Source: Candidatus Bathyarchaeota archaeon (lineage in GTDB: Archaea > Thermoproteota > Bathyarchaeia > Bathyarchaeales > Bathycorpusculaceae). Taken from it: a stretch of DNA of 64,000 nt. The stretch lies in contig CAVZIW010000010.1 in NCBI GenBank assembly GCA_963775465.1, forward strand, positions 42,866 to 106,865, read 5' to 3'. The translations under genes and the position numbers were made by a program. Below are positions 1 to 64,000 of this stretch, one piece after another (position 1 is the stretch's first letter; each line of letters opens with the position of its first letter). The notes beneath the pieces are model-generated. The model saw only the letters and a program-made list of their open reading frames with translations, did not search any database and was not told the origin of the DNA.

Positions 1-1268
1 AGTAATGCCTCATCATCTTTGTCTATTTTGGACGGGGCTGGAATGTGCCCTTCAAACTTGCTGGCAATAAAAGAGAGAGTGCGGTGAATGAAGTTGCCGT
101 ATGTATCGTTTAAGTCTGCGTTAATTTTGTCGCTAAAGGCGCTCCATGTAAAGTTGGTATCCTTGCTCTCAGGGCGAGTCGCAATCAGGAAGAAGCGCCA
201 ATAGTCTACAGGGAACATTTCCAAAGCTTCGTCGATCCAGATTCCGACTCGTTGGCTCTTTGAAGCTTTTTGACCTCTAAACTGAAGGAACTCAGTAGCA
301 GAAACATTCCACGGCAAGTTATATCCTTGTCCTGAAGCCAGAAGGAGTGCTGGTAGAATTATGGTGTGGAAGGGTATGTTATCTTTGCCTACAAAATAGA
401 GCGTTTTAGCATCTTTATCAAACCAGAATTTCCGCCATTTCTCCGGTTTTCCAAGACGTTGGCATTGTTCGATCGTTGCAGAAACATAACCTAGAACCGC
501 ATCAACCCATACATAGATGGTTTTTCCCTCTGCACCTTCAAATGGCGCTGGGATGCCCCATTCGACGTCACGTGTTACGGCTCGGGGTTTTAAGCCTTCT
601 TTTATCCAGTTTAAGCTAAAATTTTTAACATTAGCTGGCAACTGCTGATTTTCTCTGAGGTATCGAGTTAAGGGGTCAGCAAGTTTAGAGAGATCAATGT
701 ACCAGTGCTTTGTTGTTTTCACTGTAGGTTTACTTTTGCAGATCACACAGTACGGTTCAACAAGTGAAGTGGGTTCAAGGAGCTTGCCGCACATGTCGCA
801 TTGGTCACCACGGGCTTTCTCACAGCCACAGTAAGGGCATTTGCCTTCTACAAATCGATCTGGTAAAAATCGTTGATCATGGTCGCAATAGAGCATTTGG
901 GTCTCTTTGCTTAATATATAGCCGTTTTGTTGGATTTCAAGTAAAGTTTTTTGAACAAACTGTTTATGGATGGGGCTCTCTGTTGTTGTGTAATTGTCAA
1001 AGGATGCATTCCATTTATGGAAGAGTTCGGAGACTTTGGCGTGATTTTTGTCTGTTAGGGTTTTTGGCGTAATGCCTTGTTTAATTGCTTCAACCTCAAT
1101 TGGTGTGCCGTGAGTATCAGATCCGCTAACCATTAGCACGTCACTGCCTTTGAGCCTGTAATACCTTGCTGCAACATCTGCCGAAAGGACCGATCCCACT
1201 AAATTACCAAGATGTGGCGTAACGTTGATGTATGGCCAAGCGGAGGTAACTAAAACTTTTTCTGGCAA
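1..1268 (-). CDS. metG: Methionine--tRNA ligase, N-terminal part (runs off the left edge)
   Basis: Manual translation from TTG at 1268 (GGAG upstream): LPEKVLVTSAWPYINVTPHLGNLVGSVLSADV..SGSDTHGTP, Zn-knuckle Cys pairs, RDVEWGIP, YVWVDA, GKDNIPFH. Confidence 0.95.
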   Translation of the reverse strand, partial: MPEKVLVTSAWPYINVTPHLGNLVGSVLSADVAARYYRLKGSDVLMVSGSDTHGTPIEVEAIKQGITPKTLTDKNHAKVSELFHKWNASFDNYTTTESPIHKQFVQKTLLEIQQNGYILSKETQMLYCDHDQRFLPDRFVEGKCPYCGCEKARGDQCDMCGKLLEPTSLVEPYCVICKSKPTVKTTKHWYIDLSKLADPLTRYLRENQQLPANVKNFSLNWIKEGLKPRAVTRDVEWGIPAPFEGAEGKTIYVWVDAVLGYVSATIEQCQRLGKPEKWRKFWFDKDAKTLYFVGKDNIPFHTIILPALLLASGQGYNLPWNVSATEFLQFRGQKASKSQRVGIWIDEALEMFPVDYWRFFLIATRPESKDTNFTWSAFSDKINADLNDTYGNFIHRTLSFIASKFEGHIPAPSKIDKDDEAL

Positions 1269-1441
1269 CCTAATCTCCAACAAACGGTTAAGTACCAACC
1301 TTATTAAAATTGCTATAATAAACGCAATGAGTTCAAAGTCGATTTTAACCTCTTTTACTGTGGCTGGGTATTTAAAAATCTTGGATTCTTTGGGAATGCT
1401 TAAATTTTAAAGTTACAATACCCGTAACTTGAGGACTGCCT

Positions 1442-2515
1442 TTGCCTTATTGTCGAAGATGCGGAACCAAACTTGATGAAACTGCACATTTCTGTTATAA
1501 ATGTGGAACGCCAGGTGCTTTACCTTACTCGTACCTGCCGCCCCCGCCTCCTAAATCTCAAGTTCCTCTGAGAAAAGATCCAGTCATAGTAATTGCAATT
1601 GTCTTAATGTCAATATTGCTTGCAAGCGTTTTTGTAGCAATTTTGCTTAGTGCACCTTTTGCAACAATTAATATAGAACAAACTTACCAAGACAATACCG
1701 CTAACATTGATATGTTAAACCTAAACTTTCAATCTAGTGCTGCAAAAGTTACAATCTTTACTCAAAAAATTAACGACAATAATTTCTTGATTGCAATTGA
1801 TGGGATAGCTTCGAAAGGTATGTTTAGTGGCGAAACTGGTAACCCCATAGCATTAACCACTTATAATGGCACCGAAGACGGCGTTTTAACAATAACAATT
1901 ATCCTTGAAGAATCAACTGCTTTTTCTAGGTTAACAGTGGACTGTACGATTTATGTTAACCCTGAATTGAAACTAAGTCTTAACGTAACCTCCAAAGCGG
2001 GACAGGTCAGCTTAACCGCCGATAAAGAAGCGACCTTTCAAAATCTTAATCTTCAGAGTTCTGCGGGGCAAGTTCAAGCAAACCTGCAGAATGCAACGAT
2101 TGAGGGAAATTTGTCTCTTAAAACTCAAGCTGGAAGAGTGGATTTTAGAGTAAGCCAGGTCAAAGTTGAAGGGAACAATACAATCACTCTGCAGGCTAAC
2201 ACTGGATCTATAAATATGGATATTAATGAAACTAAGACTCTTCAAGGAAACCTCTATGTTAACGCTCTTACGGATTTGGGTTCTATAAACTTGGATTTAG
2301 CTGTGGATAGTGGTGTTGCAGCAAAGGTGACTTCCCAAACTAGCCTTGGAAGTATCCATATTACGCAAAAGAATTTTTCAGGTAGTCAATCTCCAATTCA
2401 ATCGAACAATTACCCTGATCAGAGTAACATTGAAATTAACAACAAGACTAACCTCGGCAGCATCAATATAAACGCAAACTATCAATCTGTAACAAGCCCA
2501 AACACTAGAAACTAA
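1442..2515 (+). CDS. Zinc-ribbon + TM + DUF4097/adhesin-like beta-repeat protein
   Basis: N-terminal CxxC..CxxC, Pro-rich linker, one TM helix, repeated xxxG(S/Q)(V/I) beta-strand motifs. Confidence 0.7.
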   Translation: MPYCRRCGTKLDETAHFCYKCGTPGALPYSYLPPPPPKSQVPLRKDPVIVIAIVLMSILLASVFVAILLSAPFATINIEQTYQDNTANIDMLNLNFQSSAAKVTIFTQKINDNNFLIAIDGIASKGMFSGETGNPIALTTYNGTEDGVLTITIILEESTAFSRLTVDCTIYVNPELKLSLNVTSKAGQVSLTADKEATFQNLNLQSSAGQVQANLQNATIEGNLSLKTQAGRVDFRVSQVKVEGNNTITLQANTGSINMDINETKTLQGNLYVNALTDLGSINLDLAVDSGVAAKVTSQTSLGSIHITQKNFSGSQSPIQSNNYPDQSNIEINNKTNLGSININANYQSVTSPNTRN

Positions 2516-2577
2516 AAACATCAAGAAAGCCCTAAATGTTTAAAACTCTCTACAGACCTTTTTAGGATAATAAAGAG

Positions 2578-2817
2578 GTGAATTTTTTGGTACAAATAAC
2601 TCGTCAACAACTCCAAGAAAACAACGGAAAAAATGGGAAACCAGCCTATGTTGCTTATCAAGGCAAAGTCTACGAAGTTACAGACAGTAGCTTCTGGATG
2701 GAAGGAGACCACCTAGGAATGCATGAAGCAGGCAAAGATTTAACAGAAGAATTAGAAATGGCGCCGCATAAAGACGAAAATCTTCAGAGAGTAAAATTAG
2801 TAGGTGACTTGGTTTAG
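2578..2817 (+). CDS. Cytochrome b5-like heme/steroid-binding domain protein
   Basis: NGKNGKPAYVAYQGKVYEVT..W..G.H...H.AGKDLT..APH pattern. Confidence 0.85.
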   Translation: MNFLVQITRQQLQENNGKNGKPAYVAYQGKVYEVTDSSFWMEGDHLGMHEAGKDLTEELEMAPHKDENLQRVKLVGDLV

Positions 2818-4049
2818 AAAATGAAGTTTAGCACAGAATCAACTCTGTGCAAAGCTTCAAACACATTTTTTATGTCTTTAACACTCAAAGTTTCCCTTGT
2901 TTTGTAAAGTTCATTAACTGTTGTGTTCAGGCAATCAAAGGCCGATTTTACGTCTAAATCGTTGTTCATATTGCGTTCAAAATCAACTTTTATTTTCTTT
3001 GTTGTCTCTTCATGTTTTGCATTTTCATTAGTTGCTTTTATTTCTGTTATCTCAGAAATCATTTTTCTGAAACTATCTAACATTTGGCTCGTTTCTGCTA
3101 TCTTTTCATAAGTAAAATTCAGTTTTTTCCTATAGCATCCATAGATTAAGAAGAACCTCAATTGATCACCGCTAAAACCCTGAGTGGAAACATCGCTTGT
3201 ATAGAGTACATTGCCTTTGCTTTTGGACATTTTTGCGCCATCAACAAAAAGATGACCGCCATGAAGCCAGTAGCGTGAAAACTGTTTTCCTGAACATGCC
3301 TCTGCAACCGCCAGTGTGTAGTCGTGATGTCTGACCAAATTGTCAATTCCTCCGCAGGCAACATCAATAGAAAAACCCATTTGTTTTGTTACTATTGCTG
3401 CATCTTGAATGTTCCAAGCCGGTCTGCCTCTGCCAATTGTTGTATCGTAGCAAAAATCTTCTCGGTCGCAGCCATGCCACAAAACAAAGTCGCCTTTATT
3501 CCAAGGTGTTCCAGGATAAGTATCCAAATGGAAGTGTCGTTTCTGTTTGGGCCATTTTGTAATGTCAAGGTGTGCAAGTTTGCCAAAACCACCGAACTTT
3601 AGGGGGTCATAATATGCGTTTTTTTTGCCATTGTAAGAGTACCAATAAGCATATCCATTTTCGAGAAGTTTAGAAATTAATTTGACTGATTGATCAACTG
3701 CTTTTGATGCTCTAATTGGGTAGGTTGGCTTTTTGATTCTTAATAGCTCAAAATCTTTAAAAAAAACGTCTTCGTTTTTTGCTGTCAACTCTTCAACTGT
3801 CACTTTTTCTTTTTTAGCTTGTAAAATTGCTTTGTCTTCGATATCTGTTAATGTCATTAATCGCTCGACTTTGTAGCCTTGGTATTCCATGTATCGTTGG
3901 AAGATGTCTTCGAAAAGGAAGGTGCGGAAGTTCCCGATGTGGGCCCGTTGATATGTTGAGGGACCACACGTGTACATTTTGACCTTCATGTCTTTGGCTG
4001 GTTTGAACCCTTCAATTTTGCAAGTTAATGAATTGAAAATTTTCAGCAT
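2814..4049 (-). CDS. Class I cysteinyl-tRNA synthetase-like protein with divergent active site
   Basis: CGPSTY..AHIGN, DFVLW, GRPAW, KMSKS motifs; two canonical Zn-site residues substituted. Confidence 0.8.
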   Translation of the reverse strand: MLKIFNSLTCKIEGFKPAKDMKVKMYTCGPSTYQRAHIGNFRTFLFEDIFQRYMEYQGYKVERLMTLTDIEDKAILQAKKEKVTVEELTAKNEDVFFKDFELLRIKKPTYPIRASKAVDQSVKLISKLLENGYAYWYSYNGKKNAYYDPLKFGGFGKLAHLDITKWPKQKRHFHLDTYPGTPWNKGDFVLWHGCDREDFCYDTTIGRGRPAWNIQDAAIVTKQMGFSIDVACGGIDNLVRHHDYTLAVAEACSGKQFSRYWLHGGHLFVDGAKMSKSKGNVLYTSDVSTQGFSGDQLRFFLIYGCYRKKLNFTYEKIAETSQMLDSFRKMISEITEIKATNENAKHEETTKKIKVDFERNMNNDLDVKSAFDCLNTTVNELYKTRETLSVKDIKNVFEALHRVDSVLNFIF

Positions 4050-4058
4050 TTTTTGGTT

Positions 4059-4535
4059 TTACTCAGTTGGATTTTGTTCTTGTTCGATTTGTCTTAATGT
4101 ATTTTTTGCTTCCTCGACGTGGCGTTCTGCTTTAGTTTGCGAAACAAAAACGTGTCGAACAATACCCTTCTTATCGATAATGTATGTTACTCGCCCTGGG
4201 ATTATTCCCATAGTTGAAGGTACACCATACAGTTCTCGCACTTTATTATCCACATCTGCAAGAAGAATAAATGGTAGTCCGTAATGTGTGGCGAAGGATT
4301 TGTGCGATTCTACGCTTTGCCCGCTTACTCCAATGACTTCAGCTCCTAATTCTGTCAGTTCTTCATAGTTATCCCTAAAAGTGCATGCCTCCTTGGTGCA
4401 GCCTGATGTTTCATCTTTAGGGTAAAAATAGAGAACTATGTTTTTCTTGCCCAAATATTCTGAGAGAGTTACATTGTCCCCCATCTGTGAAGGAAGTGTG
4501 AAATCAGGTGCTTTATCTCCTGCTTTAACTTGCAA
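4059..4535 (-). CDS. bcp: Peroxiredoxin (BCP/PrxQ family)
   Basis: YFYPKDETSGCTKEAC motif; probable TTG start at 4535 after GGTGA. Confidence 0.9.
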   Translation of the reverse strand: MQVKAGDKAPDFTLPSQMGDNVTLSEYLGKKNIVLYFYPKDETSGCTKEACTFRDNYEELTELGAEVIGVSGQSVESHKSFATHYGLPFILLADVDNKVRELYGVPSTMGIIPGRVTYIIDKKGIVRHVFVSQTKAERHVEEAKNTLRQIEQEQNPTE

Positions 4536-4635
4536 AAAATCACCGAACAATATTGACTTTAATAGGCTATTATTGTTTTCGTAGATCAAAATCAAATGTT
4601 ATAAATGGCAATGTGTATAGAAACATGGCGATTGT

Positions 4636-5235
4636 TTGGAAAAAACATTGAATGCTGTCAACCATCAATGTCACGCTATATATTTTGTTGCTTCTGGGGT
4701 TCCAGTTGTTTTTTTCCACGGTTTATCCTATACTGGTAAGATTTGGCAACAGATCGGCGTAACTGACCTCTTAACTGAGAAGCGCATTCCTTTCTTAGCA
4801 TTGGATATGCCATATGGGATGAGAAGTCAATGTCAACCAAAAACGCGTAGCCCAGAAAAAAACATCCTTTTTGCAAATGAAGCAATCAACTCTGTTTTCG
4901 AGTCTCAAACTCCTATTTTGGTTGGTGCAAGCATCGGCGGAAACATTGCACTCAGATACGCAACACGGTTTCCTGCTAAAGGTTTGTTATTGATTGCCCC
5001 TGCAAGATCTCTTGAACCAGACATTCTAAAGGCGTATAATCAATTCAAATTTCCCTCAACTATTGTTTGGGGTTCCGAAGATAATATCGTTGCAAGTGAA
5101 GACATGCGTACTTTGGTTGATAAGTTGCCAAACGCAAAACTAGTTATCTACGATGGCGCAGGTCATTCTGCTTACAAGGACCAATCTGATCGTTTTAAAC
5201 ATGATTTACTTGAGTTATACGCAAGGTCAGAATAG
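4636..5235 (+). CDS. Alpha/beta hydrolase
   Basis: FFHG, GASIGG nucleophile elbow, WGSED, GAGH. Confidence 0.85.
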   Translation: MEKTLNAVNHQCHAIYFVASGVPVVFFHGLSYTGKIWQQIGVTDLLTEKRIPFLALDMPYGMRSQCQPKTRSPEKNILFANEAINSVFESQTPILVGASIGGNIALRYATRFPAKGLLLIAPARSLEPDILKAYNQFKFPSTIVWGSEDNIVASEDMRTLVDKLPNAKLVIYDGAGHSAYKDQSDRFKHDLLELYARSE

Positions 5236-5259
5236 GCAGTTTTGCAGGAGTATGTTGGC

Positions 5260-5817
5260 TTAGTGTGGTTTAGCTTTTATTATATAATGGTGAGGTCCGG
5301 CATCCCTCGCGTCTATCAAAGTGAACCCTGCTGCCTTCATTAGCCCTTCGGCATATTCTTCGCTGAACCTAATGTTGATAGGTGGACCAAACGGCATCGC
5401 TATTTTTTTCCAATCCAAGTCAACTAGCATTCCTGTTGGCTTGATCATTTGCCAAGCATTGTCAAGCACTTTTGCGGGGTTGCTAAAGTCATGTAAATCC
5501 ATGCTGTAAAATATGAAGTCGGCGCAATGGCTGCAAAAAACAGTATCTTCGGCTTTTCCTGCTTTTGTGGTTATGTTGGTTAAGCCCTCGGAAGAAGCTT
5601 TGAGTTTTAGTTTCTCAATGGCTTGACTGTCGACATCGATAGCGTAGACTCTTCCTTTTTCACCAACTTTTTTTGCAGCTAGAATACTAAAGAAGCCGTC
5701 GCCGCACCCAACATCAACAAAAGTCATGCCTGAATGTAATTCATGCAAAATAATTTCTGGATTGTACCATGAGCGTCTGGTTGCTTCGTCGAGGCTGAAT
5801 CCACCGTGACATCCCAT
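5260..5817 (-). CDS. Class I SAM-dependent methyltransferase
   Basis: VDVGCGDG motif I, VYAID motif II. Confidence 0.9.
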   Translation of the reverse strand: MGCHGGFSLDEATRRSWYNPEIILHELHSGMTFVDVGCGDGFFSILAAKKVGEKGRVYAIDVDSQAIEKLKLKASSEGLTNITTKAGKAEDTVFCSHCADFIFYSMDLHDFSNPAKVLDNAWQMIKPTGMLVDLDWKKIAMPFGPPINIRFSEEYAEGLMKAAGFTLIDARDAGPHHYIIKAKPH

Positions 5818-5826
5818 AAGCTGGCA

Positions 5827-6123
5827 CTACTTTTCCAGGAGTTGTCGAATTTGTTTTTCGTGTGTTTGGCGAGTTGTGAGGGGGTAAATCTCTCTGTCTA
5901 AGTCAAAGAACATTGGATCTTGCCCGATGATTTTGGAGAGTTTTTCGTCTGATTCAGCGTTGACAATTAACATACTTCCCTGTTGCCCAATTAAGTGGTA
6001 GTAGGTTTCTAGAGTTTTTTCTTTTTCTAAGTCTTCAAAATACTTGAATTGCAGCGGAAGCATCCTTGACCATTTTTCAATCGAAACTTCACGTTTAACT
6101 TTTTGAATTATTAGGAATTTCAT
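5827..6123 (-). CDS. Small dimeric alpha-beta barrel (muconolactone isomerase/DUF3303-like) protein
   Basis: 98 aa; G..GSMLIVNAES...L..II..DPM..EIYPL pattern. Confidence 0.55.
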   Translation of the reverse strand: MKFLIIQKVKREVSIEKWSRMLPLQFKYFEDLEKEKTLETYYHLIGQQGSMLIVNAESDEKLSKIIGQDPMFFDLDREIYPLTTRQTHEKQIRQLLEK

Positions 6124-6206
6124 AGCTCATTCCATACAAAGGTAACTGGGGTTAACTATAAAGCCTTTTTAAAAAATGGAAAAATTGAGATTGAAGAGGG
6201 CGAAGT

Positions 6207-6350
6207 TTATTCTTTCTTTTCTCCGTGTCCCTTCCACATTTCCTGCATTCTCATGGGCATTTTTGACATTGCATCTTTGGCTAGATCCATCAATTGTTCA
6301 TTAACTTCAAGTTCAACTGTTATCTTTAGTTTGCCTTTTTTTTCTGCCAT
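6207..6350 (-). CDS. Small hypothetical protein (47 aa, below ORF-track cutoff)
   Basis: MAEKKGKLKITVELEVNEQLMDLAKDAMSKMPMRMQEMWKGHGEKKE; starts 1 nt after the stop of 6352-6657. Confidence 0.55.
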   Translation of the reverse strand: MAEKKGKLKITVELEVNEQLMDLAKDAMSKMPMRMQEMWKGHGEKKE

Positions 6351-6351
6351 T

Positions 6352-6657
6352 TCAGTCATGGAACCACCTCCTGTATCTGTATAACTGTTGAGGAAAAAGG
6401 TTAGAGAGAAGATGCACAGCTTGTTTACCTGTTAGCTCCAAGTCGATTTCGATTCGATAATGAAACTTGCCTAAACGTTTTGTGTGGGTTTTGTATTTAC
6501 CGATTACTTCAGTATCCCTGAAGCGGTGTAATTGTTGATTAACAAGAAGCGTTATTGCTGTGGGTGCTAAGGGTTCAAAGACAAGAGCCGTTCTGAACAA
6601 CACTCGGATAGCGCTTCCTATGAGCGATTCTGAAATCGATGCTCGATTATTTGCCAT
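6352..6657 (-). CDS. Hypothetical protein
   Basis: 101-aa ORF with GAGG upstream; tightly coupled to the downstream small ORF. Confidence 0.55.
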   Translation of the reverse strand: MANNRASISESLIGSAIRVLFRTALVFEPLAPTAITLLVNQQLHRFRDTEVIGKYKTHTKRLGKFHYRIEIDLELTGKQAVHLLSNLFPQQLYRYRRWFHD

Positions 6658-6790
6658 GATTTTTCCTCAAAATTTAAGCTACAAAATCGAGATATTATCT
6701 CCTAAATCATTAATCCTTTACTTGATTAAAAACTTTTTTAGAGACGAATTTTTAAGTTACTCCAGAAATTAAAGTCAAGGCGTTCTCTAA

Positions 6791-7294
6791 ATGTCACTTG
6801 AAGAAATACAGATGCAAATTTACGGTTGCAAAAAATGCCGTCTCTGGCAAGGAGCAAAGCACGCTGTTCCAGGCGAAGGACCATTAAACTCCAAAGTAAT
6901 GATTGTTGGGCAAAATCCGGGTTCGGATGAAGATGAAACGGGGCGGCCGTTTATTGGCAGGGCAGGAAAATACCTCACAAAAACCCTTGCTGATTTCGGA
7001 ATAAACCGTGAAGAAGTATTCATAACAAATATAGTGAAACATGTTTCACCAGGAAACCGCAAGCCTCTTCCAGATGAAGTAGTTGCATGCCTACCTTATC
7101 TGACTGAGCAAATCAGAATAATTAAACCAAAAATTATTGTTCTTCTAGGCGCCTCTGCAAAAGAAACTCCCCGACAGCAAGGAATAGAATACTTCGAAGT
7201 TGTTCATCCTTCCGCTGCCATGCGATTTACAAAGATGCGTGAACGATTCAGAACACAAATCGAGCAATTAGCAAACCGCATTAACCGAATTTAG
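6791..7294 (+). CDS. udg: Uracil-DNA glycosylase family 4
   Basis: CxxC, GEGP..MIVGQNPG..ED.GRPFIG.AG, ITNIVK, HPSA. Confidence 0.9.
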   Translation: MSLEEIQMQIYGCKKCRLWQGAKHAVPGEGPLNSKVMIVGQNPGSDEDETGRPFIGRAGKYLTKTLADFGINREEVFITNIVKHVSPGNRKPLPDEVVACLPYLTEQIRIIKPKIIVLLGASAKETPRQQGIEYFEVVHPSAAMRFTKMRERFRTQIEQLANRINRI

Positions 7295-7402
7295 CTAACT
7301 ACCCATATCACGGGCTAAATGTCATATTCATTTTACAGATAGTGCGCTCTTGTAGTAAAGGTAACTCTAGATAATCCATCTTGGAGATATAATTTCTAAA
7401 AT

Positions 7403-8032
7403 TTACTTCATTGGTTGCCTTATTATGGTTCTCAATTTCTCTGGTGCTATCCTGCCGGGGTTGTTTAGATAGATTTCATGATGTTTGCCCCTTAGAGTGT
7501 ACCCGATGTTTTGAATAAACTCATGTATCTTCGCGATGGTTGCTCCTTCGCTTGAATATGGTCCAATATACATGATTTGCGCGGCCTTCCCCTCGAAGAA
7601 ACTTTCAAACCGTATTTTAGCGATCGCTGGCAGGTCTTTCTTTTTCTTTATTTGTTCAATTGCTTCTTTTACGTCTTCAGAGGTAACATATTGGGGTTGC
7701 ATTATCATCGCGGTCCATTTCCATTCGTCTTTGCGATCTGCGCTGAATTTTGTCATGTCGTCAGCCCACCATAATCCCTCTAGAGGCAAAACCACATAGT
7801 CGACATCTCTGCTTTTTTTGATCATGAACTTGAGAGTATATGAAACACTAAACAATGCTTCAATTGCCACTATGTACTCAGGGGAATTGTTGGGGGATCT
7901 CTGTCCGTCAACCATAAGAAAATTCATAGCTGGCACGTCAACAACTGTGACTTCTTTAGATGAAGCATTGTAGAATTCTTTACACTGTTTTTTTATATCC
8001 ACTTTATCCATAATAATCCAATCAAACTCCAA
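7403..8032 (-). CDS. GyrI-like small-molecule-binding domain protein
   Basis: PLEGLWW, GPYSSEG, GKHHEIYLN, LRTIIRQP motifs. Confidence 0.85.
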   Translation of the reverse strand: MEFDWIIMDKVDIKKQCKEFYNASSKEVTVVDVPAMNFLMVDGQRSPNNSPEYIVAIEALFSVSYTLKFMIKKSRDVDYVVLPLEGLWWADDMTKFSADRKDEWKWTAMIMQPQYVTSEDVKEAIEQIKKKKDLPAIAKIRFESFFEGKAAQIMYIGPYSSEGATIAKIHEFIQNIGYTLRGKHHEIYLNNPGRIAPEKLRTIIRQPMK

Positions 8033-8121
8033 TCCTGCCTAAGACAATAAATAATTTTTTGCATTAGGCGATAGAATTTTGATTTTTAAATTTAGGAATT
8101 GAAAAAAACCAGAGTTCATGA

Positions 8122-10188
8122 TTAGGTTGCTCTTGGATTTATAGCGCCTTTGGTGTAGGGAATGAACTCGCGAATTTGCTCAATAGAGACCTTGCCTGCT
8201 TTTTCCCGTTGGTCTTTTGACAACTTGAGCGTTAGTGTCTTGAGAGTCTGCTTAAGCAAGTCTTTCCCCATGTTATCTCCAGGACTTATGATAATATATG
8301 ATTTTGTTTTGGCTTTAACAGCATCTATCGGACCGCCAACAAAAACGGTTTCTTCGCCTACAACCAGGCCGACTGCGACTCGAAGTGGTGTATTCCTATA
8401 CCAATTACGTTTCCCAGAAACAAAGAACGCTCCATGAGGCACAGACTCGCCAGATGGACCACTTTTACTGAGCTGATCGACTTTAACCCAGTAAACATCC
8501 ACCGATCCTGCATTCTCACGCCAAGCCCTAGAAAAAGACGCTGCGAATTCACTAGCTTCTTTTAGGGTTTGTTCGCCGATCGAGTTTCCTTCTGCTTTGA
8601 CGACAACAAACGGCGCTCCTGTGATTTCTGCGTGGAAAACAACATCTTCCTGTGAGGTGTACTTCTTGACCAAAACTTCGTTACTGACAGTATCTTTGCC
8701 CGCAACCACCAACAAACCCTCCGATGAAAAAAACCAACGGAATTTTTCATACCACTCCCTGTTTGCCATTTCTTCTTTACGTTTAGAGAGGGCTTCCATA
8801 ATTTCAGCAGGTTTGAGACTTTTCATGTGCTCCGCTTCGGCTAACTCGCGCTCAGCTCTTGATAGTTTGCGTTTCGAATCTTGCAGAGCTGACAGGGCAC
8901 CCTGAGCTTTTTCTTTTGCGTGTTTGCCACGTTCATAATATCTATTCGCGTTATCAAAAAGCGAATCCCGCAAGTTAAAGCTAAAATGAAAATTGTCTAA
9001 ATCTAGGTTTAAGGCCAGGTTTTTGCCGTCAAACGATTCAACATATATTGCAGGAATCTTGCCGGCTTTTTTAGCTGCCATAACGGTTGAGATAATTTTG
9101 TCCCAGTCGTGTCCCTTCTGGTTTGCTTTTATAAGTTGTTCTTGGAACGTTTGAAACATATTAAAATGGGCGTAGATTGTATCGCCGATCTGCTTGTCCT
9201 TCTCAGATTTCTTCTGATCCTCTACGATAGATTTCTCTTGTTCAGCTACCACTCGTTTGAGGCGTTGGGTTTCCTGTTTTAATTTGTCAGTCTCGATGCT
9301 TCCAGCTGCTTTCTCAGCAACAGTTACTCGCAAATAAAACTCATCCAAAGCTTGATTGAAAGATTCGTAAACCTGAACTTTCAAACCCTCATAACGTTTG
9401 AGTTTGAAAGGGACGGCATCTAAATAGTCACCGTTCTTATCCAAGATTATACTCGGCTCAAACTTACACTCCAAAACAGGCAAAAGCAAGCTTTGAAGCG
9501 CCTCAAAAATCGCTTTAACTTCATCAACGGTCAAATCATTGCTGGGTTTAGTTTTTTCTACTTGTGCCCTAAGCAAAAGCTCTTCAGCGTAAACTCCACC
9601 AATACCCAAAGACCTTGCTAATCCTCGAACAACTTCTACATTGGCAGTGCTTTTTAAGATATCTTGGAGTTCGAGCATGGATACTTTGAAGGGGTTTTTT
9701 CCGCTAGAAGGTGGAAGCACAAGAGTTACTTTGTGCAAGATGTCGCGGTCTCTCATCTTCTTAAATTCCAAAGCTTGGATGATTGCGTCTTTCTCGTTTG
9801 TCAAGATAATGTTACCGTCGCCGAAAAGTTCCACCACTAACTTGAGCATTCCAATTTTGGTTTCAAAGGTAATTGTTACGATTCTCTCAAATCCAGCTTG
9901 CTCAATTCCTCTTAACCACGAATCACGCAGATACTTGCGCATCATCATGCAGAAAGCTGGGGGCTCAGCGGGGCTTTCTTCCGCATAGCTTGTCGAGTGG
10001 AGCCTTCTGCCTGCTTCAACCACCAGTCTTATGGGTGGATTGTCGGTTTTGTGCAGTTTAAAGATTAAAGTTTTTTCTCCGAATTGGTAGATGTTATTCA
10101 CTCTGGAATTAGGGATTAGCGTTTTTAGTTCTTCAGTTGCTGCAGCTATATCAAAGCTTGTAAATTCTTTTTTACGCAACTCTTGCAC
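8122..10188 (-). CDS. rqcH: Rqc2/NEMF (aRqcH, NFACT family) ribosome quality-control factor
   Basis: FCMMMRKYL, ELFGDGNIIL, coiled coil, WYEKFRWF, AGKD, FHAEITGAP. Confidence 0.92.
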   Translation of the reverse strand: MQELRKKEFTSFDIAAATEELKTLIPNSRVNNIYQFGEKTLIFKLHKTDNPPIRLVVEAGRRLHSTSYAEESPAEPPAFCMMMRKYLRDSWLRGIEQAGFERIVTITFETKIGMLKLVVELFGDGNIILTNEKDAIIQALEFKKMRDRDILHKVTLVLPPSSGKNPFKVSMLELQDILKSTANVEVVRGLARSLGIGGVYAEELLLRAQVEKTKPSNDLTVDEVKAIFEALQSLLLPVLECKFEPSIILDKNGDYLDAVPFKLKRYEGLKVQVYESFNQALDEFYLRVTVAEKAAGSIETDKLKQETQRLKRVVAEQEKSIVEDQKKSEKDKQIGDTIYAHFNMFQTFQEQLIKANQKGHDWDKIISTVMAAKKAGKIPAIYVESFDGKNLALNLDLDNFHFSFNLRDSLFDNANRYYERGKHAKEKAQGALSALQDSKRKLSRAERELAEAEHMKSLKPAEIMEALSKRKEEMANREWYEKFRWFFSSEGLLVVAGKDTVSNEVLVKKYTSQEDVVFHAEITGAPFVVVKAEGNSIGEQTLKEASEFAASFSRAWRENAGSVDVYWVKVDQLSKSGPSGESVPHGAFFVSGKRNWYRNTPLRVAVGLVVGEETVFVGGPIDAVKAKTKSYIIISPGDNMGKDLLKQTLKTLTLKLSKDQREKAGKVSIEQIREFIPYTKGAINPRAT

Positions 10189-10332
10189 CGTTTGAGGTCT
10201 ATATTATATTCCACTATGAAATAACCATTTACGCTTACTTGGCAAAAAGATAGGTTGAGCAGGCAGAAACGGTTAATACTTAGGCATCTTTTTTAAGTAA
10301 GAACAAAATATATGTGCCAAGGATAGATTCAC

Positions 10333-10629
10333 ATGACCCCTTTAGTTCGCCTCTACTGGATAAGAGTCACATTAGGAATAATCGCAGCCGCAATATCTGC
10401 AGTAATGGCTGAGTTAATCGGGACCCTAACTGACATCACAACACTTGTAAACAGCATAACCATAGCCTTACTGATATATTTCATAACATACTACATTCTT
10501 CGAGCAGTCTTCAGAGACAAAATAGAAAAGCCCTCAAAAATCCTGAGTACAGGAATAGGAATGTACTTTTTTGCGTGGATAGCCTTCTTTGTCTTATTCT
10601 ACACGATAATCCACATAGTAGTCGCATAA
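10333..10629 (+). CDS. Small three-TM membrane protein (possibly EMC6/Rab5ip-like)
   Basis: Three hydrophobic segments; LYWIR and GIGMYFFAW..LFYT motifs. Confidence 0.6.
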   Translation: MTPLVRLYWIRVTLGIIAAAISAVMAELIGTLTDITTLVNSITIALLIYFITYYILRAVFRDKIEKPSKILSTGIGMYFFAWIAFFVLFYTIIHIVVA

Positions 10630-10646
10630 AAAAATTTTATTATTAT

Positions 10647-11096
10647 TTATTTTTCTTGATTCTTCTGGAGAAAATTCCCCATAGTCACTTGACTCTTATC
10701 ACTGCGAAGTGTCTCAACCTTTTCAGGTACAGCAGCTTTGCCATTTGGGCTGGGAATTTCCATACGAGTTAAGATACGCATGCAGTCTGCCCAAGCAGAA
10801 AAATACCCGCGGTCAAAATCAGCATGCAATCCATTGCCCATCTGATCAAGAAACTCTTTTCGGTAAGCGTGCAAGGCAACCTTGTCACTTAAGTCAAGTT
10901 TAGAAAAGAAAGCGTAGTCATCAGAACTACTTTTTCTGGAAAGATACATACCGTAGAGTGCTCTAAAGTACCCTCGGTTCCAATCTGTTTTCTGCATTTT
11001 TTGTTTAACACGTTCCAGTTCACGCTCAGCTTCGGCAAACTGCCTGCCAACGATGAGCTGGAAGTACCTTGTAACTAAAGCTTGAGATATCGGCAT
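10647..11096 (-). CDS. Hypothetical protein co-transcribed with radA
   Basis: Starts 2 nt after the radA stop; internal repeat WNRGY/FDRGY. Confidence 0.7.
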   Translation of the reverse strand: MPISQALVTRYFQLIVGRQFAEAERELERVKQKMQKTDWNRGYFRALYGMYLSRKSSSDDYAFFSKLDLSDKVALHAYRKEFLDQMGNGLHADFDRGYFSAWADCMRILTRMEIPSPNGKAAVPEKVETLRSDKSQVTMGNFLQKNQEK

Positions 11097-11098
11097 AT

Positions 11099-12151
11099 TT
11101 AGCGTCCACGTGATTTAGTTGCTTTCTCTTCTTCAGAGACATCTTCTATTCCGTTTTCGGTGACTTTAAGGATTTCCTCTCCTTCGGGCAAATATGGGCT
11201 TGAAACCAGCCTTGCGATTCGTATGGGTCCATGGGAAGCACGACGCAAGTAAATGCGAGTGTGACTAGTGTGACCAACAATATTTCCACCAATTGGGTGG
11301 ATAGCGTCGCCAAAGAACTGGTCAGGTTTTGCCATAACTTGATTAGTGACGACAGCCGCTGCATTAAACGCGCGAGATAACGCGACAAGCTTATGCATAT
11401 GCTTGTTAAGTCTTTGTTGGCGTGACGCCAACATTTCTCTGCCTATGTATTCGCTTCGGAAATGTGCGGTTAACGAGTCAATTATGATGAGTTTAATATT
11501 GTTTGCTTTGATTATTTCGTCAGCGTTCTCCAAGAGAAACATCTGATGATCGCTTGTGTAAGCTTCTGCATAAATAATGTTTTTAACAGCCTCTTCAGGT
11601 TCTAAACCTGCGAATCTTGCCATTTGCACTATGCGTTCAAGCCTAAACGTGTTTTCTGTGTCAATATAGAGAGCTGCGCCGTTTAACCCCCCTTTTTCAG
11701 GAGGAAGTTGAACATTAACGCACAACTGGTGGCACATTTGGCTCTTACCGCAACCATATTCACCGTAAAACTCAGTTATGGTTTGGGTTTCTAAACCACC
11801 ATCAACCATTTTGTCCAATGCTTTACTGCCCGTGGTGATTCGTGCTACAGATTTGCGCATTTTGAACAATTCGTCAGCGCGAATAAATGCTATCCCGATG
11901 GAAGATCGTGCGGCTTCTATAATTTGGAAAGCTTTCTTCTCGCTAACACCGACTGGGTCAAGTTCCCTGCTGGTTGCCATAGCTACGGATTCCACGGTAT
12001 GGTAACCGAGGTCACGCAGTTTAGCCGCGGTTGCGGGACCAACTCCTGGCAGGTCTTCTATAAACTCGTATTTTTTCTTATTTGCTTCCATTTGAGCCTG
12101 TCTATCGCTGAATTCTTCTGCAGGACCATCGTCTTCAGACATAAATTTCAC
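11099..12151 (-). CDS. radA: DNA repair and recombination protein RadA
   Basis: N-terminal HhH (LPGVGP), FIRA polymerisation motif, Walker A GEYGCGKS, YIDTENTF, IIDSL. Confidence 0.97.
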   Translation of the reverse strand: MKFMSEDDGPAEEFSDRQAQMEANKKKYEFIEDLPGVGPATAAKLRDLGYHTVESVAMATSRELDPVGVSEKKAFQIIEAARSSIGIAFIRADELFKMRKSVARITTGSKALDKMVDGGLETQTITEFYGEYGCGKSQMCHQLCVNVQLPPEKGGLNGAALYIDTENTFRLERIVQMARFAGLEPEEAVKNIIYAEAYTSDHQMFLLENADEIIKANNIKLIIIDSLTAHFRSEYIGREMLASRQQRLNKHMHKLVALSRAFNAAAVVTNQVMAKPDQFFGDAIHPIGGNIVGHTSHTRIYLRRASHGPIRIARLVSSPYLPEGEEILKVTENGIEDVSEEEKATKSRGR

Positions 12152-12211
12152 ACTTTTATGTTGATGTATAATACGAGCTATTTAAAACACGCGAATAGAC
12201 ATACATTTTTC

Positions 12212-12469
12212 TTAGTGGAGGGCTAGTTGAAAGTGAAATTTTAAAGTACAGATTTCTCCTTTGATATTCACCTTCCGCATATTCACAAAAAATTTAGGGA
12301 GGAATAACGCCCATTCGTGAGCATTCTTCTTTGAGACTACTTTAATGTTTTTTAAGGATTGACATTTCTGGACATATTCGTCGCCTTCAAGGGTGCTTTG
12401 ACGGAAGTCGCTGATTAACTGTTGTATCTCCATGGTAATCTCATAGATCCTTGCTTTAATTTGATCCAT
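12212..12469 (-). CDS. Hypothetical protein, possibly a remnant
   Basis: 85-aa ORF following the ABC ATPase fragment. Confidence 0.35.
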   Translation of the reverse strand: MDQIKARIYEITMEIQQLISDFRQSTLEGDEYVQKCQSLKNIKVVSKKNAHEWALFLPKFFVNMRKVNIKGEICTLKFHFQLALH

Positions 12470-12481
12470 ATAAGAGACCGC

Positions 12482-12844
12482 TTATTCCTGAACAATCACT
12501 TCGGAAGGTGTCAAAGCTGTCTTTATTACGCCGTCTTCAATACGTAGGATTCGAGTTGATACTCGAGCGACGCTGGGGTCATGTGTAACCATGATCATAG
12601 TTTTACCCAGTTCCTGATTATTTTTAACAAGGTAGTCCGCTATGATTCTTGGATTTGCCGTATCCAATTCGCCAATAGGTTCATCTGCAAGTATGATAGG
12701 TGCGTCATTAGCTAGAGCGGAAGCTATTGTGATTCTTTGTTGTTCTTCTCCAATTAATTCTTCAGGCTTATGACGAGTTCGGTCTTGTAGTCCAACGGTA
12801 TTGAGAAGATCTTGAAAGCGTTGTTTTTGTTCCCGCGTGGACAA
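12482..12844 (-). pseudogene. C-terminal fragment of a LolD/MacB-type ABC ATPase
   Basis: Degenerate signature LIGEEQQR (vs LSGGEQQR), ILADEPIG, VTHD; no Walker A. Confidence 0.75.
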
Positions 12845-13050
12845 GTTTGGTAATAATTGTCAGAGTCGATCTAGCGTGGTGGGGATTTTGAAAATTAATG
12901 CTCTATCAGGTGTATTCTATATGATTTCCAGATTTTTTATGTGGTCTTCTTTCTGAAATAATGTGTTTTGATGTTGTTGCAATACTTGCGCAACCACAAA
13001 TTTTCATAAGTAATCTTTCAGAAGTATTACTTTATACTGGAAGAGTTCTT

Positions 13051-13176
13051 GTGGCTAAATGTCCTAACTGCGGAACAGAAGTTGCTAAACCGAGCCGTTC
13101 ATTGAGGAATCATTTTTTCTGCGTTGAAGCCTATAACTGCAAAAATTGCAAGATAACTTTCAAAGTGAAACATTAG
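13051..13176 (+). CDS. Small zinc-ribbon protein
   Basis: (V/M)AKCPNCGTEVAKP..YNCKNCKITFKV; paralog at 45274-45456. Confidence 0.6.
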   Translation: MAKCPNCGTEVAKPSRSLRNHFFCVEAYNCKNCKITFKVKH

Positions 13177-13250
13177 CGCATGCTTGATAATTCTGCATTT
13201 AGGAAAGATTTTTAATACCGATATAATTTAGATTCTTTTGGCTGTTACCC

Positions 13251-13469
13251 TTGGATAGATTACAAGCTATGGCTATGTTGAAAGAGTTGGCTGTTAATGA
13301 TTTAGTTGACCCTACCTATGTGTCGATGGTTGAAGCAAAGCCAAACCATTTTCAGATTCAAATTAAATGTGATTACAATAGACTAAAAATAGAAGAGTAC
13401 GCAAAAAAAAACGGTTTAACTATATCTGAGGATAAAGACCGAAAATACTTAGTAATTTTCAAGCCATAA
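13251..13469 (+). CDS. Small hypothetical protein
   Basis: 72 aa; similar to 45430-45648 (MDR..A..LKE.. and ISE...Y..F. ends). Confidence 0.6.
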   Translation: MDRLQAMAMLKELAVNDLVDPTYVSMVEAKPNHFQIQIKCDYNRLKIEEYAKKNGLTISEDKDRKYLVIFKP

Positions 13470-13639
13470 CTGTAAATCTTCTACTCTTGAGATCACCTTC
13501 ACCCTTCTGCAACTTTTTGATCTTTAAATAAAAGCAAAATGTCCTTAGACTTTTTTTGGACCTTGGATGCAAAAGAACTGAATATTAAAAAATTGGGCGC
13601 CAGAAACAATTAAATCGCCAAGTTCATTTCTATAAGAAC

Positions 13640-15034
13640 ATGAATAATTTTCTGGACTCTCTCAAGCAAGAAAATATGAGTCTATTTACCGATTTCTACG
13701 AATTGACAATGTGTGCAGCCTACTTTGATAATAATAACTTTGAACCTGCAACATTTGACCTCTTTATACGTCGTCTTCCAGAAAACCGATCATACTTTCT
13801 TTTTGCCGGTTTAGAACAATCGTTACAGTATCTGCAGACTATCAACTTTTCTGAAGAACATTTAGCTTACCTAAAAAACCAGGGCTTTGGAGAGGACTTT
13901 CTGGATTATTTATCTGGATTTAGCTTTTCGGGTGATGTGTGGGCTATTCCTGAGGGCACAGTAGCTTTTCCCAATGAACCACTAATCCGCATAACTGCCC
14001 CAATAATCGAGGCTCAGTTGGTGGAAACATTCCTTCTAAACACCGTTAACCTGCAAACAATGATGGCAACTAAAGCTTCACGTATAGTCCACGCTGCAAA
14101 AGGCAAAGCCATAATTGAATTCGGTTTGCGTCGCGAGCACGGTATTGACGCAGGAATGAAGGTGGCACGGTCAAGCTACATTGCAGGCTGTCAAGGATCC
14201 AGCAATGTTTTGGCAGGCTTGACTTATGAGATTCCAGTGTTTGGTACTATGGCGCACTCATTTGTGATGTCATATGCAAAGGAAATTGATGCTTTTCGCG
14301 CTTTCTCCAAGACTTTTCCAAATAACTCAACTCTACTTATCGATACTTACAATGACATTGCAGGTGCAGAAAAAGCCGCTGAAGTAGCTAAAGAACTTGA
14401 AGCAAAGGGATTTAGACTTGGTGGGATCCGACTTGACAGCGGAGATTTAACAAAAACAAGTAAACAGGTAAGGAAAATACTTGATGAGCAAGGCTTGGGG
14501 TACGTTAAGATTTTTGCAAGCGGGGACCTCGATGAATATCAAATTAGCAAACTGCTAAAGGATGAAGCACAAATCGATGCGTTTGGAGTAGGCACAAAAA
14601 TGGGAACATCCGCCGACCGACCGTATCTTGATGTAATTTACAAGCTATGCGAAACGATGAACCCTGAAGGGACCTTTTCGCCGATAATGAAACTAAGCAA
14701 GGACAAAAATACCTTGCCTGGGCGAAAACAGGTGTTCCGTTCTAAATCCAAGGAGGGCGTTTACCAAAAAGATACAATTGCGCTTGCTGAAGAAAAAATT
14801 GAGGGTGATCCCTTGCTCTCGAGAGTAATGGAGAATGGCAAGTTGTCCTACAAGCTGCCATCTTTAAAGGAAATCCGATGCTCTGCACAGGAAAACATGT
14901 TCCAGTTACCTGCCCCGTACAAGGAATTAACTAACGCTCCAACATATCCTGTTGAATTGAGTTTGAAACTTCAAGACTTAATTAAAACTTTAAGAAGCCA
15001 ACTAACACAAAACGAAATTCTCCATAAATCCTAA
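13640..15034 (+). CDS. pncB: Nicotinate phosphoribosyltransferase
   Basis: LFTDFYELTM, EFGLRR, GTMAHS, LIDTY, IRLDSGD, FGVGT. Confidence 0.95.
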   Translation: MNNFLDSLKQENMSLFTDFYELTMCAAYFDNNNFEPATFDLFIRRLPENRSYFLFAGLEQSLQYLQTINFSEEHLAYLKNQGFGEDFLDYLSGFSFSGDVWAIPEGTVAFPNEPLIRITAPIIEAQLVETFLLNTVNLQTMMATKASRIVHAAKGKAIIEFGLRREHGIDAGMKVARSSYIAGCQGSSNVLAGLTYEIPVFGTMAHSFVMSYAKEIDAFRAFSKTFPNNSTLLIDTYNDIAGAEKAAEVAKELEAKGFRLGGIRLDSGDLTKTSKQVRKILDEQGLGYVKIFASGDLDEYQISKLLKDEAQIDAFGVGTKMGTSADRPYLDVIYKLCETMNPEGTFSPIMKLSKDKNTLPGRKQVFRSKSKEGVYQKDTIALAEEKIEGDPLLSRVMENGKLSYKLPSLKEIRCSAQENMFQLPAPYKELTNAPTYPVELSLKLQDLIKTLRSQLTQNEILHKS

Positions 15035-15154
15035 AGAACGCGAAAAAATTCAACTCATCTATATAAAGAATAATCCAATAACCTGTGAAAATGGCAAACA
15101 CTTAATAGCCTTTCCAGAAAAGGTGTAACTCTAAATCCAAACGGAGAACCAATA

Positions 15155-16360
15155 TTGCAAAATCAACCGGCTATAATAGCTGTTGGAAGAACAAAGTTTG
15201 GCGAATACTACGGCAAAGAACCAGAAAAGCTAATCGAGGAAGCTTGGCTTGCAGCTTCAAATGACTGCTGTATCGAACGTAAAGACCTCGAAGCGTGCTA
15301 TATGTCTGACTGTCTTCTTCCCATCACAAACAAACTGGGATTAGAAGAAGGGTTCCTCTCAGAATTAACCGAACTCCATGTACCCATGGAAGTAACCCGT
15401 TCCTTCAGCGCAGCACTTCTTACCGCTTGCCATGCTATTCAAGCAGGCGTTTATGGCACTGTTTTAGTTGGTGGAATAGAAAAAATGACTGACCGCTGGG
15501 ACAAAATACGTGATGATCTTATGTTACTTGATGACCCGTGGAGTTACTTTGCAGGTGGCACCCCTGAATCTAACCATGAATTAATGCTTCGCGCTTACAT
15601 TAAAAAACATAATATTACAGGTCAAAATCTGGACACGCTAAATCTGGCTCTCGCCGAGATAGCAGTCAAGAACCACGCCAACGCATCCAAAAACAAGTAT
15701 GCTCAGTACCAAAGAAAAATTACTGTTGAACAAGTTTTAACCGCAAGAAAGCAATCTCATAAATCATTAGGGCTTTACGATTTTGCCCCCATATCTGATG
15801 GAGCATCTGCATTAATTCTCACCAATGAGTCTGTTGCAAAAGAAATAAGTGATCGACCGATCCACATTTTAGGACTTGGCGCAGGAACTGACTTCCTAAA
15901 TTACCCGGCGCGGGAGGACCTATCCCGTTTTATCGCCGCTGAATATGCCATGAACACTGCTTCAAAAATGGCTAACATAGCGCCCTCAGATTTGCAGGTT
16001 TTTGAGGTTAATGATCAATCTACAGTGATGGAGATGATTTCACTGGAAGATTTAGGTTTATACAGGCCTGGAACTGCTTGGAAAAATATTCATGAAGGTT
16101 TACAGAATAGCGAAAATAGCTACACTAAAAAGGGTACACCCCTTTATGTGAACACTGATGGTGGTCTAAAAGCGGACGGCAACCCATTAGGGGCAACCGG
16201 CGGTGCACAGATTTTTGAGGTTTTCCATCAACTCCGCGGAACTGCAGATGAAAGGCAAATTAAAAATGCTGATGGCGTGCCAAAACAGGGCTGTGTCGTT
16301 GAATTTGAGGGGTTTGGAACCAAAGCTTATGCCACAATACTAGGAGACAAAACTAGATGA
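15155..16360 (+). CDS. Thiolase-fold protein (catalytic residues appear lost)
   Basis: GRTKFG, VGGIEKM, KNH.NA, PISDGASA, NTDGGL; GNPLGATG in place of GHP. Confidence 0.85.
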   Translation: MQNQPAIIAVGRTKFGEYYGKEPEKLIEEAWLAASNDCCIERKDLEACYMSDCLLPITNKLGLEEGFLSELTELHVPMEVTRSFSAALLTACHAIQAGVYGTVLVGGIEKMTDRWDKIRDDLMLLDDPWSYFAGGTPESNHELMLRAYIKKHNITGQNLDTLNLALAEIAVKNHANASKNKYAQYQRKITVEQVLTARKQSHKSLGLYDFAPISDGASALILTNESVAKEISDRPIHILGLGAGTDFLNYPAREDLSRFIAAEYAMNTASKMANIAPSDLQVFEVNDQSTVMEMISLEDLGLYRPGTAWKNIHEGLQNSENSYTKKGTPLYVNTDGGLKADGNPLGATGGAQIFEVFHQLRGTADERQIKNADGVPKQGCVVEFEGFGTKAYATILGDKTR

Positions 16361-17865
16361 GTAGCGAACCTATCGAACGCCGGGTTTCGTACTTAGGAGA
16401 TCGCCTTAAGGCTTGTCGTTGTCAATGCTGCGGCAAAGAATACTTCGAAGTACGCGACTACTGCAGCATTTGCGGCAGAAAAAGTTACGGAAAAATGGCT
16501 AGCATAGATCTATTTTTCGATAAAGGAAAACTTGAACTTGCAACTTACATAAACGAACCCACAAACAAATTCATGAAACTTTCAAGTTTTATCTACGGAA
16601 TCGTCTCTTTTCATGATGGCAAAATTCGGGTGCCCGCTAGACTAACCGACCAATTGCTTTGTGACGGTCAAGATGTTGACATATCAAGTTTTGAAGGCAG
16701 AGAAGTAATCCCAAGGTTCCGAAGACGCTATTCAGTCGGAAAAGGCGATGTAATTCCAACAATCTCATTAGCTTTCACCCTTGCAGATGAGTACTATCCT
16801 CACCAAGAATACAAAATCGTCCAACCAACTAAGGAATATGAACTTCCAGGTATCATCGGCTATGGAGTCTACACTTCTCGTTTCCGTATTAAAGAAAGAA
16901 ATTTGGAGCGCGCTGTACCATTCATAGATGAAGACTCTGTTACAGCTTCCGTTGAAGCTGGAAAACTAGCGCTTATCCATTCGGGTCTGGATAGTTCGCT
17001 TGTAGGTAAAGTCTATGTTGGTTCTGAATCAAACCCGTATGCAGTTAAGCCAATTGCGTCCAAGGTAGCGCAGGTCTTGAAATTAGGTGAAGAAGACGAC
17101 GATATACAAGGTGTTGACGCAGTGGACACAGAATTTGCGTGCAAAGCAGGTTCAAGCATGTTTAAGGATGCAGCTGCTCTCGTGAGTTATCCCCGTTCAA
17201 ACATAAAAAACGCGATGGTAATAGGTGCAGATAATTCGCAAGCAGCTCCACGCGGATGCCCCGGAGGCGAACTCGATACCTTTGTAGGTTATGGTGCCGC
17301 TGCATTTCTCTTTGGAAAATTAGATGTCATCGCAGAAGTTGAAGGTTGGTATTCTTGTACCTCAGACACACCTGACTTTTGGCGTCGCGATGGGGAACCA
17401 TTTCCAAGCCACGGAGGACGTTTTACAGGCGACCCAGCTTACTTCAAACATGTTCGCAAAGCCGCTAGCAAACTCATGGAACAATCCAACTTGCAAGCAT
17501 CCGACATTAACTATTTTGTGCCCCATCAACCAAACCCAACGTTTCCAGTTAGAATAGCAAAAGAACTAGGCTTCAAAGACGAACAATTCTCTCCTTCACT
17601 AGTGATAAACAAGTTTGGTAACACATATTCCGCTTGCTCTCCTGCAGGTCTAGGTTCAGTACTTGACATTGCAGAACCTGATCAACGAATCTTAATGGTT
17701 AGCTACGGTTCAGGAGCCGGAAGCGACGCATACCTTCTACGAACCACAAGCCAAATTCTCGAAAAGCGAAAACGCCAAAAAATTAATGTGAAATCCCAAG
17801 CTGAAAACCCCTTCATAGAATATGTCGATTACACAACCTATAGAAGACTCAAACTAGGAATGTAA
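16357..17865 (+). CDS. DUF35 (Zn-ribbon/OB)-HMG-CoA synthase fusion
   Basis: N-terminal CxxC..CxxC plus OB-like region; C-terminal GSESNPYAVKP, EFACKAG, HQPN, GNTYS, SYGSGAGSDA. Confidence 0.88.
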   Translation: MSSEPIERRVSYLGDRLKACRCQCCGKEYFEVRDYCSICGRKSYGKMASIDLFFDKGKLELATYINEPTNKFMKLSSFIYGIVSFHDGKIRVPARLTDQLLCDGQDVDISSFEGREVIPRFRRRYSVGKGDVIPTISLAFTLADEYYPHQEYKIVQPTKEYELPGIIGYGVYTSRFRIKERNLERAVPFIDEDSVTASVEAGKLALIHSGLDSSLVGKVYVGSESNPYAVKPIASKVAQVLKLGEEDDDIQGVDAVDTEFACKAGSSMFKDAAALVSYPRSNIKNAMVIGADNSQAAPRGCPGGELDTFVGYGAAAFLFGKLDVIAEVEGWYSCTSDTPDFWRRDGEPFPSHGGRFTGDPAYFKHVRKAASKLMEQSNLQASDINYFVPHQPNPTFPVRIAKELGFKDEQFSPSLVINKFGNTYSACSPAGLGSVLDIAEPDQRILMVSYGSGAGSDAYLLRTTSQILEKRKRQKINVKSQAENPFIEYVDYTTYRRLKLGM

Positions 17866-17967
17866 GAACTAGAAATTTTATTCTTTTATTTCATTGAACA
17901 CAAAAGTTTTGGACTTGTTAAAGCCTTTAAATAAGTAGTTGTAAATACAGGCAATTGTGAATGAGCT

Positions 17968-18831
17968 ATGAGTCAGTGTTTGATGCTTTTTTCTGACGGT
18001 GGAGCACGTGGAAATCCAGGTCCAGCAGCCATCGCATTTGTAGCCTTAAACGAAGGAGGCGAAATAATAAAGACGGCTGCCCAATTCATTGGTATTCACA
18101 CAAACAACCAAGCTGAATATCGAGCACTCTTGTTAGGTTTAAGCTTTGCTAAAGGTACCAAAACCCAAGAGGTTATCTGTCACCTCGACAGCGAACTGGT
18201 TGCAAAACAACTCAACGGCGAATATACCGTAAAAAACTCTCAGCTTCAACAACTCTGGCAAAAAGTCCAAGAACAAAAACGATACTTTAAACAAATTATT
18301 TTTGTTAATGTTCCAAGAGAGCATTCTCAAATCCAAAGAGCAGATGCACTAGTTAACAAAACTTTAGATGAACAAGCTGCAAAAATATCAACTAAAGGAT
18401 TAATCGAATTAAATCAGACTTCGAATGGTGAAGTGGAAAGTAGTATGTTTGTACATGCTAGTATTCGCACAAGCAATATGGAGCGGTCAATAGATTTTTA
18501 CTCAAAATTTTTAGGGTTAAGAGTTAAGAGTCGCCGAGAAATCAAGCAGACCAACGCGGAAATAGCTTTTCTCCAAGATTCCCAAAGTAAAGGTTGCACA
18601 CTAGAGTTGACATTTTATCGTGATCAAGAAAAGTTTGATCAGCCACCCTATGAAAATCGACTATTTGACCATTTAGGTTTCATAATCTTCAACATGGAAG
18701 AAACTATTTCCTGCTTGAAAAACGCTGGTGTGACTGTGACGGATGAACCCTTCAAACTAAATGAGAACACAACAATTGCTTTTATTGAAGACCCAGACGG
18801 AACCTTGATTGAGTTAATCGAACATAAATAA
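17968..18831 (+). CDS. Ribonuclease HI fused to a VOC/glyoxalase domain
   Basis: DGGARGNPGPA, TNNQAEY, DSELV, NVPRE..ADALVN, then HASIR..SIDFY..FIEDPDGTLIELIE. Confidence 0.85.
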   Translation: MSQCLMLFSDGGARGNPGPAAIAFVALNEGGEIIKTAAQFIGIHTNNQAEYRALLLGLSFAKGTKTQEVICHLDSELVAKQLNGEYTVKNSQLQQLWQKVQEQKRYFKQIIFVNVPREHSQIQRADALVNKTLDEQAAKISTKGLIELNQTSNGEVESSMFVHASIRTSNMERSIDFYSKFLGLRVKSRREIKQTNAEIAFLQDSQSKGCTLELTFYRDQEKFDQPPYENRLFDHLGFIIFNMEETISCLKNAGVTVTDEPFKLNENTTIAFIEDPDGTLIELIEHK

Positions 18832-18855
18832 ATTATTTCACAACTAAAACGCAAA

Positions 18856-19512
18856 CTAAAACAAATAAATAAGCCAGCATTTCCATGTAGCAAATATTAT
18901 CTTTAAATTAGCCTTATTATTTCCACCAATACGAGGCTTACTGCGTCTTGACGGAGCTACATAATTGATTTCGCCCACCTTAAAACCATGCTTTCTTGCA
19001 GCAACTAAAAATTCACCGCCAAAAGTTTCCCCACCAAGAATATTCTGAGTAATTGCTTGTTTTTTATAAGCTCTGAAATTCGAGAAAAAATCCGAAACTC
19101 CAATCGTTTTACCCAATGTTTTAGATGCTAATCTCTCTGAGAAACGAGGTACAACTGTTCGGGAAGCTACTACTACATCATAAACATTTAATTTTTCTAC
19201 TAAGGCAAGTATCTTTTCAGGTGTGTTCTCTAAATCAGAATCAATGGTTACTATTATTGAAAATCTAGATAGTTTTGCCCCAAACAGTAGACCCTTTGTC
19301 TGTCCTTCTCTAACTTTGCCAACAGCAATATCTGCAAACTGTTTTGCAACTTCAAGAGTTCCATCCAATGAACTATCATCAACAACGATTATTTCATGAG
19401 GTATTCCACTGAGTGTTTGGTTGACTCTACGTATTAGCTCTTCAATATTTTCTTTTTCGTTCCAAGTAGTAGTCACGACGGATACACCGTCAATTTTGAA
19501 GTTTGAATCCAT
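18856..19512 (-). CDS. Glycosyltransferase family 2 (DPM1-like)
   Basis: WNEKENI, VVDDSSLDGT, DSD motif. Confidence 0.88.
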   Translation of the reverse strand: MDSNFKIDGVSVVTTTWNEKENIEELIRRVNQTLSGIPHEIIVVDDSSLDGTLEVAKQFADIAVGKVREGQTKGLLFGAKLSRFSIIVTIDSDLENTPEKILALVEKLNVYDVVVASRTVVPRFSERLASKTLGKTIGVSDFFSNFRAYKKQAITQNILGGETFGGEFLVAARKHGFKVGEINYVAPSRRSKPRIGGNNKANLKIIFATWKCWLIYLF

Positions 19513-19725
19513 TAGGTTCCATAAGCCTCTTTGAAGGTTAAAAGTTCTTTTGCTTCTAAAAATTTTCTTCTTTTTCTCCTTCTTTTTTATGTCTTGTTTT
19601 TCTTTTCAATCTTGGGTTTTTCAGTCATACTACAGTGAGATGTAACATCGTAATGTTAAAATAATTGGAGGACTGATGTGTTAACGAATTTCAAAATTAG
19701 GATAAATTAATAGAAGGAATGAAAA

Positions 19726-21030
19726 ATGAGCAAAAGCGATAAACCCCACTTAAACCTTATAATCATGGGGCACGTTGATGCCGGAAAATCAACATCAACT
19801 GGGCACCTACTATACTTAGCAGGAGCAATTGACGAAAGGACAATCAAATCGTATCAAGACGAAGCAGAAAAAATGGGCAAAGGCACATTTGCATTTGCTT
19901 GGGTCCTTGACAACCTCAAAGAAGAACGTGAGCGAGGTGTTACAATTGACCTTAGATTCCTGCAGTTCCAAACCAAGAAATATAATTACACGGTAATTGA
20001 TGCACCTGGTCACAGAGACTTCGTCAAGAACATGATTACAGGCGCAAGTCAAGCAGATGCCGCAGTTCTGTTTGTTTCATCCAAAAAAGGTGAATTCGAA
20101 GCAGGTATCGGCGCAGGTGGACAAACAAGAGAACATGCATTCTTAGGTTTCACTTTGGGTATCCGACAAGTTATCGTTGCAATTAATAAGATGGACGATA
20201 TCTCATCTAACTACAGCCAAGAAAGATACGACGAAATTAAGAATGAAGTTTCTAGAATGCTCAGAATGGTTGGCTATAAAGTTGATAAAATTCACTTTGT
20301 TCCATGTTCAGGATGGACAGGCGAAAACCTGCTTAAGAAAAGCGATAAAATGCCATGGTATACAGGTCCAACCCTCATGGAAGCATTTGATATGTTGGAA
20401 ATACCAAGCAAACCAACTAACAAGCCCCTTCGTGTTCCAGTTCAAGATGTTTACACTATCACAGGTATCGGTACGGTTCCAGTGGGCAGAGTAGAAACAG
20501 GCACACTCAAGCCAGGAGCAAAAATCATCTTTATGCCATCAAACAAGACAGCTGAAGTTAAATCAATCGAAATGCACCACACTAGCATTCCAATCGCAGA
20601 GCCAGGCGACAACATTGGCATGAACGTTAGAGGAATCGCAAAAAATGACGTTCACCGAGGAGATGTCGCTGGTCCAGCTGAAAACCCACCAACAGTTGCA
20701 AAAGAATTCATCGGACAAATCATTGTTATCTATCACCCAACAGCTATCGCCGCAGGATACACACCAGTCCTCCACTATCATACAGGACAAATCGCAGTTA
20801 AATTCACTGAACTCATAAAGAAAATTGACCCACGCACTGGACAAGTATCCGAAGAGCACCCAAGCTACCTCAAAACAGGAGATGCTGCTTGGGTACGAAT
20901 GGAACCACTTCACCCCATCGCAATCGAAACCTTCACTGATTTCGCAGAACTCGGTAGATTTGCAATTCGAGACATGGGCACAACTGTTGCAGCAGGCGCC
21001 GTTAAAGAAATAACTAAAAAGGGATTATAA
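19726..21030 (+). CDS. tuf: Translation elongation factor EF-1 alpha
   Basis: [38 protein letters not shown]. Confidence 0.98.
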
Positions 21031-21232
21031 ACCTCCCTTTACCATTTTTGTGTTTGTTATTTTAACGAAATTCTAAATAATTATTTCCTGTTTTAGAGGT
21101 AACTTAAGTCTTATACGCAACAATTATTGTTTCTCTTTAAGTTCGTCTGTTCCTTTTTGGATGTTGTAACTAAGCAACAACCACAAGCACATATATGCTC
21201 TTTTATCAATGCGTACTTTAAGGTGGGTATGA

Positions 21233-21379
21233 ATGAATTGTCGAGAAGGAGAATCTTGTTTAATACGAAGACCTCTCACCGCTGAACAGGAGTCAGAACT
21301 TATCTCACTAAGAGATGTACCTCTTGAAGTTAGACGTGAAGAAGCGAAAAAGCCTTTATTCTTAAAACGATATGAATGA
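21233..21379 (+). CDS. Possible small protein (48 aa)
   Basis: MNCREGESCLIRRPLTAEQESELISLRDVPLEVRREEAKKPLFLKRYE; AGGTG upstream. Confidence 0.3.
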   Translation: MNCREGESCLIRRPLTAEQESELISLRDVPLEVRREEAKKPLFLKRYE

Positions 21380-21508
21380 GAAAGAATCTTCACGTTTGAT
21401 CGCAAGATCCTATTTTTAATGCTTTATTTCTGAAACGATTTTGTTATTGTCCGAGCGGAAGTAAAATAAACTTGAGTTCTGGTTACTCTATGCATTAGGG
21501 TTGCTTCT

Positions 21509-22240
21509 ATGTCTGGATCAGAAACGCTCGTTCCTTTCATTAGAGAGAAAAAGAAGCCTGGCGAAGAACCGACAATAATAGTTGATACCCGCGAAGCAAG
21601 TAGCGCCAAAAAAATTTCCACTGGTCTAATTGAAAAGGGGGTTAATGTTAAGACTGAGATGCTAGAGAAAGGCGACTATATTCTTTCTGACCAGTGTGCG
21701 GTTGAACGGAAAACCGTTAACGATTTTGTCTACACCTTGACTAGGCGTTATCTTTTTGAGCAGCTGTTTAGGCTAAAAGATGTTTATCCCAGGTCTCTTA
21801 TTGTTTTGGAAGGTTACCTGCCTATTATTTACAAATACAGTAGCATCCAACCGCAAGCAGTCTGGGGCGCCATGTTTAATCTGGCAAAAAACGGTATAGC
21901 CATAGTTAACACTGCTTCACAAAAAGAAACCATTGATTTTCTCTACACGGCAGCAAGACAAGAGCAAATTGTTGAAAAAAGAAGTGCAATTGTGCATGCT
22001 TTCAAAAAGTGTGATACGTTGTCTGATGCTCAAATCTACTTCATTGCAAGTTTGCCTAGTATTGGACGCGAAAAAGCAACGGCTATTTTAGATTCTTACC
22101 AAACGCCTCTTAACGCATTGATTAATGTGGACGATTGGGAAAAAACCGTTCACGGTTTGGGTCCAGTTATCACAAATCGAGTCAAAGACGTTTTGAGTAT
22201 TCCCTATAAAAACAAGGATTGTGAAGAGGAAAAAACCTGA
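21509..22240 (+). CDS. xpf: ERCC4/XPF structure-specific endonuclease (short form, nuclease + HhH)
   Basis: IVDTRE, GDY, VERKT..DF, LPSIG HhH motif. Confidence 0.9.
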   Translation: MSGSETLVPFIREKKKPGEEPTIIVDTREASSAKKISTGLIEKGVNVKTEMLEKGDYILSDQCAVERKTVNDFVYTLTRRYLFEQLFRLKDVYPRSLIVLEGYLPIIYKYSSIQPQAVWGAMFNLAKNGIAIVNTASQKETIDFLYTAARQEQIVEKRSAIVHAFKKCDTLSDAQIYFIASLPSIGREKATAILDSYQTPLNALINVDDWEKTVHGLGPVITNRVKDVLSIPYKNKDCEEEKT

Positions 22241-22306
22241 TTTAGTCAATTATCAAATTCCATTTGTATTAGCAATTTTTAAGAACGCCCAGTCTCAAAT
22301 ATTGGT

Positions 22307-22846
22307 ATGAGTCGTTTTGTAGCTTTCCTTAGAGGAATAAACGTTGGAAGCCATATTGTCACTAAAGAACAACTAAAAGAAGCGTTCGCTTCATTAGGAT
22401 TTCACAACGTGTCCACTTTCGGACAAAGCGGCAACGTGATCTTCGAAACTAGCAACTTAGCACCTGAAGAATTAATAACTAAAATCGAAAACAAACTGCG
22501 AACAATTTTGGGTTACGAGGTTTCCGTTTTCGTGAGGACAATTTCACAGCTAAAACACGTGATCCAGCGCAATCCTTTGAAAGTCCCTGTTGAAGGCACA
22601 AGTTCTTTGGTTACATTTCTTTCAATTGCACCGGTAAAAGTGACATTTCAGTTGCCTCTGGTAATTCCAAAATCCACCGCTCAAATTCTCATAATTAGGG
22701 ATTCTGAAGTTTATAGTGCAACCCATGGTGGAGGAGAAGGTGCATTACCCAATCCATTCATAGAATCGGAATTAAAAATTAAAGCGACCACCCGAAACAT
22801 TAAAACAATTCGACGGATCGTTGAAAAATATGATTTGCCTGATTAG
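22307..22846 (+). CDS. DUF1697 family protein
   Basis: FVAFLRGINVG, QSGNVIF, TTRN motifs. Confidence 0.85.
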   Translation: MSRFVAFLRGINVGSHIVTKEQLKEAFASLGFHNVSTFGQSGNVIFETSNLAPEELITKIENKLRTILGYEVSVFVRTISQLKHVIQRNPLKVPVEGTSSLVTFLSIAPVKVTFQLPLVIPKSTAQILIIRDSEVYSATHGGGEGALPNPFIESELKIKATTRNIKTIRRIVEKYDLPD

Positions 22847-22943
22847 CTATTGTTAACCAAGAAAAGATCGATTATCTATTTCAACCTTCAGTATGCGAGA
22901 AAATTATTTAACAATCCTCTAATACTCTAGAGAAAGAGGTTAG

Positions 22944-23333
22944 TTGGATCTGAATCCGGTGGGTTTGTGGACTTTGCATTTTGATTGGGGTCCAAAAGGC
23001 GCTTACAATTGGACGCCTTTATATTTTAACTTTGACGGCACATTTGCTTACTTAGCAGGGGCTAATGAAGGTACATGGGCACAGGTGGATGACCTAATAG
23101 TTTGGCGGTTCAAACGGCTTCTAAACCAAGAAAACAATACTGTTTATTCTGGAAATGCTACTAGAAATTTCATGTCAGGCATAATGTTTTCATTTCAGGG
23201 CGAAAAGGGACATTGGTATGCAGTCAAAAAAGGGACTAGAGTGTTTTCTCGAGAAGAAAACGAATCAATACCTTACCTGGTTGATAGAGAAAGCAAACAA
23301 AAACTTGATGCTTCAGGTAGAAAAATTATTTAA
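22944..23333 (+). CDS. Hypothetical beta-rich protein
   Basis: 129-aa ORF, GAGG upstream of TTG, aromatic beta-strand pattern. Confidence 0.6.
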   Translation: MDLNPVGLWTLHFDWGPKGAYNWTPLYFNFDGTFAYLAGANEGTWAQVDDLIVWRFKRLLNQENNTVYSGNATRNFMSGIMFSFQGEKGHWYAVKKGTRVFSREENESIPYLVDRESKQKLDASGRKII

Positions 23334-23358
23334 GAAAACATAGTGGTTCAAAGCCTTT

Positions 23359-24241
23359 TCAGGAAGCTGAAACTATCATGTAAGTGGCGTAAACAAACAC
23401 TGCAACAGATATGATAAACATAGTTCCTAATAAAAGAACCAAACCTCGCTCATACTTTCCAAACTTCAAAGTCAAGATAGCGTTAATTATCGGAAGCACG
23501 GCACCAATTCCAGCCACCCATAGTAGTTCCGATTTTTCGCCAAAGCGGTTGGGCACTCCATCAAACCCGAAATGCAACGGAATAATCTGAGGAAGTTGTA
23601 CATAAACCCAAAAGAAATATACCAGAAAAGAAACGTATGTTATTGAAACTGACAAAACTTGAATATACGCAGATTTCTGGATAGATTGCGTGTGTTGCGC
23701 TATTTCTTTGCCAGTTTGGCCCTTAAAGAGATACCTCTTTTCTTCTATAGCTTTAAGAAAATATTCAGGATCCTCTGGAGATATCGCAATTTTTTCCCCG
23801 TCATCCAAAGTGAGTACGATAAATTTTCCCTCAATTCTTGTTGCGTACACATTAGCATTTCCGATGTTGGTTTTATAAAAACCCCAATGGAATCCTGGAA
23901 GGCTAGCTCCAAACAGACGCAAAACAAGTTTAAGATCTGCAATTTCTACTTCTACAATTCGAGCATAAACTATTCTCTTTCGGATTAAACCAAAAATTAC
24001 TGCAAGATTTTTGCCTAGACAATTCATATCGTGCGCTGCCAGTGGAAAGGGAAAAGTAAGCAAGCAGAAAAATCACCCCAATCAGTACCGTGAACATTAA
24101 AGCAGAAAAAAATATTGGGCCTTGCAGAGTCAAAAAAAGAATTATACCTATTGGGATTGCGATTATGAGGATGAAGATTAAGCCATAGTACTTTGTTTTT
24201 TCTGAATGGTGCGCCTTGAAAATCTCTAGATTGTTTGACAT
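23359..24241 (-). pseudogene. Frameshifted membrane protein (TM + bacterial PH-like + DUF1648)
   Basis: ORF 23930-24241 gives the N-terminus and ORF 23359-24063 the rest (IPLHFGFDGVPNRFG); frames switch at an A5 run near 24010. Confidence 0.7.
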
Positions 24242-25724
24242 ACCGCGTTTCTATTCATGACTGAAAATTAATAAACCTGTATCCTGATGTTTGCTTGTTT
24301 CTAACCAAAATCATATTAACAAAATTATTTTATATACACGTAAAGAAAGCATGAGACCAGTAGAAAAGCTGATAATTAAAATGCAGGGCGAGTCAGAGCC
24401 TTAATGTTGTTCACGGCCCATCAAGGTTTGTCTTGGTCGCTTCATGGTCTTTCACCGTTTTGACCATGTTGCTCAAGCCTTTTTGCAACATTGCTGTTCA
24501 GCCCATCGAAGCAGATTCTTTGTCGCGTACCGATTTTCTTGCTGTTTCAACCGATGCGCTCTTTGCTTCAATGCATCGCCTTTAAAGCGTACTCCCCGAC
24601 CTGCAATAACATATTACCCAACCATCCAATATAGGCAATTCTGAGCAAATAGAACGCAAATATGTCTCAACTATCTAATTCATTTTATCTTTTGGGGACA
24701 AATGTGGATGATGCTTCGTCAATATTCTCCAACGGTCTAATTCCTTAGCTGCAAATTTTGACATAAACAGTGCAATTTGACATGAACAACGCAACTTTTT
24801 AAAAAATTGGGCAAGAGTTGGTGTCTGTTTACATAGTGCAAAAACTGCAATTGGAACAGCAAAAAATTGTTTGATGTTCTATTTACTAGATGATCCGGAA
24901 GTATGAATAAAAAAAGCTTCCGAATCAGATCACTGTCTAAGCTTAAGCTTTTTCAGAAAATGGATTGCAAACTTCTATATGTTAGATAATATAGCTTTGA
25001 AATAGAAGAGATTGATTATGAGATTGGAACGTTATAAATCAATTAGAAAAAAACCGAAAAGAGATAACACAATAACTAAATCCAAAAAACGTATGCTTGC
25101 AAAACCCAAAACATCCACTTCTGCAGCTGTACCAAAATTGCGTGAAATCTACTCTGAAAAAATTGAGTGGGCAACACGCTTAATTCCGAAACCAAAAGAA
25201 GAATAAATGAATCAACGAAAATAGTTTCAATTGAGGCAGGTTGATTGATGAACCCCTGAGGCTCAGGATGCAAAAGGTTCAAAACTGACAGAATTCATAA
25301 GCACGAGCCGAATCGGATTTAACCTAATTCACAAGCTTATTGCTATTTTAGCAGTCGGTTCTATCATGCATTTCTATTCCCAAGCAGTTTCGAGGAGCAT
25401 AGGTTATTATAAAAGTGTGTCTTGTGCTATTCTTCACTTTTATAGTCGTCCACTTATCGGCGTATTTTTCTCTAAAGATTTTTTCAGATTATGCTTTGTA
25501 TTTCTCTGCCATCATACCATTTTTGATTCAAGTGTTTAATATTTTAACTATATAGTTGATTATATTTTGATTTATGTTGAATTCTGCATATGATAATTGA
25601 CTATTAATTTTTAGTGTTTGGATATTGCAAAATGTTATATACTATTAGTTATGGAAAATAGCAGTTTAGTTGAGTGAATAGGCTTATGGCTTTTTTGCTC
25701 AATAAATTAAATGGAGAAAAAAAT

Positions 25725-28352
25725 ATGAAAATATTTAAAACTAAAGCGATAGCTACTGCAATATCTTTGCTTCTGGTGCTTAGCGTTGTTGTCTCTATCT
25801 CTAGCCTTCCTTCTGCTGATGCTTACAATACTTCAACTCAAGATGCCATTGATGCTGGTATGAACTGGGATTTGCCCCAGGATGCTTCGAATCTTAGGCT
25901 TTTGATGTGGGAGCGGTATCAAGATCATATACCTACTCAGGTGTATATGGTTATGTCGCCTAACCCGGTTGGTGTTGGACAGCAAGTTTCTTTTGTGTTG
26001 TTTATGCCCCAGCAGCCTCGAGGCGCAAACGCAGCTAATGACATTAGGTATTCCTACACTGTTGATGTTACTGATCCTAATGGTGTTAAAACAACTCTTG
26101 GACCTATCAAGTCTGACTCTACAGGAACTGCATACACGTTATACTCACCCTCAGAAGTTGGAAACTACACTGTTACCGTGAATTTCCTTGAATTACTCTA
26201 TCTCTGGCAAGGATCAAGTACTGAACGAGACTATTACGGTGTTACCTATAATAGTGCATCGTACACAAAGAATTTGATTGTCCAGCAGGAACCTGTTTTA
26301 CCTACAGGTTGGACTGACCAACCCTTACCTACAGAGTACTGGGTTCGACCAATTGAAGGCACAAACACTCCCTGGTACCAGGTAGCAAGCAATTATCTCA
26401 GCGGTCCTGGCGACAATGACCTATATGGATCAGGAAACCAGTTCCAGAGGTATGGCGTTGCCCCTAACAGCGCGCACATTCTGTGGACAAAAGTCACTGA
26501 AGACGGCGGCCTAGTTGGCGGAGAGCAATTCTCTGTTCCTGGAGAAGTTTTCAATGCAGGTCACCAATATCAGACTCGGTTTACTAACCCAATAATCATG
26601 TGGGGACGTCTCTACTACGAGCTTCCAGTTACATGGGCTGGCGTTAACGGCGGCTGGATTTGTGTTGACTTAAAGACAGGCGAAACAATCTGGGAAAATA
26701 GGGACATGGGTGCATCTGGTACCGGTATATCTGACCCGGCTTTCGGCTACTACTATGACTTAGACAACATGAATAATCACGGTGTTGTAACTCCCGGTTG
26801 GCTATTCTCAAGCAACTTTGGACACTCGATCCATCCACGCTACGGCATATATGACCAACTTCAATTAACTGGCGTTCCTTCTGGTTTTGAGGTACGCGCA
26901 CAACAAGGCGAACATATCCGCGTCCAAGTTACCAGCAGCGGCAACATGTATCAATGGAACTCAAGCAAAGTCTTTGACGACTCTGAAAGCGGAGTACAAA
27001 CAGCCAATAATCCCACGGATTTCGACTTTAACGTTTCAACTCCGTGGAGTGTTGGAATGTCTAGCATAAGCGTACAAGAAGTCGTTCTTGGCGAATACAT
27101 CTTTGGCAGAAACGGCAGTCACCCAGTAGGCACAGGCGGTCCACGCTTTGACTATCCAAGTCCAGTAACTATATGGGCAGCAAGTCTAAAACCCGGAAGT
27201 GAAGGTCAACTTCTATACATGAAAAACATTGACACAATACCAAATCCACCAGACGGCGGCGAAATCATGATGGAACGCGTCGGAGAAGGAGTAGCAGTTT
27301 TTGTGAAGCTCTTTGAACGACAATGGATTGGCTATGACACCCAGACTGGCAATAAACTTTGGGAGTCAGATCCTCCGGAAGCAGAATTTAATCCATTTGG
27401 CTACTATAGCTTCCCAAGCTTGATTCATACTGAATCTACTGCTATAGCTGACGGAAGATTGTTCACTGGTGGCTATACCGGAGCTGTGATGTGCTACAAC
27501 CTAACTACTGGTCAAAAGATTTGGCAGTATGAAGACTACACTGGCAGAACTGTATTTCCATACTTTACTTTGATGCTTGGCACGGTTGCTGATGGTAAAA
27601 TCTTTGTTGGCACTCATGAGCACTCTGCTGATACACCGCTGTTTAAAGGAAACAAAGTTCGCGCAATCAACGTTACTGACGGCTCTGAAGTTTGGGCTAT
27701 GTATGGCTGGGCTCATCCTTACACGTTTGCTGTTGCTGATGGCACTTTGATCTACTGGAACAACTATGATCATCAGGTGTATGCTGTTGCGAAAGGGCCA
27801 ACTTCGATGACTGTTGAAGCGCCTCATGCTGGTATTGCTCTGGATCAAAGTCTCGTGATTACTGGTACTGTTATGGATATTTCAGCTGGTACACGTCAGC
27901 ATGAGCAGGCTATGCGGTTCCCCAATGGTGTTCCTGCTGTTTCTGAGGATAGCATGAGTCACTGGATGGAGTATGTCTATATGCAGAAAGCTCGACCGAC
28001 TAATGCTACTGGTGTTGAAGTATCTATCGATGTGGTTGATTCTAATGGCAACTACCGAAACATTGGCACAACTACTAGTGATGCAAACGGCGTGTTTAGT
28101 TTGGATTGGATGCCTGATATTTCAGGAAAGTATACTGTGATTGCATCGTTTGCCGGCAGCGAAGGTTATTGGCCTTCACATGCAGAAACTGCTTTCGTAG
28201 TTGACGAGGTAGCACCAACAACAGCGCCAACGGAGGCTCCGCAGCAGTCTGCAGCTGACATGTACTTTGTTCCCGCAGTCGCAGGAATCATCGTAGCAAT
28301 AGTGATTGTTGGCATTATGCTGGCTCTATTGCTCATAAAGAAACGGCCATAA
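25725..28352 (+). CDS. PQQ-like beta-propeller, secreted and C-terminally membrane-anchored protein (paralog A)
   Basis: ATG 25725 after GGAGA; signal peptide, PLPTEYW.RPI, G..xW blade repeats, EHS, RFPNGVPAVS, TM helix + KKRP. Confidence 0.9.
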   Translation: MKIFKTKAIATAISLLLVLSVVVSISSLPSADAYNTSTQDAIDAGMNWDLPQDASNLRLLMWERYQDHIPTQVYMVMSPNPVGVGQQVSFVLFMPQQPRGANAANDIRYSYTVDVTDPNGVKTTLGPIKSDSTGTAYTLYSPSEVGNYTVTVNFLELLYLWQGSSTERDYYGVTYNSASYTKNLIVQQEPVLPTGWTDQPLPTEYWVRPIEGTNTPWYQVASNYLSGPGDNDLYGSGNQFQRYGVAPNSAHILWTKVTEDGGLVGGEQFSVPGEVFNAGHQYQTRFTNPIIMWGRLYYELPVTWAGVNGGWICVDLKTGETIWENRDMGASGTGISDPAFGYYYDLDNMNNHGVVTPGWLFSSNFGHSIHPRYGIYDQLQLTGVPSGFEVRAQQGEHIRVQVTSSGNMYQWNSSKVFDDSESGVQTANNPTDFDFNVSTPWSVGMSSISVQEVVLGEYIFGRNGSHPVGTGGPRFDYPSPVTIWAASLKPGSEGQLLYMKNIDTIPNPPDGGEIMMERVGEGVAVFVKLFERQWIGYDTQTGNKLWESDPPEAEFNPFGYYSFPSLIHTESTAIADGRLFTGGYTGAVMCYNLTTGQKIWQYEDYTGRTVFPYFTLMLGTVADGKIFVGTHEHSADTPLFKGNKVRAINVTDGSEVWAMYGWAHPYTFAVADGTLIYWNNYDHQVYAVAKGPTSMTVEAPHAGIALDQSLVITGTVMDISAGTRQHEQAMRFPNGVPAVSEDSMSHWMEYVYMQKARPTNATGVEVSIDVVDSNGNYRNIGTTTSDANGVFSLDWMPDISGKYTVIASFAGSEGYWPSHAETAFVVDEVAPTTAPTEAPQQSAADMYFVPAVAGIIVAIVIVGIMLALLLIKKRP

Positions 28353-28413
28353 AAAAACAAAATCAACAAAACAACAACCTTCCCTTTTTTTGTTTAGTGC
28401 ATTGGAAAAATAT

Positions 28414-28516
28414 GGGGGCTGAGAAGGCTCTGGTTAAACTTCAAAATAGCCATAGCTATTAAAAGAGAGTTTGCATTTTCTCTTTTCTCCAAATTTCCAG
28501 AGCCTCAGCAAACCCT
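28414..28516 (+). ncRNA. BHB-closed structured RNA element, copy 1
   Basis: GGG-GCTG-AGA-AGGCTCTGG...CCAGAGCCT-CAGC-AAA-CCC; two internal hairpins; recurs after paralogs C and D. Confidence 0.75.
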
Positions 28517-28662
28517 GCTTTCAGTCAATGGAATATGTCTCTCTCAATTTTATAAGGTAAAAAGCTGGCTGATTTTTCAAAAAACTCTAATTGAACCCAG
28601 ATTTGAACTATTCACAAAACCTCAATAGTTTCAAAAGTGTGAGGATCGCATTTGATGGATTG

Positions 28663-28711
28663 ATTACAAAGTACTTTGTAATGCAAAGTTATATATTTTG
28701 GAAAGTACTTT
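28663..28711. promoter_or_regulatory. Palindromic operator cluster overlapping a TATA box
   Basis: Perfect 20-bp palindrome ATTACAAAGTACTTTGTAAT (28663-28682), ACTTTG-N5-CAAAGT (28673-28689), TTATATA, AAAGTACTTT (28702-28711). Confidence 0.65.
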
Positions 28712-28727
28712 ATATGATTGGTGAAAT

Positions 28728-29348
28728 ATGGTGGCTAAAGAACCAAACTTAAAAGAAATTGAAAGAAAAACCTACATCTCATATCACCAAGACGGATTGC
28801 TTGACATATTCGCGAGTTTATACATCGTAGGTTTTTCTATTGGAATATTGTTAGACTTCATTTGGGATTACAGCTTCGGGTTATTTATCCCAGGATTCTT
28901 GGTTATTTTAGTTTTGCCCCTTTGGATAGCTGCAAAAAGAAAGATAACAATGCCCCGCATCGGGTACGTTAAATTTGGCACTGGCGGAAAGAAAGTAACT
29001 ATTATTTTCACAGGGCTCATGGTTGTCGGCGCATTTTTCTTTTTGGCTTTTGCTTTGCTCGTTAAGTCATCATCTTGGGCTGACTTCATCTTTACAAATG
29101 GACTAATTTTAGTCGGAATCGGCGGTTTAACCATCAGCTTTTTGTTTGGATATGCAACAGGCCTCAAACGTCTATATGCATATGGGGTATTAGCGTTAGC
29201 TCTATTTGTGGGTGGACACTTTCTAAGTGTCTTTTTCGCTTACTTAGTTTTAATGCTTGGAGTTGCAGTAATGCTGGTTGGCTCTTATTTGTTGATTCAA
29301 TTCGTCAGAAAGTATCCATTGAAAGGTGAAGACTCCGTTGTTCAATAG
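28728..29348 (+). CDS. Multi-pass membrane protein
   Basis: About six TM helices; DGL.DI and K.KIT.PR.GYVK motifs. Confidence 0.8.
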   Translation: MVAKEPNLKEIERKTYISYHQDGLLDIFASLYIVGFSIGILLDFIWDYSFGLFIPGFLVILVLPLWIAAKRKITMPRIGYVKFGTGGKKVTIIFTGLMVVGAFFFLAFALLVKSSSWADFIFTNGLILVGIGGLTISFLFGYATGLKRLYAYGVLALALFVGGHFLSVFFAYLVLMLGVAVMLVGSYLLIQFVRKYPLKGEDSVVQ

Positions 29349-29664
29349 CGATGCAGACATCCAAAATGTAGACCGATTGATACATGAACCCAGTAGGTTG
29401 ATGATAATGGCGCAGCTTTATGTAGTTGAGAGCGCTGACTTCCTGTTCCTTCAGCACCAAACAGAAATGAGCTCTGGAAATCTCTCCGCTCATCTTAAAA
29501 AGCTAGAAGGAGCCGGATATATTGACGTAACTAAAGATTACATTGACAGAAAACCCCACACAACTCTTGCATTAACAAAGAAAGGTCGAGACGCTTTCAA
29601 ACAATATAGAAAAAGAGTTAAAAAATTTGTAGAAAAAATACCTGATGAAGTATTTGACAAATAG
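29326..29664 (+). CDS. Winged-helix transcriptional regulator (ArsR/MarR-like)
   Basis: DRLIHEPSRL.IM, GNLSAHLKKLE.AGYI, LT.KGR.AF. Confidence 0.88.
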   Translation: MKTPLFNSDADIQNVDRLIHEPSRLMIMAQLYVVESADFLFLQHQTEMSSGNLSAHLKKLEGAGYIDVTKDYIDRKPHTTLALTKKGRDAFKQYRKRVKKFVEKIPDEVFDK

Positions 29665-29713
29665 ATATGCTTTGAGACTGCTTCAATACTTTTTAAAACA
29701 GGAATTTAGGGAG

Positions 29714-29728
29714 TGGTGGGGCCGCTGG
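29714..29728 (-). other. tRNA-Pro-like 3'-end fragment (putative att site)
   Basis: Reverse complement CCAGCGGCCCCACCA resembles an archaeal tRNA-Pro acceptor end with CCA; 44 nt downstream of the integrase stop. Confidence 0.6.
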
Positions 29729-29772
29729 TTTCCTATGGACTTGATCCGAAAAAAGTACTGTTTTTTGGTGTT

Positions 29773-31203
29773 TTATTCTGAAACCTCCCTCTTTATGAGT
29801 TTCTTTAGCTCTTCAGCGAGAAGCGACAGTTGGTGCTCATTTGTTTGTACTGAGGTTTCAGTTATGTTCCCCCGCAATAATGCGTCTCTGGTTAGAAGTT
29901 CTTCAGGGTTTTCTCCCCAGGCGCGAATTATCTCCTTTAGTTGCGTAATTCTGTTGGCTTGTGTTTTTGGTCTTATGGCTAATCCTGCTGACTGGTACAT
30001 GTTTCTGAGTGTTTCTACGCCTAGGCTTTGGACGTCTTCGTAGGTGTCTACTGTGTGTCCCATCATGTAATTGATGATTTCCGAGTCAATCTTTACTGCG
30101 CTCATCTGGGTCCTAAAGAATTTTCTGAGGCTATGTGTTCTGACGCTATACATCCAGCTGTCTGGTAGTTTTTTGGCGATTTTTGTGCTTACCACTAATT
30201 CGTGAACTATTTGACCTATAGTTTTCTCGGTAACGCCAATTACTCTGTCGGCGACACGGCTGTTTCGTATTAATGGTGAGTCGTCTGTTAGCTCTTCGGG
30301 CGGCGTTCTCTTGTTCCCGCGTTTTCTGTCCTCGATGTATAGTTTTAGCAGGTGGCTTGCTTCTGCGTTGATGAAGGTATCGTAGTCGTGGTATTTTCCT
30401 TTGGTGATGTCTGCTTCAACGTGGATGTGGATGGGTACTCTGTTGGCTTCTAAGTCTTCGCGGACATGTCTGTATTTGAGTTTGGCGAATGTTCCTTCTC
30501 TGAATCCGCCTGTTGCTATAGCGGCGATTATGAAGCTTTCTCGGGTGGCTGATTTGTCTAGCATTAGGGTGATTTCTTCTGGTTTGGGTGCTCTGTCTTT
30601 GTAGACGGCTTTGCGTCTGAGAGGTTCTAAGAGCTTTACTTCAGCGCCGTTTACATGGTAGAAGGTTTTGACGGCTTTTATGCAATTGTTAACTGAGTTG
30701 GGTTTTAATCCATTGTCTTGAAGTTCTGCTACATAGTCGTTTAGGAAGCCGCTGTGATTTTGTACTTTAAGTGGATCGGGGATTGCTCCTACTGGTTTTA
30801 TGTCCTGTATTATTGTGTCGGGGCTATGTCCTAGCCAAGTTGCGTATTTTCTTAGTTTGACTGTGTACATTAGACAGCTTTGATTTGAGGCTGAGCAGTG
30901 TCTGAAGAAGTGGCGTGCAACTTTTATTAGGCTCTTATTTTCGAAGATGTATGGGATTATGCTTGGTTGGTAGCTTAGGCAGGATTTTATGATGTATTCG
31001 ACTAAGCCGATTTCTTGAGTTTCTAGGATTTTGTTTTGGTCTATGCTTATTGGTGTTCTGAGTTTAAAATCGTTTAAGCTTCTCTCAATGATGATGGTGT
31101 CTTGTTGGAATATCAGCGGCAGTTTAAGGTTTTTCAGTTGTTCAACGGATAGTTTGCGTGTTCGAGTTATAGCGGGGGCTATGGTTTTTGCTCTTTGGAT
31201 CAT
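29773..31203 (-). CDS. Tyrosine recombinase/integrase
   Basis: Catalytic R (TGGFREG), K (TKGK), HSLR, MGH..DTY; probable start MIQRAK at 31203. Confidence 0.92.
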   Translation of the reverse strand: MIQRAKTIAPAITRTRKLSVEQLKNLKLPLIFQQDTIIIERSLNDFKLRTPISIDQNKILETQEIGLVEYIIKSCLSYQPSIIPYIFENKSLIKVARHFFRHCSASNQSCLMYTVKLRKYATWLGHSPDTIIQDIKPVGAIPDPLKVQNHSGFLNDYVAELQDNGLKPNSVNNCIKAVKTFYHVNGAEVKLLEPLRRKAVYKDRAPKPEEITLMLDKSATRESFIIAAIATGGFREGTFAKLKYRHVREDLEANRVPIHIHVEADITKGKYHDYDTFINAEASHLLKLYIEDRKRGNKRTPPEELTDDSPLIRNSRVADRVIGVTEKTIGQIVHELVVSTKIAKKLPDSWMYSVRTHSLRKFFRTQMSAVKIDSEIINYMMGHTVDTYEDVQSLGVETLRNMYQSAGLAIRPKTQANRITQLKEIIRAWGENPEELLTRDALLRGNITETSVQTNEHQLSLLAEELKKLIKREVSE

Positions 31204-31706
31204 GGTTTCTTCTCTCCCTTGCAAGTGGGGGAGTGAGTTTTTCGCTCCGTTGGTCGGAACGCATACTCATCCTTAACTATAGGCTGTGAAGAATTTAAGA
31301 TCCGTTGAACGGTTTCCTGTGAAATCTGAGCTTTGACTTTTAGTATTTCTAGCGCAATTATGTCTGATTTTAACAAGACCAAGCCAGAGGCCTTAGGATC
31401 GCCTCCATGCAGAGTCGGCGGTCCCGCATCTCTATCCCAAGACAAAATAACATAAAGCTCGCAATCGTAGACGAGCCAACCAACAGCTTCTCTGATTTGA
31501 GGTTGCATCGCCAAAGCAGAGCTCCGGTTATACAGAACATGGTCGCGGTAGCGGACCAATATTAGGTTGAGAAGTGAGTTTAGGGGGCTGGTTTTTGCAG
31601 AACCTTCAATTGGCTCTGACTTGCAAGAATTGGAATAGGCTTTAGTGTCAAATGCGTATTCCTCTGCAGGGATGATAAGACCAGCCTTTCCTTGCTCATC
31701 AACCAC
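31200..31706 (-). CDS. Hypothetical protein of the element
   Basis: 168 aa, overlaps the integrase start; VRYRDH..EAVGWLV motif. Confidence 0.6.
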   Translation of the reverse strand: MVDEQGKAGLIIPAEEYAFDTKAYSNSCKSEPIEGSAKTSPLNSLLNLILVRYRDHVLYNRSSALAMQPQIREAVGWLVYDCELYVILSWDRDAGPPTLHGGDPKASGLVLLKSDIIALEILKVKAQISQETVQRILNSSQPIVKDEYAFRPTERKTHSPTCKGEKKP

Positions 31707-31984
31707 TAGTGCGAAGCCCCCTTTTTGAGATCTTTTTTCTTCCCATATAGGCTGTCGATTACCATAGTTTTAATCTGAACCAGAATAGTTGGGTGTCCAT
31801 CAAGGTGAATGCCCTCAAATCGGTAGCCTTCTTCTAGAAACATAAGAATCCAATCAAGATCAAGCTGCTCACCAGGAATAACTATGCAATCCCCCAAGTC
31901 TTCGACGGGTAAAACTGCAAAGTTTTGCTTTAGATCTTCAAATGCAATCATCGGCGACACCCTCCTGACAATATTATAATGCAA
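31706..31984 (-). CDS. Hypothetical protein of the element
   Basis: 92-aa ORF translationally coupled to the next gene. Confidence 0.45.
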   Translation of the reverse strand: MHYNIVRRVSPMIAFEDLKQNFAVLPVEDLGDCIVIPGEQLDLDWILMFLEEGYRFEGIHLDGHPTILVQIKTMVIDSLYGKKKDLKKGASH

Positions 31985-32161
31985 TATGTGGTGGGGGAAT
32001 CAAACAAGCTAAGGGGTGATGTGTTCTTGTTTAGGGAGCTCTTAGAATGGGGGAGAGGTGCTCTAAAAATTGATAGAAGGCTAATGGCGTGGTGCTTAAA
32101 CACGCAAAATCTCCCAAAAAGCAAAACTTCTAGAAAGCTTTTTCCCCAAGAACACTGCCTC

Positions 32162-32317
32162 TTAGTTTGTTGAAGGTTTGTATTTTTCTGAGAGTCTTCT
32201 TAAGGCGTCTTTTATGACGTCGGCTCTGCTTGAGTAGCCGTGGGTTCCGACTAGAGGGTCGAGTGTTTCGTTGACTATGTTGCAGGGGAGTTTTATGGTT
32301 ACGTATTCATGCGTCAT
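32162..32317 (-). CDS. Ribbon-helix-helix (CopG/Arc/MetJ) protein, 51 aa, not in the ORF track
   Basis: MTHEYVTIKLPCNIVNETLDPLVGTHGYSSRADVIKDALRRLSEKYKPSTN; AGGTGA upstream. Confidence 0.8.
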   Translation of the reverse strand: MTHEYVTIKLPCNIVNETLDPLVGTHGYSSRADVIKDALRRLSEKYKPSTN

Positions 32318-32468
32318 TTAATCACCTATTATTAATTGATTTGTATCAGCCACGTTGAATTTAAGGTTTTTTTGCAAGCTATTAGTAATCTATAACAACC
32401 CTATGGCTGAATAATTGCCAAAAATACTTAAACAAGCACGTTACTAATACATTACTAAAGGAATAAAA

Positions 32469-32861
32469 TTGCCAAGAAAAATAGAAAAAGACCCAACCGA
32501 GGGCGACTATACAACCATAAAACTCCCAAACGACCTAGTCACTGCAATGGATAAATTAATCGGCACTTACGGCTTTAAGAGCCGCGCGGAAATCGTCAAA
32601 GAAGCCCTCCGCGAACTCCTAACCAAATACAAACCTCCACTGCCACGCTATGACCACTTTAACATGGGTGTCCACGGCGTAAGAATTACCGACCGACAGC
32701 TCCACAGAATAGCTGACATCCGCTTTAGTCCGGAAGGAATATACTGCGAACTAGACGAGAGCGAGAATTGCGGACATATAGAATTTGCGTTAACTGTTCC
32801 AGAAATCAAAGAAATAATCCGCAATAAAAGAAGCGAAGGCTGGAACCTCCCAGACATCTAA
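32469..32861 (+). CDS. RHH regulator with C-terminal Cys/His domain
   Basis: YTTIKLP..GFKSRAEIVKEALR; C-terminal C......C.H. Confidence 0.8.
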   Translation: MPRKIEKDPTEGDYTTIKLPNDLVTAMDKLIGTYGFKSRAEIVKEALRELLTKYKPPLPRYDHFNMGVHGVRITDRQLHRIADIRFSPEGIYCELDESENCGHIEFALTVPEIKEIIRNKRSEGWNLPDI

Positions 32862-32915
32862 GATCGTAGATAACCCCCGACCTTACGCATTTCATATTTT
32901 TCTGATTAGTTAAAA

Positions 32916-33176
32916 TCACTGATAGACGCTTTTTCTTAGACCTATCGCTACAACGTAGACTGTTTTGTCTTTCTCAGAAACTGTATATATTAATCGTAGT
33001 TTTCCAATACGCAGACTATAGCTCTCTTTTAAGTCTCCGTGAAGCCTCTTTCCAGCATACGCATCCTCTTCTAAACTAATCAAGCACTCTTGGACGTTTG
33101 CTTTGTCTTTTCCCTCTAACTTTTTGTAGAAACGCTCAATTTGCCTTGATAAAACAACCTTATACTTAGGCTTCAA
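32916..33176 (-). CDS. RelE/ParE family toxin
   Basis: YKVVLS..FYKKL, GKRLHGDL..YSLRIGKLRLIY..V.AIGLRKSVY. Confidence 0.88.
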   Translation of the reverse strand: MKPKYKVVLSRQIERFYKKLEGKDKANVQECLISLEEDAYAGKRLHGDLKESYSLRIGKLRLIYTVSEKDKTVYVVAIGLRKSVYQ

Positions 33177-33399
33177 CGTGCTCTTCCTTCAGAAGGGAAC
33201 GCAAATCCTTGACTCTTCCAGCCTTAATGTCATCTTGACCTTGCTTGATAGCTTTCATCATTTCTTTATCACTTAAAACATCGATGGTTTCCATAAGTTC
33301 ACTCATCAGCTTTGTAGCTTCATCTAGTTTTTGTTTGGTTTCAAAAAGAAGTTTGCGGTCTTCTTCATCTAAATACGCAGTTTTAGCCATCAAATCCAC
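33166..33399 (-). CDS. Cognate antitoxin (RelB/Phd-like C-terminus)
   Basis: Upstream of and overlapping the toxin; ETIDVLSD..MMKAIKQG.DDIKAGRV. Confidence 0.8.
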   Translation of the reverse strand: MDLMAKTAYLDEEDRKLLFETKQKLDEATKLMSELMETIDVLSDKEMMKAIKQGQDDIKAGRVKDLRSLLKEEHVEA

Positions 33400-33476
33400 C
33401 GATCTACTTAGATAATACTGATGCAGCTGAGACTAATAAATTTGAAAAAGCCTACTGCTTAATGTTGGTATAATTT

Positions 33477-33839
33477 TTACCCTTTTTTTAGTTGGAGGTC
33501 AAATCTTTTGACGAGTCGTTTTAGCTCTCTTTTTTCTTTACCATCATAGAAGAGGTCAATGATTTCATCTCTTCCTTTCTCAGTTAACTTCAACAAAACA
33601 TCTGAGCTACCCTCAGGGTCTTTAACAACACTCCAAGAGTCACCCTCCCGCAGCTCATTAAGAAAATTTTCACGGTCCACTTTAGGATTCAAATCCTTGA
33701 AAAGAGAATAGAACATAATCCCACTATGGACTGCAAGTGTATATTTGACAGCGACTTTGTAAATTGGAGGTTTCTTCTCAAGTAGCTCCAGTAGCTCTTC
33801 TTTGGCACTCTTTGCCTTGTGAACATTACTTTTTTCCAT
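33477..33839 (-). CDS. Hypothetical protein (possible winged helix)
   Basis: LKLTEKGR wing motif. Confidence 0.5.
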   Translation of the reverse strand: MEKSNVHKAKSAKEELLELLEKKPPIYKVAVKYTLAVHSGIMFYSLFKDLNPKVDRENFLNELREGDSWSVVKDPEGSSDVLLKLTEKGRDEIIDLFYDGKEKRELKRLVKRFDLQLKKG

Positions 33840-33845
33840 TTTGTG

Positions 33846-34496
33846 TTACCTCGTTTCTTCTGCTTTCACTGTAGTCTTGATATTGACCTTCATCGGTTGC
33901 TTTGTTGGAGTGTTACAATGTTCAGGAAGCATCCAAACGGGTTTGCTGTTCATTATCTCCCGTTCGGAGGGCAAAGGATATGGCAAACCCAACGCTTCAA
34001 ACACGCTGGTCTCGTTTTCTCCAGCAACTGCCACGCTGTCTTTGATTAGGCCTTCACTGTACTTGAGCCGCATCCCTTTGCAAAATGCGTGTGCAGCAAG
34101 CCACATATTATGTTCAGCTGAACCCGTTCGGACAAGTAGGTGAATGCCGAAAGTGGATGGCTGAGCTCGATAGAAGTCCACTTGGAAAAAGCCGTTTTGG
34201 CAGGGCACAAAGGCTTTAATGACGCTGTTGCCTGAGCAGTTAGGTTTAGATTTTAATTGTTTTAGTTTTTCATTTATCTTTTGCCAATCAGCATCGTTTT
34301 TTGCTACTACAACAAAGTCAATATCATGTACCGTTGTTTTTTGTCGTCTTATGCTGCCTGCAACCTCAATCAACTCGCATAGAGGTTCCACAGTTGTTTT
34401 AATTGAGGCGGCTATTTTTTGGGCTTGTGTTAAATCCAGTTTATCGATAATTTTAGCTGTATCTTGAGGAAATAATGTGGCTTGTCTTTTCATCAT
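33846..34496 (-). CDS. Minimal PolX-family nucleotidyltransferase (palm + thumb)
   Basis: AGSIRR...DID, QVDFY, RTGSAEHN, LGLPYPLPSER. Confidence 0.85.
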   Translation of the reverse strand: MMKRQATLFPQDTAKIIDKLDLTQAQKIAASIKTTVEPLCELIEVAGSIRRQKTTVHDIDFVVVAKNDADWQKINEKLKQLKSKPNCSGNSVIKAFVPCQNGFFQVDFYRAQPSTFGIHLLVRTGSAEHNMWLAAHAFCKGMRLKYSEGLIKDSVAVAGENETSVFEALGLPYPLPSEREIMNSKPVWMLPEHCNTPTKQPMKVNIKTTVKAEETR

Positions 34497-34896
34497 TTTA
34501 TCACTTACAGTTATAGTTCCTAATTAGTTTGTTTGAGATAGGTGCTTAGTGGGTTTGCCAGAGACGTTTATAGGTTATTTGTTTGAGCATAGTTCATCAC
34601 GCAGTTGTTCTACAACGACTCACCTTTGTGTTTTCTTTTGAGGCTATCCAGGAGAACGGAATAATGTTGGAGAACACAGCAGGTCTTAAAGTTGCAATTA
34701 TAGAGAAAGAGCTTGAGATAAACGATGGCACTTCCAGCTTCAAGTTTCCATCTGGAAAAAAACACAAATAAGACCTCGAAATCTGGGGGGGTATAGTAGG
34801 AAAGCCTTCCGCAAAATATCTTATAATCAGAACATATAAAATGATTATAATTTGTTTTAACCTGACTTATCCTATACCACAAATTTGTGAAAGACC

Positions 34897-35520
34897 TTAG
34901 CCCTTTCTTCGAGCTCCACAATTTGGGCAGAAAACTGAAGTTTGGGGCATTAATCCGGCACAATATGAGCATGGAATCAAAACAACTTCTCGAGTAACCT
35001 CTTTCATGATTGCAGGCGAATTTTGACCAGGCTGAGGCCTCGCGACCTGGATCTCGTATTCCTGCGTTTGTATGACCGGCCTTCCCACTGATTCCATGAC
35101 AGCCCTCAACATCCACTTTACGTTGTGGTCAATGCTGTAGAGCGTCTGCTGAGCTGCAAAAGATATGCCTATCGCGTAATTGTACGTAGCCCCAAAACCT
35201 TGAGGTATAGTTGAGGCACCAAAAACCTTGCAGCTGCCATTGCAGATTTCTGCTCTGTCCCAATACTCGCTTTGCTGCGTCCCATACTGGCTGCTCCAAG
35301 TCTTAGTTTTCTTTATGCTCTCAATGCAGCTCAACCGCACAAGAACTTGGTTTACCACGAATTCCTCATCGGAAGCCACCTTTAATTTACCAGTTACTTG
35401 CTCCCCCAGAGAATACTGCGATTTGTCCGCGTACAATTCGATTCTTGCTTTCGGCAGAGTTGCCCCGGGCGGATTCAGAATTTTGGACAGCCAACTTGGA
35501 CACATAGAGCGACCGCTCAC
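34897..35520 (-). CDS. Arrestin/SpoOM-like beta-sandwich protein with C-terminal zinc ribbon
   Basis: Y..GE.VTG.L.V pattern; C-terminal CSYC..FCPNCGA. Confidence 0.6.
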   Translation of the reverse strand: MSGRSMCPSWLSKILNPPGATLPKARIELYADKSQYSLGEQVTGKLKVASDEEFVVNQVLVRLSCIESIKKTKTWSSQYGTQQSEYWDRAEICNGSCKVFGASTIPQGFGATYNYAIGISFAAQQTLYSIDHNVKWMLRAVMESVGRPVIQTQEYEIQVARPQPGQNSPAIMKEVTREVVLIPCSYCAGLMPQTSVFCPNCGARRKG

Positions 35521-35633
35521 TTTGGTATATTGACTATACGTTTATCTTAAAAGACTTGTGAATCAACAATTCTGCATTTCCGTAAGCGCGCGCTAGCATT
35601 TGATTGAAAAATCGAAAAATTGAGGATTTCCAA

Positions 35634-35783
35634 TTATTTCTTCACTTGCAAGAGCTTGTCCCTAACTGCCTCAGCCACAAACTCTGCCCTTGAGCGATAT
35701 CCCAAGATCTTCTTTTCCAAAATTTTGTCGACTTCATCAGCCAATTCGACAGGCAGTTTCACATTAACGTATCTTCGGGGCAT
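35634..35783 (-). CDS. Ribbon-helix-helix protein, 49 aa, not in the ORF track
   Basis: MPRRYVNVKLPVELADEVDKILEKKILGYRSRAEFVAEAVRDKLLQVKK. Confidence 0.8.
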   Translation of the reverse strand: MPRRYVNVKLPVELADEVDKILEKKILGYRSRAEFVAEAVRDKLLQVKK

Positions 35784-35810
35784 AGTCAATGGTTCAGCGG
35801 AAGCTTTTAT

Positions 35811-36143
35811 GTGTTTGATGGATCACTTATGAAGCATAGGTGCTATCGGTTGAAACAACCTTTAGAACGTCAAATCCTTGTCTTCCTAGGTCTCATGCTC
35901 GGCATACTTCCAGGCCTATTTTTCATCAGGTACTTTTCAGAACATCCGCCAAAACCAAACTGTTTCTCAGAGCCCAAATTTACCACTCAGTGCTTTCAAT
36001 GCATTTGGGCAAATAAATGTCGGCCTTCTGCTGCTCCCGATTGTTTCGGTTCACTCTGCAACACCTGCAAATGGTTTGACGGCATATGTTGCGTGCATCC
36101 AGCTGTGTCAGTTAACTTGATTGCTCAGGACAGACTGCGGTGA
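35811..36143 (+). CDS. Cys-rich small membrane protein
   Basis: One TM helix followed by about 9 Cys. Confidence 0.4.
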   Translation: MFDGSLMKHRCYRLKQPLERQILVFLGLMLGILPGLFFIRYFSEHPPKPNCFSEPKFTTQCFQCIWANKCRPSAAPDCFGSLCNTCKWFDGICCVHPAVSVNLIAQDRLR

Positions 36144-36505
36144 TGAGTTCTTGTCCTGATTGCGGATTCGCAGGAGACTTTGAAGTTATAAGGGAGATCG
36201 AAGACGCTGATCTTCTCATCACTAAACTTCGGTGCGAAAATTGCGGTTGCCAGTTTGATGTAATTGAACGCAAAGAATTAACTTATGAAATTACGAAGCA
36301 TGGCAACATCGGAAAGGCGCTGGCAGTTGAAGTGACGCAAAGTGAGCGAAAAGAATTTGAAAATAGACTGGTGGATTTGCAAAAACTGCTCAGCAAGATA
36401 TTTGGACTATATTCGGGTGATGCGGCGCTGATGACAATACTGCATAATGAGCTGCAAGAGGCAATATTGATAACAAGAAACTTTAGCCGAAACCTGAAAC
36501 GGTGA
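36140..36505 (+). CDS. Zinc-finger protein
   Basis: CPDC...CENC followed by a helical C-terminus. Confidence 0.55.
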   Translation: MMSSCPDCGFAGDFEVIREIEDADLLITKLRCENCGCQFDVIERKELTYEITKHGNIGKALAVEVTQSERKEFENRLVDLQKLLSKIFGLYSGDAALMTILHNELQEAILITRNFSRNLKR

Positions 36506-36803
36506 AAGCGAAAAGACTTGCTGCTCACATACCTAAGACAATGCATACAAGAATGGTATGTCTTAGGCCGGTGAGTTAATTCCCTTGATAGCCTAAGGTT
36601 TTCCGGGAGAATAGAGATAAAGAGCTATTCGTCAGAACGTGTAAAATTAATAAAATATTTTTGGATCTACCTTATCTCATGCCGGTCAAATTCCGGAAGA
36701 CCTTTACGCCGATCATTGTCTGCAGCGTTTTCGGGATATGAAGGAAGATCTTCAGAGTTTTAACTAATCATCCACACACGTAAGTTGGACTCAAAGAGTC
36801 GTC

Positions 36804-37130
36804 TCAAGGCAATGAGATAGGATCAACTGATACTTTTATCGCGGCATACAAGGGCGAGCTCGTTCTTATCGCTTTTTCCACGTCATCTCTTGATGGAAGG
36901 GCAACTTTTGTGTTTTCTACGAGGCGCTGGAGCATCTCTTGGCTGACTCTGATATTGTATTGCGACTCTAAAAGACCTGCAACCATCCGTTCAAATTGCC
37001 CGCGTTGCCTTGCCGGAATGGGAAGCGGAACTGGAATAAGGGCAACTGGATTTGGCGGTTTTGGCAGCGGCGATGGTATTGCCTCTACCTTTCTAACTGG
37101 TTCGTTCGGTTCAGACAAAACATTCACCAA
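36804..37130 (-). CDS. Hypothetical Pro-rich protein
   Basis: 108-aa ORF. Confidence 0.4.
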   Translation of the reverse strand: MVNVLSEPNEPVRKVEAIPSPLPKPPNPVALIPVPLPIPARQRGQFERMVAGLLESQYNIRVSQEMLQRLVENTKVALPSRDDVEKAIRTSSPLYAAIKVSVDPISLP

Positions 37131-37453
37131 TCCATTATTGTTTGAGTTTTACTTAAAAAATTTTTAGATGAGCCCAATCAGTGCGTACAGTGTTTTTGTG
37201 CATGCGAAAATTTCTTTAGCTAAGGGCTTCCATAATCCACAAGCGAAGGTTTGGCAGTTTGGCTCGCAAAAAAATCGTTCTCTTGACCGTAGCTCTCGTT
37301 GTTGTCACTCCTCGGCTTGTTCGATGGAATGCTCATCCTAAATTACATATATCCTGCCTCAATTCATATAGACGTATGCACCAACGTTAATCTACTGTAT
37401 TATAACTTTTTATTAAGCGCCCGCTTAGAGTTGGTGAGTTCGCCGATCATACG

Positions 37454-38164
37454 TTACTTCGACAATATCTCGTAGGTGAATTCAACCTCGTTTGGTTTTG
37501 TATGTGAATGAAGCCCAACACCGAGATTGTCAAATTTGTCTGTGAAGGTAGCTGCGTAATAGCAAATCTGATCGTCCTTGTTCATTTCCAATATTTTTCC
37601 TATAAGTGGAATTACCCCTCCAGCCAAGTCCGTGACCGTTGAGAGCATAGGATTAGCTGTTGTCGCCAAAGTGGTTAGGACTTTCTGGATGTCTTTGAAC
37701 CCTTGGTTGTCGTTGACAGCTTTAAGAATTTCTGCAGCATCTCTTTGGGGCTGGTCACTTTCCACTATTTGTAGCCTAATGTCCAAGTACCGAGGTAACT
37801 TCCCAGGAGAATTCTGATATATTGCTAATCCGTTTCCTCCAATGTCTAAAACATCGCCTTTCTTGACATTTATAAATGTCTTTACATCGTATGATAACGG
37901 TTTTTCCTCTGAACCATCGGCAACTGAATAAACCAAATAGATTTCTGCATTTTTATCCCATGCCGGTTCATGGATGTTCAATATTCTGACTTTTTTTAAC
38001 CTGATCATTACATCCGTAATACTGGAGTCCAAAGTCATGCGCATTAAGTTTGACGACATACTTTTCGAGAAACGCCTGCGTTCTAAATTCTCTATTAATT
38101 CCAAACTTGGTTGCTCTACAATGTCAGGCATTACATCTGCTTTTTCTAACACAATAAATGGCAA
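37454..38164 (-). CDS. Hypothetical beta-sandwich protein with a hydrophobic helical insert
   Basis: GGTGA upstream; alternating beta strands, then IVESD - Ala/Gly/Thr-rich helices - NKDD. Confidence 0.7.
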   Translation of the reverse strand: MPFIVLEKADVMPDIVEQPSLELIENLERRRFSKSMSSNLMRMTLDSSITDVMIRLKKVRILNIHEPAWDKNAEIYLVYSVADGSEEKPLSYDVKTFINVKKGDVLDIGGNGLAIYQNSPGKLPRYLDIRLQIVESDQPQRDAAEILKAVNDNQGFKDIQKVLTTLATTANPMLSTVTDLAGGVIPLIGKILEMNKDDQICYYAATFTDKFDNLGVGLHSHTKPNEVEFTYEILSK

Positions 38165-38311
38165 TCAAATCACCATATTATGGATGTGTTTTTTATCATA
38201 TAAAATCTTTCGCTAGAATCAATATATTTTTTAACAAAAAAAATTATTAGATTATCATAAATCAGTCAAACAGTTTTATTTGCTTGCAAATGAATTGTAT
38301 ACTGAGCAGAA

Positions 38312-40174
38312 ATGCAAGCAAGACTCCCTTTAATGATTCAAGATCCCTCAACTTCAAAAAAATATAAAGATTTACCAAACTTAGGGCTGGAGGGCTTCAA
38401 TCCGAAGAATGAGGAGTTCTTTCTATCAGGTCCCATTTCCAAGCAGATCGCCGTTCTGGATTTTGATCCGGAAACAGGCAAATTGGTTAAAGGTGCAAAA
38501 TGGCACAAACCACCACCAAAACGGAAAAGGGGTTGGTACGAAAACGACGGGGAAGATGAGGAAAAAAAGAGGCGATTTGACGAATACGACAAACTGAATC
38601 TGGAAGATTTGACAGCTCCGGCTTTCTTGCAAGTAAACACCTTTGCTACTGTACTTAAAACAATTTACATGTTACGCGAGAGCGAGAAGGAAAAGGACAA
38701 AGATAAAGGGGATACATTAGGGCACTCAATTACTTGGGCTAGCGGTTTGCCCCAACTGCTTGTGATTCCTAGAGCCGGACGAATGAAAAATGCGTTTTAT
38801 CATAGAGAATCTAATAGCCTCCAGTTCTTCATGTTTTCTCCCAAAGATAATCCTGATCAAACGGTTTACACGTGCCTTTTTCGAGACATAGTTGCCCACG
38901 AAACAGGACACGCTATAGTAGATGCAATCGCCCCTGACCTATATCATGCCCAACAGAGTCAAGCGCTGGCAATGCATGAATCCATAGCCGATCTAACGGC
39001 TCTTCTCATGGCCATATCGAGTTGGAATCTTAATAGAATCGTTCTCAAGAAAAACCACGGTATTATCAGAGATTCCAACGACTTCAGCACTATCGCCGAA
39101 AACTGGAGAACAGAATTAGAGGAAGGGGGTAGACATATGCGAAACTTGCTAAACAATAAGACTCTAAATTCCCTAAGGAGCGATGAATGCCATGAACTCA
39201 GCGAGGTTTTAAGTGGAGCCCTGTACAATGTGTTTCTGAAAATATATGAAGACTTCAAAGATGAACTAGAACCTCACTATGCCAAAGATCCAAGATTTAG
39301 TCGGAATCTTTGGTTACACGTTTCTCGTTCTGCTCTTTATGACTATGCTGCTGAACGCTTCAAACAGATGATTTTTCGGGCACTTGATTATCTGCCTCCC
39401 GGTGATGTCTCATTTGTTGACTATGGACGAGCAATAGTAGCTGCCGATTCTGTCGGATACTATGGAGAAGAACGCACTCTAAAAATTCGTGACTGGATTA
39501 CAAACGAGTTTTTTAATAGAAATATTATTAATGACAAAGATGCGTTGGACGTTAGCACTTTTTTCAAAGATGATGCGTTGAATGGTTTTGATGTTTCGAA
39601 TCTCTGCAAAAGTGACTGGGAGGCTTATCGATTCGCAAACAGCCCCGAAGGTCGTAGGTTGTTGTGCATACCACCTGAAATACCCTTTGAAGTACTCTCC
39701 CCTCGATTAGAGGTTAGAAAGAAACCGATTGGAAAGCCACCTCTCTGTGATCCGGCTAACATCCAAGAAACTCATGAGTGTATTTTCAAGGTTGCCTGGG
39801 ATCCTATTGAAAAGAACCCGATTGGATCGGGCTATCCGGAAAATCGCCGATTCAGAGTTGGAACAACTTTAGCACTATATTGGGAAGATGGAACTGTCCT
39901 GGCACTTTTATCTTCTGCTCCACCGCACAAAACAAACACTGACAAACGCTACACAAATCAGAAACAGCGGTCCATTGTAGCCGATGAATTTAACGAAAAA
40001 TCTGAGAACCGAACCAATTTCGTAAAATGCCTAATTAAAGAAGGCTTGCTCAAGTTTAATCAACATTCATTTGGTCCAGACGGGCGCACTCCTCTGCTTT
40101 CCTGCATTCAAGCTGAAGATTTGGATGGTATAATGCGAATAAGAGGAGCTGCAAAGATGTTACATATCATTTAA
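38312..40174 (+). CDS. Cytoplasmic thermolysin-like (M4/M36-type gluzincin) metalloprotease
   Basis: NAFY, DIVAHETGH, AMHESIAD, ECHELS; no signal peptide. Confidence 0.8.
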   Translation: MQARLPLMIQDPSTSKKYKDLPNLGLEGFNPKNEEFFLSGPISKQIAVLDFDPETGKLVKGAKWHKPPPKRKRGWYENDGEDEEKKRRFDEYDKLNLEDLTAPAFLQVNTFATVLKTIYMLRESEKEKDKDKGDTLGHSITWASGLPQLLVIPRAGRMKNAFYHRESNSLQFFMFSPKDNPDQTVYTCLFRDIVAHETGHAIVDAIAPDLYHAQQSQALAMHESIADLTALLMAISSWNLNRIVLKKNHGIIRDSNDFSTIAENWRTELEEGGRHMRNLLNNKTLNSLRSDECHELSEVLSGALYNVFLKIYEDFKDELEPHYAKDPRFSRNLWLHVSRSALYDYAAERFKQMIFRALDYLPPGDVSFVDYGRAIVAADSVGYYGEERTLKIRDWITNEFFNRNIINDKDALDVSTFFKDDALNGFDVSNLCKSDWEAYRFANSPEGRRLLCIPPEIPFEVLSPRLEVRKKPIGKPPLCDPANIQETHECIFKVAWDPIEKNPIGSGYPENRRFRVGTTLALYWEDGTVLALLSSAPPHKTNTDKRYTNQKQRSIVADEFNEKSENRTNFVKCLIKEGLLKFNQHSFGPDGRTPLLSCIQAEDLDGIMRIRGAAKMLHII

Positions 40175-40191
40175 AAATAGAAGGTATATTC

Positions 40192-41427
40192 ATGGATAAG
40201 ATTCGAGTACGCGCATATAACGTTCTCTTTGGTGACGCTTTCTTAGTCACATTTCCAGAAACTAAGTTAGACGGCACAGTTGAAACTCGGAACATCCTTA
40301 TTGATGTTGGAAATCTTCTTCGCAAAGGTGGCAGTGATAAGGTTTTCAAACCGGTTGTAGAGGACATCCTCAAAGAACTCAACGGCAGACCGCTTGATCT
40401 TTATATTATGACGCATGAACATCTCGATCATGTTCAGGGTTTGCCATATGCCGAAGAAAAACTGTACACAGAAACTGATGATGAACTTGCAAAGAGACTC
40501 AAGACCCGTTACACATGGCTCACCGCCTCATCTGAGGATGGATACTACGAAAAACACCCCAAGGCGAAGGAGAAACATTTGGAGTTCTCTGCTACCTACA
40601 AAGAAATTGACAGATTCATGCAAACACTAGAAGCAGACGTGCCTTTAACAGATAGATTATTATGGCTCAATAACTCGGACAATACCAAAAACTGTGTAAA
40701 CTACTTGAAGGGGATAGGTGAGAAGACATTTTACGTTTCTCGTGCATGCGCTAGACACAAAGGAATAGTTTTTGATCCTAATGAGTGCCACCCCTTTAGC
40801 GAAGCTAGAATTGAAATTCTGGCTCCGGAAGAGGATACATCCATTTACTATTCAAAAACTAGAATTGCACCAATGAGCTTGGGTGTCACTGAGACTTCAA
40901 CTGGAAGCGGGAAGCGCCCGTCTCTAACGGATGTATTTCCCCCTTCTGGAGTGGACGCTGGAGCTTTCTATGAATTAGTTAAAATGAGAAGAGATGGGCA
41001 TTTTGATAACCTGCTTGCAATCGACAAAGCTGCCAATAACACTAGCGTTGTGTTTTGTCTTGAATGGCGTGATTTTCGATTGCTTTTCCCAGGTGATGCG
41101 GAAAAAGAGAGCTGGAATGTAATAAACGACGTTTTTCCAAGTATTCTCAAACCGGTGCATTTCTTGAAGATAAGCCATCATGGAAGCCACAATGGGACTC
41201 CAGAACAAACGATATTAGAGAAAATATTGCCACAGACCAGAGTTGACGACAAACCACGCAAAGCGCTTCTTTCTGCCACAAGTGAAGAAGTATACACAAA
41301 CGTCCCTGACCCACAAACAGTAGATCGGATTAGACAACGCTGCGACAACCTTTACGAAGTTGAAGAAGTAGAACTCGGAAAACACATAGATATCGAGTTT
41401 GAGGCAGAACGTATTAGCTCTGAATAA
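40192..41427 (+). CDS. ComEC/Rec2-like metallo-beta-lactamase-fold hydrolase
   Basis: NVLFGDAFL, LIDVG, THEHLDH, NNTSVV, FPGDAE, KISHHGSHNG. Confidence 0.85.
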   Translation: MDKIRVRAYNVLFGDAFLVTFPETKLDGTVETRNILIDVGNLLRKGGSDKVFKPVVEDILKELNGRPLDLYIMTHEHLDHVQGLPYAEEKLYTETDDELAKRLKTRYTWLTASSEDGYYEKHPKAKEKHLEFSATYKEIDRFMQTLEADVPLTDRLLWLNNSDNTKNCVNYLKGIGEKTFYVSRACARHKGIVFDPNECHPFSEARIEILAPEEDTSIYYSKTRIAPMSLGVTETSTGSGKRPSLTDVFPPSGVDAGAFYELVKMRRDGHFDNLLAIDKAANNTSVVFCLEWRDFRLLFPGDAEKESWNVINDVFPSILKPVHFLKISHHGSHNGTPEQTILEKILPQTRVDDKPRKALLSATSEEVYTNVPDPQTVDRIRQRCDNLYEVEEVELGKHIDIEFEAERISSE

Positions 41428-41771
41428 ACAACTTTTCGAATTAACCACTAACAAGAAAGCAGCCATTGAAGAGAATCAACTGCATGCAAAGGTTGAGGTT
41501 TCCGAGTTGCAATATGGAGTTTGCATCATTTCTTCTAGATTCTTAGAGTTTTAGAGTCTTAGATTCATAGAGTCAATTTTCTGAAGAATTTTTTTTGACA
41601 TAGCGTCGATTGTATAGCTTTTTAGCTAAGGTTTTCAATTTTTGGAGGGGTATAGAGAGGTCTTTCTGATTTTATTTAATCATCAGAACCTATAAAAATT
41701 AAATAATAATATTCGTGTGGCATGTTTCTATGCCGCCCAATCCGAGGAAGACCTAAGCGAACTCAAAGCTT

Positions 41772-42503
41772 TTGAGCATAAAACGCATATTTAGAGCTAT
41801 GGCGCTATCTAAATTCATGGTCTTTGCGCTGGCTCTTGCTATTTCGTTCCCTCTGTGCATGGCAGAACTCACTCCAATTCCTGGAGGATATGACCCCGGC
41901 TGGGATATCGGTCCGGCAAGACCCAGTGAGTTTTTCACGATTCCGCCGAATGGAGGCAGTACAAGTTTTGTCTTCAAGTCTCTAGATTTAGAAGTCACCA
42001 TAAAGGGCGCTGAAAACCAGACGGAAGATGTTCGTGGCGAATTCAGCGCAATAAAATACCTCGGCAATCCTATGGCTCGTGCAAGCTTACCATCTGACTT
42101 CAAGGCAGCAACTTTTGTCTTAGTTTCTTGCTTTGGCGTGAGTGACAGTGACATTGCTCCAAACGGCATAAAGATGAGCTTTAGCTATGATCCTGAAAAG
42201 GTCGGAAGCCCGCGGCAGATATTGAGGTATGATCCAGAAAAAGGCGTGTATTCTCCGCTTCAAACGGTTGATGATTCGCAGGCAAAAACATTGACTGCCA
42301 TCATATCGACTACGCAAGGGCTCTATGCAATTGGGGGAAGCGAGCCTTCACAGCTTATTTGGGTGGCAGCCGTTGTTTCTGTCATAGTTGCAGTTGTTGT
42401 CGCAGCAATGTTTTTGATCATAAGGAAAAAGGGTCATCTAAAGCCTTCCACAAACTGGGGTATAAAGGCTTTGCAGATTTTATCTTATCACCAGAACATA
42501 TAA
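41772..42503 (+). CDS. Secreted protein with C-terminal membrane anchor
   Basis: Signal peptide (probably from MALSK), beta-rich domain, TM helix + RKK. Confidence 0.7.
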   Translation: MSIKRIFRAMALSKFMVFALALAISFPLCMAELTPIPGGYDPGWDIGPARPSEFFTIPPNGGSTSFVFKSLDLEVTIKGAENQTEDVRGEFSAIKYLGNPMARASLPSDFKAATFVLVSCFGVSDSDIAPNGIKMSFSYDPEKVGSPRQILRYDPEKGVYSPLQTVDDSQAKTLTAIISTTQGLYAIGGSEPSQLIWVAAVVSVIVAVVVAAMFLIIRKKGHLKPSTNWGIKALQILSYHQNI

Positions 42504-42714
42504 AATACAACAAATAATTTTGAGGTTGTCTAATTCTATCCGCTCCAATCGGCGACAGACCTTTTGCCCGAATGTTTATGATTTAAGGATTGATTTTGGA
42601 CACTTTTTTTCGGCAATAATCTTGACCAAAAAAAGACATTTTCTTTGCCAAATTGGCAAGTCACCTATCCCTTTGAAAAAATAGGCTTCTTCAACCTGGG
42701 ATTGTCTGGGATTA

Positions 42715-42918
42715 TTAGTTTGTTTTTACGTTAAGTGCGTTATTTGCCAGCTTATAATTCATAAACGCAATTAATCTAGGGCAATTTTGGAATTCATCCT
42801 TTTCGCAAAATCTTGACAATGCATCACTGTCAACATTCCAGGGTGAGGTTTCAACTGAGGCTAGGCAAGTTTTTGTTTTATCTTCGTCTTTTCCTATTTC
42901 AAGACACACACATTGCAT
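42715..42918 (-). CDS. Small Cys-containing protein
   Basis: C.CL...CLA...FC....FQNCPRL; AGGTG upstream. Confidence 0.45.
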   Translation of the reverse strand: MQCVCLEIGKDEDKTKTCLASVETSPWNVDSDALSRFCEKDEFQNCPRLIAFMNYKLANNALNVKTN

Positions 42919-43049
42919 TCAAAGCACCTAATCTTAATTCTTGATTAATGCTTAAAATAATTTCTCAAATCTTCTTATTTTTAATACATAATATGAAAAA
43001 TTATAAATATTGATTAGCCTAAATTTATCTTGTCGGAAGTGTTCTCTAC

Positions 43050-44285
43050 TTGAAAAGTGAACCAAACGACTCTGAGAAATCGAAAAACCCGATATCTGGC
43101 AAGATCGTGTTTGCTGCAGTTCTGGTAGCGACATTAGCTGTATCAAGTTTTTTAGGTTTCTATAGCCTTTGGGCTGACCAAGCTTTCAACATAGAAATAA
43201 AAAATCCCGTAGAAGCAAGGTTTCTTGATGGCAACATAACCTGCTTTGTCTACAATTTAACATATTCTGTAGAGAACTATTTTCCTTTTAAAAATTATAC
43301 TATTTACCCCAAAATAGCAAAGAATAATTCTAACATTTATGAACCGATCGATAATACTGCAAAAGCATTCTCTGACAATAAAATCACAATTTCTTCTTTT
43401 GAGATAAAAACAACATATGGAGACAAAGAACTCTTTTCACCGTATAAAATTATTGATCCAAGAGTTCTCCCAGTTGTGCACACTCCGGGCTTGGCTAAAA
43501 CCACGCTTATCATCAATTGGAGTTACAATCAGACTACGATGGAGGGTGGTCAATCTGACTCTTTTGCTTTATTATTAACAAATAATCCAAACTCAACTGC
43601 CACTCGTGTTTCAGGGGATGACTTGTTGCCTAGGAAGAGTTTTGATCTTTTGTGGAATACTCTTCCTTTCGTTGTCTTTTGGGCTTTGGGGGTTGTGGTT
43701 TCCTGGATAGTTTTTGAACAAGGCAAAATTAAGGATGCGTTTGGTAATTTAACAAATTTTGATGTTGAAAGCTATCAAAAAGCTGGAAATGCTGAAAAGA
43801 AAAAATTGGAAGACAACTTAAATGAAATTATAGCTTTCCCGAAAAAAGAAAAAAGTTGGAATCGGCTATGGTTTGGATTGAGCATGTTTATAGTCAAAAA
43901 TTTGACCAGCAAAAAATGTAAAGAATATAGCGAAGGTAGCTTCAAAGTCTCTCCATACATGAAAAGGTCTCTCAAGGATATCTTTGGAAAGTATGAAAAA
44001 AATACGCTTGAGAAGATTGAGGACACACTTCCTGAGATTAAAACAATTCTCATATTTTTTGGCTTTCTGGCTTCATTAGGCCTTACTTTTTCTTTCAACA
44101 TCGGAGCAGTTGGAGCATTAATTTACGTGGTGATTTTATTCTATGTTTTTTTCAATATGGGGGCATCCATTCAATTTGTCTGGAAATCAAAAACAGACCG
44201 TAACTGGATAATTGCAACTTTTATTATAGCACTGGTCATAGTAGTCCTTTCAAGCATAGTTTCAGTTCTGCGAGTTTTATCATAG
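43050..44285 (+). CDS. Hypothetical membrane protein
   Basis: N-terminal TM, soluble domain, several C-terminal TM helices; AT-rich. Confidence 0.65.
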   Translation: MKSEPNDSEKSKNPISGKIVFAAVLVATLAVSSFLGFYSLWADQAFNIEIKNPVEARFLDGNITCFVYNLTYSVENYFPFKNYTIYPKIAKNNSNIYEPIDNTAKAFSDNKITISSFEIKTTYGDKELFSPYKIIDPRVLPVVHTPGLAKTTLIINWSYNQTTMEGGQSDSFALLLTNNPNSTATRVSGDDLLPRKSFDLLWNTLPFVVFWALGVVVSWIVFEQGKIKDAFGNLTNFDVESYQKAGNAEKKKLEDNLNEIIAFPKKEKSWNRLWFGLSMFIVKNLTSKKCKEYSEGSFKVSPYMKRSLKDIFGKYEKNTLEKIEDTLPEIKTILIFFGFLASLGLTFSFNIGAVGALIYVVILFYVFFNMGASIQFVWKSKTDRNWIIATFIIALVIVVLSSIVSVLRVLS

Positions 44286-44523
44286 ATATAGTTGAGGATA
44301 ATTTTGGTTTAATTGCTATGATCAATGCTAAAGCGTTTTTAATCAAAGCCTTCCAAAATCTGGGTCCCATAGTGGGGTCAGGTCTTCTGAAATCATCAGA
44401 ATATATAAAAATACAAAATTTCTCTCGCTTTACCCGCCAGTTTCTGAAAGACCTTTTGCCCCAATTACTGTACTCAATGAACTTGTGCCTAAATTTTTCT
44501 GCGCAAGTGTGCAGAGACTCTAC

Positions 44524-44757
44524 CTAATGCTCAACGATCATAAGCGTCAGGATCGTGACAATACCAACTAACTGCGTCAAATTGTATTTGATTATCTCCC
44601 TGAGTCTGTCGATCGAATTTGCACTAACCTTGATTAAGAAATCGTAAACACCATACAAAGCGTGAGCTTCCTCAACGCCACTGACCTGCTTTATTCTTTG
44701 AAGAACATTTTCTTTCCCTGCAATGTCCGTATTTACCAAAATTAACGCTGAAACCAT
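44524..44757 (-). CDS. Lrp/AsnC ligand-binding domain protein
   Basis: MVSALILVNT..GVEEAHALYGVYDFLIKV. Confidence 0.85.
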   Translation of the reverse strand: MVSALILVNTDIAGKENVLQRIKQVSGVEEAHALYGVYDFLIKVSANSIDRLREIIKYNLTQLVGIVTILTLMIVEH

Positions 44758-45085
44758 ATCTATCCCTTTAGCCGTGAGTTTGCTTAGGTTGAGCGCAGTA
44801 AAAGTTGCCGTTGAGCTTGACAAGCGATGGGCATTTTCCGTCTTGACAGTTACTCAGCCATTGGCATGGGGCTTTTACATCGTGGACTCTAGGCATATAG
44901 GTTGGATGTGATTTTTTAATCATGTTTTCCATTTTGATTCCTCAAAAATCAGTATAATGGATATTGCAAAATCGCTGTTTTAAAAATATGTGATTGCAGG
45001 ATAGCTACAACAAGCTTGCTTGCTAAATCATTGCATACAAGCATGTTATGTCCTAACCAGGGAAGCGAAATCGGAGTGATAATTC

Positions 45086-45220
45086 ATGAACCGGCAACCT
45101 GAGATATTCCTCGGCGATCTATCATCTGAGACACAGAAAAGAGTCCTCAAGTTCCTCAGAATCAAAAACTCCTAAGAAGCTAACCTCGAGTCTTTCCATT
45201 GTTTGTGTTGTTTCTTTGAG
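45086..45220 (+). pseudogene. Possible decayed small gene
   Basis: MNRQPEIFLGDLSSETQKRVLKFLRIKNS*EANLE.. with an in-frame stop; GGAGTGA upstream. Confidence 0.3.
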
Positions 45221-45273
45221 GTGACAACATATCTTATTATGGATTTTCTACCATAATACTTTGTTTTTAAGAA

Positions 45274-45456
45274 ATGAAACAAGTTTTGCTGACAAAATGC
45301 CCAATCTGCGGAAAAAGCCCAGGTAAACCAGTGAAATCTCTGAAAAACTGTTGTTTCCAAATTGAAGGATATGCCTGCAATGCTTGCGGGGCATCCTTTA
45401 AAGTGACAAACGAGGTAATTTTTGGCTGTTTAACGAAAAACAGTGTAATCGTCTAG
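45274..45456 (+). CDS. Small zinc-ribbon protein (paralog of 13051-13176)
   Basis: KCPICG...KP.KSLKN..F.IEGY.C.AC..SFKV. Confidence 0.55.
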   Translation: MKQVLLTKCPICGKSPGKPVKSLKNCCFQIEGYACNACGASFKVTNEVIFGCLTKNSVIV

Positions 45457-45648
45457 TTCTGAGATTTCCACGTTGTGCTTGAGCATTATGCGTCTTAGGC
45501 AGTCCCGTTCGAATTGGGGGCAAATCCATTTGGCTTTCAAGATATAGCCTGATTCAGTTTCCGATATGCTTACGGCTTGCGCTTCGATGAATGATTCGCA
45601 TTCATGCATGATTTCTTTTAGCAGCAAGACAGCGCCTGCCCGATCCAA
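45430..45648 (-). CDS. Small protein (paralog of 13251-13469)
   Basis: MDRAGAVLLLKEI...EISELDDYTVFR. Confidence 0.55.
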   Translation of the reverse strand: MDRAGAVLLLKEIMHECESFIEAQAVSISETESGYILKAKWICPQFERDCLRRIMLKHNVEISELDDYTVFR

Positions 45649-45835
45649 TTGCCCACCTTGAAATGAGCGTATTTCCTGAAGGGCATTTAAGAGTTTCCTA
45701 TGATCCTCAAAAACAAAATAAATTTCGGCCTTAACTAGACAGCCTTAGCTGAGGGATCATTCAATTACCCTCGGATAATCTTACCCAGCCGATGAGCAGA
45801 GAGCCCATGTCGGGGGTTATCAAAAAGAATGTTGA

Positions 45836-45924
45836 AGTGGACCGGGAAAATTTGCCCCTTCACGGAGCCATAGATTCACCCGCATTTTCCCTTTCTTATT
45901 TTAGTTGAACCATCTCTTGATGCC
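45836..45924. repeat. tRNA-fragment-linked dispersed repeat, degenerate copy
   Basis: GTGGACCGGG (reverse complement CCCGGTCCAC, tRNA-Ala-like end), then TCACCCGCA, pyrimidine tract, TGATGCC. Confidence 0.45.
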
Positions 45925-45990
45925 TTTTATAAATTAATAAAAATATTACTGCAACTGCATAAATATTTAATAAATATAATTCCTATTTTT

Positions 45991-46464
45991 ATGTTAAGGC
46001 GATTTTTCTTGACGATTGAAGAAAATAAGGCAACCCTGAGAAGATTTATTGAAGCCTACAATAATCGTAATTTAGAAATATTTGAAGAATTAGTGGAACC
46101 CGATTTCATAGATCGCACCCACCGACAGAAAGGCAGGGAACCATTCAAAAAACTTTTCACCCTAGCCTTTGCGGGCTTCCCCGACTGGCATGAAGAAATC
46201 GAAGATATGGTTGCTGAAGGGGAAAAAGTCTGGGTGAAGGTTAAGGCAACTGGAACGCATACTGGCAACTGGGAGCTTCTTGGAATTTCCCTACCTGCAA
46301 CAGGCAAAAAAATAACAATGCCTATGGTCTTCTTCTTTAGAATCATAAACGGTAAACTCGTCGAAACAGGCGAACTCGACGATCAACTCGACTTCTTCCA
46401 CAAGATGGGACTAATAGAATACACTCAAAAAGGCGAAAAGCTCCTCTCCCAAACACCAACATAA
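45991..46464 (+). CDS. SnoaL-like ester cyclase
   Basis: EENKATLRRF, FPDW...IEDMVAEGEKV, GTHTG..G..ATGK. Confidence 0.9.
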   Translation: MLRRFFLTIEENKATLRRFIEAYNNRNLEIFEELVEPDFIDRTHRQKGREPFKKLFTLAFAGFPDWHEEIEDMVAEGEKVWVKVKATGTHTGNWELLGISLPATGKKITMPMVFFFRIINGKLVETGELDDQLDFFHKMGLIEYTQKGEKLLSQTPT

Positions 46465-46480
46465 AATAAAGGTTCCCGCT

Positions 46481-46939
46481 TTGATAAAATTCGAGGTTAA
46501 AGAAATAATCAACCGATCGGTGGATCAGGTTTTTGCTTTTATAGCTGAAGGCGAAAACAACTCTAAATGGAATTCCGCAGTCACATCGGTTACAAAAATC
46601 TCTCACGGCCCAGCCAAAAAAGGATCACAATACTCTATGACTCGAAATCTTCCAAACGGAACCGCAAAAAACATTTACGAAATAGTTGATTACGAACCAA
46701 ACCGGACTCTTACTATCAAAATTACTTCAGGTCCAACTCCATTTACTTATCGTTATGAATTCAAACCCGTAGGCGACGCAACCGAAGTTTCGATGAAAGC
46801 TGAGGTGGATAAGGAAGGACTTGTTGAAGTCTTAGGGCTGAAAGCTAAAATCGCACCTGAATTGGTACTATCCGGATTGCTTAAAAAAGGGGTAGAAACA
46901 AACTTCCAGGCGCTAAAGAAAATTCTGGAGTCTGCCTAA
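46481..46939 (+). CDS. SRPBCC (polyketide cyclase-like) family protein
   Basis: INRSVDQVFAFI..N.KW, YEPNR, LKKILES. Confidence 0.85.
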   Translation: MIKFEVKEIINRSVDQVFAFIAEGENNSKWNSAVTSVTKISHGPAKKGSQYSMTRNLPNGTAKNIYEIVDYEPNRTLTIKITSGPTPFTYRYEFKPVGDATEVSMKAEVDKEGLVEVLGLKAKIAPELVLSGLLKKGVETNFQALKKILESA

Positions 46940-47283
46940 TTTAGCAAAGAAACTGCTTTCACAAACGTTTTCTTGCTTGAATTTGTCTTCGAATATTCGT
47001 TGAATAGGTAGACGACGAGTAGGGCGCACGCAGCTGCCACTGAGCGTTTAACCGATATGATGCTCGGCAGAGTAGCGAATTTAGAAGAACCAGATTCAGG
47101 TCAGGTTGTTAAGGGCCAGAAGAAGCTCGGGGATTATGTTAGATGAATCAAGCTGACAAGCACTTTGCAGGATCGTTCTGATTGAACATGGCTTCGAGTA
47201 CATTACTGAGTTTCAAGGTGCGAAAATCTTCAGGAAACGCAAGCTTTAGCAGAAGTTTACCCTCCTGCTTGTTTACATCTGTA

Positions 47284-47440
47284 TGATGCAGGGGTGGGAT
47301 TCGAACCCAAGTGAGAGGGAGATATCACCCGCAAAACCTTCTTTTCTTTTTTTGATGCCGTTTTGAGGTGGATGTGCTTAAGGATTAGTAGTATAGTAAG
47401 AGTAAATAGCAACTTTTTGAAGTCGAGAGAGATTAAAATT
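47284..47440. repeat. tRNA-Leu-like 3' fragment plus dispersed repeat
   Basis: Reverse complement GGGTTCGAATCCCACCCCTGCA; shares GAACCCAAG..GGAGATATCACCCGCA..TGATGCC with 57867-57960 and 27 identical nt (inverted) with 63001-63027. Confidence 0.65.
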
Positions 47441-47541
47441 TTGTTCCTTCCTCCAAAAAAATCTTGAAACAAGAAACTAACTAACCAATAGCAGAGCAAT
47501 CAGGGCGCGCGCTGCCTTGTCCCGAAATTAAGTGTAAAAAA

Positions 47542-47736
47542 ATGTTGCCCACCAAAATATACACCCGCAGTTTACCGAATAAGCAACATAGGCAAATTCG
47601 ACCGCACGGCCAGATTGCAACGTTCTGCTGTAACCGATGCAAAATTCTCCTATGCTACAAATGCAACCTCAACATGGCAATTAGAGGGCTAAAGAAAAGT
47701 GGGAAATGCCACATGTGCGGAGGAAAACTGCACTGA
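47542..47736 (+). CDS. Small Cys-rich zinc-finger ORF, possibly a remnant
   Basis: CNRC..CYKC..CHMCGG. Confidence 0.45.
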   Translation: MLPTKIYTRSLPNKQHRQIRPHGQIATFCCNRCKILLCYKCNLNMAIRGLKKSGKCHMCGGKLH

Positions 47737-47879
47737 ATCTCAATATTATTTGCTACAAATTATCAAAGAAACGAAGAACCATCTAACTAGCTATTTTATA
47801 GAATCTAATGCAGAACTTAATCATTCTATATTTTTCCAATACTTTTAAAAACTTAAAAAAAAGGAAAGATTGTTTTTGT

Positions 47880-50444
47880 TTATGGCCGCTTTCGTAGCAT
47901 CAGTAACGCCAGTATAATTCCAACGATAAAGATTGAAACTATTATTCCAGCAACGGCTGGAACAAAGTACATGTCAGCGACAGATTGCACTGGAGCTTCA
48001 GTTGGCATTGGAGTTGCAGGAGCTGGATCAACTGCAAAAGAGGTCACTGCGTGTGATGGCCAGTAAGATTCGCTGCCTGCAAAAGAGGCGTAAACAGTGT
48101 ATAGACCTTCTATGTCAGGTTTCCAGTTATAGGTGAAAAATCCGTCAGTGCTTGTTGTGGTACCGATTTCGCGGTAGTTTCCATTTGAGTCAACAACGCT
48201 CAGTACGATTGGAACGCCTATTGTGTCTGTAGGGCGAGGTTTCTGCATGTAAACGTAGTCCATCCATAGACCTTGACTTGCATCTGAAACTGCAGGAACA
48301 CCGTTGGGGAAACGTGCAGCTTGCTCGTTTTGATTTGTGCCGGCAGCAATATCTGTAATTGTACCTTGAATTAATACACTACTTCCCAAGTTAACAACGT
48401 TATTTGGCACACTGACTGTCGTTGCGCTTGGTCCTTTGCCAATACAGTATAGTTGACCATCATAATAGTTGTAGTATACCCAAAATCCGTCTGCGACAAC
48501 AGTGCCATCCCGACCGAGTTGTCCTCCGAATGCATCAAGAGTAAAGATTTCTGTTCCGTCAGTTGCATTAACACATCTTGCAAGTGCCCCTTTCCACATT
48601 GGCGTATCAGGTGAGTGTTCACTAGACATCATGTAGACTTTTCCGTCAGCAAGAGCATATATGAATGTAGGGTATCTACCCCAAGATGACTGCAGATTTG
48701 TACTTGTGCTGTTTCCTGTTCCACCATTTCCGTAGCTCCATAACAGTGTTCCATCTTTAGTATCCCAGCAATATAGCACTCCATCCCATCCTATGTTGTA
48801 GAGACGTCCGTATGCGGTAGCTGGAGTTAAGCCGACAGTGCCCAAATCGAAATATGCTAAGTCAGAAGCACCTTCAACAGGAGGGGTCTGCCACATTAAA
48901 TCTCCCGTGTCAAGATTGTAACCTATCTGCAATGATGTTTCTTTGTCTCGGAACATTATAACTCGGTTGACTGGATCTATTGCGGTTAATCGACGTGTTA
49001 CGTTGTTAGGCGGCGCTGAATAATCTTTCATCCATAACAATGAGCCTTCGTGGCCTGGTTTCAGACTAATAGCCCACATAGTGTACGGATCTGGGGTGAG
49101 AAATGAACTAAATCCGGCAAAGGAGGTCGTTCCTAAAATTATGTCACCAACTAACGCGTACCTTATGGCTGTTGACGTTGGCAGTTCTGAGGGTAAGGTG
49201 ACATTCCAGTCATAACGCTCCGGTAAGCTTGCATCTATCTCGCTATTGATCCATCCTGCAGGGTTAGTACCGGAAAGAGGCAGTAGTCTGGAAGAGTTCC
49301 ATTGAGCAAGCCAATGATTTCTCAAGTCAATCTGGTAGCGCAGTATTTCTCCTTTTGGTCCAGCTGCAGCAAAACCTGAAGGCACATTAGTAACATTCAA
49401 ACCGGTTAGCTGTCCCGTGCGGGGGTCAATTGCCTGCCATGTCTGAGTGCTAAATCCAGAAGTTACCATAAGCAAACCATCTGGCATTACGCCATGCTGA
49501 TTCTCATAGTCAAGAGCATAATAGTAGCCAAATGATGGAACCCCAACACCTGTAGTATTGAAGGTCCATAGTTCTTCTCCAGTTCGTAGATCGACCGCTG
49601 CATATCCGCCGTTGCTTCCGTAATTCTGGTAGGGCATTTCAAAGAACAACCTACCACCCATCGCTATTGGGTTGAGAAATCGCGGATTATAAGTGAGCCC
49701 TTGATAGAAGGTTTCACCCGGTGTTCCTAAGCCGCTTCCTCCTACAACACCTGCATCACTGAGGGGTTTGGTCCACATTACGTGTGCGCTACCAGGTGCT
49801 GTGCCGTCTGGTTGGTATAATTGATGTGCTGTATTTCCAGATATGTATGGACTTCCTAGCCAGTTTGACGCAATTGTCCACCAGTCAGTGTTTTGTCCTT
49901 CGATGGGTCGTGTCCAGTATTCTGTTGGCAAGGGATAACTGTTTATGGGAGCAGGTAAAGGTTCGTCTTGCACGGTTATTTTTACTGTCTTGCTAGTTGC
50001 ACCTAGAAAGACTGTGTTGGTCCATTGTCTCATCGTGGAAGTGTCATTCCATGTATATACCTGATCAGGAAAGCTAAACACAAAAGAATAAGTGCCAACC
50101 TGGTCAGGGGTATATGAAGCCACTTGCCCGTTTCCTGTATCTTGAATGACAGGCCAATACATGGTTTCATTTTTTCCATCGGGTTTTGTGATCGTTAGGG
50201 TGTAGTCGTGTCTTCTTATGTCATTAGTTACTGCTGCACCAGGAAAAGTTGGGTTAGCGAACATGATTATTGTAAGTTTTTGCCCTACACCTATTGGGTC
50301 TGGTGACACGTCAAGGAGTGGCCAAGATTGTGTTTTTGACTCCGCACTAGCAGGTTGCAGAAATACAATGGAAACAAGCGTTGACATTAGCAGAAGCATA
50401 CATATTATAGTTACAAGTTTTTTTTTTGAAAATTGCGATAACAT
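47880..50444 (-). CDS. PQQ-like beta-propeller membrane-anchored protein (paralog B)
   Basis: Same architecture: signal peptide, PLPTEYWTRPIEG, SEHSP, RFPNGVPAVSD, TM helix + RKRP. Confidence 0.9.
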   Translation of the reverse strand: MLSQFSKKKLVTIICMLLLMSTLVSIVFLQPASAESKTQSWPLLDVSPDPIGVGQKLTIIMFANPTFPGAAVTNDIRRHDYTLTITKPDGKNETMYWPVIQDTGNGQVASYTPDQVGTYSFVFSFPDQVYTWNDTSTMRQWTNTVFLGATSKTVKITVQDEPLPAPINSYPLPTEYWTRPIEGQNTDWWTIASNWLGSPYISGNTAHQLYQPDGTAPGSAHVMWTKPLSDAGVVGGSGLGTPGETFYQGLTYNPRFLNPIAMGGRLFFEMPYQNYGSNGGYAAVDLRTGEELWTFNTTGVGVPSFGYYYALDYENQHGVMPDGLLMVTSGFSTQTWQAIDPRTGQLTGLNVTNVPSGFAAAGPKGEILRYQIDLRNHWLAQWNSSRLLPLSGTNPAGWINSEIDASLPERYDWNVTLPSELPTSTAIRYALVGDIILGTTSFAGFSSFLTPDPYTMWAISLKPGHEGSLLWMKDYSAPPNNVTRRLTAIDPVNRVIMFRDKETSLQIGYNLDTGDLMWQTPPVEGASDLAYFDLGTVGLTPATAYGRLYNIGWDGVLYCWDTKDGTLLWSYGNGGTGNSTSTNLQSSWGRYPTFIYALADGKVYMMSSEHSPDTPMWKGALARCVNATDGTEIFTLDAFGGQLGRDGTVVADGFWVYYNYYDGQLYCIGKGPSATTVSVPNNVVNLGSSVLIQGTITDIAAGTNQNEQAARFPNGVPAVSDASQGLWMDYVYMQKPRPTDTIGVPIVLSVVDSNGNYREIGTTTSTDGFFTYNWKPDIEGLYTVYASFAGSESYWPSHAVTSFAVDPAPATPMPTEAPVQSVADMYFVPAVAGIIVSIFIVGIILALLMLRKRP

Positions 50445-50576
50445 AGAATTTACTTTCTCCTATTTCTTAGGTAACTATTAATTTTGCAAGAAAAACAATT
50501 AAGACTAACTCATTGGGAGAGAGTTTAATTTATATATCCTATATCCCCACCCAAACTATAGTAGAGTTAGGCATGG

Positions 50577-51267
50577 ATGATAAACAAAGACGCAGATAAT
50601 TCGGTCAAAGATGAAGAAATCGTAGTAAATAAAGTATACGAACTAATGGAAACCCTTGACACGGTCAAAAAATACAATGTACTCCAAAAGCATTTTAATA
50701 AATTCGCCATTATCGTTATCAGCTCTATCGTTCTTTTAATAGTCATCAACACTTACCTAAATCTCTCCGGTTTGTTGAATAATTTCACTCAACCCCAACG
50801 ATTCTTTCTGACATTTCTTCTTATAGTAATACCTCTAAGTGGAGATGCTGTTGGCATTCTATATATAAGACGAAAAATCAATGCTGTCAAAACAGGCGAG
50901 TGGAAAGATGAGCTTTCCAAAGGGTTCCCCTTTGCCCTAAAAATGCTTTCAGAAATTAATTGGGATTTATCTTTCGACGTTGCCTCATCGAGTAAACTGA
51001 GTTATGCAATGTACGGTCTAGTGAAAAGGGGTAGCCTACTGGACTGTAACCTATTTCGCATTAGGCTTTGCCTTCAACCTTACCTCTTTTTTAATACTGA
51101 ACCAAACAAGAGTGTTTGGTGGAGCTTCATTGTGGATTTCACTTCTCATAGTTTTTGCATATTTGAAAACGGATCTTTCTAGACGTTTTAATGAGATTCG
51201 AGAGCTAGATAAACTGCACTGGGATCTGCGGAGAGTAAGTTATGAGGTCAGAAACGCAGAGATATAA
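50577..51267 (+). pseudogene. Frameshifted membrane protein
   Basis: Frame change in the AAAAGGGG run near 51024-51031; the shifted frame continues GVAYWTVTYFALGFAFNL..RELDKLHWDLRRVSYEVRNAEI* to 51267. Confidence 0.65.
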
Positions 51268-51538
51268 ACCAGATCTTTATGTTATAGCTCGAATCATTAA
51301 AGTACTTAAAGAAAAAGACCACTTGCATAAGACTGCTCTTGCTACTTGCACAGGTTTGTCTTATGATAAATTAATCAAGTATCTTGCATGGTTGTCAGAG
51401 AAAGGCTTCATTGAAATCAACAAAGAAGAGTTTGTTGTTTTGACAAAACAGGGATCCGAAGCATACGATGAACTTGTACAGTGGATAATGAAGAATATAG
51501 GTCAGCTAAAGTTTCCCAGATTGCGCTTAAAAACATAG
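51242..51538 (+). CDS. Winged-helix DNA-binding protein
   Basis: KTALA...GLSYDKL.KYL.WL.EKGFI..LTKQG. Confidence 0.8.
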   Translation: MRSETQRYKPDLYVIARIIKVLKEKDHLHKTALATCTGLSYDKLIKYLAWLSEKGFIEINKEEFVVLTKQGSEAYDELVQWIMKNIGQLKFPRLRLKT

Positions 51539-51919
51539 TTTTTTTGCTTTTTACCTTATTGTATGGGCTATTCTTTAGTCTAACGATTTGCTACAATCAA
51601 GAGAACTCGTTTTTCCTCTTCTGCGCGTGCTTTGTTACTTACTGAGGCCAGTATGTCACTAACCTACTCAATAGCTTTTGTTAACTTTAGTCATATAATC
51701 AACTAATAAGACTTCAAAACTCGGGCCATAATAAGGATCTCGATAAAATTAAAGAATTAAACAAATCGCAATTTCCTGATGTTGAACTTCTTTATGTTAC
51801 GACTGGACCAGCTGAGAGCTTCCTTCGGGTTACTAAATCGACGCCTTTTGAGAGGCAGGATTTTTCTGTGCGATTACTCTACAATATTGAAGGGTTGTAG
51901 ATTCTTTTTAGTTTCTTGA

Positions 51920-52002
51920 GGGCAAAAATACCATACAATAACCATAGTGAGTTAGGTTATTCATTCTCCTTTAACCTAAAAATCCAGAACCCCAGCAAAC
52001 CC
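51920..52002 (+). ncRNA. Truncated copy of the BHB RNA element (3' half only)
   Basis: ATAGTGAGTTAGGTTATTCATTCTCCTTTAACCTAAAAATCCAGAACCCCAGCAAACCC is nearly identical to 57760-57819; 5' arm missing. Confidence 0.6.
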
Positions 52003-52365
52003 TTAATGTTTTGCATAAATCCTATTTCTTTTTAGATATATTGAATGTTGTGTTGTTTGTGCTGTCTTGTTTTTAATATTTATTTTTCATGGACCTGATT
52101 TTGTAAGTAAAATGTTCAGTTTGAAATTATACAGTTTTTCATGTTATTTATTCTATTAATTTATATAGCTAATATTTTGTCGAACTAATTCGATTAAAAA
52201 CTTAATTGCTTATATAGAATGATTCATAACATCGTTATAAAATTAATATAATCGTAAATTTGCAAAGTTATATATACTAATTGCAAACAAAATATGCACT
52301 CTGTTAAGCAAATTTATTCTAGTGAACTTGTTTAACATTAAAGAAATAAAATTGGAGAAAATAAA

Positions 52366-54924
52366 ATGAAAAAACTAAACAAGAAATCATTCTCTTTAAT
52401 TTCATTGTTTCTAATGCTATCAATGGTTATCCCCTTTGCAGCCGTTCCTGCTACAACTGCCCACACACCAGCATGGGAGATTCCCTCTTTCGCTTACATT
52501 GCTGCGCAACCAAGTCCCGTGGGCGTAGGGCAACAAGTACAGGTTTACATGTGGGTTGACGCACCTTTAACATCAGCCTCCGAAGCCAACGACATAAGAA
52601 GACACGACTACACCCTAACGATCACAAAGCCTGATGGAATTAAAGAAACAGAGCAGTGGCCAATCATTTGGGATACAACCGGCGTACAATTTTATTCATT
52701 CACACCCGACCAAGTTGGCGACTACACTCTGCTATTTGAGTACAAAGGCCAAGAATATACTTGGAACACAACGTACTCTACAAGAACTTGGGCAGGAGAT
52801 ATTTTTCTGGCAGACAGCGCAACAACAACATTAGTTGTGCAACAAGAACCATTAACTCCACCTATACTAAGTTATCCAATCCCAAGCGAATACTGGACTA
52901 GACCCATAGAAGGACAGAATACCGATTGGTATAGTATCTCCTCCAACTGGCTCAATTCTCCATTCAATTGGGTCGGAGACAGTGGCACACAGGGTGCAGT
53001 GTCATCTTGCGATACCCAAGGCGGTTACGGCAGATTACAGCCAGACGGTATTGCACCTAACAGCCCACACATAATGTGGACAAGACCTATGCAGGACGGC
53101 GGAGTTGTTGGCGGCGACATATATGCTGTCGAAGGCGAAACATACTACATGGGAGGTTCTTACAATGTTAGATTCAGGGACGCAATAGTGATGTATGGAC
53201 GGCTATACTTTGAACAATCTTGGGGTAATTCGGGTAGCGGCGGAGACTACATTTGCATTGATTTACGAACTGGAAAAGAACTATGGCGACTTGATGCTTC
53301 AACTATCGCTTCAGTTGGAAAACCAGTTACAGGTTACCTCTACTGCTATGACATGATGAACCAACACGGTGTCATACCGAACGGTTTGTTATTCACCCAA
53401 AACTTTGCAAGAGCATACGACCCAATGACAGGAAGAGTCCTTGATCTTAACATAACCAATGTTCCTAGAGGCATAGCGGCACCCGGACCACAAGGAGAAG
53501 TTCTAAGATACGTATACAGTTCTGCATCTCAAAGTTTAGCTCAGTGGAACTCATCAAATGTATTTGTAACCCAAACTTCTGGAACTATAGATGCAGGCAC
53601 TGCTGCACGTTACGACTGGAACAAAACATTAGCCCTTTCTGGAACATGGACCATCAATAGGCACATTATACCAGGTAATCTATTGCTTATGGAGCAAGGT
53701 AACTTTGGGGGGCCTAGAAATCCACAACCAGGTATGAACATAACCGCAGTTAGCATTAAGCCAGAAACAGCAGGACAAATCTTATGGACTAAATTTTATT
53801 CTGTAGCGCCAAATAACGAAACCAGAAAAGTGATGGCAATCGATGAAGATTCAGGTGTATTTGTAACTCAAGACAAAGAAAGCTTGCGACTTACTGGTTT
53901 TAGCGTCATCGATGGAAGCCAAGTGTGGACTGTTGAACCTGACGATGCAAAATGGGATACAATGCGAAGCACATCTTTAGTAGCCTACGGCAATCTCTAC
54001 GTTTCTGGCTTTGATGGCGTACTACACTGCTATGATATGAAAGACGGCAATCTACTTTGGACCTACGGCAATGGTGGTGTTGGAAACTCTACTTACTCCG
54101 GTCTTGAGACTGCATGGGGTCATTATCCGCTCTTTGTAGACGTTATCGCTGATGGAAAAGTGTACTTGGGCTCATCTGAGCACTCTCCTGACTCGCCATT
54201 CTATAAAGGTACTCAGTTCCGTTGTATCAACGCTTCCACAGGCGAAGAAATTTGGACAATGATGGGTTGGGGTACAGGTATGTATGTAGGCCAAAGCGAC
54301 ATAGTGGCAGAAGGATTCTTCATCTACCTGAACTGTTATGACATGCAAATTTACTCTGTTGGCAGAGGACCTAGCGCCATGACAGTTACGGCACCTGACG
54401 TTGCTGTTGCGCTCGGTTCATCAATTACCATCAAAGGCACAGTCACTGACATCTCTGCAGGCACAAAACAGGATGAACAAGCTGCTCGATTCCCTAACGG
54501 TGTTCCAGCGGTATCTGATGCAAGCCAAAGCGCTTGGATGGAGTACGTCTATATGCAAAAGCCACGTCCAATGGATACAATTGGTGTTCCAATCGTACTG
54601 AGCGTTGTTGACTCAAACGGTAACTACCGAGACATTGGAACAACCACTAGTGATGCTAATGGATTCTTTAGCTTAAACTGGATGCCAGATATTGAAGGCG
54701 CATACACTGTCTACGCATCTTTCGCAGGCAGCGAATCTTACTGGCCATCGCACGCTGTAACAGCATTTAGCGTAGATTCGGCACCAGCAACACCCGCACC
54801 AACAGAAGCACTTGTATTATCGATGACAGATGCATACTTTGTTCCTGCAGTCGCAGGCATAATCGTCGCGATAGCCATAGTCGGTATTGTACTGGCTCTA
54901 TTGCTCATAAGAAAACGACCATAA
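52366..54924 (+). CDS. PQQ-like beta-propeller membrane-anchored protein (paralog C)
   Basis: Same family motifs; TM helix + RKRP. Confidence 0.9.
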   Translation: MKKLNKKSFSLISLFLMLSMVIPFAAVPATTAHTPAWEIPSFAYIAAQPSPVGVGQQVQVYMWVDAPLTSASEANDIRRHDYTLTITKPDGIKETEQWPIIWDTTGVQFYSFTPDQVGDYTLLFEYKGQEYTWNTTYSTRTWAGDIFLADSATTTLVVQQEPLTPPILSYPIPSEYWTRPIEGQNTDWYSISSNWLNSPFNWVGDSGTQGAVSSCDTQGGYGRLQPDGIAPNSPHIMWTRPMQDGGVVGGDIYAVEGETYYMGGSYNVRFRDAIVMYGRLYFEQSWGNSGSGGDYICIDLRTGKELWRLDASTIASVGKPVTGYLYCYDMMNQHGVIPNGLLFTQNFARAYDPMTGRVLDLNITNVPRGIAAPGPQGEVLRYVYSSASQSLAQWNSSNVFVTQTSGTIDAGTAARYDWNKTLALSGTWTINRHIIPGNLLLMEQGNFGGPRNPQPGMNITAVSIKPETAGQILWTKFYSVAPNNETRKVMAIDEDSGVFVTQDKESLRLTGFSVIDGSQVWTVEPDDAKWDTMRSTSLVAYGNLYVSGFDGVLHCYDMKDGNLLWTYGNGGVGNSTYSGLETAWGHYPLFVDVIADGKVYLGSSEHSPDSPFYKGTQFRCINASTGEEIWTMMGWGTGMYVGQSDIVAEGFFIYLNCYDMQIYSVGRGPSAMTVTAPDVAVALGSSITIKGTVTDISAGTKQDEQAARFPNGVPAVSDASQSAWMEYVYMQKPRPMDTIGVPIVLSVVDSNGNYRDIGTTTSDANGFFSLNWMPDIEGAYTVYASFAGSESYWPSHAVTAFSVDSAPATPAPTEALVLSMTDAYFVPAVAGIIVAIAIVGIVLALLLIRKRP

Positions 54925-54984
54925 GAAAATCAAAAAAACAATCTTTCCCTTTTTTTAGTCAATAAATTTGCATTGGAGTAGAAT

Positions 54985-55092
54985 GGGGGCTGAGAGGGCT
55001 CTGGTTACACTTCAAAATAGCCATAAGCTGTTGAAAGAGAGTTTGCATTTTCTCTTTTCTCCATTTAGTTGGCCAGAGCCTCAGCAAACCCT
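54985..55092 (+). ncRNA. BHB-closed structured RNA element, copy 2
   Basis: GGG-GCTG-AGA-GGGCTCTGG...CCAGAGCCT-CAGC-AAA-CCC; stem differences from copy 1 are G-U compatible. Confidence 0.75.
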
Positions 55093-55200
55093 TCTGACTT
55101 GACCAATTTGTAGCAAGCCTGACCTTAAACAAGTTTTAAATAAGTAAGAAAACATAGGCAGATTGCACATTTTCGTGTAGCAAATGCAGGAGAGAAGAGA

Positions 55201-57663
55201 ATGGCTAAAAAAAGAATATTAAAAGTATTTTCTTTGATTGTATTGTTTGCTTTTGCAGCCTCACTGATAACATGTTATCCGCTTACAAGTGCGCAGTCGG
55301 TCGATACGAAAGAAAGCTATGCTGTAATCATGGCTGAACCTGACCCCGTTGGAGTTGGCCAGAACATGCTACTCGTATTGGGCATATCAGAGCCACTGCC
55401 AAACATCGCCTACCAATGGACAGGTCTAACAATTACTGTTACAAGGCCTAATAACACCACTGAAACCCTTGGTCCATACAACACTGACCCCACAGGCACA
55501 ACATTTGCATCATACGTTCCCCTCCAAATAGGAACATATTCTTTCCAAACAAACTTTCCAGGAAACTGGCTTAACACAACTAGCTTTGACAGATGGTACA
55601 AGCCCAGCACCAGCCACGTAGTTTCTGTCGTCGTACAACAAGAACCCGTGTCGATGCCCCCCGCAGTTCCTCTTCCAACAGAGTATTGGACACGCCCAAT
55701 AAACACTGAAAACCAGCAATGGTTCCAAATCGGAGGAAACTGGCTAATGGCATACTATGATGGCAACACTAATCCTTTTAACCCATACACATCAGCACCA
55801 AACAGTCCCCACATTATGTGGACAAAAGAGATGGATTTCGGAGGAATAGTTGGAGGCAACTATAGCGATACTGCTTTCTACTCTGGCGAGTCTTATGAAA
55901 ACAAATGGGATCCACCAGTAATAATGGACGGAAGACTCTATTATAACAAACGATTAGGCTCATCTTCGATACTTGGAATGACTTGCGTTGATTTAGAAAC
56001 TGGCAAAGAAATCTGGTTCCAAGATGGCGTTACCCTTAGTTTTGGTCAACTGCTGAATTTTGATTCACCTAACCAACATGGAATAATACCTTATCTATGG
56101 TCAACCAGCGGTACTACTTACAAGATGTACGATGCCTTCACAGGTCAACATATTCTAGATATTACAAATGTCCCAGGAGGCACATTAATTTTTGGTCCTA
56201 AGGGTGAACTCTTGAAGTATAATCTTTTTACCCAGGGCGGTGTTTTAAAACTTAGCCTTTGGAATTCCACGGCAGTTGATGGTTTTCTGTCAACAAGCTA
56301 TGGTGAAGAGTCACCATTATGGAGACCTCCCACAAATGGAGTGCTTAATGGAACTACTGGAACTATGTGGACAGTAAATACTACTGCTGTTTCTGGGAGC
56401 CCGCGAACTTCCACTATTGTTGATGATGTATTAGTTGCTACTGCTAACAGTCCTGAACAGACTGCCAGAGGATTATACACCCAAGAAACAGGATGGTTGC
56501 ATTACGGTTTTAGTTTGAAAACTGGTTCTGAAGGGCACCTTATTTGGCAAAAAACACGTACTGTGCCAGGTAACATGACATTGATGATTACTGGCGCCCG
56601 AGGTACCGTTGCTGCCGCAGGGATCTATACAGCACTTCTAAAAGAATCAAAACAATACTTAGGCTACGATGTTCAAACAGGAAATCAGTTATGGATAACT
56701 GATTCTGTTGAAAGCGATTGGTCAATGTTCCAGATGGGTGGTCAAGCTATTGCATACGACAAGTTCTACACAGCAACCTATAGTGGGGAAGTTAATGCAT
56801 ACAACATAGCGGACGGTACAACGGCTTGGACGTACTTTGATGGAAGCAGCGGTGTTAGTACTCCCTATGGACACAACCCATTCTGTGCAGGTGTTACTGG
56901 TAGCGCTTCAGTAGTTACAGTTGCAGACGGCAAAGTCTTTGCGATTAACAATGAGCACTCGCCAAGCATGCCTCTCTATAGAGGTTATCAGTTGCATGCA
57001 ATAGACGCGGAAACAGGAGAAGGATTATGGACTATACTTGGATGGTATCAACACCCAGTTATTGCCGACGGTTCTCTTGTGACATTAAACGCTGCTGACA
57101 ACCGCATATACAGTTTTGGAAAAGGTCCAAGTGCGTTGACAGTCGAGGCACCTATGGCTGGTATAGCACAAGGCTCAAGTATAGTAATTCGAGGACGAGT
57201 AACTGACATTGCAGCTGGAACAGAGCAAGTCGCTGCTAGATTCCCGAATGGAGTTCCCGCAGTCTCAGACGATAGCATGAGCCATTGGATGGAGTATGTT
57301 TACATGCAACAGCCTTTCCCAACAAATACAACAGGCGTTCCAGTGATGATTAACGTCATCGACTCTAACGGCAACTACCGCAACATCGGAAATGCTACAA
57401 GCGATTCATCAGGCATGTTTAGCCTAAGCTGGAACCCTGACATCGAAGGAGCTTACACTGTGATAGCTACATTTTCAGGTTCAGACTCTTATTGGCCATC
57501 ATATTCTGAAACAAGTTTTGTTGTTGATCCAGCAGCACCAACTGCGTCACCGTATCCAGTAACAACTATGCCTCCTACAGAAATGTACATCGCTGCCAGC
57601 ACGGTTGCTATCATCATTGCTATTGCCATAGTCGCAGTATTATTGTTGAGAAAACGGCCATAA
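55201..57663 (+). CDS. PQQ-like beta-propeller membrane-anchored protein (paralog D)
   Basis: Same family motifs; TM helix + RKRP. Confidence 0.9.
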   Translation: MAKKRILKVFSLIVLFAFAASLITCYPLTSAQSVDTKESYAVIMAEPDPVGVGQNMLLVLGISEPLPNIAYQWTGLTITVTRPNNTTETLGPYNTDPTGTTFASYVPLQIGTYSFQTNFPGNWLNTTSFDRWYKPSTSHVVSVVVQQEPVSMPPAVPLPTEYWTRPINTENQQWFQIGGNWLMAYYDGNTNPFNPYTSAPNSPHIMWTKEMDFGGIVGGNYSDTAFYSGESYENKWDPPVIMDGRLYYNKRLGSSSILGMTCVDLETGKEIWFQDGVTLSFGQLLNFDSPNQHGIIPYLWSTSGTTYKMYDAFTGQHILDITNVPGGTLIFGPKGELLKYNLFTQGGVLKLSLWNSTAVDGFLSTSYGEESPLWRPPTNGVLNGTTGTMWTVNTTAVSGSPRTSTIVDDVLVATANSPEQTARGLYTQETGWLHYGFSLKTGSEGHLIWQKTRTVPGNMTLMITGARGTVAAAGIYTALLKESKQYLGYDVQTGNQLWITDSVESDWSMFQMGGQAIAYDKFYTATYSGEVNAYNIADGTTAWTYFDGSSGVSTPYGHNPFCAGVTGSASVVTVADGKVFAINNEHSPSMPLYRGYQLHAIDAETGEGLWTILGWYQHPVIADGSLVTLNAADNRIYSFGKGPSALTVEAPMAGIAQGSSIVIRGRVTDIAAGTEQVAARFPNGVPAVSDDSMSHWMEYVYMQQPFPTNTTGVPVMINVIDSNGNYRNIGNATSDSSGMFSLSWNPDIEGAYTVIATFSGSDSYWPSYSETSFVVDPAAPTASPYPVTTMPPTEMYIAASTVAIIIAIAIVAVLLLRKRP

Positions 57664-57718
57664 AACCAAAAATTCCTTTCTCTTTTTTTTAGTCTCTTGA
57701 TGCAATGGAGAAATATGT

Positions 57719-57819
57719 GGGCTGAGAGGGCTTTGGAGCAAAATCACAGTACAATAGCTATAGTGAGTTAGGTTATTCATTTCTCCTTTAACCTAAAAAT
57801 CCAGAGCCCCAGCAAACCC
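57719..57819 (+). ncRNA. BHB-closed structured RNA element, copy 3 (different interior)
   Basis: GG-GCTG-AGA-GGGCTTTGGA...TCCAGAGCCC-CAGC-AAA-CC; interior hairpin TTAGGTTA/TAACCTAA with loop TTCATTTCTCCTT. Confidence 0.72.
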
Positions 57820-57866
57820 AATAACTATCTACTTTTGTTTACCCCCTGGTCCATTTTGGAACACCT

Positions 57867-57960
57867 GTGGATTTGAACCCAAGCGAAAGTGGAGATATCA
57901 CCCGCAGTTCCCCTTTTTTTCTAACTGATGCCAGTGAGCAAAACAACATTAGGGACTAGC
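57867..57960. repeat. tRNA T-loop-linked dispersed repeat
   Basis: GGATTTGAACCCAAGCGAAAGTGGAGATATCACCCGCA..TGATGCC..TTAGGGACTAG, homologous to about 47294-47390. Confidence 0.6.
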
Positions 57961-58037
57961 TTCTTGCGAGTTGTGACTGCGCCATTGCAACAACACATCT
58001 TTATGAACAATGTTGGAATAGGGAAATTAGGAGATTT

Positions 58038-58667
58038 TTGATGAGTATTTTGGAAAAAATAAAATCATTTACTTTGCCCAGTCTGCCCTATGACTACAAC
58101 GCTCTTTCACCTTATGTTTCAGAAGAACAGTTGAAACTTCATCATGACAAACACCATCAAGCCTACGTTAATGCTGCCAACGCAGCCTTTGAGAAAATGG
58201 ACAAAGCAAAACAAGACCCAAGCATAAGTCTGGACATGAAAGCTTTAGCAAAAGAGCTATCTTTCAACGTCGGCGGTCATATGTTGCACACGCTTTTTTG
58301 GGAGAACATAGCACCATCAGGTAAAGGTGGAGGAGGATCGCCGTCAGGAGCAGCTTTAGAAATGATTAACATGGGTTTTGGAAGCTTTGAGCAATTTAAA
58401 AAACAGTTTTCTACCGCTGCAATCAGTACGGAAGGTTCAGGTTGGGCAGTGCTAGCCGCACACCCATGTATTGGAAGACCATTTATCCTGCAAATTGAAA
58501 AACACAACGTAAACGTGATTCCAGATTTTCAAGTCTTGATGGCTCTCGATGTTTGGGAACACGCTTACTATATCGACTACAAAAATGAAAGGGCAAAATA
58601 TGTCGAAGCCTTCTGGAACATAGTCAATTGGGAGAAAGTCAACAAGAACCTCAGCCTAATTAAGTAA
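58038..58667 (+). CDS. sod: Fe/Mn superoxide dismutase
   Basis: [28 protein letters not shown]. Confidence 0.96.
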
Positions 58668-59294
58668 GTTAAATCTTGCTTTTTTTATTCTAATTAGAGT
58701 AAATTGTTCTGTTCGTCCGATTAAACTATTTTGCGATTTCATAACTACCACTACTCAACTCAATGACAGTGTTTACTCAAGAACTCTTCGATTGAAAGCT
58801 ATTGCCAAAAATATTAAGCTCAGGTTAGAATGATTTTGAACTAAGATTTGTGCTTTGGATCTGATTTCTAACTAGCTGCGCTCCTCCTCATATCCCGTCA
58901 ATATTCCCCACAATCGCCAAAACAGCACGACAAAACAATTTCTCTTTAAGAGGTATTGTTTTTTTCAGTATTAATGCGGTCGAGCGCGCGCGCACTTTCA
59001 GCTCAAAAGGCATAGTTGCACACAGAAACTCCTGTCTTCGGAAAACACCATTTCTCGGTTGAAAGTCAAATAATCAAGTCCTTGCATGAAAGTGTCAAAA
59101 ATGGGGTTTACAAAGAGAAGGATGCTTCATTGGTTGCCATTCAATTAATCGGTGTCTTCATTAAAGAACACAAAAAAGAAATATCGAGAGCCAAAAAAGA
59201 CTTAAGAAAACGATTTACTCGATTTCAGCCAAAAAACTTTGCTAAACTATAAAAGGACAAAACACGTTTTAAACATAATTTCAGGTTAATTGTT

Positions 59295-62200
59295 ATGACG
59301 CTCAAGACGGAAGAGGCTACGAATGAAACTTCTGATCAAAGGGACGATGCATTTCCAATCGTTGGTATTGGCGCTTCCGCAGGTGGATTGGAGCCAATTA
59401 GGGAGTTGCTTGGGCACCTTCCAAGTACGTTAGGCTTATCATTTGTAATTATTCAGCATCTAGCGGCGGGGCAAGAAAGCCTACTGCCTGAGATTCTTGC
59501 AAGGTCAACCAAAATGCAAGTTGTCCAGGTCACAGATAACTTGGAAGTTATAGAGAATCATGTCTATGTTATCCCTCCTGGGACAACGATGACTTTGGAA
59601 GGCAGTTATCTAAAGCTTGTGCCAAAAGTCGCCCCGCAAAGACCGATAAACGCATTCTTTTCTTCTTTAGCTCTGGAACGGAAATCACAGGCAATCGGGA
59701 TAGTGCTTTCTGGTCTAGGTAACGATGGAACTGAAGGATTAAAAGCAATCAAAGCCGAAGGCGGAATCACCTTTGCACAAGAACCAAAAAATGCTCAATA
59801 CGCCGATATGCCCCGAAACGCTATTGACTCACAGGCAATAGATTTTGTTCTCGAACCAGAAAGAATCGCCAAAGAACTAACGATTTTAGCCAGGCAACCT
59901 AACCTAATTCATGCCAAAGCAAAGGAACTTGAGATTCAACTATCCAAGGAAGAAACGGATCTAAGAAAAATACTCATGCTTGTCAAAACTGCTTTTGGTG
60001 TAGATCTTACCCACTACAAGCAAACTACCATTAACCGTCGAATAACCCGACGTTTGGTTATCAACAAATCAAAGAACCTTCGCCAGTATGTAGATGTTTT
60101 GCGATCTGATAAAAAAGAGTTGCAGGCATTATTTAATGACTTGCTGATAGGTGTTACCAGTTTCTTTAGGGAACCAAAAACTTTTGAAATCTTAAAACAA
60201 AAAGTGTTTCCACAGATAATAAATGAAAGATCACCAACTACTGAAAAGCTCCGTTTTTGGGTTCCAGCCTGCTCAACTGGTGAAGAAGCATATTCTCTTG
60301 CAATTGCTTTTCAAGAATTTCTCCAAGATAATGACATAGTCAATGTTAACGTTCAGATATTTGGAACGGACGCGAACGAAAAAAGTATTGAGAAGGCACG
60401 TCAAGCAACTTATCCTAAAGCAATAGAAGAGGCCGTTTCTGACATCAGATTAAAGCAGTTTTTCAGCAAGTTGGATGGAAGATATCAGATTTCAAAACCA
60501 ATACGTGATATGTGTGTCTTTGCCAAGCATGATATAACCTCTGATCCGCCCTTTTCTAATTTGGATCTCATTATTTGCCGCAATTTACTAATTTATTTTG
60601 ATGTTTACCTGCAAGAAAGGGTTTTGCCCGTTCTCCATTATGGGCTAAAACCTGATGGTTTTCTAGTTTTAGGCGAATCTGAGAGCGTTGGAAAATTTCA
60701 ATACCTCTTTGAACCGCTCACCACAAAAAGCGCCATTTTCAAGAAGAAACGAGCCCAGCCACAAGCGACAATAGAAACCGGAACTTTTGTACCATATGCC
60801 ACTAAGAAAACCTACAATCCACCCCAAAAAATAGATGCAATGACTTCATTAAAGCAAGAAGTCGATAGTGAGTTAATCGAGCAGTATGCTCCTGCAACAT
60901 TGCTAACTAACAGCAATTTAGATATTCTTCTTTTTCGTGGTCAAGTTAACCCATACCTAACACATGAATCTGGTACTGCAAGCTTCAACGTTAATAAAAT
61001 TGTTAAAAAAGAGTTAAAGCCACAGGTTCAATTGGCTATTCTGAGAGCAAAAAAAGAAAACAAGGCGGCTATTGAGAGGGTTTCACTCGAAGAAAAAGAC
61101 GTCAACAGAACAGTAGAGGTCATGGTTAAACCGTTTAATGCATCGCAGTTTGATGAAACATTCCTTCTCATAAGCTTCAAAGAAATATTATGCCCTTCTG
61201 TGCCTAAAGCATCCATCGCTGAGGAAGGGCTGAAGTTTGGCGGTGAGGATTTACAGGAAAGACAAATTCGTGAGTTAACTGAAGATTTGATCTCTTCTAA
61301 GCAGACCTTACAATCTATTATTGAGTCGCATGAAGCAACAACAGAAGAGTTACGCTCAACAATAGAAGAAGCGCAATCAAGTAACGAAGCTCTACAGAGC
61401 ACCAATGAGGAATTGGAAACAGCCAAAGAGGAACTACAATCAAGCAATGAAGAATTACAAACTCTCAATGAGGAACTAAAAAACCGTAATGAATTACTAA
61501 CGACAATAAATGATGACTTGGCTAATTTGATAAAAAACGTTGACACCACTGTTGTTATCGTGGACAATAATTTTGTAATAAGGCGGGCAACCGCGTCGGC
61601 TTGGGGCGTACTTAACATTCAGCCATCAGATATTGGACACGCGATTTTTGCTACAAATATTGCAAATTTCATTAAGGACTTAGAAACCAAGCTGAATAAC
61701 GTGACTACAAACTTCACGCAAGTAGTGCAAGAAGTACCCGGACAAAATGGTTTGTACTACGAGCTTAGAATTCGACCATATTTAACTTCTAGTAAGAAAA
61801 TTGCTGGAGCCGTCTTGACCTTCGTAAACATCACCGAAAGAAAACTTCTCGAATTACAGCAAAAAGGACACACTGAGAAGCTTGAGGCGGATGTTAGAAC
61901 TCAAGAAGCCAAATTGATTGCTTCTGAACGCATGGCGGCTATTGGGAAAACCGCAGGTATGGTTGGACATGACCTTCGTAATCCTTTGCAGACGGTTGTC
62001 GGCGAGTTATACTTGGCAGGAAAGACTTTAGAGGAATTACCGGATAGTGAGCAAAAAGGAAGCCTGCATGAAAGCATAGCAACCATTACCGAACAGACGC
62101 AATACATGGATAAGATAGTTAGCGATTTACAAACTTTCGTCAAGCCAGTTGAGGCACATAAAGAAAAAGTCTATTTAAAAAAAGTAATTGATCATATTTT

Positions 62201-62591
62201 AGCTAAAATAATTACGCCAAATATTAAAATTGATGTTTCAGTGAGCAAAGATTTGGTGATCAATACCGACCTTCAATTACTCAAAAGAGTGCTCATAAAT
62301 CTTGTAACCAATGCGATTCAAGCTATGCCAAATGGAGGACAAATAACCATCAAAGCAAGGCGTGTCAATGAGGGGCAAGTGGAGATAAGCGTTGAGGATA
62401 CAGGGTTGGGTATTCCTGATGAGATTAAACCAAGGGTATTCACGCCTCTGTTTACTACTAAGGCTCAAGGCCAAGGCTTCGGTTTAGCCGTATGTAAAAG
62501 GGTAATTGAAGCTCAAGGTGGAACGATAGAATTTGAGAGCCCAGTGGGCAAAGGAGCAAAATTCACAATAAAGCTGCCAATCACTAAATGA
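59295..62591 (+). CDS. CheB methylesterase-CheR methyltransferase-PAS-histidine kinase fusion
   Basis: GASAGG, IQHL, GNDG (CheB); VTSFFR, CSTGEEAYS, CRNLLIY (CheR); STNEEL coiled coil; HDLRNPL, NAIQAM, DTGLGI, G.GFGL. Confidence 0.93.
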   Translation: MTLKTEEATNETSDQRDDAFPIVGIGASAGGLEPIRELLGHLPSTLGLSFVIIQHLAAGQESLLPEILARSTKMQVVQVTDNLEVIENHVYVIPPGTTMTLEGSYLKLVPKVAPQRPINAFFSSLALERKSQAIGIVLSGLGNDGTEGLKAIKAEGGITFAQEPKNAQYADMPRNAIDSQAIDFVLEPERIAKELTILARQPNLIHAKAKELEIQLSKEETDLRKILMLVKTAFGVDLTHYKQTTINRRITRRLVINKSKNLRQYVDVLRSDKKELQALFNDLLIGVTSFFREPKTFEILKQKVFPQIINERSPTTEKLRFWVPACSTGEEAYSLAIAFQEFLQDNDIVNVNVQIFGTDANEKSIEKARQATYPKAIEEAVSDIRLKQFFSKLDGRYQISKPIRDMCVFAKHDITSDPPFSNLDLIICRNLLIYFDVYLQERVLPVLHYGLKPDGFLVLGESESVGKFQYLFEPLTTKSAIFKKKRAQPQATIETGTFVPYATKKTYNPPQKIDAMTSLKQEVDSELIEQYAPATLLTNSNLDILLFRGQVNPYLTHESGTASFNVNKIVKKELKPQVQLAILRAKKENKAAIERVSLEEKDVNRTVEVMVKPFNASQFDETFLLISFKEILCPSVPKASIAEEGLKFGGEDLQERQIRELTEDLISSKQTLQSIIESHEATTEELRSTIEEAQSSNEALQSTNEELETAKEELQSSNEELQTLNEELKNRNELLTTINDDLANLIKNVDTTVVIVDNNFVIRRATASAWGVLNIQPSDIGHAIFATNIANFIKDLETKLNNVTTNFTQVVQEVPGQNGLYYELRIRPYLTSSKKIAGAVLTFVNITERKLLELQQKGHTEKLEADVRTQEAKLIASERMAAIGKTAGMVGHDLRNPLQTVVGELYLAGKTLEELPDSEQKGSLHESIATITEQTQYMDKIVSDLQTFVKPVEAHKEKVYLKKVIDHILAKIITPNIKIDVSVSKDLVINTDLQLLKRVLINLVTNAIQAMPNGGQITIKARRVNEGQVEISVEDTGLGIPDEIKPRVFTPLFTTKAQGQGFGLAVCKRVIEAQGGTIEFESPVGKGAKFTIKLPITK

Positions 62592-62943
62592 CTGACGCCT
62601 CATACCGCAGTTTGCTAAATGCCTTATAATTATCGCAGGATTTAACAACATAATTCTTAAATTAACAATTCTGGGGTTAGGTATATCTTTTTTATTATTG
62701 CATACTGCGATAGGGCATAATTGATTTTTCATTGAAATGACTCCACTCAACTTTATGACTGCATTGCCTCAACAACTCTTCGATTATTTGAATTACCTGT
62801 GCAAGATTGCTAAAAAACGTCAAAATGATTTTGCAGATTTAATTAGAATTAATTCGTGGATTTAATTTTATTTCTATCTATACCATCCTTAACCAATTAG
62901 TAACCATATGTTTTTTCTTGGTTCCATTCTGTAACCGTTAAAA

Positions 62944-63040
62944 GGTTGGTTGGATTAAAATTTAATCTTCTTCTCTCTCTTCAAAACTAAAAACTACTAC
63001 TTACTCTTACTATACTACTAATCCTTACACACACCCACAA
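62944..63040. repeat. Dispersed repeat (direct to 63823-63890, inverted to 47365-47440)
   Basis: GGTTGGTTGGATTAAA..TCTCTCTC..TACTAC..TTACTCTTACTATACTACTAATCCTTA..CACCCAC. Confidence 0.65.
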
Positions 63041-63162
63041 CAATACAAAATTACGCAAAAGCAAAAATGATCGTCTTCAATAGTGAGTGTAGCTATATTT
63101 GATTTTTTCAAACCTTATGCTCTTCTACTTTTCAGAGTAAACCTCCGAAGTGAAAATTGGTT

Positions 63163-63663
63163 TTAGAGAATACCTAGTGTAATGAGAACATGGAAAATTA
63201 TCACCAAGAAAAACACCATAACCAAACTTGCGTGAATAAACTTGTTAGTCTTATGGTCAATTTGATTAATTAACGGGAATCTCTCAGCAAAACCTGATAT
63301 CACCTCTAGAGTTAAGGCAATGTAAATAGCTAAACCTGTGCCCAAAGAGGGATAGAATAAGGCGGATCTTCCTAGTTGACCTGCAAAATGGATCGAGACT
63401 AGCGAAAAGAATAGAAGATTTACGTATATGTGAAACCTGAGAAGACCCTTGTACTTTTGAGGATACTGGCGCTTTAATAGCACGAATGCTGGGGTAGCGA
63501 TGGCTATGTAGCTTGTTCCAATTATAGCAAGCCAATGACTAAAACGAAGAGGACCAACAAAGAAACTTGTGTCTATCCAATGCACGAAGGCAGCGACCAT
63601 AAACAATGCTGTTGCTATGACAATCAATAATGCCACTAAGAATTCAGGGTCTTTGAATTTCAC
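63163..63663 (-). CDS. Membrane protein with His-bearing TM helices (cytochrome b-like, uncertain)
   Basis: About five TM helices with His residues (SHW, FHI, IHF, IHA, FHV). Confidence 0.6.
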   Translation of the reverse strand: MKFKDPEFLVALLIVIATALFMVAAFVHWIDTSFFVGPLRFSHWLAIIGTSYIAIATPAFVLLKRQYPQKYKGLLRFHIYVNLLFFSLVSIHFAGQLGRSALFYPSLGTGLAIYIALTLEVISGFAERFPLINQIDHKTNKFIHASLVMVFFLVIIFHVLITLGIL

Positions 63664-63822
63664 TAAAAATCCTCTACTTCACCTAGCGGATAACTGAATA
63701 TAAGAGTTCCTCAAGGGTAGGTGTAGTCAAAATTAAAAATGCGATTAATCGAGTGCGCTGTTTGGATTTGGTTTTGGTGTTTGGGTATTCAAAATTTTTC
63801 TAGTTTTTGCTGCTAATCCATG

Positions 63823-63890
63823 GGTTGGTTGGATTAAATTTTATTCTTTCTCTCTCTCAAACTCATACTACGTACTCCCAATCACCCACG
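63823..63890. repeat. Dispersed repeat copy
   Basis: GGTTGGTTGGATTAAA..TCTCTCTC..TACTAC..CACCCAC. Confidence 0.6.
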
Positions 63891-64000
63891 CCTGCTCGTG
63901 CGTGAATAATGTCTTTCACTCTGTTAGTGTCTGTTACTCGCAGAAAAAGTAAAAAGAAATAAAACATACAGATAGCAATAACATCAGAACGTTGTTTTTT

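Follow-up and report, generated by a model that had tools for sequence, protein, structure and literature searches.

We analysed a window of 64,000 nucleotides from a genome assembly of Candidatus Bathyarchaeota. The Bathyarchaeia are abundant, mostly uncultured archaea of sediment and soil; we know of no genetics for this group, and to our knowledge its RNA regulation is almost wholly uncharted. The window contains four paralogous surface-protein genes: gene A (25725-28352, + strand; 875 aa), which encodes a PQQ_2 beta-propeller (E = 1.6e−12), an Ig-like domain and a C-terminal TM-anchor; gene C (52366-54924, + strand; 852 aa); gene B (55201-57663, + strand; 820 aa); and the fourth paralog, gene D (47880-50444, − strand). 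The translation initiation region (TIR) of gene A lies at 25707-25734 (+ strand), with GGAGA at 25713-25717 and the ATG at 25725. For gene C these motifs are at 52354-52358 and 52366, the start region of gene B contains GGAGAGAAGAGAAUG (55189-55203) and that of gene D contains AGGAGAAA. A preliminary description of this DNA had stated that GGAGA precedes the ATG in all four paralogs, and this is the case.

The window also holds three copies and one partial copy of a conserved structured RNA element of approximately 120 bases, which is found 3′ of many genes of this surface-protein family. Copy 1 (28397-28518, + strand) is a full covariance-model match (124.7 bits) with a fold. The 5′ half of its closing stem (28415-28433, + strand) consists of an outer helix h (GGG, 28415-28417), a central helix H (GCUG, 28418-28421), a 3-nt bulge (AGA, 28422-28424) and an inner helix h′ (28425-28433). 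The 3′ half (28497-28515, + strand) consists of h′ (28497-28505), H (CAGC, 28506-28509), a 3-nt bulge (AAA, 28510-28512) and h (CCC, 28513-28515). The interior contains a guide with anti-start and anti-SD portions, UUUGCAUUUUCUCUUUUCUCC (28470-28490, + strand), in which the loop and the CUCC are unpaired with a probability of ~1. Between the stop codon of gene A and the element lies a CCC followed by a run of seven Ts (28382-28391, + strand), which resembles an archaeal oligo-T termination signal.

Copy 2 (54968-55094, + strand; 126.8 bits) is preceded by the same CCC and T7 run (54947-54956) and comprises h (54986-54988), H (54989-54992), a bulge (54993-54995), h′ (54996-55004), the guide (55042-55062) and, on the 3′ side, h′ (55073-55081), H (55082-55085), an AAA bulge (55086-55088) and h (55089-55091). 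Copy 3 (57700-57822, + strand; 109.7 bits) has a type II interior and a T8 run upstream (57683-57690); its parts are h (57718-57720), H (57721-57724), a bulge (57725-57727), h′ (57728-57736), a hairpin (57768-57775/57789-57796) with the guide as its loop (57776-57788), and then h′ (57801-57809), H (57810-57813), a bulge (57814-57816) and h (57817-57819). The partial element (51890-52005, + strand; 32.7 bits) retains the guide (51960-51971), the 3′ strand of h′ (51984-51992), CAGC (51993-51996), AAA (51997-51999) and CCC (52000-52002), but its 5′ arm is missing and it therefore has neither the bulge-helix-bulge (BHB) nor a stable fold (z = −0.02).

The element was found in 21 of 24 genomes of the same genus, in 39 of the 151 genomes that were sampled for the order Bathyarchaeales and on at least 120 metagenome contigs, with 15 to 23 copies per genome. 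In the genome of the window all 15 strong copies follow a PQQ-propeller surface-protein paralog on the same strand, 30 to 302 nt from its 3′ end, and most copies sit 30-45 nt past the stop codon of a family gene. In a second genome, G040, the element is carried by 14 of the 15 family genes; 14 of its 17 elements lie behind a family gene in the same orientation and the other 3 have no upstream paralog. The paralogs are often in tandem, although most elements have no paralog next downstream. Elements were also found back-to-back in four genomes, and as stand-alone copies. A run of at least five Ts was present within 60 nt upstream in 60 of 66 elements (C(2+)T(5+) in 50 of 66), and may end most transcription before the element is reached. 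Within the window there were no Rfam 15 matches at the gathering threshold, the best sub-threshold match scoring 15.4 bits against a threshold of 80, and the sole Rfam match of C/D type scored 11.6 bits against a threshold of 55. A scan designed for bacterial-type rather than archaeal signals found 1 promoter-like site, where 1.3 were expected, and no terminators. We conclude that the element belongs to a structured RNA family that had not been described before, and we name its interior the anti-TIR guide.

Among 97 distinct elements, 93.2% of cells in the stem alignment are paired and 10 of 14 pairs show double-sided changes; none of 500 shuffles reached the observed values and slid controls were 22-50% paired. 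These compensatory changes argue for selection on RNA structure. From 5′ to 3′ the order is h (GGG), H (GCUG), a 3-nt bulge, h′ (9-10 bp), the interior, h′, H (CAGC), an AAA bulge and h (CCC), and the closing stem has BHB geometry: a 3-nt bulge, a 4-bp helix and a 3-nt bulge, with the bulges on opposite strands, each bulge following its own central-helix strand on the 3′ side. The central helix is GCUG in 93/97 and CAGC in 90/97 elements, with 98.7% of cells paired. The 5′ bulge is 3 nt long in 95/97 elements and the 3′ bulge (AAA or a one-base variant) in 103 of 104 aligned rows. The inner helix has 10 pairs, of which 91% of cells are paired and all ten show double-sided changes. The outer helix has only 3 bp (82.4% paired, 2 of 3 pairs covarying), its outermost pair being unpaired in 34/97 elements, yet with 14 double changes. 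When the same geometry was applied as a strict rule to 102 independent metagenome elements, 83 followed it and 19 did not.

This strand arrangement agrees with that of the pre-tRNA BHB described in PMC4090602. By a cleavage rule that we infer from that description, the predicted EndA-excised segments are 28424-28511 for copy 1 (+ strand, 88 nt), 54995-55087 for copy 2 (+ strand) and 57727-57815 for copy 3 (+ strand). The genome encodes the enzymes, with two EndA-domain (PF01974) ORFs (98.1 and 82.9 bits) and one RtcB (586 bits). As BHB geometry is that of an EndA substrate, it predicts excision and circularisation of the element. As candidate positive controls for the BHB in the same genome, tRNAs and 16S flanks were examined: ARAGORN found 44 tRNAs, 6 with predicted introns, and there was no clean BHB in the MFE folds of four intron-bearing tRNAs or in the 16S flanks. 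Strings representing the circular junction and the ligated flanks had no matches in 305 DNA sequences; absence of the junctions is expected for DNA.

The preliminary description had claimed that the interiors of the elements are antisense to the ribosome-binding and start regions of the paralogs, with reciprocal best matches. We found that its observations were partly confirmed and its interpretation partly supported. The interior shared by copies 1 and 2, TTTGCATTTTCTCTTTTCTCC, occurs exactly twice (28470-28490 and 55042-55062) against a chance expectation of 0.01, with the anti-AUG in the 8-nt loop of a AAAAGAGAG/UUCUCUUUU hairpin and CUCC unpaired immediately 3′ of it. TTCAT(T)TCTCCTT likewise forms the loop of an 8-bp hairpin in copy 3 (57776-57788) and in the partial copy (51960-51971). 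What had been regarded as two different interiors align with each other as homologous versions of a single motif and are not independent inventions. The match counts given for copy 1 (13/14 to gene C, 10 of them contiguous, and 9 contiguous to its own gene A) and for copy 2 (13/13 to gene A and 9 contiguous to its own gene C) are correct. The reciprocity does not survive when duplex energy is used: for copies 1 and 2 the best paralog in the window is then gene B, which at −22.4 kcal/mol takes ranks 9 and 14 among 2206 gene starts, whereas genes A and C rank only 198-473 of 2206. By duplex energy, the start region of gene B is the top target in the window for the guides of copies 1, 2 and 3. 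The copy 3 loop had been matched to gene B, which has AGGAGAGA; the literal 8-mer AGGAGAAA matches gene D. It should be noted that both partners are of low complexity, the target being purine-rich and the guide pyrimidine-rich.

Across the family, the interior holds a pyrimidine-rich guide whose reverse complement is the conserved SD-spacer-AUG-codon-2 region of the genes; the interior consensus and the family SD-spacer-start consensus are exact reverse complements of each other. Start regions within an edit distance of 2 of the reverse complement of the genus-consensus interior were found in 5 of 44 family genes and in 0 of 2162 others; at an edit distance of up to 4 these numbers were 21/44 and 22/2162. 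When only GGAGA-led genes are considered, 19 of 28 family genes and 11 of 239 other genes lie within a distance of 4, an enrichment of the gene family that the preliminary description had put forward for checking. Judged from these sequences, the guide is antisense specifically to the SD-to-start region of the family, and not to any GGAG-led gene. Individual guides vary: single 40-nt guides of type I from the genome of the window had 2-8 family genes among their top 30 targets (Mann–Whitney P = 0.0012 to 0.71), and in that genome the interiors of types II and III did not favour the family by energy. At the family level the matching exceeds chance.

Guide and target were also compared between genera, using 80 gene-plus-element loci and 12 G040 loci; the pairing tests were based on our own heuristic calls of gene starts and kept the loci with an intact upstream ORF and a recognisable start (40/60, 14/17 in G040 and 13/20). 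Non-cognate pairing was 2.40 kcal/mol stronger when both partners came from the same genus than when they came from different genera (P = 0.0002 by label permutation; 75 pairs, 6 genera). This is accompanied by motif switches, with GGAG/CUCC and AUGCA/UGCAU on one side and GGUG/CACC and AUGAA/UUCAU on the other. In genus g1, the SD GGAG is present in 34/48 start regions and CTCC in 37/48 guides, with ATGCA in 15/48 start regions and GCAT in 38/48 guides. In G040, GGAG is found in 0/14 and GGTG in 5/14 start regions, and CACC in 6/14 guides; ATGCA and GCAT are found in 0/14 start regions and 0/14 guides, while TTCAT is found in 14/14 guides. The guide-RBS covariation that the preliminary description had suggested looking for is thus seen: in the genomes compared, guide and target co-vary between genera, with few independent contrasts. 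Exact runs of at least 15 nt were found in 5.9% of 574 same-genome non-cognate pairs (~34) and in 0.1% of 3074 cross-genus pairs. The longest perfect run was 23 nt (−18 to +4), and runs of 20-23 nt were found only within −18 to +9. The CAT..TCTCC segment, whose loss from homologous elements would have counted against the idea, is largely kept, with CAT in 83/97 distinct elements, CTCC in 77/97 and CAT followed by CTCC, TTCC, CCTC or CACC in 72/97. Whether the RNA is folded as a linear or as a circular molecule, the seeds of the guide stay unpaired.

The reading that we prefer, and to which we give about an even chance, is that the BHB-framed element is excised and circularised by EndA and a ligase, and acts in trans as an antisense RNA on the start regions of the family. 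Transcription would reach the element by reading through the oligo-T run that follows a paralog, or would start from a promoter of its own; EndA would cut both bulges and a ligase (RtcB) would circularise a product of ~70-107 nt. The stable RNA so released would expose the anti-AUG in a hairpin loop and keep the anti-SD single-stranded, and would base-pair, chiefly in trans, with family mRNAs from about −18 to +9, reducing their translation. If the excised guide RNA lowers translation of the family, the gene family would regulate itself post-transcriptionally. The stable RNA that the preliminary description had imagined gains a concrete route from the BHB that bounds the element and from the two EndA-domain proteins and RtcB encoded in the genome. 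If this reading is true, the element represents a new structured RNA family and a route of self-regulation for a family of ~40 surface-protein genes. It would also be, as far as we could find, the first BHB-framed element behind protein-coding genes with an mRNA-directed guide, the literature found describing only tRNA, rRNA, cbf5, SRP and omega-RNA cases. Excision makes a sharp prediction, a defined circular junction, which is checkable in existing metatranscriptomes. Counting against this reading are the upstream oligo-T runs, the short outer helix, the 19 metagenome elements that depart from the strict rule, the candidate positive controls that gave no clean BHB, the low complexity of both partners, the modest or missing family enrichment of individual guides, the small number of independent contrasts and the heuristic calling of gene starts.

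The EndA BHB substrates described in PMC4090602, PMC12558985 and PMC2738675 are tRNA introns, rRNA processing stems and the cbf5 pre-mRNA intron, and among them the tRNA-Trp intron carries a C/D box guide RNA; in archaea, circRNAs can arise when EndA cuts and the ends are ligated (PMC12558985). Our element resembles these substrates in its 4-bp central helix, its two 3-nt bulges on opposite strands, its inner flanking helix and, less surely, its short outer one (PMC4090602), as well as in the presence of EndA-domain genes and RtcB in the genome. It differs in lying behind protein-coding genes, outside any tRNA, rRNA or ORF, and in being multi-copy, with a guide that is antisense to the start regions of mRNAs and without C/D boxes. 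Another related system is that of trans-acting archaeal sRNAs which mask ribosome-binding sites, for example sRNA162 of Methanosarcina mazei (PMC3510493). The element, too, is proposed to be an archaeal RNA that base-pairs with its target mRNAs where translation begins; however, sRNA162 is a single-copy intergenic gene, whereas the element is a repeated module tethered to its target gene family, with an unrelated sequence and a different proposed biogenesis.

It is unlikely, in our view, that the element is solely a structural 3′ element, acting in 3′-end formation, stability or protein binding (for example through a U/C-rich tract for an Sm-like protein), with the complementarity a low-complexity by-product or the relic of an old inverted duplication. 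The arms are better conserved in sequence than the interior, 83/97 interiors contain a pyrimidine run of at least 9, and types II and III of the genome of the window have no target preference, all of which such a role would accommodate. It would not account for positions outside the compositional bias that co-vary with the targets (GCAU with AUGC, CACC with GGUG), for the confinement of the longest perfect runs to the start region, or for the strong enrichment of family start regions over other GGAGA-led genes.

The mean pairing of guides was −14.81 kcal/mol with the own start region and −15.84 kcal/mol with those of siblings (within-genome permutation: P = 0.009; 62 pairs, with paralog subfamilies that are not independent); in the best-sampled single genome the difference was not significant (14 pairs, P = 0.25). 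The own start region was the best target for only 5 of 61 guides, where 8 were expected, and a single exact run of at least 15 nt was found among 75 cognate pairs, compared with the 5.9% among non-cognate pairs. There is therefore a weak avoidance of the own start region. A precedent for pairing in cis is Staphylococcus aureus icaR, in which a pyrimidine-rich 3′-UTR motif pairs with the 5′-UTR SD in a proposed initiation block (PMC3868564). The element shares with icaR, as described there, a pyrimidine-rich motif 3′ of the CDS that is complementary to the SD region. It could by analogy be a 3′ UTR that folds back in cis on its own SD and start, limiting translation or triggering decay, and the short distance of most copies from the stop codon (30-45 nt) and the complementarity of own start regions fit this. 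We consider it improbable, because own starts pair worse than siblings' and are seldom the best target, an oligo-T run lies between CDS and element, no paralog is found upstream of 3 of the 17 elements in G040, and the BHB geometry suggests excision. The icaR case, moreover, is that of one bacterial gene whose mRNA is regulated in cis by its own 3′ UTR (PMC3868564), whereas the element is archaeal, serves ~37 paralog loci with no preference for its own start, and has a BHB-framed guide that covers the SD through codon 3.

The preliminary description had inferred a possible mutual-exclusion or antigenic-variation circuit. Carried furthest within the preferred reading, each expressed paralog would free, by EndA excision at its 3′ BHB, a circular antisense RNA that silences its siblings and spares its own mRNA, joining ~40 genes in one network. 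This extension is unlikely; if true, archaea would have their own form of antigenic or phase variation, operated by circRNAs.

A role at the DNA level is highly unlikely. Guide and start would here be short inverted repeats for site-specific inversion, either of a promoter between tandem paralogs or of a whole gene, or else the 3′ ORF end, the spacer and the next 5′ ORF end would undergo gene conversion as a unit. The paralogs are frequently in tandem, long perfect matches concentrate within a genome as recent sequence transfer would give, the copy 2 guide best matches a start just downstream, and a unit of 3′ end, spacer and next 5′ end is described for the S. aureus lpl clusters (PMC2568036). 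However, the downstream start is not preferred in 9 tandem pairs, most elements have no paralog behind them, the compensatory stem changes argue for selection on RNA structure, and none of 104 elements has a rearranged arm order. There is only a very remote chance that the element is a mobile BHB-intron-like or MITE-like repeat spread behind paralogs by chance, as its 15-23 copies per genome, back-to-back tandems and stand-alone copies might suggest, since a single gene family, in the same orientation, precedes 15/15 strong copies in the genome of the window and 14/17 copies in G040, the copies have diverged together with the genes and no empty-site (ligated-flank) sequences were found among the 305 searched.

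Several smaller candidates were rejected. A plus-strand small ORF from an ATG in the 5′ flank has an in-frame TAG at codon 5 or lacks a start codon in many copies. Minus-strand ORFs from the reverse-complement ATG had 1-47 aa and no conserved frame among 52 elements (a further 14 of the 66 extended elements were unscored, 12 lacking the CAT motif and 2 the 3′ anchor). Intramolecular pairing of an SD-like 5′ flank with the guide did not differ between cognate and non-cognate combinations (−8.31 vs −8.17 kcal/mol, P = 0.29, n = 63), and GGAG is present in only 35/97 element 5′ flanks. Aiming of the guide at the next downstream gene in tandem arrays was unsupported in the 9 pairs; in the 7 of these pairs for which four or more start regions of the same genome served as comparison, the downstream start region ranked from 1/12 to 10/11. 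In the window, the best match of the copy 2 guide is the start region of gene B, directly downstream of it.

Copy 1 of the element, a structured RNA unit of about 120 bases, lies behind the surface-protein gene A at 28397-28518 (+, 122 nt) and encloses the interior at 28461-28496; it starts 45 nt past the stop codon of this 875-aa ORF (25725-28352, +), directly after a CCC-T7 run. By repeat search and hand reading we placed copy 2 behind gene C (54968-55094, +), copy 3 behind gene B (57700-57822, +) and a partial copy which has lost its 5' arm at 51890-52005 (+). The sequence TTTGCATTTTCTCTTTTCTCC was found exactly twice in the window (28470 and 55042), against 0.01 expected occurrences. Folding confirmed the hairpins of the preliminary description as drawn there and its match counts between interiors and start regions (13/14, 13/13 and 9 contiguous nt) were correct on recount; the 8-mer AGGAGAAA, which it had ascribed to gene B, actually belongs to the fourth paralog, gene D (47880-50444, -), and gene B has AGGAGAGA.

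The host genome comprises 2.42 Mb in 15 contigs, with the window on contig C10, and contains approximately 37 loci of the paralog family (blastp against a heuristic ORF set). Genes A, B, C and D all carry a PQQ_2 beta-propeller (E-values 4.3e-9 to 2.2e-14), two of them have an Ig-like domain, and A, B and C share a C-terminal hydrophobic anchor followed by K/R-R-P. NCBIfam gave weak BamB-like propeller matches for the paralogs and nothing else. Several paralogs in this genome are split into 2-3 adjoining ORF fragments (e.g. C6:11148-13730, C1:44998-47773, C1:211250-214026 and C12:23970-26721), which suggests frameshifted or decaying copies; an intact element is still present behind some of them.

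A covariance model trained on 14 copies from the own genome, searched at E-values up to 1, gave 22 matches in the same genome, 15 of them at E ≤ 7.3e-17. All 15 of these strong elements follow a family ORF of the same orientation at a distance of 30-302 nt, and weaker matches trail three further family ORFs. In a first draw the element was found in 21 of 24 further genomes from the genus (1-23 copies each) and in 1 of 16 genomes from other genera. Across the order it was present in 39 of 151 genomes (own genome included) and 8 of 63 genera, belonging to the families f1 (20/35 genomes), f7 (17/35) and f6 (1/25); it was not found in the nine other families sampled within the order in this set. 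G040, a complete genome from a different family of this order, has an element behind 14 of its 15 family genes; 3 of its 17 elements lack an upstream paralog. A metagenome scan found the element on at least 120 contigs. Rfam gave no matches at gathering thresholds, the best sub-threshold score being 15.4 bits against a threshold of 80. Back-to-back tandem elements spaced by 5-25 nt were seen in four genomes (G097:C6:150786-151063, G013:C3:48585-48817, G082:C15:7256-7536 and G074:C7:68822-69093). Locus L290, on a predicted viral contig of 26,980 nt, starts within an element and carries its 3' half (1-78); this contig may be a host fragment taken for a provirus.

The closing stem of the element was 93.2% paired among 104 elements (97 distinct), with both-sided changes in 10 of 14 pairs (75 cells), in an alignment which was fitted to the covariance model and is thus biased towards structure. 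In 500 column shuffles not one of the five measures was reached, and pairing fell to 22-50% when the partner was shifted by 1-3 columns. The stem consists of an outer helix (GGG/CCC, 3 bp), an AAA bulge of 3 nt on the 3' strand, a central helix (GCUG/CAGC, 4 bp), a 3-nt bulge on the 5' strand and an inner helix of 9-10 covarying bp. The central helix is 98.7% paired; the outer helix, of only 3 bp, is 82.4% paired with double changes at 2 of its 3 pairs. The 5' bulge is 3 nt long in 95 of 97 elements (AGA 56, AGU 22, AAA 10, AAU 4) and the 3' bulge in 103 of 104 rows, reading AAA except for a few single-base variants.

This is the geometry of a bulge-helix-bulge (BHB). The archaeal splice-site motif, as outlined in PMC4090602, is a 4-bp helix with two flanking 3-nt bulges in which the first two anticodon bases lie in the central helix; this places each bulge 3' of its own strand of that helix, as in the element. 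As the canonical intron begins one base past the anticodon, cleavage would fall between the second and third bulge nucleotides; on this basis the segments cut out of window copies 1, 2 and 3 would measure 88, 93 and 89 nt. Of 102 distinct metagenome elements, an independent set, 83 satisfied a strict definition requiring 4 bp, a 3-nt bulge and no fewer than 8 of 9 inner pairs; 79 of these 83 also had at least 2 of the 3 outer pairs, and the predicted excised length of metagenome elements was 69-107 nt (median 87). PMC12558985 describes cutting by the splicing endonuclease EndA at BHBs in archaea, followed by ligation into circular RNAs. Two ORFs of the own genome carry the catalytic domain of this endonuclease, and one RtcB is also encoded. 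ARAGORN predicted introns in 6 of 44 own-genome tRNAs; folds of four of the intron-bearing tRNAs and of the 16S flanks, intended as positive controls, gave no clean BHB. One of the ARAGORN predictions, a tRNA-Ser with a 504-nt intron (G000:C4:96916-97506, -), had boundaries which seemed unreliable on folding.

The genus consensus of the element interior is TTTGCATT-T/C-rich-TCTCC and was written down before the start regions were seen. The paralog start regions are conserved as GGAGAAA(A)GAAAA-ATG-CAAA in the own genome and other MAGs, a sequence which, once reverse-complemented, gives the interior consensus. The CAT..TCTCC segment proved to be conserved, with CAT in 83 of 97 elements, CTCC in 77, and CAT followed by CTCC, TTCC, CCTC or CACC in 72. 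When the consensus was compared by edit distance to 2206 heuristic own-genome gene starts, 5/44 family genes vs 0/2162 others lay within a distance of 2, 10/44 vs 5/2162 within 3 and 21/44 vs 22/2162 within 4. Complementarity to the family beyond that to other GGAGA-led genes held for the consensus (19/28 vs 11/239 at distance ≤ 4) and failed for type II/III guides. Individual 40-nt own-genome guides gave a weaker result: the top 30 contains 2-8 family genes for type I guides and 0-2 for types II/III, whose pairing is weaker with the family than with the remaining GGAGA-led genes. Both the linear and the circular predicted fold present the anti-AUG in a loop and leave the anti-SD as single strand (unpaired probability ~1). 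Copies 1 and 2 have the central part of their guide paired, and copy 3 holds its complete guide within the loop.

Guide and start region also changed together between lineages. Within the genus, start regions contain GGAG in 34/48, GGTG in 0/48 and ATGCA in 15/48 cases and guides contain CTCC in 37/48, CACC in 1/48 and GCAT in 38/48. The start regions of G040 have GGTGA, GAGGA or GAAGGAAT and open with ATGAAA (GGAG 0/14, GGTG 5/14, ATGCA 0/14), and its guides read TTTTTTCAT...TCACC, ATCCTC or ATTCCTTC (CTCC 0/14, CACC 6/14, GCAT 0/14, TTCAT 14/14). Over 75 pairs from six genera, same-genus non-cognate pairing was 2.40 kcal/mol stronger than cross-genus pairing (label permutation P = 0.0002, a value which overstates the independent evidence since genera are few and paralog subfamilies related), and the diagonal of the genus-by-genus energy matrix was strongest or near-strongest in each row. 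Energies were calculated by RNAduplex without accessibility terms, from heuristic gene starts, and loci without an intact upstream ORF or clear start were excluded, which kept 40/60 loci, 14/17 in G040 and 13/20 of those added to reach the six-genus set.

A small ORF within the element was not conserved on either strand. Pairing of the guide with the element's own 5' flank was considered because this flank often looks like the start region in sense orientation (GCAATGGAGAAAAG); just 35 of 97 flanks contain GGAG, and flank-guide pairing showed no cognate preference (P = 0.29). A long inverted duplication is argued against by the longest complementary runs (23, 22, 21, 21 and 20 nt), which all join different paralogs and are confined to -18 to +9 of the start codon.

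Exact runs of at least 15 nt occurred in 1 of 75 cognate pairs (1.3%), 5.9% of 574 same-genome non-cognate pairs (~34), 0.7% of 1902 pairs from different genomes of a genus and 0.1% of 3074 cross-genus pairs. A guide's own gene was a slightly weaker target than its siblings (-14.81 vs -15.84 kcal/mol; 62 pairs, 9 genomes, within-genome permutation P = 0.009), with a mean normalised rank of 0.553 and the best position for 5 of 61 guides vs 8 expected. In the fully sampled G040 the difference was not significant (-16.33 vs -16.92 kcal/mol, P = 0.25), and the own gene was best for 0 of 14 guides. The next gene downstream in tandem arrays was not preferred (9 pairs). The reciprocal best matches between genes A and C (52366-54924, +) described previously stem from the counting of contiguous matches, as by energy gene B (55201-57663, +) is the strongest partner in the window for the copy 1 and copy 2 guides (-22.4 kcal/mol, ranks 9 and 14 of 2206), followed by gene D, with A and C at ranks 198-473 of 2206. 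A full mutual-exclusion circuit among the paralogs is improbable in our estimation.

The family and its genomic context, the covarying stem with its BHB geometry, the enzymes present, the start-region complementarity with its lineage covariation and the predicted guide exposure are shown here, and a mechanism can be proposed to which we give an even chance. Transcription would proceed through the element, EndA would excise it and a ligase circularise the product, and the freed RNA would pair with family mRNAs at about -18 to +9 and lower translation initiation. For 60 of 66 elements, the 60 nt upstream hold an oligo-T run of at least 5, which mostly ends 0-12 nt ahead of the element. In archaea such a run should end many transcripts before the element is reached, so its expression needs read-through or a promoter of its own. 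TATA-like boxes were spotted, by eye only, ~35 nt upstream of some stand-alone elements. Several elements in the genus (loci L017, L019, L024 and L040) share a conserved ~40-nt extension past the element, ending in 7-9 T, where the primary transcript may actually terminate.

In its proposed action the element is like the RBS-masking antisense RNAs of the icaR 3' UTR (PMC3868564) and sRNA162 of M. mazei (PMC3510493), and it resembles the BHB-excised tRNA introns, rRNA intermediates and cbf5 intron (PMC2738675). Unlike all of these, it forms a multi-copy module linked to the very gene family that it would target, sits behind ORFs and has no C/D boxes. The literature searched contained no account of an element of this kind, nor of RNA regulators in Bathyarchaeia.

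Two further direct repeats were observed in the window. One of 42 nt (74% identity, 47318-47359 and 57891-57932) starts GGAGATATCACCCGCA and has its second copy ~70 nt past element copy 3. The other, of 41 nt (80% identity, 58753-58793 and 62745-62785), lies just 3' of a superoxide dismutase gene (58038-58667) and of a CheB/CheR kinase gene (59295-62591, +; 1098 aa, a fusion of CheB methylesterase, CheR methyltransferase, PAS, HisKA and HATPase_c), and may be another 3'-end element.
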